64,000 nucleotides of DNA, from NCBI GenBank assembly GCA_963666565.1, contig OY762911.1:4192001-4256000 (forward strand). The letters run 5' to 3'. Below, in pieces: positions 1-64,000 of this stretch (position 1 is its first letter; each line of letters starts with the position of its first letter). A program made the translations under genes and the position numbers. Under the pieces are notes generated by a model. It was not told where the DNA came from and ran no database searches. It saw only the letters and a program-made list of their open reading frames with translations. The stretch comes from Thermoanaerobaculia bacterium (GTDB taxonomy: Bacteria; Acidobacteriota; Thermoanaerobaculia; Multivoradales; Multivoraceae).

Positions 1-372
1 GACGTCGAGTAGGTCGAGGTCGCATCCAGCCACAGGCTGCGGCCAGGCATGTTCGTCGCCCAAGTCGTCGGCATGTCCATGGCGCCCACCATCCCCGACG
101 GCGCCTGGTGCCTCTTCCGCGCACCGGTAGAGGGCACGCGCCAAGGCAAGACGGTTCTCGTCCAACTTCGGGACGCCATCGACCCCAAGACCGGCCAGCG
201 CTACACCGTCAAGCGCTACCGAAGCGAGAAGGCGACCACCGGCGACACTTGGCAGCACGAGAAGATCATCCTCGAACCGCTGAACCCAGACTTCGAGCCG
301 ACTATCCTCACCGGCGCGGAAGAGGACGAACTGCAGGTCATCGCCCAGCTCGTAGAGGTTCTGACGGACTGA
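1..372 (+). pseudogene. S24 (LexA/UmuD-like) peptidase domain; probable 3' end of a larger gene with an in-frame TAG at 10-12
   Basis: [13 protein letters not shown] (Ser) and YTVKRY (Lys) motifs. The frame upstream of ATG49 reads [17 protein letters not shown], and there is no SD before ATG49. Confidence 0.6.
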
Positions 373-568
373 GAGACCCGCGCGTACCGGCGTTCGCGGC
401 TTCCCCGACTCGACGCCATCCCCCGGATGCATCCTCCCCAAACCCGGTCCAGCGCGGTCTGGCTTGACACACGCGCCGGATCTCGGCGACACTCTCTCCT
501 CGACCTTGCGACAAGCTCTGCGCCGAGCGTCGCGCTCTCCGCTCCAGCCCACCAGGAGGACTACTCAA

Positions 569-1723
569 ATGCCACGAGAGGATCGCGTTTCACTTATCTC
601 GAAGATTGAAGAGCATCGCAAGTCTCGCGTGATCTGCTATGTCTGTGGAGATCGTCAAGGCGCCCAAACGATCATTTCCGATGATGCAGTCTGGCCGATG
701 TACGACCACGTGCGGAACATTGGGACGGTTGATGCTCTCGATCTGTTTCTGTACAGCCGCGGGGGAAACGTGGACGTACCCTGGCGCATCGTCAGTATGC
801 TGAGGGAACACTGCAAGACACTCAGTGTCCTCATTCCCTATCGGGCACATAGTGCGGCAACGATGATCGCTCTGGGCTGCGACAGCATTCTCATGACGCG
901 CAAAGCCGAGTTGGGGCCTATAGATCCGGCTCTCAGCACTCACCAGGCTGAGAAAGGAACCGCAGTTCGAGAAGATGTACGCGTGGAGGACGTAATGGCA
1001 TTCGTCGACTTTATGAAGGACAAAGCTGGACTCGGAGACCAGAGTGCGATCGCCACCAACGTGAAGATCCTAAGCCAGAAGCTGACACCTTGGGGCCTTG
1101 GCAGTATCTACAGGACACACACACACATCCGCGACGTCGCTCGCAAACTGCTTCTTTCGCGAGCTAGGAAACTCGACGAGAGGAGGACAGAGCAGATCGT
1201 CGAAGCCCTAGCGGAGAAGATCTACCTGCACAACCACGCCATTTCTAGGGTGGAGGCACTTGAACTGGGCCTGCCAGTCAAGAATCCTGACTCCGACCTC
1301 GAGGAACTGCTCTGGCGCCTACTGCAGACCTACAAGGACGACATGTTGCTCCGAGTTCCACTAAAGCCGGAGGACCTCTTCGTGGGTCAGGATGCAGATG
1401 AGGTTGAAGGTGAGCCCATGGATATGGCAATAGTCGAGTCAGCCGAAATGGCCTGGGCTTTCCGGGCCAGTCTATCGGCGCGCCGGCAGCGTCAGGCTCC
1501 CGCGAACATCAACGTGACGGTCAACCTAGGTCTCCAGTTGCCAGCCGAGCTCAAACAAGAAGAGCTGAACCAGGCAGCAATCCAGCAGTTGGTTCAACAG
1601 TTTCAGAATGAGGTGCCGGCAATGGTCAGGCAACAAGTGCGTCAGCAGTCGCCCATCGTGGGCTTCGAGGCAAGCCTCCGTGACGCGTACTGGCGCGATA
1701 TCACCGACGACTCCGACGACTAG
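569..1723 (+). CDS. SDH-family Clp-fold serine protease (DUF114-like), 384 aa
   Basis: AGGAGG at 554-559 before ATG569. Motifs LFLYSRGG, AHSAATMIALG, LGPIDP, HNHAI. Many A/T-ending codons. Confidence 0.85.
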   Translation: MPREDRVSLISKIEEHRKSRVICYVCGDRQGAQTIISDDAVWPMYDHVRNIGTVDALDLFLYSRGGNVDVPWRIVSMLREHCKTLSVLIPYRAHSAATMIALGCDSILMTRKAELGPIDPALSTHQAEKGTAVREDVRVEDVMAFVDFMKDKAGLGDQSAIATNVKILSQKLTPWGLGSIYRTHTHIRDVARKLLLSRARKLDERRTEQIVEALAEKIYLHNHAISRVEALELGLPVKNPDSDLEELLWRLLQTYKDDMLLRVPLKPEDLFVGQDADEVEGEPMDMAIVESAEMAWAFRASLSARRQRQAPANINVTVNLGLQLPAELKQEELNQAAIQQLVQQFQNEVPAMVRQQVRQQSPIVGFEASLRDAYWRDITDDSDD

Positions 1724-2211
1724 AGCCGGAGTACGGTGGGATTGGGGTCTGCGACTCGCATGCTGCCGCGACAGGGCGCTGCTACCGGCTCCATATCGAC
1801 GCGTGGCACAGCCACCTCCGATATCGTGAAGCGAGTTGAGTAGTGCCACGGCGGATCGACTCGCACATTCACAGTTACCGTCGCTGGTGTGCTCGGTGCC
1901 CCGTCTCGACCGTCCTTAGGGTCCTCTGCAGGTAAGGCGTGAACGCTTCTCATGGCGAGTAGCTCCAACTCTGCTAGGGAAGACATCTGGGCTTTCTTGG
2001 TCGTGGCCTTCCTCCCGATCAAAGGGCGGCGGATCTTAGCAGAGATCGGGAGACCGTTCAACTGCGAGGCGATGGTCGTCTGCATTGTCGCGTCCTCGAT
2101 TCGAGACCGGCGCTTTGGGTCGTGTGCCAGCCTTCTGACGGCCTTCTCCCGCTCCGTTAGGCGAGCGCGTGTGGCGGACGCGCTCAACCGCGCCGTCTCA
2201 CGACGGCACAT
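1720..2211 (-). CDS. Hypothetical protein (163 aa), convergent with the SDH protease
   Basis: AAGGAG 8 nt before ATG2211. Its stop overlaps the protease stop (CTAG). No recognisable domain. Confidence 0.35.
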   Translation of the reverse strand: MCRRETARLSASATRARLTEREKAVRRLAHDPKRRSRIEDATMQTTIASQLNGLPISAKIRRPLIGRKATTKKAQMSSLAELELLAMRSVHALPAEDPKDGRDGAPSTPATVTVNVRVDPPWHYSTRFTISEVAVPRVDMEPVAAPCRGSMRVADPNPTVLRL

Positions 2212-2453
2212 GGTGTGGTCTCCTTGATCGCCTCATCGAACAGCTGCGGTCGTCCGCGACGGGCACCCATTATCGGCCTCGGTCGCGAATCCGTCAAGGA
2301 TGCGTGTTTCCGGCCCGCCGGCTCGGCGCGGCTTGACGAACGCCAGCCCCGTCCGAGTAAGGAGGATGATGGGGTGTTCGCCGTCCCCGCGGACGCGGAG
2401 TCCATCACCAACGACGACGTACAACGATCACTGACCGACTGACCGTGATCGCG

Positions 2454-2948
2454 CTACCGGCCTGACGACCTCATCGCTCTCGCCCAAGGCCAGCGACGCG
2501 CGCCACGCCCTCGGGAAAGCGCTCGCGATCCGCCGTCGCCCTCGTCGGCAAAGCGCAGTTCGTAGGTGTTCGCCACCGACGTGCGGCCCAGCGCCGCGAG
2601 CATCTCGAGAGGGTCGTCGGCATTGATCCCCTTCAGGATCTCCTGGACGTCCGGCCGACCCGGCGGCGGCATCCGCACAACGAAGAACACCCACAGGGCC
2701 TCACTCCTGTAGACCCGGTCCTTCCTAGGGAACTCGGCAATCGGCCGCCCGTCGTAGCCGGGCACGTAGCGAAAGACGAACTCGCCGTCCTCGCAGGACA
2801 GCTCACCGACGAGCTCCCGCCCGTGCTCCCTGCTTAGCTGGGAGACCTCGAGCTTCCTCTCCAACGTCTCGCGCGGGGCGCGCGGCCGGCGGATCCCCGC
2901 AGCCAGACACAGTTCGTCCAGAATCCTCTCGACCAGCTTGTTGTCCAC
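2454..2948 (-). CDS. HipA N-terminal domain (HipS/Couple_hipA-like) protein
   Basis: VGELSCEDGEFVFRY...FPRKDRVYRSEALWVFFVVRMP pattern typical of HipA N-terminal domain proteins; GGAG before GTG. Confidence 0.7.
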   Translation of the reverse strand: MDNKLVERILDELCLAAGIRRPRAPRETLERKLEVSQLSREHGRELVGELSCEDGEFVFRYVPGYDGRPIAEFPRKDRVYRSEALWVFFVVRMPPPGRPDVQEILKGINADDPLEMLAALGRTSVANTYELRFADEGDGGSRALSRGRGARRWPWARAMRSSGR

Positions 2949-2995
2949 GGTCTCCGCCCCTCTGAGCCACTATCCCGCCGGCCCGGGCCTTGCCG

Positions 2996-3967
2996 CTACT
3001 CCACCCGCGCCAGCAGCCACCACTTCATCGTCGTCGAGACGAGGTCGGCCGCGTCCTCCTGGACGAAGTGGTTCGCGCCCGGCACGGTGACCAGGGTCAG
3101 GTCGCTATCCAGCCAGTCCCAGGTGTTGTTCAGGCCGTCCGAGTGGAGCGCCGTGTCGTCCAGGCCGTGGAACTGGAGGACCGGCATGCCGAGGCGGGGC
3201 GGTTCCTGCCCGGCGGCCTGGCCGATGCCGCCGCCTTCGCGGGGGTAGTTCTGCTTGTAGTAGGCGAGCATCGCGTCGAAATCGGAGCGTTCGAACGCCT
3301 CGACGTAGTGCTTCCTCGCCTCCTGGTCCTGCACCCAGCCGGAGAGCGTCTGCGGCGTCATCGGCATGCCGAAGAAGATGTCCGGGTCGCTGGCGCTGCC
3401 CTCCTGGAACCTGCGGGCGTAGCCGCTGTTCGCCTGCTGCTCGGGGTTGTTCGCCAGTTCCCGGCCCATCCCGGTCGGGTGCGGCAGGTTCAGGATGATC
3501 AGCCGCTCGGTCATCTGCGGCACGTGGAACGCGAACTGCCAGGCGACCGCGCCGCCCCAGTCGTGGCCGACGATGGTCGCCTTGTCGCGGCCCAGGTGCC
3601 GGATCACCGCCGCCACGTCGCCGACGAGGTACTGCATGGCGTAGTTCTCGTCGCCGTCGGGCTGGTCGCTCCTGTTGTAGCCGCGCTGGTCGATCGCGAC
3701 GACCTGGAAGTCGCTCGACAGCGCCTCCATCTGGTGGCGCCACGAGTACCAGAAGTCCGGGAAGCCGTGGATCATCACGACCAGCGGTCCTTCGCCGATC
3801 GTGGCGTAGTGGATCTTGACGCCGTTCGAGTCGGCGTAGCCGTGTTCGACGCGGTCCATCAGGTCGCTCGCCATCGCCGTTCCTCCCGTCGTCGCCGTCA
3901 GCAGAAGGGCGGCGGCCGCGGCTGCCGGCCAGCGCCTCCGCGTCACTTGGTTCGTCGCTCGCTTCAT
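2996..3967 (-). CDS. Alpha/beta hydrolase (epoxide hydrolase-like) with signal peptide
   Basis: HGFP, GHDWGG nucleophile elbow, GANHFVQ; AGGAG upstream of ATG3967. Confidence 0.9.
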
Positions 3968-4094
3968 GTCTCGCTCTCCTCGGGTGGTCGCTGTGCTTGC
4001 TGAGCCATTGTACGCGTGTTCCGGCGGCCGCGGCCGGGACAAGAGGGGCGCCGGCCCGCGGCCGGCGGCGGGCTTCAGGCCGCCTTCGGCGGCA

Positions 4095-4117
4095 GCGGGT
4101 CGGAAGACCCGCGCACC
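4095..4117 (+). repeat. REP-like hairpin (family A)
   Basis: GCGGGTC-GGAA-GACCCGC-GCACC, intergenic. Confidence 0.85.
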
Positions 4118-4141
4118 GACACCCGGAGACCGAGATCCGGG

Positions 4142-6332
<2,191 letters not shown>

Positions 6333-6340
<8 letters not shown>

Positions 6341-7325
6341 TGACGTCGATGACCACGCGGCCGCGCGTCTTGCCGGCCAGGATCGCCGCGGCCAGTTCCT
6401 CGATCCGGCTCATCGGCTCGACGGTCGTCATCTCGGCCAGCAGGTCGGCCGGAAGCTCCGCCGCCAGCCGCCGCCAGGCCTCCCGCCGTCGTTCCATCGG
6501 CGCCATCACCGAGTCCACGCCGGCCAGGACGACGCCGCGCAGGATGAAGGGGTAAACACTCGACGGCAGGTCCATGCCGCCGGCCAGGCCGCAGGCCGCG
6601 ACGCAGCCGCCGTAGCGGGTTTGGGCGATCAGGTTCGCCAGCGTCGCCGAGCCCACGACGTCGACGGCGCCGGCCCAGCTCTCCCGGCCGATCGGCCGCG
6701 GCTTCGCGGCCAACGCGTCGCGCGCGATGAAGTCGGCGGCGCCCAGGCTTCGCAGGTAGTCGTGCTCCGCCTCGCGCCCGGTGGAGGCGATGACGCGGTA
6801 GCCGGCGCGCGCCAGCAGCGCCACCGCCACCGAGCCCACGCCGCCAGCGGCGCCGGTGACGACCACGTCGCCGCTCTCGGGCGCCACGCCGTGATCCTGC
6901 AGCGCCATGACGCACAGCATCGCGGTGTAGCCGGCGGTGCCGATCGCCATCGCCTGCTTGCTCGTGAAGGCGTCCGGCACCGGCACCAGCCAGTCCGACT
7001 TCATTCGCGCCTTCTGCGAGTAGCCGCCCCAGTGGCTCTCGCTGAGCCCGTAGCCGTTGACGAGCACCCGGTCGCCCGCTGCGAACGACGGCGACGCCGA
7101 CTCGACGACCGTGCCCGCGAGATCGATGCCGCAGACCATCGGCACGGAACGGCAGATCGGCGCCGCGCCGGTGATCGCCAGGCCGTCCTTGTAGTTCAGC
7201 GTCGAGTACTCGATGTCGACCAGGGTGTCGTGGTCGGGCAGATCGTCGGCGGTCAGGTCGCGCAGGCCGGCTGTGTGCTTGTCATCGACCTTGTCGACGA
7301 CGACGGCTCGAAAGGTGTCGCTCAT
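6333..7325 (-). CDS. acuI: Acrylyl-CoA reductase AcuI/YhdH (MDR family)
   Basis: YSTLNYKDGLA, GIDLAGTV, AMAIGTAGYTAMLCV, TGAAGGVGS, PFILRGV, GKTRGRVVIDV. Confidence 0.9.
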
Positions 7326-7440
7326 TCCCGGAGTGTCCCCATGAAGTCCCGTTCGATCTCGTGCAGACGGCGCCGGCGTACGCCGCGCCCGCAACTGGTT
7401 CCTGGATTCGGTTGGCCGCGAGGGTTCTATCATTCCGTCC

Positions 7441-8742
7441 ATGAGATTCACGAAGCCGATTCGAGTGCTCCTCGCCGCCGCTCTGCTGTTGCCGGCGGTC
7501 GCCGCAAACTCCGCCGACGCCGCCAACGAACGCGCCCGGATGACGCCCGCCGACGCCGACCCGGCCACCACCTGGCCGCAGTGGCGCGGTCCGAGCGGCC
7601 AGGGCGACGTGGCCGGCAGCGGCTACGTCGACCGCTGGGGCCCGGAGGAGAACGTGCGCTGGAAGGTCGCCGTTCCCGGCAAGGGCAACTCCTCGCCGAT
7701 CGTCTGGGGCGATGCGCTGTTCCTGACCACCGCCGAGGCGGCCGGCGCCAGGCGCTCGGTGCTCGCCTTCGACCGGGCGACAGGCGAGCGGCTCTGGACC
7801 ACCGCCGCGCCCACCGCGAATCCGGAGCGCGCCTACCCGAAGAACGGACACGCCTCCTCGACGCCCACCGCCGACGGCGAGCGTGTCTACGCCTACTTCG
7901 GCAACCACGGCCTGCTCGCCGTCGACTTCGGCGGCGAGATCGTCTGGCACAAGTCGTTCGGCGAGTTGAGCGCCTTCCACGGCACCGCCTCGTCGCCGCT
8001 CCTGCTCGGCGACCGGCTGATCCTCGTCCAGGAGCAGCAGCGCGCCGCGTCCTTCATCGCCGCGTTCGACCGCCGCACCGGAGAAGAACTGTGGCGCACC
8101 GAGCGCGACACCCAGGTCGGCTGGAGCTCGCCGGCAGCCATCTCCGTCACCACCGACGACGGCGAGGAGCGCGACGAGATCGTCGTCAACAGCCAGCATC
8201 ACGTGATCGCCTACGCGCCGGAGGACGGCCGCGAACTCTGGCGCGCCAGCGGCACGACCTTCGAGGTCATTCCGAGCCCCGTGGTCGGCCACGACCTCCT
8301 CTTCAGCACCTCCGGCCGCGCCGGCCCGACGCTCGCGATCCGCCCCGGCGGCGCCGGCGACGTGACGGACAGCCGCATCGTCTGGACCGCGGCCAAGGGA
8401 TCGCCCTTCGTCGTCGCCCCGATGCTGGTCGGCGACTACCTCTACATGGTCAACGACATGGCGAGCGTGATCACCGTCTACGAGGCGAAGACGGGCGAGG
8501 TCCTCTGGCAGGAACGCCTCGGCGAACGGATGCGCGAAGGCTTCTCCGCCGCGCCGGTCGCCTTCGGCGGCAAGGTCTTCTTCACGAACGACAACGGCGA
8601 GACCTTCGTCATCCGGGAGGGGCCGGACTTCGAGCTTCTCCACGTCAACCGCATCGGCGAACGGACGATCGCCTCGCCCGCCCTCGTCGGCGGCGTCTGG
8701 TACATCCGCACCGACGGCCACCTGTGGGCGATCGCGGGCTAG
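7441..8742 (+). CDS. Secreted PQQ-like beta-propeller repeat protein (BamB-like)
   Basis: Signal peptide, WPQWRGP, repeated AFD..TGE.LW blades. Confidence 0.88.
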   Translation: MRFTKPIRVLLAAALLLPAVAANSADAANERARMTPADADPATTWPQWRGPSGQGDVAGSGYVDRWGPEENVRWKVAVPGKGNSSPIVWGDALFLTTAEAAGARRSVLAFDRATGERLWTTAAPTANPERAYPKNGHASSTPTADGERVYAYFGNHGLLAVDFGGEIVWHKSFGELSAFHGTASSPLLLGDRLILVQEQQRAASFIAAFDRRTGEELWRTERDTQVGWSSPAAISVTTDDGEERDEIVVNSQHHVIAYAPEDGRELWRASGTTFEVIPSPVVGHDLLFSTSGRAGPTLAIRPGGAGDVTDSRIVWTAAKGSPFVVAPMLVGDYLYMVNDMASVITVYEAKTGEVLWQERLGERMREGFSAAPVAFGGKVFFTNDNGETFVIREGPDFELLHVNRIGERTIASPALVGGVWYIRTDGHLWAIAG

Positions 8743-8764
8743 ACCCGACCCGGATCGACGCCGC

Positions 8765-9037
8765 TCAGGGGAGCAGCTTGGTCAGCGCCACCGTCATTCC
8801 CACGATGCCGGCCGCCATGACCCACAAGTGCCGGTAGAGGTCAGCGCGCAGGGTCTGAACTTCGGTGCGGACGGCCTGAACTTCGGACCGCAGGTCTGCC
8901 CTCGCGACCTGGAGGTCCGCTTTCGTGACGAGATCGCCTTCGACCGCCTGCTTCATCGTCCTCAGCACGACGTCCGCCTGAGCCTCGGTGAAGCCAGCCC
9001 CCCGAAACGCTCGCGCCGCCTGCAGAGTGTCGATCAC
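8765..9037 (-). CDS. DUF1640/CCDC90-like small coiled-coil membrane-anchored protein (90 aa)
   Basis: IDTLQAARAFRGAGFTEAQAD...DLVTKADL, heptad region, C-terminal TM helix. Confidence 0.8.
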   Translation of the reverse strand: MIDTLQAARAFRGAGFTEAQADVVLRTMKQAVEGDLVTKADLQVARADLRSEVQAVRTEVQTLRADLYRHLWVMAAGIVGMTVALTKLLP

Positions 9038-9135
9038 GGAGTCATCGTACACAGGGTCGGCGGAAGCTCCAAACGACGACATGTTCCCTTGACACATGCC
9101 GCAACGGAACGCCGCGCCCGATGGGTCGGCGCCCG

Positions 9136-9882
9136 TCAGCGTGGCATTCGCCCGCGATGCACTCGCGCCACTTCGACCATGTAGCCGCGGTTGGGGAAGG
9201 AGGCGGCGCGCTCGATGGCAGCCGCTGCCTTCTCCGCTTCGCCGATCACCTCGTAGTACAGCCCGAGGTAGAGGTCGGCGTAGAAGCGCGCGCCAGGGCC
9301 TTCCGCCGCCGCCACGGCCTCGACCTCATCGACCGAGCCCTTGCCTCGGAACAGCGCGTCGATCTCCGTCATCGGCCGCCGAGCGTCCGGGCCGACCGGC
9401 AACATCGCCTCCCGTGCGGCTTCAAGTCCCTCCTCGGCGGCGACGCAGAGCAAGTGCCACACGGCGTTCTCGACGTCGTTCGGGTTGACCAGCCGGTGAC
9501 GCTCGAACTGCCCCCGGCAGTCCTCGAACCGGCCGGCGTAGTAGTACGAGATGCCGCGCTGCCACAGGTACGGATCCTGCGACGGATCGAGGGTCACGAC
9601 CCGGTCGAAGTCCTCGATGGACGCTTCGATCCGTCCCGCCTTGAACCGGGCCGATCCCCGGTAAAGGTAGAGCCGCCAGTCCCGCGGCGCGGCCTCGATC
9701 GCCCGGTCGTAGCCGGCGATCGCCGCCTCGTACTCGCCTCGGGACTCGTGGAGGCTCGCCTGGCGCAGCAGCATCTCCGCGCTCCGCTCCTCGTGTTGTT
9801 GAGCGGACACGTCGCCCACCAGCCCGAGGAGGAGGCCGACGGCAGCCGCCGAACCGAACCGGCGTGTGCTCCGGCTCCTCAT
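9136..9882 (-). CDS. Secreted TPR protein (NlpI-like)
   Basis: Signal-like N-terminus; TPRs (YLWQRGISYYYAGRF, NPNDVENAVW, FYADLYLGLYYE). Confidence 0.85.
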   Translation of the reverse strand: MRSRSTRRFGSAAAVGLLLGLVGDVSAQQHEERSAEMLLRQASLHESRGEYEAAIAGYDRAIEAAPRDWRLYLYRGSARFKAGRIEASIEDFDRVVTLDPSQDPYLWQRGISYYYAGRFEDCRGQFERHRLVNPNDVENAVWHLLCVAAEEGLEAAREAMLPVGPDARRPMTEIDALFRGKGSVDEVEAVAAAEGPGARFYADLYLGLYYEVIGEAEKAAAAIERAASFPNRGYMVEVARVHRGRMPR

Positions 9883-9958
9883 TCGCGGCACTCTAACGAC
9901 ACCGACTCTCTCAATCACCGCGCCAACCCGAGCCCTACCGATCAGCCGACGCCGTCCA

Positions 9959-10135
9959 GCCTGCCGCGGCATCGCGGGGGAGGGTCCCTGCGGGCTGGAG
10001 GCAAGTGACGCCCAACGCCTCCCCATCGACCGACGCCAACGTGAAACGCAGCCGACCGAAGCGAGCACGTTCGTACCACCCGCCAAGAGAGTGCGAGCGG
10101 CCGCAGGGACCCTCCCCCGCGATGCCGCGGCAGGC
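9959..10135. repeat. Family B structured element, copy 1 (perfect 35-bp terminal inverted repeats)
   Basis: 9959-9993 is the exact reverse complement of 10101-10135. Confidence 0.9.
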
Positions 10136-10179
10136 GGCGCCCCGCATCGTCGCCGGCCTCCGGCCGGCGGCCTGTTTCC

Positions 10180-10238
10180 CCGGGCTGCGCCGCTCCGCGG
10201 CTTCGCCCGCCAGCGGGTCAGAAGACCCGCGCACCCAG
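10180..10238 (+). repeat. Family A REPIN half-element (hairpin 10213-10230)
   Basis: ccgggctgcgccgctccgcggcttcgcccgc followed by the hairpin, matching 62030-62086. Confidence 0.85.
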
Positions 10239-10333
10239 CCTGCACCCAGCGGTCCCACGTCGACTACGGGTACACTTCGCGCGCTTCGGCATAGCCACCC
10301 CCGCAAGGACGACGAAGGAAGGGAATACGCATC

Positions 10334-11212
10334 ATGGGTCTGCTCGACGGCAAGGTTGCACTCGTTACGGGCGCGGGAGGCGGCCTCGGCCGCACCCACG
10401 CGCTGCTGCTGGCGCAGGAAGGCGCCGCGGTCGTGGTCAACGATCTCGGCGGCGCGCGCGACGGCAGCGGCGCCGGCACCGCGATGGCCGACCAGGTCGC
10501 CCAGGAGATACGCGACGCCGGCGGCCAGGCCGTCGCCGACTACGGGTCCGTCTCGGACGGCGACGCCGCCCGGGCGATGGTCCAGCGCGCCGTGGACGAG
10601 TTCGGCAAGCTCGACATCGCGATCAACAACGCCGGCATCCTCCGCGACAAGTCCTTCAAGAACATGACCGACGAGATGTGGGACATCGTCCTCGACGTCC
10701 ACCTCCGCGGCACCTACCTCGTCACCAAGGCCGCCTACGACCGGATGATCGAGCAGGAGTCCGGCGGCCGGATCGTCATGACCAGCTCGACCTCCGGGCT
10801 GCTCGGCAACTTCGGCCAGACGAACTACGGCGCCGCCAAGGCGGGGATGGCCGGCTTCATGCGTTGCCTCGCGCTCGAAGGCGCCAAGTACGGCGTGACC
10901 GTCAACCTGCTCGCGCCCGCCGCCTGGTCCCGCCTGACCGAGGACATCATGCCGGAGGCGACCGCCGAGCCGCTCGCACCCGAGAAGGTCTCGCCCGCCG
11001 TCGTCTGGCTCTGCTCCGACGACGCCGCGGACATCACCGGCCGCATCTTCGCGGTCGGCGGCAACAAGGTGTCGCTCCTGGCTTGGCAGTCGCTCGAAAT
11101 CGCCAGCCGGCCCAACGACCAGGACCCCTGGAGCGTCGCGGCCATCGGCGAGAAGATCCGCGCCGCCTCCGCCGACTTCCCCGAGCCGGTCCGCTTCCAG
11201 GATCTGATGTAG
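10334..11212 (+). CDS. SDR oxidoreductase (3-hydroxyacyl-CoA dehydrogenase/MFE-2-like)
   Basis: TGAGGGLG, VVVNDLG, NNAGILRD, NFGQTNYGAAK. Confidence 0.92.
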   Translation: MGLLDGKVALVTGAGGGLGRTHALLLAQEGAAVVVNDLGGARDGSGAGTAMADQVAQEIRDAGGQAVADYGSVSDGDAARAMVQRAVDEFGKLDIAINNAGILRDKSFKNMTDEMWDIVLDVHLRGTYLVTKAAYDRMIEQESGGRIVMTSSTSGLLGNFGQTNYGAAKAGMAGFMRCLALEGAKYGVTVNLLAPAAWSRLTEDIMPEATAEPLAPEKVSPAVVWLCSDDAADITGRIFAVGGNKVSLLAWQSLEIASRPNDQDPWSVAAIGEKIRAASADFPEPVRFQDLM

Positions 11213-11249
11213 CCGCGCGAGGTCGGCGGTCGCCGCTTCGCCCCCGCGA

Positions 11250-11275
11250 GCGGGTCGGAAGACCCGCGCACCCGG
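11250..11275 (+). repeat. REP-like hairpin (family A)
   Basis: GCGGGTCGGAAGACCCGCGCACCCGG. Confidence 0.85.
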
Positions 11276-11320
11276 TCGGCGCGGGCGCCGGCGCACCGGC
11301 TGACGGCGCGGAGCGGCGGG

Positions 11321-11375
11321 TTGCAACGTTGGCCCCCGGTGCGCGTAGAATGACGAATGTGACCAAACTGGTCAC
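11321..11375 (+). promoter_or_regulatory. Putative promoter with downstream operator palindrome for the reductase operon
   Basis: TTGCAA at 11321 and TAGAAT at 11346, then GTGACCA-aac-TGGTCAC at 11359-11375. Confidence 0.55.
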
Positions 11376-11475
11376 GAATACGCGGACGGCCGTTCGCGCC
11401 CAGCCCGACCGGCGCCTCGGAGCGACCCGGAAAGCGGACCCGCCCCCCAAAGAGAGAGCAAGCGAGAACAGACCG

Positions 11476-13772
<2,297 letters not shown>

Positions 13773-13773
<1 letters not shown>

Positions 13774-14390
13774 TGACGGCCGACCTCGCGGACAGCGAAG
13801 GCACGCGGGAGTCCGACTTCGGCGCGCCCCGGCTCGACGACCTCGTCAAGCTCGACCTGAAGGTGCTGGCGGCCGGCGGCGCGGACGTGGAGGCCGAGGA
13901 GTTCATCCCGGTCTTCCACCGCTGGATCACCGAGCGGGTTCTGCCGGAACTGCTGATCGACGTGGCCGACTACAGCCACGTTCCGGAGGGCCCCGGCGTG
14001 CTGCTGATCGGCCACGACGCCCAGTACGCCTGGGACCTGAGCCGGGGCGAGCCGGGCCTCCTCTACAGCCGCCGGCGCGAAACCGGGCCGGACCTCGAAG
14101 GCATCGGCAACCTCGACCGGCGGCTCCGGTCGCTGCTCGACTGCGCCTTTCGAGCCTGCGACCTGATCGAGGCCGAACCGGGGCTGGAAGGCCGGGTCGC
14201 CTTCGACCGCCACCGGCTGGAACTGCGGGTCAACGACCGGCTCTTTCCGCAAGACGAGCCGACGGCCGAGGCGCTCGCGAGCGCGTTCCGGCAAGCTCTG
14301 ACCGAAGCCGGCATCCGAGACGGCGGAGCGCCGGCGGAGGTGAATCGAATCGGAGAAAGCCGCGAGCGGCTGACGCTGCGAACCGGCTGA
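13773..14390 (+). CDS. Hypothetical protein translationally coupled to the reductase (205 aa)
   Basis: TGATG overlap; globular sequence FIPVFHRWI...LIDVADYSHVPEGPGVLLIGH. Confidence 0.8.
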
Positions 14391-14446
14391 GAGCTACAAA
14401 GCGGTCGCCGCTTCGCGGCGCGTGCTTCTGGCCGCCTCTGGCGGCA

Positions 14447-14512
14447 GCGGGTCAGAAGACCCGCGCACCCAGTGTGTGGCCGCGTTGCCCTACAGCCCGC
14501 GCACCCAGTGTG
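14447..14512 (+). repeat. Family A hairpin with a duplicated 3' flank
   Basis: Hairpin 14447-14464; ccgcgcacccagtgtg occurs at 14461 and 14497. Confidence 0.8.
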
Positions 14513-14533
14513 CAGCGCCGAGGACGACGTCCA

Positions 14534-14705
14534 GCCCGGAGGGGGCGAGGGGAGGGTCCCAGGTGGCTGTCGGCAAGCGACTCCCGACGCCGTTGCCGGA
14601 ACCAACGAGCCCACGGAGCGCAGCCGACCGCAGCGAGCCCATACTCTCCAACCGTCAGGAGAGGGCGAGCGTCATCCTGGGACCCTCCCCTCGCCCCCTC
14701 CGGGC
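14534..14705. repeat. Family B structured element, copy 2 (perfect 30-bp terminal inverted repeats)
   Basis: 14534-14563 is the reverse complement of 14676-14705; interior is similar to copy 1. Confidence 0.9.
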
Positions 14706-14746
14706 GGGTTGCCGCCGCCGAACGCCGCCAGGAAGCGCGCCGGCCG

Positions 14747-15358
14747 TCAGGCCGGCGTCCGCTTCCTGGCTCGTTCGACGAGCTTCCGCAGTTCCGGCTT
14801 CAGGTCCAGCCCCGCCGCAGCCTCCCGCCCGGCGGCCGACATCTTCGGCCACGTCCTGACCAGGACCTCCACGGTCCGGTCCGGCCCCAGCCGGCCCGCC
14901 AGCGCCTCCAGGTCGTGCTCCAGGAACACCAGGCAGGCCGCGTCCTCCAGGGTCTGCGCCTCCGCAGGGGCGCTCCGCGCCGCCCGCTTCAGCACCAGGT
15001 TCTGCACCCGCTCCATCTTCTCTCGCCGGTAGCCGGCGTCGCGCAGCACCGCGCCCGCCAGCCGGGCGTGCTCGAGCGCCGCCGCCCGCCGCCAGGCGAG
15101 GTAACCCTTTCGCCCCTCGGGATAGTCCGTCCGCGGCATCTTGAAACGGCGCAGGTGCTGGCAATGCGCGGCGAGCATCAGGATCTCTCCGGCCTCCGGA
15201 TCGAGCCGCTCCACCCAGGCCGTCATCCGCCGCGAGTAAGCCAGTTCGCGCGGAACCTCCTCGCCGTTCAGCGTCGCCGTCGCCGGGTCCTCCCGGTGAA
15301 ACAGGTCGAACCCGGCCACCGCGTTCTGGAAACGCGGCATCAACTCGAAGCTCTTCAC
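14747..15358 (-). CDS. DUF4202 (HD-like) family protein
   Basis: ELAYSRRM, AAHCQHLRR..PRTDYPEGRKGYLAWR, QTLEDAACLVFL, TWPKMS. Confidence 0.85.
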   Translation of the reverse strand: MKSFELMPRFQNAVAGFDLFHREDPATATLNGEEVPRELAYSRRMTAWVERLDPEAGEILMLAAHCQHLRRFKMPRTDYPEGRKGYLAWRRAAALEHARLAGAVLRDAGYRREKMERVQNLVLKRAARSAPAEAQTLEDAACLVFLEHDLEALAGRLGPDRTVEVLVRTWPKMSAAGREAAAGLDLKPELRKLVERARKRTPA

Positions 15359-16297
15359 CTACTCGCCGGCCAGCTCGCGCTCGACCGTCAGCTTGTGCTC
15401 GGCGTTTCGCTGGAGTTCGGCCAGCCAGTCGACGAAGCCCCGCGGATCGACGAACGGGTGCGGGTCGCCCGAGGCCCGCGACGCCAACCGCTCCGCGCGC
15501 TCGAAGACCCGCCCCATCCCGGCGTGGTTCGTGACGTTGACCTCGATCGGATTGCCCTCCTCGCCGGCGAGCCGCCGGATGCGGGCGACGCTGTCCAGGT
15601 AGAGGTTCGTCCGGTGAACTCCCTCGAAGTTGAGGCCCACGCCGCCGAAGACGAACGCCCGGTGCTCCTCGCCGCCGTCCCGCACGGGAAACTCCATCGA
15701 GAGGACGCCCTCCGTGTGGCCCGGCGTGACGTAGAAGCGGATCTCCGTGTCGCCCAACTGCAGGGTGTCGCCGTCCGCGACGACCATGTCGCGGACCGCA
15801 ACGTCGATCTCGTACCGCGGGTCGCTCGGCGGCCGTTCGGCCAGCTCCCAGTCCGCTTCCGTCATGCCGACCCGCGCGCCGTAGGCCTCCTGAAACCGCG
15901 CCGCCCCGCCGACGTGGTCGAAGTGGCCGTGGGTCACCAGAACGTACTTCAGGTCGGAAGGATCGAAGCCCACGGCGCGGATGCCGTCGATCGCGTTGTC
16001 GATGAAGTCGCCGTACAGCGAGCCGATCAGGATCAGGCCGTCGGTCGTCACCAGGAGGTAGCTCGACACCCACTCGATGCCGACGTAGTAGAGGTTGTCG
16101 AAGATCCGGAAGGGCTCGACCCGCTGCGCCGCCGGGTCGTTCCGGAGCGCCCAGCCGTCGTCGGCGGCGTCCGCGGCGGCCGCGGCGCCGGCTTCGGGCG
16201 CGCCGTCGGGCGCCGGCCCCGAGCCATCGCCGCCGCAGGCCGCGGCGCCCAGGGCGATCAGGAGTGCGCTCGCGAGAGCCAGAAAGGAACGTGTCAT
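15359..16297 (-). CDS. Metallo-beta-lactamase fold lipoprotein (B3-like)
   Basis: Lipobox AAAC; PFRIFDNLYYVG, THGHFDHVGG, TPGHTEG. Confidence 0.88.
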   Translation of the reverse strand: MTRSFLALASALLIALGAAACGGDGSGPAPDGAPEAGAAAAADAADDGWALRNDPAAQRVEPFRIFDNLYYVGIEWVSSYLLVTTDGLILIGSLYGDFIDNAIDGIRAVGFDPSDLKYVLVTHGHFDHVGGAARFQEAYGARVGMTEADWELAERPPSDPRYEIDVAVRDMVVADGDTLQLGDTEIRFYVTPGHTEGVLSMEFPVRDGGEEHRAFVFGGVGLNFEGVHRTNLYLDSVARIRRLAGEEGNPIEVNVTNHAGMGRVFERAERLASRASGDPHPFVDPRGFVDWLAELQRNAEHKLTVERELAGE

Positions 16298-16370
16298 CGC
16301 TAGTCTCCGCCGGGAATTCGCACCGGCAAACTACCACGGGCGCCGGGAGGGGCGGCGCCGTCCCCGGGGG

Positions 16371-17072
16371 CTACCAGCTCTCGCCGTACGGCCTGAGTTC
16401 CACGTCGAAGCTCCAGGCCGACGGGTCCTGGTGCGCCACTTGCCAGACGTTCTCGGCGATCGCATCCGGCCTGATGAAGAAGTCGTCCGGCTTGTCGGGC
16501 ATCCGCTGCCGCGTCCACTCCAGGTCGATCACCGCGTCGATGACGAAGTACGCGACGTGAACGCCCTGCGGCCCCAGGCTCCGCGCCATCGACTCGGCCA
16601 GAATGCGCTGCCCGGCCTTCGTCGGCGCGAACCCGGCGAAGCGCGGCATGCCGCGGCGGGCGGAAGTGTTGCCGGTGACCATGATCGCGCCCCGCCCGGC
16701 CTCGATCATCGCCGGCGCCAGCGCGCGGGCCAGATACAGGAGGCCCATCACGTTGACCTCGAAGTTGGCGCGCAGGCGCTCCGGCTCGATCTCCGGGAAG
16801 TCCCCGAAGGCGCCGCCGACAGCGTTGTGGACGAGCGCCGTCGGCGCGCCGAGGTCGCCGCGGACCCGAGCCGCCGTCGCCCGCACCGCATCCCCGTCGG
16901 ACACGTCGCAGACGTAGCCGCGCGAGCCCTCGATCTCCGCTTCGAGCGCCCGCAGCCGGTCCTCGCTTCGGGCCAGCATCGCCACCCGGTAGCCGCCCGA
17001 GGCGAACCGCCGGGCGAGCGCCGTTCCGGTGCCGGGGCCGACGCCGGAGATCAGGCAGACGGGATCGCTCAC
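16371..17072 (-). CDS. SDR family oxidoreductase
   Basis: GVGPGTG, HNAVGG, TGNTSARRG, FAPTKA. Confidence 0.9.
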   Translation of the reverse strand: MSDPVCLISGVGPGTGTALARRFASGGYRVAMLARSEDRLRALEAEIEGSRGYVCDVSDGDAVRATAARVRGDLGAPTALVHNAVGGAFGDFPEIEPERLRANFEVNVMGLLYLARALAPAMIEAGRGAIMVTGNTSARRGMPRFAGFAPTKAGQRILAESMARSLGPQGVHVAYFVIDAVIDLEWTRQRMPDKPDDFFIRPDAIAENVWQVAHQDPSAWSFDVELRPYGESW

Positions 17073-17183
17073 GGGGCGCGGACTCTACCGGAACCGGCTC
17101 TCTGCCGCGGCCGGCGGCGAGACATATAGCCGTTCCTGTATGCTTTCCGCGCCCGCTCCACCGCCGTCTTCCCGGAGGCCACG

Positions 17184-17792
17184 ATGACCAGACGCCGCTT
17201 CAGGCTGCCCCGCTTCCTGCTCCCGGCGGCATCCGCCGCCCTGCTGTTCACGACGTTCGCGGCGACGCCGCCCGCGGCCGCCGAACGCGAGATCTACGCC
17301 GGCTTCCATCTCGGCCGGTCGGACGTGGCGGTGAACGCCGGCGATGCCCTGGACCAGGTCCTCGACGGCGACGGCAACTCCACCATCTTCGAAGTCGGCT
17401 TCAAGTTCAGCGACTACTTCGCCGTGGAGGCCGCGTACCACGACCTGTCCGACGTCGACGGCGCCGTCCGCCCCTGCGCGGAGGGCGTGGCGTGCTCCGA
17501 CATTCCGATACGCGGCACGATCGACGCCGTGTCGGCGGCGATCGTGCCGCGGTACCCGATCACCGGCCGCATCTCCGTCTTCGCCAAGGTCGGCATCGTG
17601 TCCTGGGGCGCCAACATGGAGGACGCCCTCGACGACTTCGACGTCGCCCTCGACGACCTCGACAAGGAAGACCTGGTGTACGGCATCGGCGCCCAGTTCC
17701 AGTTCCTCGGCCGGCTCAGCCTGGTCGGCCGCTTCGAGTCCATCGGCGGCGACATCGAGACCGTCTCCGTCGGCGCCCGCATCGGCTTCTAG
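17184..17792 (+). CDS. Outer-membrane beta-barrel protein (OmpA-like TM domain)
   Basis: GGAGG SD, signal peptide, amphipathic strands, C-terminal Phe. Confidence 0.85.
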   Translation: MTRRRFRLPRFLLPAASAALLFTTFAATPPAAAEREIYAGFHLGRSDVAVNAGDALDQVLDGDGNSTIFEVGFKFSDYFAVEAAYHDLSDVDGAVRPCAEGVACSDIPIRGTIDAVSAAIVPRYPITGRISVFAKVGIVSWGANMEDALDDFDVALDDLDKEDLVYGIGAQFQFLGRLSLVGRFESIGGDIETVSVGARIGF

Positions 17793-17812
17793 GGGCCGCC
17801 TGCCGGTGCGCA

Positions 17813-17954
17813 CTGGGTGCGCGGGTCTTCCGACCCGCCCCCGGGCGGAGCCGCGAAACGGCGCAGCCCGGCCACCCAGGTCGCTGGCCAAAGGCCGGCG
17901 ACGCCACTCCCGCCGCCTCCGGCGGCAAGCGGGTCGGAAGACCCGCGCACGCAG
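17813..17954. mobile_element. Family A REPIN/MITE-like element (two inverted REP hairpins)
   Basis: Hairpins at 17821-17838 and 17929-17946 in inverted orientation; interior is homologous to the reverse complement of 61943-62090. Confidence 0.8.
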
Positions 17955-17973
17955 CGGTGCTACCGTCACGAAT

Positions 17974-19113
17974 ATGACGGACATCACGCCCTACCGCATC
18001 GAGATCGACGAAGAGCAACTGACCGACCTCCGCCGCCGGCTGGCCGCCACCCGCTGGCCCGAGCGCGAGACGGTCGACGACTGGACCCAGGGGATCCCCC
18101 TCGCCTACACGAAGGAGGTCTGCGAGTACTGGCGGACCTCCTACGACTGGCGCCGCCTGGAGAGCCGCCTGAACGACCTCGACCAGTTCACCACCGAAGT
18201 CGACGGCGTCGGCATCCACTTCCTCCACCTGCGCTCGAAGCACCGGGGGGCCGCGCCGCTGGTCATGACCCACGGCTGGCCGGGCTCGATCGTCGAGTTC
18301 CTCGAGGTGCTCGACCCGCTGCTCGATCCGACCGCCCACGGCGGCTCGGAGGAGGATGCCTTCCACCTGGTCGTCCCGGCCCTGCCGGGCTTCGGCTTCT
18401 CCGGCAAGCCCGCCGAGGCCGGCTGGAGCGTCGAGAAGATCGCCGAGGCCTGGGCCGAGCTCATGTCGCGGCTCGGCTACGAGTGGTACTTCGCCCAGGG
18501 CGGCGACTGGGGCGCCGCGGTCAGCACCGCCATCGCCATCCAGGACCACGAGCACTGCCACGGCATCCACCTGAACATGCCGACCTCGGGCGTGGACCGC
18601 AGCACGATGGACGACCTGACGGACATCGAGAAGGACGCCCTCGCCGGTCTCCAGCACTACCAGGACTGGGACTCCGGCTACTCCAAGCAGCAGTCGACCC
18701 GGCCCCAGACCCTCGGCTACGGCCTGGTCGACTCGCCGGCCGGGCAGGCCGCCTGGATCGTCGAGAAGTTCTGGTCCTGGATGGACTGCGACGGCCACCC
18801 GGAGAACGTGCTCACCCGCGACCGGTTGCTCGACAACGTGATGATGTACTGGCTGCCCGCCTGCGGCGCCTCCTCCGGCCGGCTCTACTGGGAGAGCTTC
18901 GGCAAGGGCGGCGGCGACCCGGTCGAGATACCCGTCGGTTGCAGCATCTTCCCCAAGGAGATCTTCCGCTCCTCCCGGCGCTGGGCTGAGCGGCGCTACC
19001 GGCAGCTCGTTTACTGGAACCGGCTCGACAAGGGCGGTCACTTCGCCGCCTTCGAGGTGCCGGACGTCTTCGTCGACGAGCTGCGGAAGTGCTTCAGCGC
19101 GATGCGAGCGTAG
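17974..19113 (+). CDS. Microsomal-type epoxide hydrolase (EHN domain)
   Basis: DLRRRLAATRWP, THGWPGSIVEF, AQGGDWG, GGHFAAFEVP. Confidence 0.92.
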   Translation: MTDITPYRIEIDEEQLTDLRRRLAATRWPERETVDDWTQGIPLAYTKEVCEYWRTSYDWRRLESRLNDLDQFTTEVDGVGIHFLHLRSKHRGAAPLVMTHGWPGSIVEFLEVLDPLLDPTAHGGSEEDAFHLVVPALPGFGFSGKPAEAGWSVEKIAEAWAELMSRLGYEWYFAQGGDWGAAVSTAIAIQDHEHCHGIHLNMPTSGVDRSTMDDLTDIEKDALAGLQHYQDWDSGYSKQQSTRPQTLGYGLVDSPAGQAAWIVEKFWSWMDCDGHPENVLTRDRLLDNVMMYWLPACGASSGRLYWESFGKGGGDPVEIPVGCSIFPKEIFRSSRRWAERRYRQLVYWNRLDKGGHFAAFEVPDVFVDELRKCFSAMRA

Positions 19114-21533
19114 GCAGGCGTCGTCGACGGCAGCAGGGACTCGCCGCCCTGGCGCTCGCCGCGCTCGCCGCCGTCGCCTTCTACCCCGCCCTCGAGGCCG
19201 GATTCGTCTGGGACGACACGATCTTCGCGGAGGAGCCCGTGGTCCAGCGGGCCTCGGGCCTGCGCGACATCTGGTTCTCTCCCGCCGCGATCCGGGGAGA
19301 GGCGCACTACTGGCCGCTCACCTACACGACCTTCTGGCTGGAACACCGGCTCTGGGGTCTCGCTCCCTTCGGCTATCACCTCGTCAACCTGCTGCTGTAC
19401 GTCGGCAACGTCCTGCTCCTGTGGCGGCTCTGCCTGCGCCTCTCGCTGCCCGGCGCCTGGGCGGCGACCGCGATCTGGGCCGTTCATCCGCTGCACGTCG
19501 AGTCGGTGGCCTGGGTCATCGAGCGCAAGGACGTGCTGTCGGGCCTGTGCTTCCTCGGCGCGGCCCTGGCCTACGTGCGCTTCCGCGAGACGAAGAAGCC
19601 GGGTCCCTACGGCCTGAGTCTCGCGCTCTACGCGCTCGGCCTCCTGGCGAAGTCGGCGATCGTCCCGCTGCCGGCCGCGATGCTGGTCTGGCACTGGCTT
19701 GAGCGCGGCCGGCTGCGGGCGCGGGACTTTCTGCGGACCGCGCCGTTCTTCGCCGCCGGCCTCCTCATCTCGCTCGGCGACATGGCCTTCTACCGCGGGC
19801 GGGAGGCCGCCGCGGTCCTGGACCACTCGCTGCCGGAACGGGCGCTGATCGCGGCCCGCGCCCTGTGGTTCTACGCGGGCAAGCTGGTCTGGCCGGCCGA
19901 CCTGGCGGTCATCTATCCGCGCTGGGACGTCCGGGTCGGCGATCCTCTGGCCTGGGCCTGGCTCGCGGCCGCCGCGCTGCTGGCGGCCGGGCTCTGGGTC
20001 GGACGCCGCCGGTTCGGACGCGGTCCTCTGGCGGGCGTCCTGTTCTTCGCGCTCATGGTCTCGCCGGCCCTGGGCTTCCTGGACTTCGGCTACATGAAGT
20101 TCTCATTCGTCGCCGACCGGTTCCAGTACCTCGCCGGCTTCGGCCCGATCGCCGTCGTCGTCGCCGCGGCCGCCGCCGGCGCGCGGCGGCTGCCGCGGGC
20201 GTACGGGTTCGCCGCTCCCGCCGTCCTGGCGACGACGCTTGCGCTGCTCGGGACGGCCACCTGGCGGCAGGCCGGCCTCTGGCGCGACGGCGTCACCCTG
20301 TTCAGCCACGTCGTCGCCCTGAACCCCGAGGCCCGCGGCGCCCACTTCAACCTGGCCAAGGCCCTCCGCGAGGAGGGCCGCCACGAAGAGAGTCTCGCGG
20401 CGAGCCGGATCTCGGTCGAGCGCTTCCCCGACGAGGCCGAGGCGTTCACCGGCCTCGGCCTCGTCCTGCTCGAGCTGAACCGCTTCGACGAGGCCGAAGC
20501 CAGCTTCGCCAGCGCCCTGGAGCTCGATCCCCGCCACCTGAACACGCACCAGAACCTGGCCGACGCGCTGCGCCGGCAGGGACGGCACGAGGAAGCGGCC
20601 GCCCGGTTCCGGGCCGTCCTCGACCTCGACGAGGGCTTCCCGCTCGCCTGGGCCGGCCTCGGCAGTTCCCTGTTCGACGCCGGTCGGCACGAGGAGGCGA
20701 TCGACGCGCTCCGCCGCGCCCTGGACCTCGCGCCGTCGTCGCCCAACGCGGCCGGACTCCACCTCCTGCTGGGGCGGGCGCGGCTCGAGACGGGCCGGAT
20801 CGAGGCGGCCGAGCGGAGCCTGCTGGAAGCCGCGCGGCTCGCGCCCGGCGCCGCGATGCCGTTGCGGGAACTCGCGAAGGTCTACTTCCAGCTCGAACGC
20901 TCCGCCGAGGCGGAGGAGGTCCTGGCGCGCGCGGCGGAACTTGAACCTCCGGATCCGACCGAGCGCCACGCACGGGCCGAAGCGCTGCGGGCGCAGGGCC
21001 GTCTCGACGCGGCGCTCGCGGTCTACCGCGAGGCCCTGGAGACGGCGCCCGAATTCGCGCCGTCGTTGGCCGGCCTGGGCGCCGCGCTGTTCCAGCTCGA
21101 CCGGCACGAAGAGGCAGTCGAAGCGCTCGACCGCGCGCTGGCCCTCGATCCCGACCTGCCCGCGGCGGCGGCGCTGCACCGGCTTGCCGGCCTGGCGCTC
21201 ATGGAACTCGGCCGGCCGGCGGAAGCGGCGGCCCGGTTCGAGCGCTGCGTGGAACTCGATCCCCGAGACGCGGAGGCGCTCGACCGCCTCGCCTTCCTGC
21301 GCTTCCAGCAGGAGCGCTTCGAAGACGCGGTCGACCTCTACCGCCGGATGCTCGCGACCGACCCCGACGAAGCGCGAACGCACTTCAACCTCGGCATCGC
21401 CCTGCTCCTGCTCGACCGCCACGAAGAAGCGGCGGCGAGCCTGGAGCGGTCCCTCGCTCTCGCTCCAGACCAGCCGACCGCCCGCGACGCCCTCGCGGAC
21501 GCGCGCCGCCGGGCCGGCGCCGGGCAGAGGTAG
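19089..21533 (+). CDS. TMTC-like (GT-C) multi-TM glycosyltransferase with a C-terminal TPR array; start uncertain
   Basis: GFVWDD, YWPLTY, GYHLVNLLL, AVHPLHVESVAWVIERKDVL, ADRFQYL, followed by about 10 TPRs. Confidence 0.85.
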   Translation: MLQRDASVGRRRRRQQGLAALALAALAAVAFYPALEAGFVWDDTIFAEEPVVQRASGLRDIWFSPAAIRGEAHYWPLTYTTFWLEHRLWGLAPFGYHLVNLLLYVGNVLLLWRLCLRLSLPGAWAATAIWAVHPLHVESVAWVIERKDVLSGLCFLGAALAYVRFRETKKPGPYGLSLALYALGLLAKSAIVPLPAAMLVWHWLERGRLRARDFLRTAPFFAAGLLISLGDMAFYRGREAAAVLDHSLPERALIAARALWFYAGKLVWPADLAVIYPRWDVRVGDPLAWAWLAAAALLAAGLWVGRRRFGRGPLAGVLFFALMVSPALGFLDFGYMKFSFVADRFQYLAGFGPIAVVVAAAAAGARRLPRAYGFAAPAVLATTLALLGTATWRQAGLWRDGVTLFSHVVALNPEARGAHFNLAKALREEGRHEESLAASRISVERFPDEAEAFTGLGLVLLELNRFDEAEASFASALELDPRHLNTHQNLADALRRQGRHEEAAARFRAVLDLDEGFPLAWAGLGSSLFDAGRHEEAIDALRRALDLAPSSPNAAGLHLLLGRARLETGRIEAAERSLLEAARLAPGAAMPLRELAKVYFQLERSAEAEEVLARAAELEPPDPTERHARAEALRAQGRLDAALAVYREALETAPEFAPSLAGLGAALFQLDRHEEAVEALDRALALDPDLPAAAALHRLAGLALMELGRPAEAAARFERCVELDPRDAEALDRLAFLRFQQERFEDAVDLYRRMLATDPDEARTHFNLGIALLLLDRHEEAAASLERSLALAPDQPTARDALADARRRAGAGQR

Positions 21534-21589
21534 ACGCGCTTGAGCCGTCGTCGACTCGCCGCCTCCGCGGTGTGCGCTACACTCCGAAT

Positions 21590-21862
21590 GTGACCACCAC
21601 GACCTTCGATTCGCTGGCGACTGCCCGTGCACTGGAACGGGTCGGCATGGATCCGGCTCACGCGGAGGCCGTGACGGAAGCGATCAGCGGAGCGAGAAAC
21701 AGCGCCGACATGGTGACGCGGGCCGATCTGGAACCGCTGGCGACCAAAGTTGCCTTGGCCGAACTGGAAACGCGAATGACCCGAACCCTCTACGGCGTCG
21801 CGGCGGCACTGCTCGCCGGCCAGTTGGCCGCGGTCCCGGCCATCCTCAGACTGCTCGGCTGA
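21590..21862 (+). CDS. DUF1640/CCDC90-like small coiled-coil membrane-anchored protein (90 aa)
   Basis: FDSLATARALERVGMDPAHAEAV...MVTRADL, C-terminal TM helix. Confidence 0.8.
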   Translation: MTTTTFDSLATARALERVGMDPAHAEAVTEAISGARNSADMVTRADLEPLATKVALAELETRMTRTLYGVAAALLAGQLAAVPAILRLLG

Positions 21863-21884
21863 CGATCCGCTCCGGTCGCCAGCT

Positions 21885-23570
21885 TCAGCCTTCGTCGACG
21901 CTGGCGAGGAACCGCGGCGGCCGGCGGTGCGGCGCGGCCTGCTCGAAAGCCCAGGCGATGCGGATGAGCGTCGGTTCGCTCCAGGCGGCGCCGAAGAAGG
22001 AGACGCCCACCGGAAGGCCGTGGACGTACCCGGCCGGGACCGTGACGTTCGGGTAGCCGGCAACCGCCGCCGGGCGGGAGCTGCCGACCGAGAAGCCGTC
22101 GCCGTGGACCGGGTCGGTCACCCAGGCGGGGCCGCCGCTCGGACCGAGGATGGCGTCGAGGGCGTGCTCCGCGAGCGTCGCGTCGAGGCCCTCGTCGCGG
22201 GACAGGCGGTTCGCCGTGTCGCGCGCCGTGCGGTAGGCGGCCTCGGTCAACGGTCCCCTGGCCTCCGCCTCGATCAGGATCTCCTGGCCGAAGAACGGCA
22301 TTTCCTCGGCGGCGCGCGCCTCGTTGAAGGCGATCACGTCGGCCAGCGTCTTCACCGGAGCGTCGTCCCCCATTGCGGCCAGGTACTCGTTCAGGCCGGC
22401 CTTGAACTCGTAGAGCATCGCCTCGAACTCGTGCCGACCCACCTCCTGGAGATGGGCGATGTCCACCGGGTCGACCATCTCGGCGCCCAGGCTCCGGAGG
22501 GTCTCGATCGCCTCCTCCATCACCGCGTCGACGCGGCCGTCTCGGTCGAAGAACTGACGGTCGACGCCGATCCGCAAGCCGCTCAGGTCGGCCGCGCCGG
22601 ACTCGCCGCCCAAGTGGCGCGTCAGGTCGGTTGGAACCGGCGAGGCCGCGGTCGCTTCGTCCAGCGGGTCGGCGCCCGTCATGCCGCTGAGCAACGCGGC
22701 GGCGTCCGCGACCGTACGCGCCATCGGGCCGGCGGTGTCCTGTACCGAGGAGATCGGAACGATGCCGCTGCGGCTCACCAGGCCGACCGTCGGCTTGATC
22801 CCGACCAGGCCGTTCGCCGACGACGGGCAGATGATCGAGCCGTCCGTCTCCGTGCCGACCGCGGCGGCGCAGAGGTTCGCGGACGTGGCGACGCCCGAAC
22901 CGGAGCTTGAACCGCAGGGATTGCGGCTCAAGACGTACGGGTTGCGGCACTGGCCGCCGCGCGCGCTCCAGCCCGAACTCGAACGCCGGGACCGGAAGTT
23001 CGCCCACTCGCTCAGGTTCGCCTTGCCCAGCAGCACCGCCCCTGCCTGCCGAAGCCGGGCGGCGACGAAGGCGTCCCGCTCCGGGATCGAACCCTCGAGC
23101 GCCAGCGAGCCGGCGGTCGTCGTGTTGCGGTCGGCGGTCGCCATGTTGTCCTTGAGCAGGATCGGAACGCCGTGGAGCGGACCGCGCACGTTGCCCGCGG
23201 CCCGCTCCCGGTCGAGTTCCTCCGCGATCTCCAGGGCGTCCGGGTTCGTCTCGATGACGGAACGCAGCGTCGGCCCCTGCCGGTCGAGCGCCTCGAGGCG
23301 GCCGAGGTAGAGCTCGGTGATCCCGGCGCTCGTCCGCTCGCCCTCCGCCATCTGTCGGCCGAGTTCGGCGATCGTCGCCTCTTCGAGCTCGAAGCCGCCC
23401 ACCGCCGTCTGCTGGGTGCGCGGGTCTTCTGACCCGCTCGCTTCCGCCCCGGGCGGCTCGTCCCCGTCGCGGCCGGACGGAGCGCATGCCGAGCCCGCCA
23501 CGGCCGTCGCGCCCAACGCCCCAGCCGCGGCCATCACCTGCCTCCGCGTAGCTCCTTCCTTCTCGCTCAT
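21885..23570 (-). CDS. Amidase signature family protein with Tat-type signal
   Basis: TRRQVM; GPLHGVPILLKDN, GSSSGS, GTETDGSIICPS. Confidence 0.93.
   Translation of the reverse strand: MSEKEGATRRQVMAAAGALGATAVAGSACAPSGRDGDEPPGAEASGSEDPRTQQTAVGGFELEEATIAELGRQMAEGERTSAGITELYLGRLEALDRQGPTLRSVIETNPDALEIAEELDRERAAGNVRGPLHGVPILLKDNMATADRNTTTAGSLALEGSIPERDAFVAARLRQAGAVLLGKANLSEWANFRSRRSSSGWSARGGQCRNPYVLSRNPCGSSSGSGVATSANLCAAAVGTETDGSIICPSSANGLVGIKPTVGLVSRSGIVPISSVQDTAGPMARTVADAAALLSGMTGADPLDEATAASPVPTDLTRHLGGESGAADLSGLRIGVDRQFFDRDGRVDAVMEEAIETLRSLGAEMVDPVDIAHLQEVGRHEFEAMLYEFKAGLNEYLAAMGDDAPVKTLADVIAFNEARAAEEMPFFGQEILIEAEARGPLTEAAYRTARDTANRLSRDEGLDATLAEHALDAILGPSGGPAWVTDPVHGDGFSVGSSRPAAVAGYPNVTVPAGYVHGLPVGVSFFGAAWSEPTLIRIAWAFEQAAPHRRPPRFLASVDEG
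23412..23437 (-). repeat. Family A hairpin inside the amidase CDS
   Basis: ctgggtgc-gcgggtc-ttct-gacccgc encodes part of SGSEDPRTQ in the amidase frame. Confidence 0.85.
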
Positions 23571-23574
23571 GCCG

Positions 23575-25323
23575 TCACGCTACACGACCGCTCAGCCCCA
23601 AGCCCCAAAGCCAGGCCACGACGGCGCCCAAGGGCACGTACCACGGCCACGCGAGCACCGCGCCGCCGGGGCCCTCCGCCCAACCCCACAAAGCCAGCAC
23701 GGCGCCGACGCCCAGGACCAGGAAGAGGCTGGCGCCGAAGCGGCCGCGGCCGTCCATGCGCAGCCAAGCCACAAGCAGCACGACGCCGCCGAGCAGGCAG
23801 ACCCAGCCGGCCGCCGGCTGGTGCCACACCGCGGCGAACACCGCGAGCGCCGAAAGCGGCCCGGACCACAGAAAGCCCCGTCCGTCCCGGCCGAACGGCG
23901 CCAGAGCCAAAGCCACGGCCGCCAGCAGCGCCCCGCCCGTGTACCCCGCCATCGCCAGCGCGAGGTCGAGCAGCGCGTCGTAGCGCGCCGCCACCGCGTC
24001 CATCGACAGCGACGTCAGGCCCAGCACGAGACCCCAGCCGAGCACCAGCAGCCGCGGCAGTCGCACGCCGGAGCGCAGCGCCCCGAAACCCCCTGCCGGC
24101 TCGGCGCTCCTGCCCATCCCGTCCGCTTGGCGGACTTCGCTCCCGGAACGTGCCCCGCCGGGTTCCGCGGCGCGAGGTCGCAGCAGGGCCGCGGTCGTCT
24201 GCGCGAGCGCCGCGAGGATCGAATCGAGGCTGGAAACGGCCGCCGCGAGCGCTCCGGCGACGACGAGCGCCTTCAGACCGACCGCCACCGCCTCGACCGC
24301 AAAGACCGCGAAGATCCGATCGGGCTGCTCCGCCACGATCTCGGCCGCAACGCCTCCGAGCGGCGCCTGCTCGTAGTAGGCCCACAGACCGATCCCGACG
24401 AGAGCGAACGAGAAGGAAACGAGCACGGAAACGCCGCTGGCCGCGACCGCCAGTTGCGCGTCCCGCGCGCTTCGGCAGCAGAACAGGCGCTGCGCCATCA
24501 ACTGGTCGGTGCCGAAGGCCGCGACGCCGCCGATCGTGGCGCCGATCAGCGCCGCCCACAGAGTGTACGGCGCGGTCAGCGACGCCGACAGGTCGAACAG
24601 CGCGAACTTCCCCTCGTTCCACGCCGCGGCGAGCGCCGGCGCCATGCCCGCCTCGAGTTCCCACGCGACGACGCCCAGACTGACCGCGACGCCCGCCACG
24701 AACAGCAGGAAGAGGACGACGTCCGTCCAGACCACCGCGGCGATGCCGCCCAGCCAGGTCCAGACGACGGCGATGACGACCACCGCCGCCACCGCCGCCA
24801 CGTGCGGCGGCACGCCCGTCGCGCGTTCCAGCCAACCCAGCTCCCGGTGCAGCAGAACGCCCAGCACGACCGCCGACAGGTAGACCCGCGCCGACTGCGC
24901 CAGGACGCCTCCGAGCCAGAACATGCCGGTCGCCGTCCGCCGCACCGATGCCCCCGCCGCGCCCAGCCGACGCTCGATCAGGTCGTACGGGCTCATCACG
25001 TCGTACCGGTAGTAGGCCGGGACGAGCAGCCACGCCACCAGGAACCGCGCCCCGAGATAGCCGAACAGCCCGATCTGCAGATACGTCAGGTTGCCGCCCG
25101 GCCGATGCACGATCGACGGCAGACTGATGTACGTGACCGCGCTGATCTCCGTCGCCACGAGCGACGCCGCGACCGCGTACCACGGCAGGTTCCGCGCACC
25201 TCCGAAGTAGTCGCTCTCCGTCTTCTGCCGCCTTGAGAGCGACCTCGCCATCACCGTGATGGCGACCAGCAACCCGAGCAGGATCAGCCAGTCGAGAACC
25301 CCGAAGTTACCGTTCAGACCCAC
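23575..25323 (-). CDS. Sodium:solute symporter family transporter
   Basis: DYFGGARNLPW, ATEISAVT, GGIAAVVWTD, GTDQLMAQR; many TM helices. Confidence 0.9.
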   Translation of the reverse strand: MGLNGNFGVLDWLILLGLLVAITVMARSLSRRQKTESDYFGGARNLPWYAVAASLVATEISAVTYISLPSIVHRPGGNLTYLQIGLFGYLGARFLVAWLLVPAYYRYDVMSPYDLIERRLGAAGASVRRTATGMFWLGGVLAQSARVYLSAVVLGVLLHRELGWLERATGVPPHVAAVAAVVVIAVVWTWLGGIAAVVWTDVVLFLLFVAGVAVSLGVVAWELEAGMAPALAAAWNEGKFALFDLSASLTAPYTLWAALIGATIGGVAAFGTDQLMAQRLFCCRSARDAQLAVAASGVSVLVSFSFALVGIGLWAYYEQAPLGGVAAEIVAEQPDRIFAVFAVEAVAVGLKALVVAGALAAAVSSLDSILAALAQTTAALLRPRAAEPGGARSGSEVRQADGMGRSAEPAGGFGALRSGVRLPRLLVLGWGLVLGLTSLSMDAVAARYDALLDLALAMAGYTGGALLAAVALALAPFGRDGRGFLWSGPLSALAVFAAVWHQPAAGWVCLLGGVVLLVAWLRMDGRGRFGASLFLVLGVGAVLALWGWAEGPGGAVLAWPWYVPLGAVVAWLWGLGLSGRVA

Positions 25324-25353
25324 GCCACGTCACTCGGCTCTGCACACGGTCCA

Positions 25354-25530
25354 GCCCACGGCGAGGCCGGTGGGAGGGGTCCCCGGCGGGCTCTGAACGA
25401 GCGACTCCCGGCACCCCCACCGAAACCGACGCCGAACCGGAGCGAGTGAAGCGAAGCGAGCGCCAACCTTCCCTCCTCCAAGAAAGCGGGAGCGGCCGCC
25501 GGGACCCCTCCCACCGGCCTCGCCGTGGGC
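25354..25530. repeat. Family B structured element, copy 3 (perfect 30-bp terminal inverted repeats)
   Basis: 25354-25383 is the reverse complement of 25501-25530. Confidence 0.9.
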
Positions 25531-25551
25531 GGGTTCATCCCGTGACGCCGC

Positions 25552-26613
25552 CTACTCGCCGCCGGCGTAAACGAGGCCTCGCGTACTCGTCGCCACGCGG
25601 TACAGCCCGGTGCGCGCCGTCATGTAGAGCGTGCTGCCGTCGCCGCCGAACGCCGTGTTCGCGGGCAGTTCCGCGGGCGCGATCGTGCCCAGGTGGCGGC
25701 CGTCGGGCGCGAAGACCATCACGCCGCCCGGGCCGGTCGCAAAGACGTTGCCGTCCACGTCGACGGCCAGGCCGTCCGGAGCGCCCGGCACGTCCACCAT
25801 GCCGCTGGCGTCGAAGAACATCTCGCCTTCGCCGAGGGTCAGGTCGTCGTTGACCGCGTACTTCTTCCAGTACCGGTTGGGCGCCGCGTCGGAGTTCGCC
25901 ACGTAGAGCGTCTTCTCGTCCGGGGACAGGCCGAGGCCGTTCGGTCGGGTCTGACCGGTCTCGAGCAACGTCACCGTGCCGTCCGGGTCCAGGCGGTAGA
26001 TGCCGTTGTGCGCCTGCTCCTTGTTCTCCGACGCGTCCTGGCCTTGCAGGCCGTACGGCGGATCCGTGAAGAACGCGGCGCCGCTCGAGTGGAACACGAT
26101 GTCGTTCGGGCTGTTCAGCTTCTTCCCGTCGTAGCTGCCGGCCAGGGTCGCCCGCTCGCCGTCCAGCGCCATCGCCGACACGACGCGGTTGCCGTGCTCG
26201 CACAGCACGAGGCGGCCGTCGGGGTGGAGCGCCAGCCCGTTCGACCCGCCCGTGCCGCCGGTGCCGGCGTCGTCGGGCAGGACCGGATCGAGGAACACGA
26301 CCGCGCCCTCGCCCTCGGACCAGCGGTAGACCTTGTTCTGCGGGATGTCGCTGAAGTACAGCCGGTCCGGGTCCCCCGGCACCCACACCGGACCCTCGGT
26401 GAACGTGAAGCCGTCCGCCACCTTCTCGACCACGGCGTCCGCGGGCACCAGGCCGTCCATCGCCGGATCGTTCCTCAGCACCGTGCCGTCGTTCGACATC
26501 TCTTCCATCGCCTCCTCCGCCGTCGTTTCCGCTTCCTCGCCGTCGCCGCCGTAGCCGCAACCAGCGGCTGCAACGACGGCCGCCATCGTCCATCCGGCCA
26601 ACGCCTTCTTCAT
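25552..26613 (-). CDS. SMP-30/gluconolactonase family lipoprotein
   Basis: Lipobox AAGC; FTEGPVW, LNSPND, FFTDPPYG, PNGLGLSPD, PDGLAVD. Confidence 0.92.
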   Translation of the reverse strand: MKKALAGWTMAAVVAAAGCGYGGDGEEAETTAEEAMEEMSNDGTVLRNDPAMDGLVPADAVVEKVADGFTFTEGPVWVPGDPDRLYFSDIPQNKVYRWSEGEGAVVFLDPVLPDDAGTGGTGGSNGLALHPDGRLVLCEHGNRVVSAMALDGERATLAGSYDGKKLNSPNDIVFHSSGAAFFTDPPYGLQGQDASENKEQAHNGIYRLDPDGTVTLLETGQTRPNGLGLSPDEKTLYVANSDAAPNRYWKKYAVNDDLTLGEGEMFFDASGMVDVPGAPDGLAVDVDGNVFATGPGGVMVFAPDGRHLGTIAPAELPANTAFGGDGSTLYMTARTGLYRVATSTRGLVYAGGE

Positions 26614-26703
26614 CCTCACCCCTCCTCGGGTCGAAGTCCTCCGTTCCGCGCAGAAGGACTCAGGATAGCAACCGGCATCCGGCGCCGGGCTATAGTCCCG
26701 CCG

Positions 26704-28032
26704 TTGCCCCCTTCGCCCGCCATGGCCGCCGCGCGAGCGCTTTCCGCCGCCGTGACGCCGCTCCGGGCGGGCCTGTTCGGCCTGGCCGCCGTCACCGCCT
26801 GCCAAACGACAGGACCACAGCCTCCAGGAATCGCGGTCCACATGTCCCCACCGAGACCGGCAGACCCGGCAGCAGCCGCGCCCGTGCTGCGCGACGGACC
26901 GCCTGAAGCGGCCGGCTTCGACCCGGAACGCCTGCGCCACGCAGCCGACCTGCTGGACAAGGCCGTCGCGGAGGGCGTCACGCCCGGCGGCGTCCTCCTG
27001 GTGGCCCGCCGCGGCACGGTCGTCCTCGAACACGGAGCCGGCTGGCTGACCCGCGACAGCGAGGCGCCCGCCGTCACCCCGTCCACCATCTACGACCTCG
27101 CCTCGCTGACCAAGGTCATCGCGACCACCGCCCTCGTCATGCGCCGCGTCGAGGCGGGCGACCTCCAGCTCGACGCCGCAGCCGCCTCGTATCTACCCGA
27201 ACTCGAAGAATCGCCCGTCGGCGGCGCCACGCTGCGGGACCTGCTGGCCCATTCGAGCGGCCTTCCCTGCTGCACCGAGTTCTTCCGCGAACTGGGCGAA
27301 GGCGTCGACCGGGACGAGGCCCGCGCCCACTACCTGGATCACATCGCCGCCGCGGGACTCGAAGCAGGGCCGCGCGAACGGGCGATCTACTCCGACCTGG
27401 GCGTGCTGCTTCTGGGCGAGATCCTGGAGCGCGGCGCCGGCAGGCCCCTGGACGAGCAGTTCCACGACGAGATCGCCGGTCCGCTCGGCCTCGAGTCGCT
27501 CTCCTACACGCCGGACCTGGGGCTCCTCGACCGGATCGCCCCGACCGAGGTCGACTCCTGGCGCGGCCTCCTCGTCCACGGCGAGGTCCACGACGAGAAC
27601 ACCCATGCGTTGGGCGGCATCGCCCCGCACGCGGGCCTGTTCGGCACCGCCCGCGATGTCGCGACCTTCGCCCAGGCGATGCTGAACGGCGGCGCCTACG
27701 GCCCGGCCCGGGTCGCGAGCGCCAGAACGGTCGCCCTCTTCACCCGCCGCGCAGGCCTCGTCCCCGGCAGCAGCCGCGCGCTGGGCTGGGACACGCCGTC
27801 CGAGCCAAGCTCCGCCGGCCGCTACTTCTCGACCCGCTCCTACGGCCACACCGGCTTCACCGGGACCTCGCTCTGGATCGACCCGGAACTGGACCTGATC
27901 GTCGTTCTGCTGACCAACCGGGTCCATCCGACCCGCGAGAACGTCGCGATCCGCGGGCTGCGGCCGGCGATCCACGACGCCGTCGCCCTGGCCATCGAGG
28001 ACGCGAAGATCGAGCCGCGCGAAGACGCTTGA
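26704..28032 (+). CDS. Serine hydrolase (class C beta-lactamase-related) lipoprotein; start TTG26704 or ATG26722
   Basis: Lipobox VTAC; YDLASLTK, YSD, GEVHDEN, HAGLF, GHTGFTGT. Confidence 0.9.
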   Translation: MPPSPAMAAARALSAAVTPLRAGLFGLAAVTACQTTGPQPPGIAVHMSPPRPADPAAAAPVLRDGPPEAAGFDPERLRHAADLLDKAVAEGVTPGGVLLVARRGTVVLEHGAGWLTRDSEAPAVTPSTIYDLASLTKVIATTALVMRRVEAGDLQLDAAAASYLPELEESPVGGATLRDLLAHSSGLPCCTEFFRELGEGVDRDEARAHYLDHIAAAGLEAGPRERAIYSDLGVLLLGEILERGAGRPLDEQFHDEIAGPLGLESLSYTPDLGLLDRIAPTEVDSWRGLLVHGEVHDENTHALGGIAPHAGLFGTARDVATFAQAMLNGGAYGPARVASARTVALFTRRAGLVPGSSRALGWDTPSEPSSAGRYFSTRSYGHTGFTGTSLWIDPELDLIVVLLTNRVHPTRENVAIRGLRPAIHDAVALAIEDAKIEPREDA

Positions 28033-28430
28033 AGGCGGCCGCCCAGCGGCAGCGTCCCGACGTTTGCCGAAGGCTCGACCACAGGCGCGCCGGACCTTGA
28101 GTCGACCACGATTCCGCTGACGAGCCGCGCCGACCCGACACGGCACCGCCCAAAGCTCCGCTCGGCGGTCGACGACACGGTGCTCCCGGCACTCGAAGAC
28201 GCCACCGTCGAACCCGGCTACGCCGGCTGAAACGGCGGGCGCAGGCACCGATCGTCGCCGCAAGCCCGCCACCATCTCGCCACACGTGAGCGGGCACGCT
28301 CCACGATCATGCGATCTCCACGCCCCGCTCGCGGTCTCATCGACGAGTGTCGGCTGGCATCTTCACCGTTTACACACTGATTACCTCATTCGTACACGTA
28401 TTCGCCACTCTCGGTTTGTATCATCCCCGG

Positions 28431-31400
28431 GTGGTTTCTGATAAGGGGAGAAGGCTTCCGCGGATCGCGGATCGCGGATCGCGGATCGCGGATCGCGGAT
28501 CGCGGATCGCGGATCGCGGATCGCGGATCGCGGATCGCGGATCGCGGATCCGTCGCACGCACCGCCAGCGGGTGACGACGATGCGGCGTCCCGCACGCTG
28601 GCGCAACACCGTTGCGTCACGGCCCAGGCGACGGGAGATGGCCTCCTCCAGTAGGGCCACGGGCCACGACGGAGACGGCGCCGGTCGTGGCGGGAACGCC
28701 CGGAACCGGCGGCGAACGGCTACGCCCGGAAACCGCGCGAAGCCGGACCTCCGCAGCGCCGGCGCACGCCTGAAACGGGCGCTTGCCCTGGCGTGCCTGT
28801 CAGCGCCGTGGTCGGCTGTTCCCCTAGCCGCCCAGACGCCCGACATCACGATCCACGAGATCAACCAGAACAGCGCGAAGGTCACTATCGCGGGCTACGA
28901 CGAGGCCTTCTTCCACCGGCAACGTGGCACAACCACATGCAGCCTCTACAGATACAGCAAGCTCACCAATCTGACCGCTGACACCAGCTACACCTACGAC
29001 TTCTTCGACACCCCCGGGCAGTGCAACTCCGGCTCATTGGGCAGCGCCACCTTCAGGACCCTCAAGTACTCGATGACTGTATCGCACAGCACCTACAGTT
29101 TCGTCCAGTTGACCCTCGGCGCGGACGTGAGCTGGTCCTACCAGGTGAGATCGCCCACCGTCGGCACCTGCTTCAACCAGGCGAAGAGCACCAAAGGAAG
29201 GCTGACTGGCCTGCAAGGCGGCACCTATTACCAAGCGAACGCGTACGCTCAACCGAATTGCGCCGGAAACCGCGTCGCCGCGGCGTACTTCACGACCCTG
29301 CCCCAGCCCACGCTCACCGCGAGCAGCGTGGAGGCCACCAGCGCCACGCTGACCATCGGCCACTGGGCCGACCAGTGGTCCATCAAGAAGACGACGGACA
29401 CGAACTGCGCCTCCATACACAACGGCACGACATTCAGCGCCGTCGGTCTCTCCGAGGGAACGTCCTATACCTACAAGGCCTATCGGACCGATTGCAGCAG
29501 CGAACTCGCCACCGAGACCTTCCTCACCAAGCCGGCGAAGACCACCGGCCTGTCCGCCGCCAGCCGCGCCAGGAGCCTCTATGTCTCATGGGATGCAATG
29601 ACCGGCGCCGCGAGCTACAAGGTGCAGTGGAAGTCGGGCACGGACAACTTCGGCACATCGCGCCAGAACACCGTCTCCTCCGGCACCAGCCACACCATCA
29701 CCGGCCTCACCAACGACACCACCTACACCGTCCGCGTCGCCGCGGTCAACGCCACCGGCGACGGCGCCTGGTCGGACGAGGTGTCGCGACCGGCGAAAGC
29801 GGTCACGCTCACCGCGAGCAACGTGGCGGAAGTCACCGCGACGCTGACCATCGCCAACTGGGGAGGGACGTGGTACCACAAGTACACCTCCCCAAGCGGC
29901 GGCACCTGCACGGCCGAAACGACGCTGGCGGCGTCGCTCACCACCACGGAGAACACGTCCTACACCTGGAAGGCCTACAGCGACTCCGGCTGCACAACGG
30001 AAATCGGCAGCGAGACCTTCAAGACGGTCTGGATCTCCGTCAACAGCAATACGGTCGGACATACCATCGCGCAGTTGGCCAATACCGGATGGTCGGGCAA
30101 TTGGTGGTCCAAGGGCGATCAGAGCGGCGCCACTTGCACCAGGGAAACCAGCTCGGTCGCCATCCTGAGGAACCTCACCAAGAACACGACCTACACCTAT
30201 ACGGGGTATCGGGCGGCCGGCTGCAACGCTGCAGACAAGATCGGCGATGCGACCTTCACGACCCTGGATTCGACCTACCTCTCGGCAACGAACAAGACGG
30301 AGTCCAAGTCGACGCTCGCCATCCACAATGTGCGTCATGGGCGAAAGTGGTGGTTCAAGGCCACATACGGACCCGTGTACAGGACCTGCACTGAGGCCGG
30401 CAGATTTCCCGCGGTCTCCTCGGTGGAGTTGACCGGCTTGAGAGAGCGCGTTCAAACCCAATACAAGGCTTACGACGCGGCTGGCTGCGCTGCGGACAAC
30501 GAGATCGCCAGCCTGCTCTTCTGGACGTTGTCGTTCGACTTGAGCACGCAAACTCTGGGAGTCGTACAGCTAGCCCTAAGCAATTGGCCGTCGGGCACAT
30601 GGTGGTACAAAGGCGATCAGAGCGGCGCCACCTGCACCAGCGAGACCTCGGCGGTCGCCATTGTTCGGAACCTGGAAAAAGAAACGAGCTACACCTACAC
30701 CGCCTACGGGGCGTCCGGCTGCAACGCCGCGGACAAGATCGGCGATGCCAGCTTCACGACTTGGGGCGACACGTCGCTGACCAAAAGCAGGCTGGAGTCG
30801 ACGAGCGTCCGGCTGCACTTGAACTATGTACGGGGCAGTACGCGGTGGTCCATCAAGGGCTCCCAGAGCGGCGACAAGTGCCGCGCGCTAGGCCAAGCCC
30901 ATTTCAACTGGGCAGACGTCACGGGCTTGACGGGGAACAGCAGCTATACCTACAAGGCGTACTCCTACGTCAACACTGATTGGCCCAATGTCTGCCGCGA
31001 CGCCAAGGAACTCGCCAACCTGACCTTCACGACCAAGCCGCCGAAACCCGCCAAGCCGACCACGACCAACGCTGGCAGCGGCAAGCTCACACTGGCGTCG
31101 TCGGTGGGCGGCGACGCGGCACTGACCAAATGGCAATTCAAGAAGTGGGCCCGAGGCACTTGGGATGCCAACTGGACCGACGTCACCTCCACGTCGAGGA
31201 CGCTGAGCCACACCGTCACCGGGCTGAGCGACCACAGGCCCGTCGCGTTCAAGGTTCAGGCGGTAAACGCCTCGGGCACGAGCGCGGAGTCCGCCCAGTC
31301 CCTCTATGCGTACCCCAGCGCCGCCCATCTGAAGGCGACCAACGTCAGCGCCTCTGGCGCGACACTCACCATTCAGTCCTGGACGCTGGCATGGTGGTAC

Positions 31401-34400
31401 CAGGGCAACCAGACCAACGCGGCCTGCACTTCGGTGGCCGCCAACACGAGCACTGCCACCCTGTCGAGTCTGGATGCCGGCACGGACTACACCTACAAGG
31501 CGTACTCCAAAGCGGGGTGCGCCGATGCGGACCAGATCGCCGCCCGGGGTTTCACGACCATACCGGCGAAGACCACGGGCGTCTCGACCGCGGCCTTGCA
31601 CCAGAAGCTCAAGGTGTCGTGGAACTCGATGGCTGGCGCCACGAGCTACAAGGTGCAGTGGAAGTCCGGCGCCCAGAACTACGACTCCGCCCGCTCCGCG
31701 ACCGTCAGCGGCACGAGCCACACCATCACCGGCCTCACCAACAGCACCGAGTACACCATGCAGGTCGCCGCCGTCAACGGCAGCGGCGACGGCGCATGGT
31801 CCGACGAGGCGAAAGGCACGCCCACCACGCCAACCCTCGCCGCCAGCGGCGTCACCGCCTCGGGCGCGACCCTCACCATCGGCAACTACACGGACGCATG
31901 GTGGTACAAGGGCAACCAGACCAACGCGGCCTGCACTTCGGTGGCCGCCGGCACGGCGTCTGCCACGCTGTCGGGCCTCGACGCCGGCACCAGCTACATC
32001 TACAAGGCGTACGCCACAGCCGGCTGCGACGCGATCTACCTGCTCGCCACCGCCACATCCTTCCTGACTCTGCCGGCGAAGACCACCGGCGTATCGGCAA
32101 CGGCGGCGAATACGTCGCTCAGCGTGTCATGGACCGCGGTCGCCAGCGCGACCAGCTACAAGGTGCAGTGGAAATCGGGCACCGAGCAGTACAACACCGG
32201 CAACCGGCAGGCAACGGTGACCAGCGGCACGCAACACACCATCACCGGCCTTGCCAACGGCACGGAGCACACCGTGCGCGTCACCGCCGTCAACGGCACC
32301 GGCGCCGGCGCCCCGTCCGACGAAGCGAAGGGCACCCCCACCGGCCCCACCCTGACCGCCGAAACCGTCCTTCAGAAGCAGGCCCGGCTGGCGATGTCCA
32401 ACTGGTCGGGGGATTGGTGGGTCAAGGGCGAACAGAACGGCGCCACCTGCATCAAGGGCACGACCAACACCGGCAAGGTCCAGTTCTCCGGGCTCACGGC
32501 CTCCACCACGTACACCTACAACGCCTACAGCGCTTCCGGCTGCGCCGCGAGCAACAAGATCACGCACGTGACCTTCACCACCCTCGCGCCGATTGCGCTC
32601 GCCTCCTCCAACATCACCACAACCAGCGCCACCCTGACCCTGTCGAATCTTGCCGGCGCCAGCGGCTGGCGCTACCAAGGCACCCAGAGCGGCGCGACCT
32701 GCACGTTGGACACCGACGCGGGCACGCAGAAGACCGCCGACATCACCGGCCTGGACGCGGGAACGTCCTACACGTACAACGCCTACGCCACGACCGACAT
32801 CCACTGCAACACGTCGATCGCCAGCCATACGTTCACGACGCTGCCGGCGAAGACCACGGGCGTTGCGGCGAAGACGCTCAGCGAGAAGCTGAAGATCACT
32901 TGGACGGCGGTGACCAGCGCGACGAGCTACAAGGTGCAGTGGAAATCGGGCGCCCAGAACTACGACTCGACCCGTCAGGCGACCGTCAGCAGCGGCACCG
33001 AATACACGATCACCGGCCTCACCAACGCCACCACCTACACGATCCAGGTCGCCGCGACCAACGGCAGCGGCGACGGCGCGTGGTCCGACGAGGCGACGGG
33101 CACCCCGGCGGCGGTCACGCTGACGGCGTCCAGCATCGGCTCGACCACCGCCACACTCACGATCGGCAACTACTCGGGCAACTGGTACTACAAGCACACC
33201 TCGCCATCCACCGGACCGGGAGCTTCCTGCTCCACCAGCGCCGTCACTGCGACGACGAAGGATCTGTCGAGCCTTGCGACCGGCACCAGCTACACGTATG
33301 CGGCTTACAGCGACAGTGCCTGCACTACGTTGCTGGCGACAGCGACGGCGTTCACCACCAAGCCGGGCAAGGTCGCGAACGTTGCCGCCACGGCGGCCCA
33401 CAATGCGCTGGATGTCGATTGGGACGCCGAGACGGGGGCAACGTCGTACAAGGTCCAGTGGAAGTCGGGAGTGCAAACCTGGGACGCCACCAACCGCCAG
33501 CAGACCTCCAGCACCGACTCCACGACCATCTCGACGTTGACCAACGGCACGCAGTACACCATCCGCGTCGCGGCGGTGAACGGCACCGGCGACGGCGAAT
33601 GGTCGGACGAGGCAACCGGCACCCCGGCCATCACGCTGACGGTGTCGGCCATCGAGGCCACCACGGCAACGCTGACGATCAGCGACCACAGCAGCGGCTG
33701 GTATTACAAGTACACGACCCCCAACGGCGGCACCTGCTCTTCGCAAGTCTCCACCGCCTCGACCAGCGTCACGTCGCTGGCGACCGGCACGAGCCACACG
33801 TTCAAGGCCTACAGCGACAGTACCTGCACGACGGTGACCGCCACCGCCACGGCATTCACCACCAAGCCCGGCAAGGTGTCGAACGTCTCGACCACGGCAG
33901 CGAGCAAGGCGCTGGATGTCGATTGGGACGCGGAGACGGGGGCCACGTCGTACAAGATTCAGTGGAAGTCGGGAGCTCAGACCTGGGACGCCACCAACCG
34001 GCAGCAAACCTCCACCACCACATCCACGACCCTTTCAACCCTCATCAACGGGACCCAGTACACGATCCGCGTGGCGGCGGTGAACGGCAGCGGCAACGGC
34101 GCCTGGTCCGACGAGGCGACCGGCACTCCGGCCGTCTCACTGACGGTGTCCGCCATCGAAGCCAGCTCGGCGACGCTGACGATCAACGACCACAGCGGCG
34201 GGTGGTACTACAAGTACACGATCCCCAGCGCCGGCACTTGCTCTTCGCAGGTCTCCACCGCCTCGACCAGCGTCACGTCGCTGGCGACCGGCACGAGCCA
34301 CACCTTCAAGGCCTACAGCGACAGCGCCTGCACCACGGAACTCGCGACGGCAACGGCGTTCACCACCAAGCCCGGCAAGGTGTCGAACGTTGCGACCACG

Positions 34401-37400
34401 GCAGCGAGCAAGGCGCTGGATGTCGATTGGGACGCGGAGACGGGGGCCACGTCGTACAAGATTCAGTGGAAGTCCGGAGCGCAGACCTGGGATGCCACCA
34501 ACCGGCAGCAAACCTCCACCACCACATCCACGACCCTTTCAACCCTCATCAACGGGACCCAGTACACGATCCGCGTGGCGGCGGTGAACGGCAGCGGCGA
34601 CGGCGCATGGTCCGACGAGGCGACCGGGACCCCGGCCGTCTCACTGACGGTGTCCGCCATCGAAGCCACCTCGGCGACGCTGACGATCAGCGACCACAGC
34701 GGCGGCTGGTACTACAAATACACGTCCCCCGTTGGCGGCACGTGTTCCTCGCTCGTCTCCACCGCCTCGACCAGCGTCTCGTCGCTGGCAACCGGCACGA
34801 GCCACACGTTCAAGGCCTACAGCGACAGCGTTTGCAGCACCGAGGTTGCGGCGGCGACGGCGTTCACCACCAAGCCGGGCAAGGTCTCGAACGTTGCCAC
34901 CACGGCCGCCCACGACGTGCTGGACGTGAGCTGGGATGCGGAAACCGGTGCAACTTCCTACAAGATCCAGTGGAAGTCGGGGGCGCAGACCTGGGACGCC
35001 GCCAACCGCCAAGAGACCTCCACCACCACTTCCAAGACGATCTCGGGCCTCAGCTATCCGACCAGCTACACCCTGCGCGTGGCGGCCGCGAACGGCAGCG
35101 GCGACGGCGAATGGTCCGACGAGGCGACGGGCACGCCGGCGGCGCCCTCACTGTCTGCCGGGTCGATCACCGAGACCGGCGCCACCCTGACCATCGCCAA
35201 CCACACCGGCAACTGGTACCACAAACAGACGGCCCCGAGCGCCGGCACCTGCTCGTCGGCGGTCAGCGGCGCAAGCGCCGACCTCTCGACGCTCACCGGC
35301 GGCACCGCCTACACCTGGAAGGCGTATAGCGACAGCACCTGCGCGACGGAACTCGCCAGCGAGACCTTCACCACGGTTTCGTTCACGGCGACCTCGGTGA
35401 CAGCGGTTTCGGCGACGCTGAACATCGGCAACTGGAGCAGCCCCTGGTGGTACTCGGCCGTTGGGAACTCAAGCTGCTTGTCCGTGGCTGGCGGCACATC
35501 GACGGCGGATCTTTCGAACCTCGTCGAGTCCACGGACTACAGCTTCGAAGCGTTCAGCGCGTCCGGTTGTGCGTCTGCGAACAAGATTGCCGACGTGAGC
35601 TTCAGGACCCTCTCGACCGTGACCCTGGCGGCCAGCGACATCACGGAAACCTCGGCGACCCTGACCATCTCCGTCAACAGCAACGACGTGACTCTTGAAC
35701 AGATTTTCAAGACGTTTGGCTGGCGTCACAAGCAAGGAACAACCTGCACGCAGGTTTCGCCGGGGTTGACGGCAGCCTTGAGCACCCTGACGGGCGGCAC
35801 CTCCTACAGCTACAGCGGCCATTTGATCACGGACACGAACTGCTCCAGCACCGCGTTCGCCACCGACACGTTCACGACGCTGTCGCTGGCGGCGGGTTCC
35901 ATCACCACGAGCACGGCGAAGCTGACGCTCGGCAACTACAGTGGAAGCTGGTGGTACAAGGGCAGTCAGGCCGGCGCCACCTGCACATCGGCTGGCACCG
36001 GCATCACCGCAGACCTCGCCAGCCTGGACGACGCCACCAACTACACCTACACCGCCTACGACGCTTCCACCTGCGCATCGAGCGCGAAGATCGCGGACGT
36101 CGACTTCACCACCCTCACCGCCCCCGGTTTCACGTTCACACCCACCAGCGTCACGGTGACGGAGGGCTCGACGGCGACCTACACGGTGAAGCTGGCGACC
36201 AAGCCGACCGCCAGCGTCACCGTCACGATCGCCCGCAGCACGACGGGCACCCAGGACGCGGACCTGAGCGTCAAGACCGGCGGCTCGCTCACCTTCACCA
36301 CCGACAACTGGAACACGGCGCAGACGGTCACGCTGGAGGCGAAGGAGGACGACGACGGCGACGCCGGCACGGCCGACATCGCGCACACGGCGAGCGGCGG
36401 GGGCTACGGCAGCGTCACGGGAACCGTCACGGCGACGGAGGACGACAACGACACGAAGGGTTTCACCTTCTCCGCCTCCAACGTCTCCGTGACGGAGGGC
36501 TCCACCGCCACCTACAAGGTCAAGCTGGCGACCAAGCCGTCCGCCAGCGTCACCGTGACGATTGCGCGAAGCACCACCGGCACCCAGGACGCGGACCTGA
36601 GCGTCAAGACCGGCGGCTCGCTCACCTTCACCACCGACAACTGGGACACGGACCAGACCGTGACGCTCGAGGCCAAGGAGGACGACGACGGCGACGCTGG
36701 CACGGCGGACATCGCGCACACCGCCAGCGGCGGGGGCTACGGAAGCGCGACCGGCACGGTGACCGCCACCGAGTCGGACAACGACACCAAGGGCTTCACC
36801 TTCTCGTCGTCCAACGTCTCGGTCACCGAGGGCTCCACGGCCACCTACAAGGTCAAGCTGGCGACCGAGCCCACCGCCAGCGTCACCGTCACCGTCGCGC
36901 GGAGCAGCACCGGCGCGCAGGACTCGGACCTGAGCGTCAAGACCGGCGGGACCCTCACCTTCACCACCGACAACTGGGACACGGACCAGACGGTAACGCT
37001 CGAAGCCAAGGAGGACGACGACGGAGACGACGGCACCGCCGACATCGCCCACAGCGCCACCGGCGGTGGTTACGGCAGCGTCACCGGCAGCGTCACCGCG
37101 ACCGAGGACGACAACGACACCAAGGGCTTCACCTTCTCGTCGTCCAACGTCTCGGTCACCGAGGGCTCGACCGCCACCTACCAGGTCAAGCTCGCCACCG
37201 AGCCCACCGCCAGCGTCACCGTCACCGTGGCGCGAAGCACCACCGGCACCCAGGACGCGGACCTGAGCGTGAAGACCGGCGGCTCGCTCACCTTCACCAC
37301 CGACAACTGGGACACCGACCAGACCGTGACGCTCGAAGCCAAGGAGGACGACGACGGCGACGACGGCACCGCCGACATCTCGCACACCGCCAGCGGCGGG

Positions 37401-40400
37401 GGCTACGGAAGCGCGACCGGCACGGTGACCGCCACGGAGTCGGACAACGACACGAAGGGCTTCACCTTCTCCGCGTCCAACGTCTCCGTGACGGAAGGCT
37501 CCACCGCCACCTACAAGGTCAAGCTGGCGACCAAGCCGTCCGCCAGCGTCACCGTGACGATTGCGCGAAGCACCACCGGCACCCAGGACGCGGACCTGAG
37601 CGTCAAGACCGGCGGCTCGCTCACCTTCACCACCGACAACTGGAACACGGACCAGACCGTGACCCTGGAGGCGAAGGAGGACGACGACGGAGACGCCGAC
37701 ACCGCCGACATCGCTCACACCGCCAGCGGCGGAGGCTACGGCAGCGTCACCGGCACGGTGACCGCAACTGAGTCGGACAACGACACGAAGGGCTTCACCT
37801 TCTCCGCGTCCAACGTCTCCGTGACGGAAGGCTCTACCGCCACCTACAAGGTCAAGCTCAAGACGAAGCCCTCCGCCAGCGTCACCGTGACCGTCGCGCG
37901 GAGCACGACCGGCACACAGGACTCGGACCTGAGCGTCAAGACCGGCGGCTCGCTCACCTTCACCACCGACAACTGGGACACCGACCAGACCGTGACGCTC
38001 GAGGCCAAGGAAGACGACGACGGCGACGCTGGACGGCGGACATCGCGCACACCGCCAGCGGCGGAGGCTACGGAAGCGTCACCGGCACAGTCACCGCTAG
38101 TGAGTCGGACAACGACGCGAAGGGCTTCACCTTCTCCGCATCGAACGTGAGCGTGACCGAGGGCTCCACCGCCACCTACAAGGTGAAGCTGGCGACCAAG
38201 CCGTCCGCCAGCGTCACCGTGACGATTGCGCGAAGCACCACCGGCACCCAGGACGCGGACCTGAGCGTCAAGACCGGCGGCTCGCTCACCTTCACCACCG
38301 ACAACTGGGACACCGACCAGACCGTCACGCTGGAGGCCAAGGAGGACGACGACGGCGACGACGGCACCGCCGACATCTCGCACACCGCCAGCGGCGGGGG
38401 CTACGGAAGCGTCACCGGCACAGTCACCGCCACCGAGTCGGACAACGACACCAAGGGCTTCACCTTCTCCGCATCGAACGTGAGCGTGACTGAGGGCTCG
38501 ACGGCCACCTACAAGGTGAAGCTGGCGACCAAGCCGTCCGCCAGCGTCACCGTGACGATTGCGCGAAGCACCACCGGCACCCAGGACGCGGACCTGAGCG
38601 TGAAGACCGGCGGCTCGCTCACCTTCACGACCGACAACTGGGACACCGACCAGACCGTCACGCTGGAGGCCAAGGAGGACGACGACGGCGACGACGGCAC
38701 CGCCGACATCTCGCACACCGCCAGCGGCGGGGGCTACGGAAGCGCGACCGGCACGGTGACCGCCACCGAGTCGGACAACGACACCAAGGGCTTCACCTTC
38801 TCGTCGTCCAACGTCTCGGTCACCGAGGGCTCCACGGCCACCTACAAGGTCAAGCTGGCGACCGAGCCCACGGCCAGCGTCACCGTCACCGTCGCGCGGA
38901 GCAGCACCGGCGCGCAGGACTCGGACCTGAGCGTCAAGACCGGCGGGACCCTCACCTTCACCACCGACAACTGGGACACGGACCAGACGGTAACGCTCGA
39001 AGCCAAGGAGGACGACGACGGAGACGACGGCACCGCCGACATCGCCCACAGCGCCACCGGCGGTGGTTACGGCAGCGTCACCGGCAGCGTCACCGCGACC
39101 GAGGACGACAACGACACCAAGGGCTTCACCTTCTCGTCGTCCAACGTCTCGGTCACCGAGGGCTCGACCGCCACCTACCAGGTCAAGCTCGCCACCGAGC
39201 CCACCGCCAGCGTCACCGTCACCGTGGCGCGAAGCACCACCGGCACCCAGGACGCGGACCTGAGCGTGAAGACCGGCGGCTCGCTCACCTTCACCACGGA
39301 CAACTGGGACACCGACCAGACCGTGACGCTCGAAGCCAAGGAGGACGACGACGGCGACGACGGCACCGCCGACATCTCGCACACCGCCAGCGGCGGGGGC
39401 TACGGAAGCGCGACCGGCACGGTGACCGCCACGGAGTCGGACAACGACACGAAGGGCTTCACCTTCTCCGCGTCCAACGTCTCCGTGACGGAAGGCTCCA
39501 CCGCCACCTACAAGGTCAAGCTGGCGACCAAGCCGTCCGCCAGCGTCACCGTGACGATTGCGCGAAGCACCACCGGCACCCAGGACGCGGACCTGAGCGT
39601 CAAGACCGGCGGCTCGCTCACCTTCACCACCGACAACTGGAACACGGACCAGACCGTGACCCTGGAGGCGAAGGAGGACGACGACGGAGACGCCGGCACC
39701 GCCGACATCGCTCACACCGCCAGCGGCGGAGGCTACGGCAGCGTCACCGGCACGGTGACCGCAACTGAGTCGGACAACGACACGAAGGGCTTCACCTTCT
39801 CCGCGTCCAACGTCTCCGTGACGGAAGGCTCTACCGCCACCTACAAGGTCAAGCTCAAGACGAAGCCCTCCGCCAGCGTCACCGTGACCGTCGCGCGGAG
39901 CACGACCGGCACACAGGACTCGGACCTGAGCGTCAAGACCGGCGGCTCGCTCACCTTCACCACCGACAACTGGGACACCGACCAGACCGTGACGCTCGAG
40001 GCCAAGGAAGACGACGACGGCGACGCTGGCACGGCGGACATCGCGCACACCGCCAGCGGCGGAGGCTACGGAAGCGTCACCGGCACAGTCACCGCTAGTG
40101 AGTCGGACAACGACGCGAAGGGCTTCACCTTCTCCGCATCGAACGTGAGCGTGACCGAGGGCTCCACCGCCACCTACAAGGTGAAGCTGGCGACCAAGCC
40201 GTCCGCCAGCGTCACCGTGACGATTGCGCGAAGCACCACCGGCACCCAGGACGCGGACCTGAGCGTCAAGACCGGCGGCTCGCTCACCTTCACCACCGAC
40301 AACTGGGACACCGACCAGACCGTCACGCTGGAGGCCAAGGAGGACGACGACGGCGACGACGGCACCGCCGACATCTCGCACACCGCCAGCGGCGGGGGCT

Positions 40401-43400
40401 ACGGAAGCGTCACCGGCACAGTCACCGCCACCGAGTCGGACAACGACACCAAGGGCTTCACCTTCTCCGCATCGAACGTGAGCGTGACTGAGGGCTCGAC
40501 GGCCACCTACAAGGTGAAGCTGGCGACCAAGCCGTCCGCCAGCGTCACCGTGACGATTGCGCGAAGCACCACCGGCACCCAGGACGCGGACCTGAGCGTC
40601 AAGACCGGCGGCTCGCTCACCTTCACCACCGACAACTGGGACACCGACCAGACCGTCACGCTGGAGGCCAAGGAGGACGACGACGGCGACGACGGCACCG
40701 CCGACATCTCGCACACCGCCAGCGGCGGGGGCTACGGAAGCGCGACCGGCACGGTGACCGCCACCGAGTCGGACAACGACACCAAGGGCTTCACCTTCTC
40801 CGCGTCGAACGTGTCGGTGACGGAAGGCTCGACGGCGACCTACACGGTCAAGCTGGCGACCAAGCCGACCGCCAGCGTCACGGTCACCGTCGCCCGCAGC
40901 ACCGCCGGCACGCAGGACGCGGACCTGAGCGTCAAGACCGGCGGCTCGCTCACCTTCACCACCGACAACTGGAGCACCGCCCAGACCGTCACGCTGGAGG
41001 CGAAGGAAGACGACGACGGCGACGACGGCACGGCGGACATCGCGCACACCGCCAGCGGCGGAGGCTACGGCAGCGTCACGGGAAACGTCACGGCGACGGA
41101 GGACGACAACGACACGAAGGGCTTCACCTTCTCCGCGTCGAACGTCTCGGTGACGGAGGGCTCCACCGCCACCTACAAGGTCAAGCTGGCGACCAAGCCG
41201 TCCGCCAGCGTCACCGTGACGGTTGCGCGAAGCACCACCGGCACACAGGACTCGGACCTGAGCGTGAAGACCGGCGGCTCGCTCACCTTCACGACCGACA
41301 ACTGGAACACCGACCAGACCGTCACCCTCGAAGCCAAGGAGGACGACGACGGCGACGACGGCACGGCCGACATCGCCCACACCGCCAGCGGCGGCGGCTA
41401 CGGCAGCGCGACCGGCACGGTGACCGCCACGGAGTCGGACAACGACACCAAGGGCTTCACCTTCTCCGCCTCCAACGTCTCCGTGACGGAAGGCTCTACC
41501 GCCACCTACAAGGTCAAGCTCAAGACGAAGCCCTCCGCCAGCGTCACCGTGACGATTGCGCGAAGCACCACCGGCACCCAGGACGCGGACCTGAGCGTCA
41601 AGACCGGCGGCTCGCTCACCTTCACCACCGACAACTGGGACACCGACCAGACCGTGACGCTCGAGGCCAAGGAAGACGACGACGGCGACGACGACACCGC
41701 CGACATCGCTCACACCGCCAGCGGCGGAGGCTACGGCAGCGTCACCGGCACGGTGACCGCAACGGAGTCGGACAACGACACCAAGGGCTTCACCTTCTCC
41801 GCCTCCAACGTCTCCGTGACGGAGGGCTCCACCGCCACCTACAAGGTCAAGCTGGCGACCAAGCCGTCCGCCAGCGTCACCGTGACGGTTGCGCGAAGCA
41901 CCGCCGGCACACAGGACTCGGACCTGAGCGTGAAGACCGGCGGCTCGCTCACCTTCACGACCGACAACTGGAACACCGACCAGACCGTCACCCTCGAAGC
42001 CAAGGAGGACGACGACGGCGACGACGGCACCGCCGACATCGCGCACACCGCCAGCGGCGGGGGCTACGGAAGCGCGACCGGCACGGTGACCGCCACCGAG
42101 TCGGACAACGACACCAAGGGCTTCACCTTCTCCGCGTCCAACGTCTCCGTGACGGAAGGCTCTACCGCCACCTACAAGGTCAAGCTCAAGACGAAGCCCT
42201 CCGCCAGCGTCACGGTCACCGTCGCGCGGAGCACGACCGGCACGCAGGACTCGGACCTCAGCGTCAAGACCGGCGGCTCGCTCACCTTCACCACCGACAA
42301 CTGGGACACCGACCAGACCGTCACCCTGGAGGCCAAGGAAGACGACGACGGCGACGACGGCACCGCCGACATCGCGCACACCGCCAGCGGCGGGGGCTAC
42401 GGAAGCGCGACCGGCACGGTGACCGCAACGGAGTCGGACAACGACACGAAGGGCTTCACCTTCTCCGCGTCCAACGTCTCCGTGACGGAAGGCTCTACCG
42501 CCACCTACAAGGTCAAGCTCAAGACGAAGCCCTCCGCCAGCGTCACCGTGACGATTGCGCGAAGCACGACCGGCACGCAGGACGCGGACCTCAGCGTCAA
42601 GACCGGCGGCTCGCTTACCTTCACCACCGACAACTGGGACACCGACCAGACGGTCACCCTGGAAGCCAAGGAGGACGACGACGGCAACGACGGCACCGCC
42701 GACATCGCCCACACGGCGACCGGCGGCGGCTACGGCAGCGTGACCGGCAGCATCACCGCCACGGAGTCGGACAACGACGCGAAGGGCTTCACCTTCACCC
42801 CCACCAGCGTTTCGGTGACGGAGGGGTCCAGCGCCACCTACAAGGTCAAGCTCAAGACCAAGCCCACGGCCAGCGTCACCGTGACCGTCGCGCGGAGCAC
42901 GACCGGCACGCAGGACTCGGACCTGAGCGTCAAGACCGGCGGCTCGCTCACCTTCACCACCGACAACTGGGACACCGACCAGACCGTCACCCTGGAGGCG
43001 AAGGAGGACGACGACGGCGACGACGGCACCGCCGACATCGCGCACACCGCCAGCGGCGGCGGCTACGGAAGCGCGACGGGAACCGTCACGGCAACGGAGG
43101 ACGACAACGACACGAAGGGCTTCACCTTCTCCGCCTCCAACGTCTCCGTGACTGAGGGCTCGACGGCCACCTACACGGTGAAGCTGGCGACCGAGCCCTC
43201 GGCGAGCGTCACGGTGACCGTCGCCCGCAGCACTACCGGCACGCAGGACACGGACCTCAGCGTGAAGACCGGCGGCTCGCTGACCTTCACCACCGACAAC
43301 TGGGACACCGACCAGACCGTCACGCTGGAGGCGAAGGAAGACGACGACGGCGACAACGGCACGGCGGACATCGCGCACACGGCGAGCGGCGGCGGCTACG

Positions 43401-46400
43401 GCAGCGTCACCGGCACGGTGACCGCCACGGAGTCGGACAACGACACCAAGGGCTTCACCTTCTCCGCGTCGAACGTGACGGTGACGGAGGGCTCAACGGC
43501 GACCTACACGGTGAAGCTGGCGACCAAGCCCACGGCCAGCGTCACCGTGACCGTCGCGCGGAGCACGACCGGCACCCAGGACTCGGACCTGAGCGTGAAG
43601 ACCGGCGGCTCGCTGACCTTCACCACCTCCAACTGGGACACCGCCCAGACCGTCACCCTGGAGGCGAAGGAGGACGACGACGGAGACGACGGCACGGCGG
43701 ACATCGGGCACACGGCCAGCGGCGGGGGCTACGGCAGCGTCACCGGCAGCATCACCGCCACGGAGGACGACAACGACGCGAAGGGCTTCACCTTCTCCGC
43801 ATCGAACGTGAGCGTGACCGAGGGCTCGACGGCCACCTACACGGTGAAGCTGGCGACCGAGCCCTCGGCGAGCGTCACGGTCACCGTCGCCCGCAGCACC
43901 GCCGGCACGCAGGACACGGACCTCAGCGTCAAGACCGGCGGCTCGCTCACCTTCACCACCGACAACTGGAGCACCGCCCAGACCGTCACGCTGGAGACGA
44001 AGGAAGACGACGACGGCGACGCTGGCACGGCCGACATCGCGCACACGGCCAGCGGCGGAGGCTACGGAAGCGTCACGGGAACCGTCACGGCGACGGAGGA
44101 CGACAACGACACGAAGGGCTTCACCTTCTCCGCCTCCAACGTCTCCGTGACGGAGGGCTCCACCGCCACCTACAAGGTCAAGCTGGCGACCAAGCCGTCC
44201 GCCAGCGTCACCGTGACGGTTGCGCGAAGCACCACCGGCACCCAGGACTCGGACCTGAGCGTGAAGACCGGCGCGTCGCTGACTTTCACCACCGACAACT
44301 GGGACACGGACCAGACCGTGACGCTGGAGGCCAAGGAAGACGACGACGGCGACGACGGCACCGCCGACATCGCCCACACCGCCAGCGGCGGCGGCTACGG
44401 CAGCGTCACGGGAAGCCTGACGGCCACGGAGGACGACAACGACGCGAAGGGCTTCACGTTCTCCGCTTCGAACGTGACGGTGACGGAGGGTTCGACGGCG
44501 ACCTACACGGTCAAGCTCGCGACCAAGCCGACCGCCAGCGTCACCGTGACCGTCGCCCGCAGCACGACCGGCACGCAGGACGCGGACCTCAGCGTCAAGA
44601 CCGGCGGCTCGCTTACCTTCACCACCGACAACTGGGACACCGACCAGACGGTCACCCTGGAAGCCAAGGAGGACGACGACGGCAACGACGGCACCGCCGA
44701 CATCGCCCACACGGCGACCGGCGGCGGCTACGGCAGCGTGACCGGCAGCATCACCGCCACGGAGTCGGACAACGACGCGAAGGGCTTCACCTTCACCCCC
44801 ACCAGCGTTTCGGTGACGGAGGGGTCCAGCGCCACCTACAAGGTCAAGCTCAAGACCAAGCCCACGGCCAGCGTCACCGTGACCGTCGCGCGGAGCACGA
44901 CCGGCACCCAGGACTCGGATCTCAGCGTCAAGACCGGCGGCTCGCTCACCTTCACCACCTCCAACTGGGACACGGACCAGACCGTCACCCTGGAGGCGAA
45001 GGAGGACGACGACGGCGACGCCGGCACGGCCGACATCGCGCACACGGCGAGCGGCGGGGGCTACGGCAGCGTCACCGGCAGCGTCACGGCCACGGAGTCG
45101 GACAACGACACCAAGGGCTTCACCTTCTCCGCGTCGAACGTCTCGGTGACGGAGGGCTCCACCGCCACCTACAAGGTCAAGCTCAAGACGAAGCCCTCCG
45201 CCAGCGTCACCGTGACGATTGCGCGAAGCACCACCGGCACACAGGACGCGGACCTGAGCGTGAAGACCGGCGGCTCGCTCACCTTCACCACCGACAACTG
45301 GAGCACCGCCCAGACCGTCACGCTGGAGGCCAAGGAGGACGACGACGGCAACGACGGCACCGCCGACATCGCCCACACCGCCAGCGGCGGAGGCTACGGA
45401 AGCGTCACCGGCACAGTCACCGCTACTGAGTCGGACAACGACGCGAAGGGCTTCACGTTCTCCGCATCGAACGTGAGCGTGACTGAGGGCTCGACGGCCA
45501 CCTACACGGTGAAGCTGGCGACCAAGCCGTCCGCCAGCGTCACCGTGACGGTTGCGCGAAGCACCACCGGCACCCAGGACGCGGACCTGAGCGTGAAGAC
45601 CGGCGGCTCGCTGACGTTCACGACCGGCAACTGGAGCACGGCGCAGACGGTCACGCTGGAGGCAAAGGAGGACGACGACGGCGACGCTGGCACGGCCGAC
45701 ATCGCGCACACGGCCAGCGGCGGAGGCTACGGAAGCGTCACGGGAACCGTCACGGCGACGGAGGACGACAACGACACGAAGGGCTTCACCTTCTCCGCAT
45801 CGAACGTGAGCGTGACGGAGGGCTCCACCGCCACCTACAAGGTCAAGCTGGCGACCGAGCCCTCGGCGAGCGTCACGGTCACCGTCGCCCGCAGCACCGC
45901 CGGCACGCAGGACACGGACCTCAGCGTCAAGACCGGCGGCTCGCTCACCTTCACCACCGACAACTGGGACACCGACCAGACCGTCACCCTGGAGGCGAAG
46001 GAGGACGACGACGGCGACGACGGCACCGCCGACATCGCCCACACCGCCAGCGGCGGCGGCTACGGCAGCGTCACGGGAAGCCTGACGGCCACGGAGGACG
46101 ACAACGACGCGAAGGGCTTCACGTTCTCCGCTTCGAACGTGACGGTGACGGAGGGTTCGACGGCGACCTACACGGTCAAGCTAGCGACCAAGCCGACCGC
46201 CAGCGTCACCGTGACCGTCGCCCGCAGCACGACCGGCACGCAGGACGCGGACCTCAGCGTCAAGACCGGAGGCTCGCTGACCTTCACCACCGACAACTGG
46301 GACACCGACCAGACGGTCACCCTGGAAGCCAAGGAGGACGACGACGGCAACGACGGCACCGCCGACATCGCCCACACGGCGACCGGCGGCGGCTACGGCA

Positions 46401-49400
46401 GCGTGACCGGCACGGTGACCGCCACGGAGTCGGACAACGACGCGAAGGGCTTCACCTTCACCCCCACCAGCGTTTCGGTGACGGAGGGGTCCAGCGCCAC
46501 CTACAAGGTCAAGCTCAAGACCAAGCCCACGGCCAGCGTCACCGTGACCGTCGCGCGGAGCACGACCGGCACGCAGGACTCGGACCTGAGCGTCAAGACC
46601 GGCGGCTCGCTCACCTTCACCACCGACAACTGGGACACCGACCAGACCGTCACGCTGGAGGCGAAGGAGGACGACGACGGAGACGACGGCACGGCCGACA
46701 TCGCCCACACGGCGACCGGCGGCGGCTACGGCAGCGTGACCGGCAGCATCACCGCGACGGAGGACGACAACGACACCAAGGGCTTCACCTTCTCCGCCTC
46801 CAACGTCTCCGTGACGGAGGGCTCCACCGCCACCTACAAGGTCAAGCTCAAGACGAAGCCCTCCGCCAGCGTCACCGTGACGATTGCGCGAAGCACCACC
46901 GGCACCCAGGACGCGGACCTGAGCGTCAAGACCGGCGGCTCGCTCACCTTCACCACCGACAACTGGGACACGGACCAGACCGTGACGCTCGAAGCCAAGG
47001 AGGACGACGACGGCGACGCCGGCACGGCGGACATCGCGCACACCGCCAGCGGCGGAGGCTACGGCAGCATCACCGGCACGGTGACCGCAACTGAGTCGGA
47101 CAACGACGCGAAGGGCTTCACCTTCTCGGCGTCCAACGTTTCGGTCACCGAGGGCTCGACCGCCACCTACAAGGTCAAGCTGGCGACCAAGCCGTCCGCC
47201 AGCGTCACCGTGACGATTGCGCAAAGCACCACCGGCACGCCGGACACGGACCTCAGCGTCAAGACCGGCGGCTCGCTCACCTTCACCACCGACAACTGGG
47301 ACACCGACCAGACCGTCACGCTGGAGGCCAAGGAGGACGACGACGGAGACGACGGCACGGCCGACATCGCCCACACGGCGACCGGCGGCGGCTACGGCAG
47401 CGTGACCGGCAGCATCACCGCGACGGAGGACGACAACGACACCAAGGGCTTCACGTTCTCCGCCTCCAACGTGAGCGTGACCGAGGGCTCGACGGCCACC
47501 TACACGGTGAAGCTGGCGACCGAGCCCTCGGCGAGCGTCACGGTCACCGTCGCCCGCAGCACCGCCGGCACGCAGGACACGGACCTCAGCGTCAAGACCG
47601 GCGGCTCGCTCACCTTCACCACCGACAACTGGGACACCGACCAGACCGTCACGCTGGAGGCGAAGGAGGACGACGACGGAGACGACGGCACGGCCGACAT
47701 CGCCCACACGGCGACCGGCGGCGGCTACGGCAGCGTGACCGGCAGCATCACCGCGACGGAGGACGACAACGACACCAAGGGCTTCACCTTCTCCGCCTCC
47801 AACGTCTCCGTGACGGAGGGCTCCACCGCCACCTACAAGGTCAAGCTCAAGACGAAGCCCTCCGCCAGCGTCACCGTGACGATTGCGCGAAGCACCACCG
47901 GCACCCAGGACGCGGACCTGAGCGTCAAGACCGGCGGCTCGCTCACCTTCACCACCGACAACTGGGACACGGACCAGACCGTGACGCTCGAAGCCAAGGA
48001 GGACGACGACGGCGACGCCGGCACGGCGGACATCGCGCACACCGCCAGCGGCGGAGGCTACGGCAGCATCACCGGCACGGTGACCGCAACTGAGTCGGAC
48101 AACGACGCGAAGGGCTTCACCTTCTCGGCGTCCAACGTTTCGGTCACCGAGGGCTCGACCGCCACCTACACGGTCAAGCTCAAGACCGAGCCCACCGCCA
48201 GCGTCACCGTGACCGTCGCGCGCAGCACGACCGGCACCCAGGACTCGGACCTGAGCGTGAAGACCGGCGCGTCGCTGACTTTCACCACTGACAACTGGGA
48301 CACCGACCAGACCGTCACCCTGGAAGCCAAGGAAGACGACGACGGAGACGACGGCACCGCCGACATCGCTCACACGGCGAGCGGCGGCGGCTACGGCAGC
48401 GCGACGGGCACCGTCACCGCCACCGAGTCGGACAACGACACGAAGGGCTTCACCTTCTCGGCGTCCAACGTCTCGGTCACCGAGGGCTCGACCGCCACCT
48501 ACAAGGTCAAGCTCAAGACCGAGCCCTCCGCCAGCGTCACGGTCACCGTCGCGCGCAGCACCACCGGCGCCCAGGACTCGGACCTGAGCGTGAAGACCGG
48601 CGGCTCGCTCACCTTCACCACCGACAACTGGGACACGGACCAGACCGTGACGCTGGAGGCCAAGGAAGACGACGACGGCGACGACAGCACCGCCGACATC
48701 GCCCACACCGCCAGCGGCGGCGGCTACGGAAGCGTCACCGGCACCGTCGCGGCGACCGAGGACGACAACGACGCGAAGGGCTTCACCTTCTCGGCGTCCA
48801 ACGTCTCGGTCACCGAGGGCTCGACCGCCACCTACAAGGTCAAGCTGGCGACCGAGCCCTCGGCGAGCGTCACGGTGACCGTCGCGCGGAGCACGACCGG
48901 CACGCAGGACTCCGATCTGAGCGTCAAGACCGGCGGCTCGCTCACCTTCACCACCGACAACTGGGACACGGACCAGACGGTGACGCTCGAAGCCAAGGAA
49001 GACGGCGACGGCCTCGACGGCACGGCGGTCATCGTCCACACCGCCTCCGGCGGCGGGTACGGATCGGTCACCGCCGAGCTGACGGCGACCGAGGACGACA
49101 ACGACCGAGGACTCACGCTGTCGGCCAACACCGCAACGGTGACCGAAGGCGCCACCAAGGACTACACCGTCAAGCTCGCCACCAAACCCACCGCCAGCGT
49201 CACGGTCACCGTCGCCCGCAAGGCCGCCGGCACGCAGGACGCGGACATCAGCGTCAAGACCGGCTCTTCCCTCACCTTCACCACCTCCAACTGGAACACC
49301 GCTCAGACCGTCACCCTGGAGGCCAAGGAAGACCACGACGGGGACGACGGCACGGCGGTGATCGTGCATACGGCAAGCGGCGGCGGCTACGGCTCCGTTA

Positions 49401-52400
49401 CGGCGGAGCTCACGGCGACGGAGGACGACAACGACACGAAGGGCTTCACCTTCTCCGCCTCCAACGTCTCCGTGACGGAGGGCTCCACCGCCACCTACAA
49501 GGTCAAGCTGGCGACCAAGCCGTCCGCCAGCGTCACCGTGACGATTGCGCGAAGCACCACCGGCACCCAGGACGCGGACCTGAGCGTCAAGACCGGCGGC
49601 TCGCTCACCTTCACCACCGACAACTGGGACACCGACCAGACCGTGACGTTGGAGGCCAAGGAAGACGACGACGGCGACGACGGCACGGCCGACATCGCCC
49701 ACACGGCGACCGGCGGCGGCTACGGCAGCGTGACGGGCACGGTGACCGCCACGGAGTCGGACAACGACACCAAGGGCTTCACCTTCTCCGCATCGAACGT
49801 GAGCGTGACTGAGGGCTCGACGGCCACCTACAAGGTCAAGCTGGCGACCAAGCCGTCCGCCAGCGTCACCGTGACGATTGCGCGAAGCACGACGGGCACC
49901 CAGGACGCGGACCTGAGCGTCAAGACCGGCGGCTCGCTCACCTTCACCACCGACAACTGGGACACGGCGCAGACCGTCACGCTGGAGGCCAAGGAAGACG
50001 ACGACGGCGACGCCGGCACGGCCGACATCGCGCACACGGCTGCCGGCGGCGGCTACGGCAGCGCGACGGGCACCGTCACCGCCACCGAGTCGGACAACGA
50101 CACGAAGGGCTTTACCTTCAGCGCGTCGAACGTGTCGGTGACGGAGGGCTCGACGGCGACCTACACGGTCAAGCTGGCGACCGAGCCCTCGGCGAGCGTC
50201 ACGGTCACCGTCGCCCGCAGCACCACCGGCACCCAGGACGCGGACCTGAGCGTCAAGACCGGCGGCTCGCTCACCTTCACCACCGACAACTGGGACACGG
50301 CGCAGACGGTCACGCTGGAGGCGAAGGAGGACGGCGACGGAGACGCCGGCACCGCCGACATCGCCCACACCGCCAGCGGCGGCGGCTACGGAAGCGTCAC
50401 CGGCACCGTCGCGGCGACCGAGGACGACAACGACGCGAAGGGCTTCACCTTCTCGGCGTCCAACGTCTCGGTCACCGAGGGCTCGACCGCCACCTACAAG
50501 GTCAAGCTGGCGACCGAGCCCTCCGCCAGCGTCACCGTGACCGTCGCGCGGAGCACGACCGGCACGCAGGACTCCGATCTGAGCGTCAAGACCGGCGGCT
50601 CGCTCACCTTCACCACCGACAACTGGGACACGGACCAGACGGTGACGCTCGAAGCCAAGGAAGACGGCGACGGCCTCGACGGCACGGCGGTCATCGTCCA
50701 CACCGCCTCCGGCGGCGGGTACGGATCGGTCACCGCCGAGCTGACGGCGACCGAGGACGACAACGACCGAGGACTCACGCTGTCGGCCAACACCGCAACG
50801 GTGACCGAAGGCGCCACCAAGGACTACACCGTCAAGCTCGCCACCAAACCCACCGCCAGCGTCACGGTCACCGTCGCCCGCAAGGCCGCCGGCACGCAGG
50901 ACGCGGACATCAGCGTCAAGACCGGCTCTTCCCTCACCTTCACCACCTCCAACTGGAACACCGCTCAGACCGTCACCCTGGAGGCCAAGGAAGACCACGA
51001 CGGGGACGACGGCACGGCGGTGATCGTGCATACGGCAAGCGGCGGCGGCTACGGCTCCGTTACGGCGGAGCTCACGGCGACGGAGGACGACAACGACACG
51101 AAGGGCTTCACCTTCTCCGCATCGAACGTGAGCGTCACCGAGGGCTCGACCGCCACCTACAAGGTCAAGCTGGCGACCAAGCCGTCCGCCAGCGTCACCG
51201 TGACGGTTGCGCGAAGCACCACCGGCACGCAGGACGCGGACCTGAGCGTCAAGACCGGCGGCTCGCTCACCTTCACCACCGACAACTGGGACACGGACCA
51301 GACCGTGACGTTGGAGGCCAAGGAAGACGACGACGGCGACGACGGCACGGCCGACATCGCCCACACGGCGACCGGCGGCGGCTACGGCAGCGTGACGGGC
51401 ACGGTGACCGCCACGGAGTCGGACAACGACACCAAGGGCTTCACCTTCTCCGCATCGAACGTGAGCGTGACTGAGGGCTCGACGGCCACCTACAAGGTCA
51501 AGCTGGCGACCAAGCCGTCCGCCAGCGTCACCGTGACGATTGCGCGAAGCACCACCGGCACCCAGGACGCGGACCTGAGCGTCAAGACCGGCGGCTCGCT
51601 CACCTTCACCACCGACAACTGGGACACGGCGCAGACCGTCACGCGGAGGCCAAGGAAGACGACGACGGCGACGACGGCACCGCCGACATCGCGCACACCG
51701 CCAGCGGCGGAGGCTACGGAAGCGCGACCGGCACGGTGACCGCCACGGAGTCGGACAACGACACCAAGGGCTTCACCTTCTCCGCATCGAACGTGAGCGT
51801 GACTGAGGGCTCGACGGCCACCTACAAGGTCAAGCTGGCGACCAAGCCGTCCGCCAGCGTCACCGTGACGATTGCGCGAAGCACCACCGGCACCCAGGAC
51901 GCGGACCTGAGTGTGAAGACCGGCGGCTCGCTCACCTTCACCACCGACAACTGGAGCACCGCCCAGACCGTCACGCTGGAGGCGAAGGAGGACGACGACG
52001 GCAACGACGGCACCGCCGACATCTCGCACACCGCCAGCGGCGGAGGCTACGGAAGCGTCACCGGCACGGTGACCGCAACGGAGTCGGACAACGACACCAA
52101 GGGCTTCGCCTTCTCCGCGTCCAACGTCTCCGTGACGGAAGGCTCCACCGCCACCTACAAGGTCAAGCTCAAGACGAAGCCCTCCGCCAGCGTCACCGTG
52201 ACGGTCGCGCGCAGCACGACCGGCACCCAGGACACGGACCTGAGCGTGAAGACCGGCGGCTCGCTGACCTTCACCACCGACAACTGGGACACCGACCAGA
52301 CCGTCACCCTGGAGGCCAAGGAAGACGACGACGGCGACGCTGGCACGGCGGACATCGCGCACACCGCCAGCGGCGGAGGCTACGGCAGCGCGACGGGCAC

Positions 52401-55400
52401 CGTCACCGCCACCGAGTCGGACAACGACACCAAGGGCTTCACCTTCTCTGCGTCGAACGTGTCGGTGACGGAAGGCTCGACGGCCACCTACACGGTGAAG
52501 CTGGCGACCAAGCCGAGTGCGAGCGTCACGGTCACCGTCGCCCGCAGCACCACCGGCACGCAGGACGCCGATCTGAGCGTGAAGACCGGCGGCTCGCTGA
52601 CCTTCACCACCGGCAACTGGAGCACCGCCCAGACGGTGACGCTGGAAGCGAAGGAGGACGACGACGGCAACGACGGTACCGCCGACATCTTGCACACCGC
52701 CAGCGGCGGAGGCTACGGAAGCGCGACGGGCAGCGTCACTGCGACGGAGGACGACAACGACACGAAGGGCTTCACCTTCTCCGCGTCGAACGTGACGGTG
52801 ACGGAGGGCTCGACGGCGACCTACACGGTCAAGCTAGCGACCAAGCCCACGGCCAGCGTTACCGTGACGGTCGCGCGGAGCACGACCGGCACCCAGGACA
52901 CGGACCTGAGCGTCAAGACCGGCGGCTCGCTGACCTTCACCACCGACAACTGGAGCACCGCCCAGACCGTCACGCTGGAGGCGAAGGAGGACGACGACGG
53001 CAACGACGGCACCGCCGACATCTCGCACACCGCCAGCGGCGGAGGCTACGGAAGCGTCACCGGCACAGTCACCGCTACTGAGTCGGACAACGACGCGAAG
53101 GGCTTCACCTTCTCCGCATCGAACGTGAGCGTGACCGAGGGCTCGACGGCGACCTACACGGTCAAGCTCAAGACCGAGCCCACCGCCAGCGTCACCGTGA
53201 CGGTCGCACGCAGCACGACCGGCACCCAGGACTCCGATCTCAGCGTCAAGACCGGCGGCTCGCTCACCTTCACCACCGACAATTGGGACACCGACCAGAC
53301 CGTGACGCTCGAAGCCAAGGAGGACGACGACGGAGACGACGGTACCGCCGACATCTTGCACACCGCCAGCGGCGGAGGCTACGGAAGCGCGACGGGCAGC
53401 GTCACTGCGACGGAGGACGACAACGACACGAAGGGCTTCACCTTCTCCGCGTCGAACGTGACGGTGACGGAGGGCTCAACGGCGACCTACACGGTGAAGC
53501 TGGCAACCAAGCCCACGGCCAGCGTCACCGTGACCGTCGCGCGGAGCACGACCGGCACCCAGGACGCGGACCTGAGCGTCAAGACCGGCGGCTCCCTGAC
53601 GTTCACGACGGGCAACTGGAGCACGGCGCAGACCGTCACGCTGGAGGCCAAGGAAGACGACGACGGCAACGACGGCACCGCCGACATCGCGCACACCGCC
53701 AGCGGCGGAGGCTACGGAAGCGTCACCGGCACGGTGACCGCAACGGAGTCGGACAACGACACCAAGGGCTTCACCTTCTCCGCGTCCAACGTCTCCGTGA
53801 CGGAAGGCTCGACCGCCACCTACAAGGTCAAGCTCAAGACGAAGCCCTCCGCCAGCGTCACCGTGACGGTCGCGCGCAGCACGACCGGCACGCAGGACAC
53901 GGACCTGAGCGTCAAGACCGGCGGCTCGCTCACCTTCACCACCGACAATTGGGACACCGACCAGACCGTCACCCTGGAGGCCAAGGAAGACGACGACGGC
54001 GACGCTGGCACGGCGGACATCGCGCACACCGCCAGCGGCGGAGGCTACGGAAGCGTCACCGGCACAGTCACCGCTACTGAGTCGGACAACGACGCGAAGG
54101 GCTTCACCTTCTCCGCGTCCAACGTTTCGGTCACCGAGGGCTCGACCGCCACCTACAAGGTCAAGCTCAGGACCAAGCCCACGGCCAGCGTCACCGTGAC
54201 GGTCGCACGGAGCACGACCGGCACGCAGGACACGGACCTGAGCGTCAAGACCGGCGGCTCGCTCACCTTCACCACCGACAACTGGGACACCGACCAGACC
54301 GTCACGCTGGAAGCGAAGGAAGACGACGACGGCGACGGCGGCACCGCCGACATCGCCCACACCGCCAGCGGCGGCGGCTACGGCAGCGTGACCGGCAGCA
54401 TCACCGCGACGGAGGACGACAACGACACCAAGGGCTTCACCTTCTCCGCATCGAACGTGAGCGTGACCGAGGGCTCGACGGCCACCTACACGGTGAAGCT
54501 GGCGACCGAGCCCTCGGCGAGCGTCACGGTCACCGTCGCCCGAAGCACGACCGGCACGCAGGACTCGGACCTCAGCGTCAAGACCGGCGGCTCCCTGACG
54601 TTCACGACGGGCAACTGGAGCACGGCCCAGACGGTCACGCTGGAGGCGAAGGAGGACGACGACGGCGACGCCGGCACCGCCGACATCGCCCACACCGCCA
54701 GCGGCGGAGGCTACGGAAGCGTCACCGGCACGGTGACCGCCACGGAGTCGGACAACGACACCAAGGGCTTCACCTTCTCCGCGTCGAACGTGACGGTGAC
54801 TGAGGGCTCGACGGCGACCTACACGGTGAAGCTGGCGACCAAGCCCACGGCCAGCGTCACCGTGACCGTCGCGCGGAGCACGACCGGCACCCAGGACGCG
54901 GACCTGAGCGTCAAGACCGGCGACTCCCTGACGTTCACGACGGGCAACTGGAGCACGGCGCAGACGGTCACGCTGGAGGCGAAGGAGGACGACGACGGCA
55001 ACGACGGCACGGCCGACATCGCGCACACCGCCAGCGGCGGAGGCTACGGCAGCGTCACCGGCACGGTGACCGCAACTGAGTCGGACAACGACACGAAGGG
55101 CTTCACCTTCTCCGCATCGAACGTGAGCGTGACCGAGGGCTCGACGGCCACCTACACGGTGAAGCTGGCGACCGAGCCATCGGCGAGCGTCACCGTGACC
55201 GTCGCCCGAAGCACGACGGGCACCCAGGACGCGGACCTGAGCGTCAAGACCGGCGGCTCGCTCACCTTCACCACCGACAACTGGGACACGGACCAGACCG
55301 TGACGCTCGAGGCCAAGGAAGACGACGACGGCAACGACGGCACCGCCGACATCTCGCACACCGCCAGCGGCGGAGGCTACGGAAGCGTCACCGGCACAGT

Positions 55401-58400
55401 CACCGCTACTGAGTCGGACAACGACACGAAGGGCTTCACGTTCTCCGCATCGAACGTGAGCGTGACCGAGGGCTCGACGGCCACCTACACGGTGAAGCTG
55501 GCGACCGAGCCATCGGCGAGCGTCACGGTGACCGTCGCCCGCAGCACCGCCGGCACCCAGGACTCGGATCTCAGCGTCAAGACCGGCGGCTCGCTCACCT
55601 TCACCACCGACAACTGGGACACCGACCAGACCGTGACGCTCGAGGCCAAGGAAGACGACGACGGCGACGACGGCACGGCCGACATCGCGCACACCGCCAG
55701 CGGCGGAGGCTACGGCAGCGCGACGGGCACCGTCACCGCCACCGAGTCGGACAACGACACAAAGGGCTTCACCTTCTCTGCGTCGAACGTGTCGGTGACG
55801 GAAGGCTCGACGGCCACCTACACGGTGAAGCTGGCGACCAAGCCCACGGCCAGCGTCACCGTGACGGTCGCGCGGAGCACGACCGGCACGCCGGACACGG
55901 ACCTGAGCGTCAAGACCGGCGGCTCGCTGACCTTCACCACCGACAACTGGAGCACCGCCCAGACCGTCACGCTGGAGGCGAAGGAGGACGACGACGGCAA
56001 CGACGGCACCGCCGACATCGCCCACACCGCCAGCGGCGGAGGCTACGGAAGCGTCACCGGCACAGTCACCGCTACTGAGTCGGACAACGACGCCAAGGGC
56101 TTCACCTTCTCCGCATCGAACGTGAGCGTGACCGAGGGCTCGACGGCGACCTACACGGTCAAGCTCAAGACCGAGCCCACCGCCAGCGTCACCGTGACGG
56201 TCGCGCGCAGCACGACCGGCACCCAGGACTCGGATCTCAGCGTCAAGACGGGCGGTACGCTCACATTCACCACCGACAACTGGAACACCGACCAGACCGT
56301 CACCCTGGAGGCGAACGAGGACGACGACGCGGCGGACGGCACGGCGGACATCGCGCACACCGCCAGCGGCGGCGGCTACGGCAGCGTGACCGGCACGGTG
56401 ACCGCCACCGAGTCGGACAACGACACGCCCGGCTTCACCCTCGAATCGACGACCGTGGAGGTCCCCGAAGGCTCCACCGCCAGCTACCAGGTCAAGCTGA
56501 ACGCCGAGCCCAGCGACAGCGTCACTGTCACCGTCGCTCGCAAGTCCGGCAACGAGCACGACTCCGACATCACCGTCAAGACGGGCGGTACGCTCACATT
56601 CACCACCTCCAACTGGAACACCGACCAGACCGTCACCCTCGAAGCCAAGGAAGACGAAGACGCGGTGCCCGGCACCGCCGTCATCCAGCACACGGCCTCC
56701 GGCGGCGGCTACGGCTCCGTCACCGCCGAACTGACGGCCATCGAGTCGGATGACGACGAGCAGAGCTCGCCGCCGGTCACGCTCGCCGCCGCCGACATCA
56801 CGCAGACCACGGCGACGCTCACGCTCACGAACCACTCGGGCAACTGGCGCCACAAGCAGACGAGCCCCTCGGCGGGAGACTGCTCCTCGGCCATCACCGG
56901 CAACACCGCCGATCTGACCGGCCTGAGCCCGGACACCACCTACACATGGAAGGCCTACAGCGACGACAACTGCTCGGCCGAACTCGCCAGCGAGACCTTC
57001 AGGACGGCGGCCCCCGGGCTGAGCGTGACCCTGTCGGCGAGCGCGGTGAGCCCGACGACCGCGATCCTGACGCTCTCCCACCACTCGGACGACTGGCACC
57101 ACAAGTACACGACGCCGGACGGCGGGACCTGCTCCGGCGCGATCGCGCAACCCTCGACGAACGTCGCCGACCTGACGCCGGAGACCGCCTACACGTGGAG
57201 GGCCTACGACGACGCCTCCTGCTCCACGGAGATTGCCGCCGAGACCTTCACCACGCCGCCGCTCGCGCCGCCCCCGTCGCTCCCGCCGCCAGTCCACTTG
57301 CGGGCGTCCGAGATCACGATCACGTCGGTGACCCTGACCTTGGACAACTACGCCGAAGACTGGTGGTACGGCAGCGAACAGGCCGGCATCGCCTGCGACG
57401 CCGCCTCCGGCAACACGGCCTACACGAACGGTCTCATCGCCGACACGTCTTACACCTTTCAGGCCTACGCCGATTCCGGCTGCTCGGCGGAACTGGCCCG
57501 GACGGTCGTCACCACTCTCCCCGCCTCGCCACCGGAGGCGCCGTCGCGCCTGGAAGCGACGCCCGGCCACGCTTCCGTCACGCTGAGATGGGCCTCCGGA
57601 GGCGACGGCGGCGCGCGGATCACCGGATGGCAGTACCGGAAGCAGGTCCAGGGCGCCTCCTCCATGGAAGCCGGCTGGACGCAGATCCCCGGCAGCGGAG
57701 CGAGTACCCGGGAGTTCAAGGCGACCGGGCTCGCCATCGGAACCGCCTACCGGTTCCAGGTATGCGCCACGAATTCCGTCGGCACTGGCGAACCTTCCCC
57801 CGTCTCCGCCGAGGCCGTCCCGATCGACCTGGGGCCAACGGTCGTCGCGCCGCTGTTCGACGTCCGGCTGATCCTGGGCGGCGAGTCTCTGGCGATCGAG
57901 GTGGCGGACTCGTTCGGCGGCGACGGGACGATCTGGGATGCCTCGGTCGAGGATCCGGCGGTCGTCGGAATCCGGCTCGCGGGCTCGACCTTGACGCTGT
58001 CCCCGGCGGGGCTCGGCCGCACCACAGTGACCGTGACGGCCACGAACGACTACGACTCGATCGCCCAGACCTTCGCCGCCGAGGTTCGGGACGCGGCGCC
58101 CTTCGTGAACCGGCAGTTGCCGGACGCTGAGATGCGCATCGACGAACCCACCCTGCGCATCGGCTTGGACGGGGCCTTCGGCGGCACGTCGCTTCGCTAC
58201 GCGGTCTCCTCCTCGGCGCCGGACGTGGCCGACGTCGCCATCGACGGCGAGACGCTCGTCGCGCGGCCCGTCGGCGTCGGCGCCACGGTGATCGGCGTGA
58301 CCGCGTCCAACGACTCGGGCGAAGCGACGCAGACCTTCGAGATCGCCGTGCGCGACGCGCCGCCGCGGGCCATCGACAAGCTGCCGGACGTGCGGTTCTT

Positions 58401-61050
58401 CGTCGGCGACGACCCGGTCCAGGTCGCCCTGGCGTCCGCGTTCGGCGGCACGAATCTCGTCTTCTCGGCCTCCTCGTCCGACTCCACGGTCGTCGCGACG
58501 ACCGTGTCCGTGCCGGCGGACGGCGGCGGCACGCTGACAGTAATGCCGCTGGCGCCGGGACGGGCGACGGTGACCGTCCGCGCCTCGAACGCCGAAGGCG
58601 AAGCCGTCCAGCGCTTCGCCGCGACGGTCGAGGACCGGGCGCCCGTCGCGGTCGGCACGCTGCCGGACCTGATCCTCTTCGCCGGCGGCGGACCGCTGGA
58701 GGTCGATCTGGCGCCCGCGTTCACCGGCACGAACCTCGTCTTCGAGGCGGCCTCGCTCGATCCGGGCATCGCCGAGGTCAATCTCGCCGGCGCGACGCTC
58801 ACGGCATCGCCGGTCCGGGAGGGCCGCACGGAGGTGGTCGTCGCGGCGGCGAACAGCGCCGGACGAGTCGAGCAGCCGTTCGCGGTCTCCGTGATGACGG
58901 ATCCCGCCGAGAGGGCGACGCTTGAGAACGCGCTGGCTGCGGTCGGGCGGGCGACGCTGAGCAGCGTGAACCAAGCTCTCGAGTCCCGGTTCGCCGCGAA
59001 TCGCGACTGCGTGCGGCTGCAGATCCTGGGCCAGGAGATTCCGGTACGGAGCGGCTCGGTCGGCGCTGCCGGCGCGGCGGGCTCGAACGTTGCCGCGGCC
59101 CTGAACGCCGCGACGGACCCGAACGCCGCGGCCGGTCCGAACGGCGCGGCCAGTCCGAACGACACAAGCGCTACTGGCGCGGCCGAAGGCCCGGAAGCTC
59201 ACGTCGCGCAAGCTCCTGGCTCCCCGGACGGTCCGGCCTACGCCGATCCCTGCGGCCAGGGAACGGGCCCGGGTGCGCGGATGCCGCCCGTTGGCCTCGG
59301 ACTCGCCGGCAGAGGCACGGTGCTCGGCCGCTACGGCCCGCAGATCTTCGGTCACTCCTACGGCGGCCAGACCGCCGGGCCGTCCCTCGGCAACGCCTAC
59401 GCCCGCGGCTACCTCGCGACGTCGCTCCAGGCGAGCGGCGCGGGCTACGGCGGCGGTCTCGGCAGCGGCTTCGGGGGAGGTTTCGGCGGCGCCGGCGGAG
59501 GCCTCGGCAGCGGCGTCGGAGGCAGCATGAACGGTGGCTTCGGAGGCGGCCTCGGCGGCATGGGCGCCGGTCTCGGCGCCTACGGCGGCGGCCTCGGGGG
59601 CTATGGAGGCCTCGGGGGTTTCGGCGGCCGGAACCCTGACGATCCGCACTCCGACTCCCGGCGGCACGCTCTGATGACCCTGAACTTCGAGTTACCGCTC
59701 GGTGGCATCGCCTCGCTCGACCCGGCGACGGGCGCCGAGGCGGCCGCGAACGCGAACGTCGGCCCGTCCCGCTCCTGGTCGCTCTGGGGCAGCGGCGACG
59801 TCTTCTCCTTCAGCGGTTCCGAAGAACAGGACGCTTCCTTCAGCGGAGAGTCCCGCAACTTCTACGTCGGCATCGACGGAAACCTGGGCGAGCGCTGGCT
59901 GACCGGGCTCGCCGTCTCCCGCGTCGACGCCCGCGGCGACTATTCCTTCGCTTCCGCGGACGGAGCGAACGGCGGCGCCGGCACCGGCACGCTCCAGGCC
60001 GAACTCACCTCCATCCTCCCCTACGTCCGCTACGACGCCGGCCGGGGCCGCGAGTTCTGGGCGGCGCTCGCCGCCGGCAGCGGCGACGCCCGCCTGCGCC
60101 GCAGGTTCGAGAGCGCCGACTCCCTGCTAGAAGGCAGCGACCTGTCGATGCTGATGGGCGTCGTCGGCGGGCGCTGGGGGCTCGACGCCGGCGGCGCGGT
60201 CGCCCTGGCGCTGATCGGCGACGCCGGCTTCGTCCACTTGGAGACCGGCGACGGCGACCGGGCCGTCGACGGGCTCGCCGTCGACGTATCGACGGTGCGC
60301 CTGGGACTCGAACTCTCGCGCGGCTTCTCCCTGGGCCAGGGCACGGCGACGCCCTTCGGCGAGATCTCGGGTCGTCACGACGGCGGCGACGGCGTGGCCG
60401 GCGCCGGCCTGGAAGTGGCCGGCGGGCTGCGCTACGAGACGAGTTCCGGACGAGTCCAGTTCGAGGCGCAGGCCCGCACACTGGTCCTGCACGACGAGAG
60501 CGGCTACCGGGAGAAGGGCTACTCGCTGACCGCGTCGGTCGAGCCGCGCGCCGGCGGCGGCGGCTTCTCGCTGTCGCTGACGCCGACCTGGGGCCGCGCG
60601 GACACCGGCTCGCTTTTCCAGACCGGGACGTCGGGCTTTTCGTCTCTCGCGGGCGGCGGCCCGCTCGTCGGCGCCGGCATGGAGCAGGAGATGTCCTTCC
60701 AGGCCCGGGCCGGCTACGGCTTCCGGCTGCGCGCGGCCGACGCCCTGCTGACGCCGTTCGGCGAGTTCAGAGCCTACGGGGCGGGGAGCGCGAGTACCCG
60801 AGCGGGGGTGTTCTTCGGGATCGAGCGGCGCCGCTACGTGCTGATGGCGGAGCTCTCGAGCGGCCTCGGCGGCGGCTTCGGCGGAGGTCTCGGCGGCAGC
60901 TACGGGCCGGCGGCGGCCCGAACCGAGGCCGACGTCGCGGGCACCGCCGCCCTCGAACCGACCCGGGACGCGCTGACCCACGCTCTCATCGCGACGATCC
61001 GCTTCATGCCGCCGAGGCCGGCTCTGCCCGAAGCGCAGGCGTCGCCGTAG
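28431..61050 (+). CDS. Giant autotransporter-like adhesin (~10,870 aa if two 1-bp deletions are corrected); appears as three ORFs: 28347-38150, 38147-51739, 51736-61050
   Basis: Signal-like ALALACLSAPWSAVPLAA/Q. FN3 and Cys-pair modules to ~36120, then 62 x ~111-aa repeats, Ig/cadherin-like units (~57835-58900), a linker helix and a beta-barrel (from ~59776). The repeat register continues across both frame breaks. Confidence 0.85.
28459..28549 (+). repeat. Simple sequence repeat (CGCGGAT)13
   Basis: 13 perfect heptamers counted directly. Confidence 0.97.
33360..35140 (+). repeat. 504-bp (168-aa) tandem FN3 + Cys-module units
   Basis: KPGKV codons start at 33360, 33864, 34368 and 34872. Confidence 0.9.
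36125..56757 (+). repeat. 62 tandem 333-bp intragenic repeats (Calx-beta/Ig-like, Thr/Asp-rich)
   Basis: Unit GFTFSASNVSVTEGSTATY...TATE(S/D)DND; 333-bp periodicity, with two 330-bp variants. Confidence 0.95.
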
Positions 61051-61075
61051 CGCAACGCGCGGCGGCGGCCTTCCC

Positions 61076-61218
61076 CTGGGTGCGAGGTTCTTCGGCGCCG
61101 CCCGCGGGCGGCGCCGCGGAGCGGCGCAACCCGGACGACAGGGCCGGCGGCAGCGGGTCGGAAGACCCGCGCACCCAGCGGACCCTACGGCGTCAGCGGG
61201 TCGGAGGAGCGGCCCACC
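61076..61218. repeat. Degenerate family A REPIN plus a degenerate hairpin overlapping the UDG 3' end
   Basis: Intact hairpin 61153-61170; degenerate arms at 61076-61101 and 61196-61218. Confidence 0.75.
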
Positions 61219-61922
61219 GGCAAGGCGGGTAGTTGGACCCCGAGGCGTCGCAGGTCCCGCTCCGCCCGCTCCTCCCAGCCGCGGTTCGCCGCGGGACTGG
61301 CCGGGCTCGGGTGCAGCATCCGGCCGACCGGCAAGTCGAGATCCGCCAGCGCGCGCCGCGCCCGGCCTTCCGCGAACGCGCCGACGCCGACGACGAGCCG
61401 CGGTTCCAGCGCCTCCACGCCCTGGCGCAGCGCCCGGTCGCAGGCCGCGAACAGCGGCGCCTTCTCCCCCGCCGGCAGCCGGTCCGGCGTCAGGTTCGCG
61501 CCGCCCTCAAGAAGGAAGGCGAGCGGACAGTAATTCCAGACCAGGAACCGCTCGAAGAACGCGGCCGGCGTCCCGAAGCGCCGCGCCGCCCAACCCCAGA
61601 CGCGACGGCCGCTGACCTCGCTGCGCGGACAGTCGAAGCCCTGGATCGGCCGCTTCGGGTGCTGGCTGGCGGGCGGCTCCACGCCGTCCGCGATCCCCAG
61701 CCAGTCGCGGACGTGGGCCACCTCGCCGAACGGCACGCCGGTCTGGCTCATGCCCCAGGGGCCCGGGTTCATTCCCAGCAGCAGCACGCGGCCGGGCGCC
61801 GGGCCGGCGAGACGGAGGTAGGCATGGTGAGCCGCCCGCGCGTAGACCAGCGGGTTGTATACGTGCGCGACCGGCGGCCCGAACTCGAGTCCGCCGGCCT
61901 CGCGGGCCAAGTCGTCCGCCAC
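61185..61922 (-). CDS. SMUG1-family (family 3) uracil-DNA glycosylase; start uncertain
   Basis: VYNPLVYA, LGMNPGPWGMSQTGVPFG, SEVSGRR, NYCPL, LHPSPASP. Confidence 0.9.
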   Translation of the reverse strand: MADDLAREAGGLEFGPPVAHVYNPLVYARAAHHAYLRLAGPAPGRVLLLGMNPGPWGMSQTGVPFGEVAHVRDWLGIADGVEPPASQHPKRPIQGFDCPRSEVSGRRVWGWAARRFGTPAAFFERFLVWNYCPLAFLLEGGANLTPDRLPAGEKAPLFAACDRALRQGVEALEPRLVVGVGAFAEGRARRALADLDLPVGRMLHPSPASPAANRGWEERAERDLRRLGVQLPALPVGRSSDPLTP

Positions 61923-61942
61923 CGCGGTCAGTCGCGAACGCC

Positions 61943-62090
61943 CGCCGGGTGCGCGGGTCTTCCGACCCGCTGCCGCCGAAGGCTGCGGCCGGCATCGGCG
62001 ACGGTCTTTGGCCGCCGGCCCCGTGTCTTCCGGGCTGCGCCGCTCCGCGGCTTCGCCCGCGGGCGGGTCGGAAGACCCGCGCACCCGGCG
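61943..62090. mobile_element. Complete family A REPIN/MITE-like element with perfect 28-bp terminal inverted repeats
   Basis: 61943-61970 is the exact reverse complement of 62063-62090. Confidence 0.85.
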
Positions 62091-62126
62091 CGACCCGCGG
62101 CCGATTCCGTGCAGGCTTCCGAACTC

Positions 62127-63698
62127 CTACACGATCCGCGACGCGCGGCCGGTCCAGTAGCGGTCGCGCAGCAGCCGCTTGTAGAGCTTGCCCGTCGGCA
62201 GGCGCGGAAGCTGCTCCTCGAAGTCGATCGACTTCGGCGCCTTGTAGTGCGCGACGCGCTCCCGCGCGTAGGCCATCAGTTCCTCGGCGACCTCCGGGCC
62301 TTCCTCGATTCCGGGCATCAACTGGACGACCGCCTTGACCTCCTCGCCCAGGTCCTCGTTCGGCACGCCGACGACCGCCGCGTCGGCCACCTTGGGGTGG
62401 ACGACGAGGGCGTCCTCGATCTCCTGCGGATAGATGTTGACGCCGCCCGAGATGATCATGAACGCCTTGCGGTCGGTGAGGAACACGTAGCCGTCCTCGT
62501 CCAGGTAGCCGACGTCGCCGAGCGTGCTCCAGCGCGGATGAACCGGGTGCCGGGAGCCCAGCGTCTTCTCCTCGTCGCCGTGGTACTCGAACAGGTCCGC
62601 GTCCTCGGGCGGTTCGAAGAAGATCGTTCCCGGCTCGCCGGCCGGCAGTTCCCCGCCCTCGTCGTCGCAGATGTGGACCGTCGCCGTCAGGCACTTGCCG
62701 ACCGTGCCCGGCTTCCTGAGCCACTCGTCCGTCTCCACGGCGCACATGCCGTTGCCTTCGGAGCCGGCGTAGTACTCCAGGATGATCGGCCCCCACCACT
62801 CGATCATGCGGCGCTTGACGTCGACCGGACAGGGAGCGGCGGCGTGAATCGCCCGCCCGTGGGTCGAGAGGTCGTAGCGGGTGCGCGCCTCCTCGGGGAG
62901 CTTCAGCATGCGGTTGAACATCGTCGGCACCCACTGGCTGACGGTGATCCCGTAGTCCTCGATCGCCTTGAGCGAAAGCTCCGGGTCGAAGCGCTCCATG
63001 ACGACGACCGTGCCGCCGAGCGTCTGCGTCCCGGCGGTGAAGCCGAGCGGCGCCGCGTGGTAGAGCGGCGCCGGCGACAGGTAGATCGAATCGGCGTCGA
63101 TGCCGTAGATGCTCGTCAGCACCTCGAACCGCTGGTCCGGCATCTCCTCCACCGACAGGCCCGTCAGCGGCCGCAGGATGCCCTTGGGCCGCCCGGTCGT
63201 GCCGGAGCTGTACAGCATCGTGCTGCCGCGCGGCTCCTCGACGAGCGGCTCGGCCGGGAAGGCGGCCGTCGCCTCGGCGCAGTCGTCCCAGCCCGCCGGA
63301 ATGCCCAGGCCGTCGTCGTCGACCATCAGCCGGCCCGGACAGCTCGGGATCAGGCCGGTCAGTTCGGCGCACGCTTCGGCCAGCTTCGCCGAGGAGACGA
63401 CGCTCTCCGCGCCGCAGTCCTTGACGATGTAGGCCGCCTCCTCGGCGGTCAGGTAGCGGTTGACCGTCGTCAGGTAGAGGCCCGACCGGATCGCCGCCCA
63501 GTAGACGTCGAAGTACCGCGGGTGGTTCTCCATGAAGATGGCGACGTGGTCGCCGGGGCGCAGGCCCTGGGCGTACCAGAGCTGCGCCAGCCGGCTCGAC
63601 CGCCGTTCGAGCTCCAGGTAGGTGACCGTCTCGCCGGCGCCGGCCATGACCACCGCCGGCTTGTCCGGGGTTTCGCGCGCGTACCTGCCGGGATACAT
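62127..63698 (-). CDS. Acyl-CoA synthetase (AMP-binding)
   Basis: YSSGTTGRPKG, EYYAGSE, GDVGYLD, IISGGVNIYPQEIE, LPRLPTGKLYK. Confidence 0.93.
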   Translation of the reverse strand: MYPGRYARETPDKPAVVMAGAGETVTYLELERRSSRLAQLWYAQGLRPGDHVAIFMENHPRYFDVYWAAIRSGLYLTTVNRYLTAEEAAYIVKDCGAESVVSSAKLAEACAELTGLIPSCPGRLMVDDDGLGIPAGWDDCAEATAAFPAEPLVEEPRGSTMLYSSGTTGRPKGILRPLTGLSVEEMPDQRFEVLTSIYGIDADSIYLSPAPLYHAAPLGFTAGTQTLGGTVVVMERFDPELSLKAIEDYGITVSQWVPTMFNRMLKLPEEARTRYDLSTHGRAIHAAAPCPVDVKRRMIEWWGPIILEYYAGSEGNGMCAVETDEWLRKPGTVGKCLTATVHICDDEGGELPAGEPGTIFFEPPEDADLFEYHGDEEKTLGSRHPVHPRWSTLGDVGYLDEDGYVFLTDRKAFMIISGGVNIYPQEIEDALVVHPKVADAAVVGVPNEDLGEEVKAVVQLMPGIEEGPEVAEELMAYARERVAHYKAPKSIDFEEQLPRLPTGKLYKRLLRDRYWTGRASRIV

Positions 63699-63735
63699 CC
63701 TCTGCCTCTGGCCCGCGGTTCTTCTCGACCCCGGC

Positions 63736-63999
63736 TCAGGAACCGACCGGCGCCACCTGCCAGCTCGCCGTCGTCTCGATGCGGCAGGCCAGGAAGCGCG
63801 TGGCGTCTATCTCGATCTCGGCGTCCACCGTCGCGCTGTCCTTGGCATCGAACGTGCCGGTGATCACCGCCCGGATCAGGCCGTCCTGGTCGACCCGGAC
63901 GTCGTTCGGCGTGCGGAACCGGAACCCGGCGTCGCGGATCCGGACGTTCGCGTTGGAGTTCCCGAACCTGGTGAAGGCGTTGACCAGTTGGGCGCATGC
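63736..63999 (-). CDS. 3' end of a hypothetical protein (5' truncated by the window edge)
   Basis: Frame with GC3-rich codons: ...NAFTRFGNSNANVRIRDAG...WQVAPVGS*. Confidence 0.6.
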   Translation of the reverse strand, partial: ACAQLVNAFTRFGNSNANVRIRDAGFRFRTPNDVRVDQDGLIRAVITGTFDAKDSATVDAEIEIDATRFLACRIETTASWQVAPVGS

Positions 64000-64000
64000 C

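Follow-up and report, generated by a model that had tools for sequence, protein, structure and literature searches.

Genomic Organization of the Putative Adhesin Locus

The studied genome (G000) is a single contig of 4,786,144 bp with 70% G+C and few simple repeats, and belongs to a genus that presumably lives in sponges. The proteins of neighboring genes have near-identical counterparts that carry the label Acidobacteriota. The window analyzed here, a stretch of 64,000 nucleotides, harbors the largest gene of this genome, which encodes a putative adhesin and carries a heptamer tract at its 5′ end. The features of the locus are as follows, with positions counted in the window.

26704..28032, + strand: gene of the beta-lactamase family (serine hydrolase) upstream of the adhesin, with conservation in the genus
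28419..28424, + strand: putative −10 hexamer TATCAT, with a presumed transcription start at ∼28431
28431..28433, + strand: GTG, candidate leaderless start that shares the frame of the adhesin when 13 units are present
28431..38150, + strand: adhesin piece 1 (3,239 aa), with fn3 and related modules; the 333-bp array begins here
28459..28549, plus one C to 28550, + strand: heptamer tract (CGCGGAT)13, 13.0 perfect units
28551..28577, + strand: predicted hairpin (−13.2 kcal/mol) enclosing an SD-like GGGTGA (28570–28575)
28581..28583, + strand: ATG28581, alternative or re-initiation start, in frame; 84-aa leader; SD duplex −9.1 kcal/mol
28638..28640, + strand: ATG28638, in frame; 65-aa leader; SD −5.2; start in the public gene call
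28652..28654, + strand: TAG stop, reached at unit number 2 mod 3, past both ATGs
28779..28832, + strand: Sec-type signal peptide (hydrophobic core and Ala-X-Ala), read by eye from the translation
36156..56725, + strand: 333-bp (111-aa) repeat array, ∼62 copies
38147..51739, + strand: adhesin piece 2 (4,530 aa), repeats
51736..61050, + strand: adhesin piece 3 (3,104 aa), with repeats, fn3, and C-terminal barrel
59851..61047, + strand: outer-membrane beta-barrel, autotransporter-like by sequence, ∼16 predicted strands
61185..61931, − strand: downstream uracil-DNA-glycosylase-superfamily gene, which adjoins the upstream gene directly in relatives

Since the two flanking genes are adjacent in relatives (loci L002, L004, and L005), the adhesin gene has been inserted at this position. 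The sequence-only reading had described an adhesin of ∼1.1 MDa. The pieces do sum to 1.107 MDa, but the assembly contains three ORFs (28347–38150, 38147–51739, and 51736–61050) and not one. The split is caused by two array units, near 38,040 and 51,645, each of which is one base short. No in-frame stop was found among the 10,871 codons of the three pieces, and the two short units are among only six frameshift-like sites genome-wide; they are likely to represent an assembly error. These two frameshifts had gone unmentioned in the sequence-only reading. The public protein entry covers only a 3,170-aa piece of the adhesin. Fibronectin type III (fn3) modules were detected by Pfam with an E-value of 9e-81 in eight stretches of piece 1, and we infer the label "adhesin" from the overall architecture.

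The C-terminal barrel matched PF03797 with an E-value of 6e-5 and 23.4 bits, below the cut-off of 26, while 12 of the 21 aligned barrel members matched this family (E ≤ 0.01). The barrel was scored 0.98 by Atlas. Its structure model (pLDDT 74.7) showed its best Z scores with TamA/BamA, and VIA gave Z 16.6 for TamA and 13.1 for BrkA over residues 1–232, the region that aligns to BrkA, Hbp, and AIDA-I. A Foldseek search with the barrel returned generic barrels alone (TM 0.23–0.38). Owing to the ∼16 strands and the best match to TamA/BamA, the protein was not classed as a classical (type Va) autotransporter. With the latter it shares the N-terminal Sec signal peptide, as read by eye. The classical barrel is 12-stranded (PF03797), and in classical autotransporters passenger and barrel form one polypeptide; the present assembly has three ORFs, and single ORFs in relatives reach 12,884 aa.

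Sequence, Frame, and Folding of the Heptamer Tract

The tract consists of 13 perfect copies of a 7-base unit, a length that is not a multiple of three, and its in-frame translation yields RIADRGS repeats. The layout described in the sequence-only reading was reproduced in every detail: TATCAT lies at 28419–28424, followed by the spacer CCCCGG, GTG28431, and the 13 units at 28459–28549, and GTG28431, ATG28581, and ATG28638 do share the frame of the adhesin gene. The frame logic proposed there also held in silico: with 12 units the frame runs into the stop TGA28573 and with 14 units into TAG28652, while 10, 13, and 16 units leave it open into the large gene; for any given unit number, an open frame is expected by chance in one case out of three. 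Among perfect 7-mer tracts of at least three units, (CGCGGAT)13 is the only one in the 4,786,144-bp genome, and of all coding ORFs of at least 1,200 aa genome-wide, the adhesin gene alone has a non-triplet repeat close to the 5′ end. Two other long perfect tracts exist in the genome, a C15 and, between genes, an 11-mer present eight times.

The tract RNA is predicted to fold as an imperfect hairpin of −52.7 kcal/mol, to which each added unit would contribute ∼4.6 kcal/mol; the fold of the whole leader was not distinctive (z = −1.8). The tract contains 13 GATC sites; the genome-wide observed/expected ratio for GATC is 1.0. Dam/GATC switches of the pap and agn43 type depend on a solitary Dam methylase and a regulator that competes for GATC sites. 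The genome encodes one D12-class methylase, which an overlapping ORF adjoins. A HIP1-like word bias was ruled out (observed/expected 0.96–0.99).

In unrelated genomes from many phyla, at least 119 stretches contain CGCGGAT tracts of five or more copies; the unit thus expands readily on its own, as has been described for bacterial heptamers (PMC4692102). A crude classification of 80 of these stretches placed 48 between genes and one inside a gene, with 31 unclassed. Two-unit occurrences of CGCGGAT in the studied genome are at chance (26 vs. 25.3 expected), and the genome therefore has no bias toward this word. MutS is encoded in the genome, and 7-base loops escape mismatch repair. Spontaneous expansion would explain the origin of the tract, while its position argues for retention. 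Xanthomonas and Nostoc have an excess of heptamer repeats, most of them between genes (PMC4692102).

Putative Promoter Hexamer and Candidate Start Codons

TATCAT is the sole TANNNT on the + strand within 28000–28830. No other hexamer of this type separates the upstream gene from the signal peptide, which makes transcription of the tract very probable. A sigma-70 and terminator scan of 27900–28900 gave no match, and no −35 element was found there. The significance of the hexamer was evaluated with start statistics from our own codon-model gene set of 2,901 well-scored genes. Genome-wide, TANNNT was present 6 nt before 94 of 2,692 in-frame ATGs as compared with 7 of 2,186 out-of-frame ATGs, and before 34 of 2,273 in-frame GTGs as compared with 8 of 3,780 out-of-frame GTGs. 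The signal sets in sharply at 6 nt, is enriched 6–7 nt before in-frame starts, and is followed by a C-rich spacer. It follows from this enrichment that leaderless initiation is a real feature of the genome, with GTG as the minority start. The earlier observation that the hexamer, spacer, and start pattern recurs in the window was borne out by six other in-frame cases, and a near-identical leaderless start, TATGAT-CCCCGG-ATG, is present elsewhere in the genome.

GTG28431 itself is without an SD (−3.5 kcal/mol), and the 5′ end there is predicted to be accessible (1–3 kcal/mol). GTG28431 is a plausible candidate for a leaderless start; against it, leaderless GTGs located more than 150 nt before the onset of coding are rare (4 of 545 in-frame vs. 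7 of 4,153 out-of-frame). A start at GTG28347 was rejected, as no promoter hexamer precedes it and it has no good SD. The long leader that the sequence-only reading had pointed out was confirmed: 134 aa separate GTG28431 from the likely cleavage site between LAA and Q (28833, by eye). Such length is rare among called homologs: the median of 60 leaders was 36 aa, and only one credible case reached 84 aa, with the reservation that gene callers favor short starts.

Behind the tract, the GGGTGA enclosed by the predicted hairpin contains TGA28573, the stop reached when the unit number is 0 mod 3. The energy needed to open this hairpin is not exceptional, as 18% of 150 sampled SD-led ATGs match or exceed it. 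The interpretation of the sequence-only reading is upheld in part: the leaderless GTG is plausible, but the SD-led, in-frame ATG28581 lies behind the tract, so that a 5′-UTR rheostat or coupled restart may operate in place of clean ON/OFF control.

Homologous Leaders and C/G Runs in Relatives

The CGCGGAT tract itself, searched as three units with one mismatch allowed, was absent from all 41 other genomes of the genus (0/41). With the first 267 aa as query, no leader homolog was found in the 41 relatives, and a short-protein search returned none. Barrel homologs were present in 39 of the 41 other genomes, with open frames of up to 12,884 aa. From 95 barrel matches outside the studied genome, 40 were retrieved (those with the longest frames and three close ones) and 37 were scored. 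L064–L066 were left out of scoring; L065 carries a C11 ∼165 nt before its open frame. Five further loci (L036, L039, L046, L052, and L053) were excluded for want of a true N-terminus, leaving 32 counted leaders, among them L030, which the detector had missed and which was counted by eye as tract-free.

A run of 9–26 C or G residues was found in 10 of the 32 homolog leaders, at most 450 nt from the cleavage site, and runs of at least 11 in nine of them, against 0.026 expected from the run density of each genome; the assembled lengths of homopolymers, here and in all C/G run counts below, are subject to error. The run-bearing leaders came from 6 of 18 genomes, four of them from one relative, G021. 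Runs were commoner in the largest genes, with 7 of 13 at ≥6,000 aa compared with 3 of 19 among smaller ones (Fisher p 0.049, kin not being independent). All 10 run-bearing leaders have an in-frame ATG or GTG behind the run, in four cases with an SD of −7.8 or stronger. In two homologs (L028 and L035), the run lies outside the main frame and precedes a main-frame stop.

In G021, five of the six barrel genes carry a long run. All 36 runs of at least 11 in this genome were examined: leaders of secreted proteins, judged by eye, account for 20, five lie in genes matching Pfam methylase, type ISP, Eco57I/MmeI, or DUF4007 (restriction-modification/defence), and one in a barrel gene, while 10 are intergenic or without assignment. 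G021 also contains a nine-gene leader family in which an SD-led ATG (∼−12 kcal/mol) is followed by C14–C29, with four members in frame and five out of frame. A near-identical C19/C20 pair of this family has no start between the run and the hydrophobic core, and therefore the layout can only act by frame. In the studied genome, the only C15 follows an out-of-frame ATG at the front of a LuxR-family gene, and the two closest barrel paralogs of the adhesin are without a tract.

Unit Number Across Samples

Contigs with the locus came from four sequencing runs, made on three samples within a single study; one of them may be the source of the window. No RNA run was among those listed for the locus. 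The flanks were identical across the four runs over the stretch compared (27700–29260). Every contig breaks at the tract, whose length therefore exceeds 30 bp in each of the four runs. Mean unit numbers, estimated from the summed depth split between the flanks and the collapsed cycle, were 9.6 for sample S1, 12.6 and 12.7 for the two runs of S2, and 11.8 for S3; depth is not a copy number and sums other organisms. A Poisson simulation without library bias gave a standard deviation of ∼1.1 units at the depth available, and values of 9.6 or less at a true number of 13 arose in at most 1 in 3,000 cases. S1 failed an internal check, as the two cycle contigs of X1 differ by 0.49 and not 1.0 of the flank depth. 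The estimates thus hint weakly at a unit number that differs between samples (∼9.5 vs. 12–13). A search of metagenome contigs for a second allele with a flank-specific 20-mer found none and led to five unrelated loci without the tract.

Proposed Mechanism and Alternative Explanations

It was concluded that the tract is real and probably functional, and that it would act as a length-dependent control element, a reading to which we assign a probability of about 0.67. The proposal of the sequence-only reading that the tract is a phase-variation switch is supported, in the form of a slippage-based contingency locus, by the genus-wide runs at the same leader position, by the in- and out-of-frame leaders of G021, and weakly by depth.

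The favored reading, somewhat short of an even chance, is that a leaderless leader ORF has its frame determined by the number of units, which gives three states. Transcription would begin at ∼G28431 and ribosomes would initiate on the 5′-terminal GUG. The addition or removal of repeat units by strand slippage is an established mechanism, and at the CGCGGAT tract it would change the unit number. With 10, 13, or 16 units, the leader would be fused to the signal peptide as a 134-aa precursor leader (ON). With 9, 12, or 15 units, translation would terminate at TGA28573, which lies within the SD of ATG28581 and 5 nt ahead of that ATG; such termination might unfold the small hairpin and permit a coupled restart, giving an ON or intermediate state. 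With 8, 11, or 14 units, ribosomes would run out of frame past both ATGs to TAG28652, and expression would presumably be low or OFF. The outcome would be a mixed population with respect to a very costly surface protein. In its boldest form, which is tentative and, taken whole, rather doubtful, this reading describes a translational switch with three states: the leaderless GUG ORF with its slippery tract would fuse to, couple with, or run over the SD-led start of the 1.1-MDa adhesin, and the switch would be one member of a genus-wide set of contingency loci acting on surface proteins, restriction-modification genes, and a regulator.

Three other explanations were weighed. A 5′-UTR rheostat resembling that of hmw1A, with translation from ATG28581 or ATG28638 and an untranslated tract whose lengthening gradually lowers expression through RNA structure, stability, or transcription, is unlikely. 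The strong SD at ATG28581, the public gene call at 28638, the hairpin that grows with each unit, and the runs of L028 and L035 outside the main frame would all suit it, and in the 5′ UTR of hmw1A a heptamer tract of 13 units gives more protein than one of 23 (PMC8262952). However, the predicted accessibility of the SD and ATG28581 is near constant over 4–22 units (15.5–16.0 kcal/mol; transcription and stability aside), the transcript would open with GUG although leaderless starts are in use in this genome, and the leader family of G021 works by frame and not as a UTR. More improbable still is that the tract is a neutral microsatellite, the product of a chance expansion of heptamers where the leader tolerates it, and has no selected role: the single tract of the studied genome sits where relatives place homopolymer runs, a coincidence with odds near 0.003 by our own estimate (three long tracts, three barrel genes, and ∼3,500 genes), and the genome shows no preference for the CGCGGAT word. 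This explanation does draw on the recurrence of such tracts in unrelated genomes, mostly between genes among the 80 examined, and on the absence of the tract from the 41 relatives and the two closest barrel paralogs.

The least probable of the three holds that the array losses are real and the gene is decaying, so that the tract would be a leftover switch on a truncated 3,200-aa secreted piece without the barrel. Two of the six frameshift-like sites fall inside the 20.5-kb tandem array, which makes up 0.4% of the genome, and tandem arrays are the regions hardest for assembly correction. The uninterrupted 10,871 codons and the intact homologs of 10,000–12,900 aa in relatives also speak against decay, while the three ORFs, the scarcity of such sites elsewhere in an otherwise clean assembly, and the internal breaks in homologs L036, L039, L046, and L052 speak for it. 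In-phase autB genes are likewise often disrupted downstream (PMC5118866).

Comparison With Known Repeat-Based Switches

The closest layout is that of autA/autB of Neisseria and Haemophilus, in which a non-triplet repeat (AAGC) follows the start codon within the region encoding the autotransporter signal sequence, as proposed here, and mediates frame-based ON/OFF switching via slipped-strand mispairing (PMC5118866); the lav autotransporter has been grouped with this type. The present locus differs in its 7-base unit, the putative leaderless GUG, the second, SD-led ATG behind the tract, and the ∼10,900-aa cargo. Heptamer units in coding regions, as would be the case here if GTG28431 is used, are found in neuO of E. 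coli K1 (AAGACTC), which has 2–93 copies at its 5′ end with one unit number in three ON and in which three units encode a 7-aa repeat (PMC3046976), and in pglE of N. meningitidis (PMC7157529). Both genes encode cytoplasmic glycan-modifying enzymes, whereas the repeat peptide here would form part of a leader that is cleaved from a surface protein. Slippage of heptamers has also been mentioned for IgA protease genes (PMC8178019).

A heptamer tract of similar length is present in the transcribed leader of the large adhesins hmw1A/hmw2A of H. influenzae (ATCTTTC; PMC8262952), but these tracts are untranslated, AT-rich, and graded in effect, while the adhesin tract has a high GC content, can pair with itself, and shares the frame of a start codon that precedes it. 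The intergenic GGGAATC repeats of Xanthomonas and those of Nostoc are also heptameric, structure-forming, and variable in length (PMC4692102); however, they are numerous in each genome and mostly located just behind genes, in contrast to the one tract here between a putative promoter and a signal peptide. Frameshift contingency loci of the autA/autB, opa, and neuO type target surface or restriction-modification genes, and the adhesin fits this pattern with its signal peptide, fn3 modules, and barrel. The class of mechanism is already known, and by analogy the locus would be autA/autB-like with a neuO- or pglE-like unit. A literature search, with most subscription literature outside its scope, found nothing relevant for Acidobacteriota or sponge symbionts, whether on phase variation, on contingency loci, or on giant autotransporters, and for the combination of a leaderless start with a frameshift switch it found only unrelated literature.

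Implications

Switches of this kind are easily missed because gene callers start behind the tracts and short-read assemblies break at them; many tracts lie at contig ends. If the proposed reading is true, an uncultured genus of Acidobacteriota would hedge on megadalton surface proteins and DNA-methylation systems, using the same repeat switches as mucosal pathogens. The slippery unit would then be swappable, poly-C/G in relatives and a heptamer here, while its position is kept.

Barrel, linker and short array units of the adhesin

The barrel family of the adhesin C-terminus (window 59851-61047, alignment A1) was found to be autotransporter-like across its first ~230 residues, while a structure model of the family gave about 16 strands and matched TamA/BamA folds best. 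The family is possibly an enlarged autotransporter barrel. Further features of the gene are as follows:

Window 59400-59630: Gly-rich low-complexity linker of GGGL/GGLG repeats, directly ahead of the barrel
Window ~38,040 and ~51,645: two units of the 333-bp array, each one base short, both adjoined by GCTGG

The short units account for two of the only six frameshift-like sites found in the whole genome (G000).

Other repeats and paralogs of the genome

Three further features were located elsewhere in G000:

C1:63542-64199: LuxR-family (PF00196) gene with a C15 run at its 5' end (L085)
C1:747026-747113: perfect 11-mer tract, (GCGCTGGGTGC)8, among clustered short palindromic repeats in the space between convergent genes
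C1:2982946-2990675 (-): three secreted paralogs in tandem, of about 955, 969 and 695 aa

The tandem paralogs have one module in common with the N-terminal part of the adhesin and contain neither the barrel nor a repeat tract. An out-of-frame ATG stands immediately 5' of the C15 run. L085 is a second candidate contingency locus, OFF in the assembly; alternatively, the run length may reflect a homopolymer error.

Runs and repeats in related genomes

Poly-C occurs at an identical position, with differing lengths, in the DUF4007-like genes of three genomes (L087, L084, L237) and in the type III-like methylase genes of two (L258, L260). In G046, a gene of 12,264 aa (L042) carries two similar tandem signal-peptide segments with a G26 run between them; of these segments, the first is out of frame. 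A barrel-gene start in G056 (L063) is closely preceded by short tandem 10-mer repeats, x2 and x3. Short-read assemblies under-report poly-C/G loci, as many runs in the draft genomes tabulated were at contig ends or in misassembly-like clusters.

G021, of the same genus, harbors 36 poly-C/G runs (L221-L252, L032-L034, L051), 20 in secreted-protein leaders and five in restriction-modification or defence genes. Among the nine members of its leader family, four are in frame and five out of frame. The poly-C/G loci of G021 offer a clearer study system than the adhesin locus of the window.
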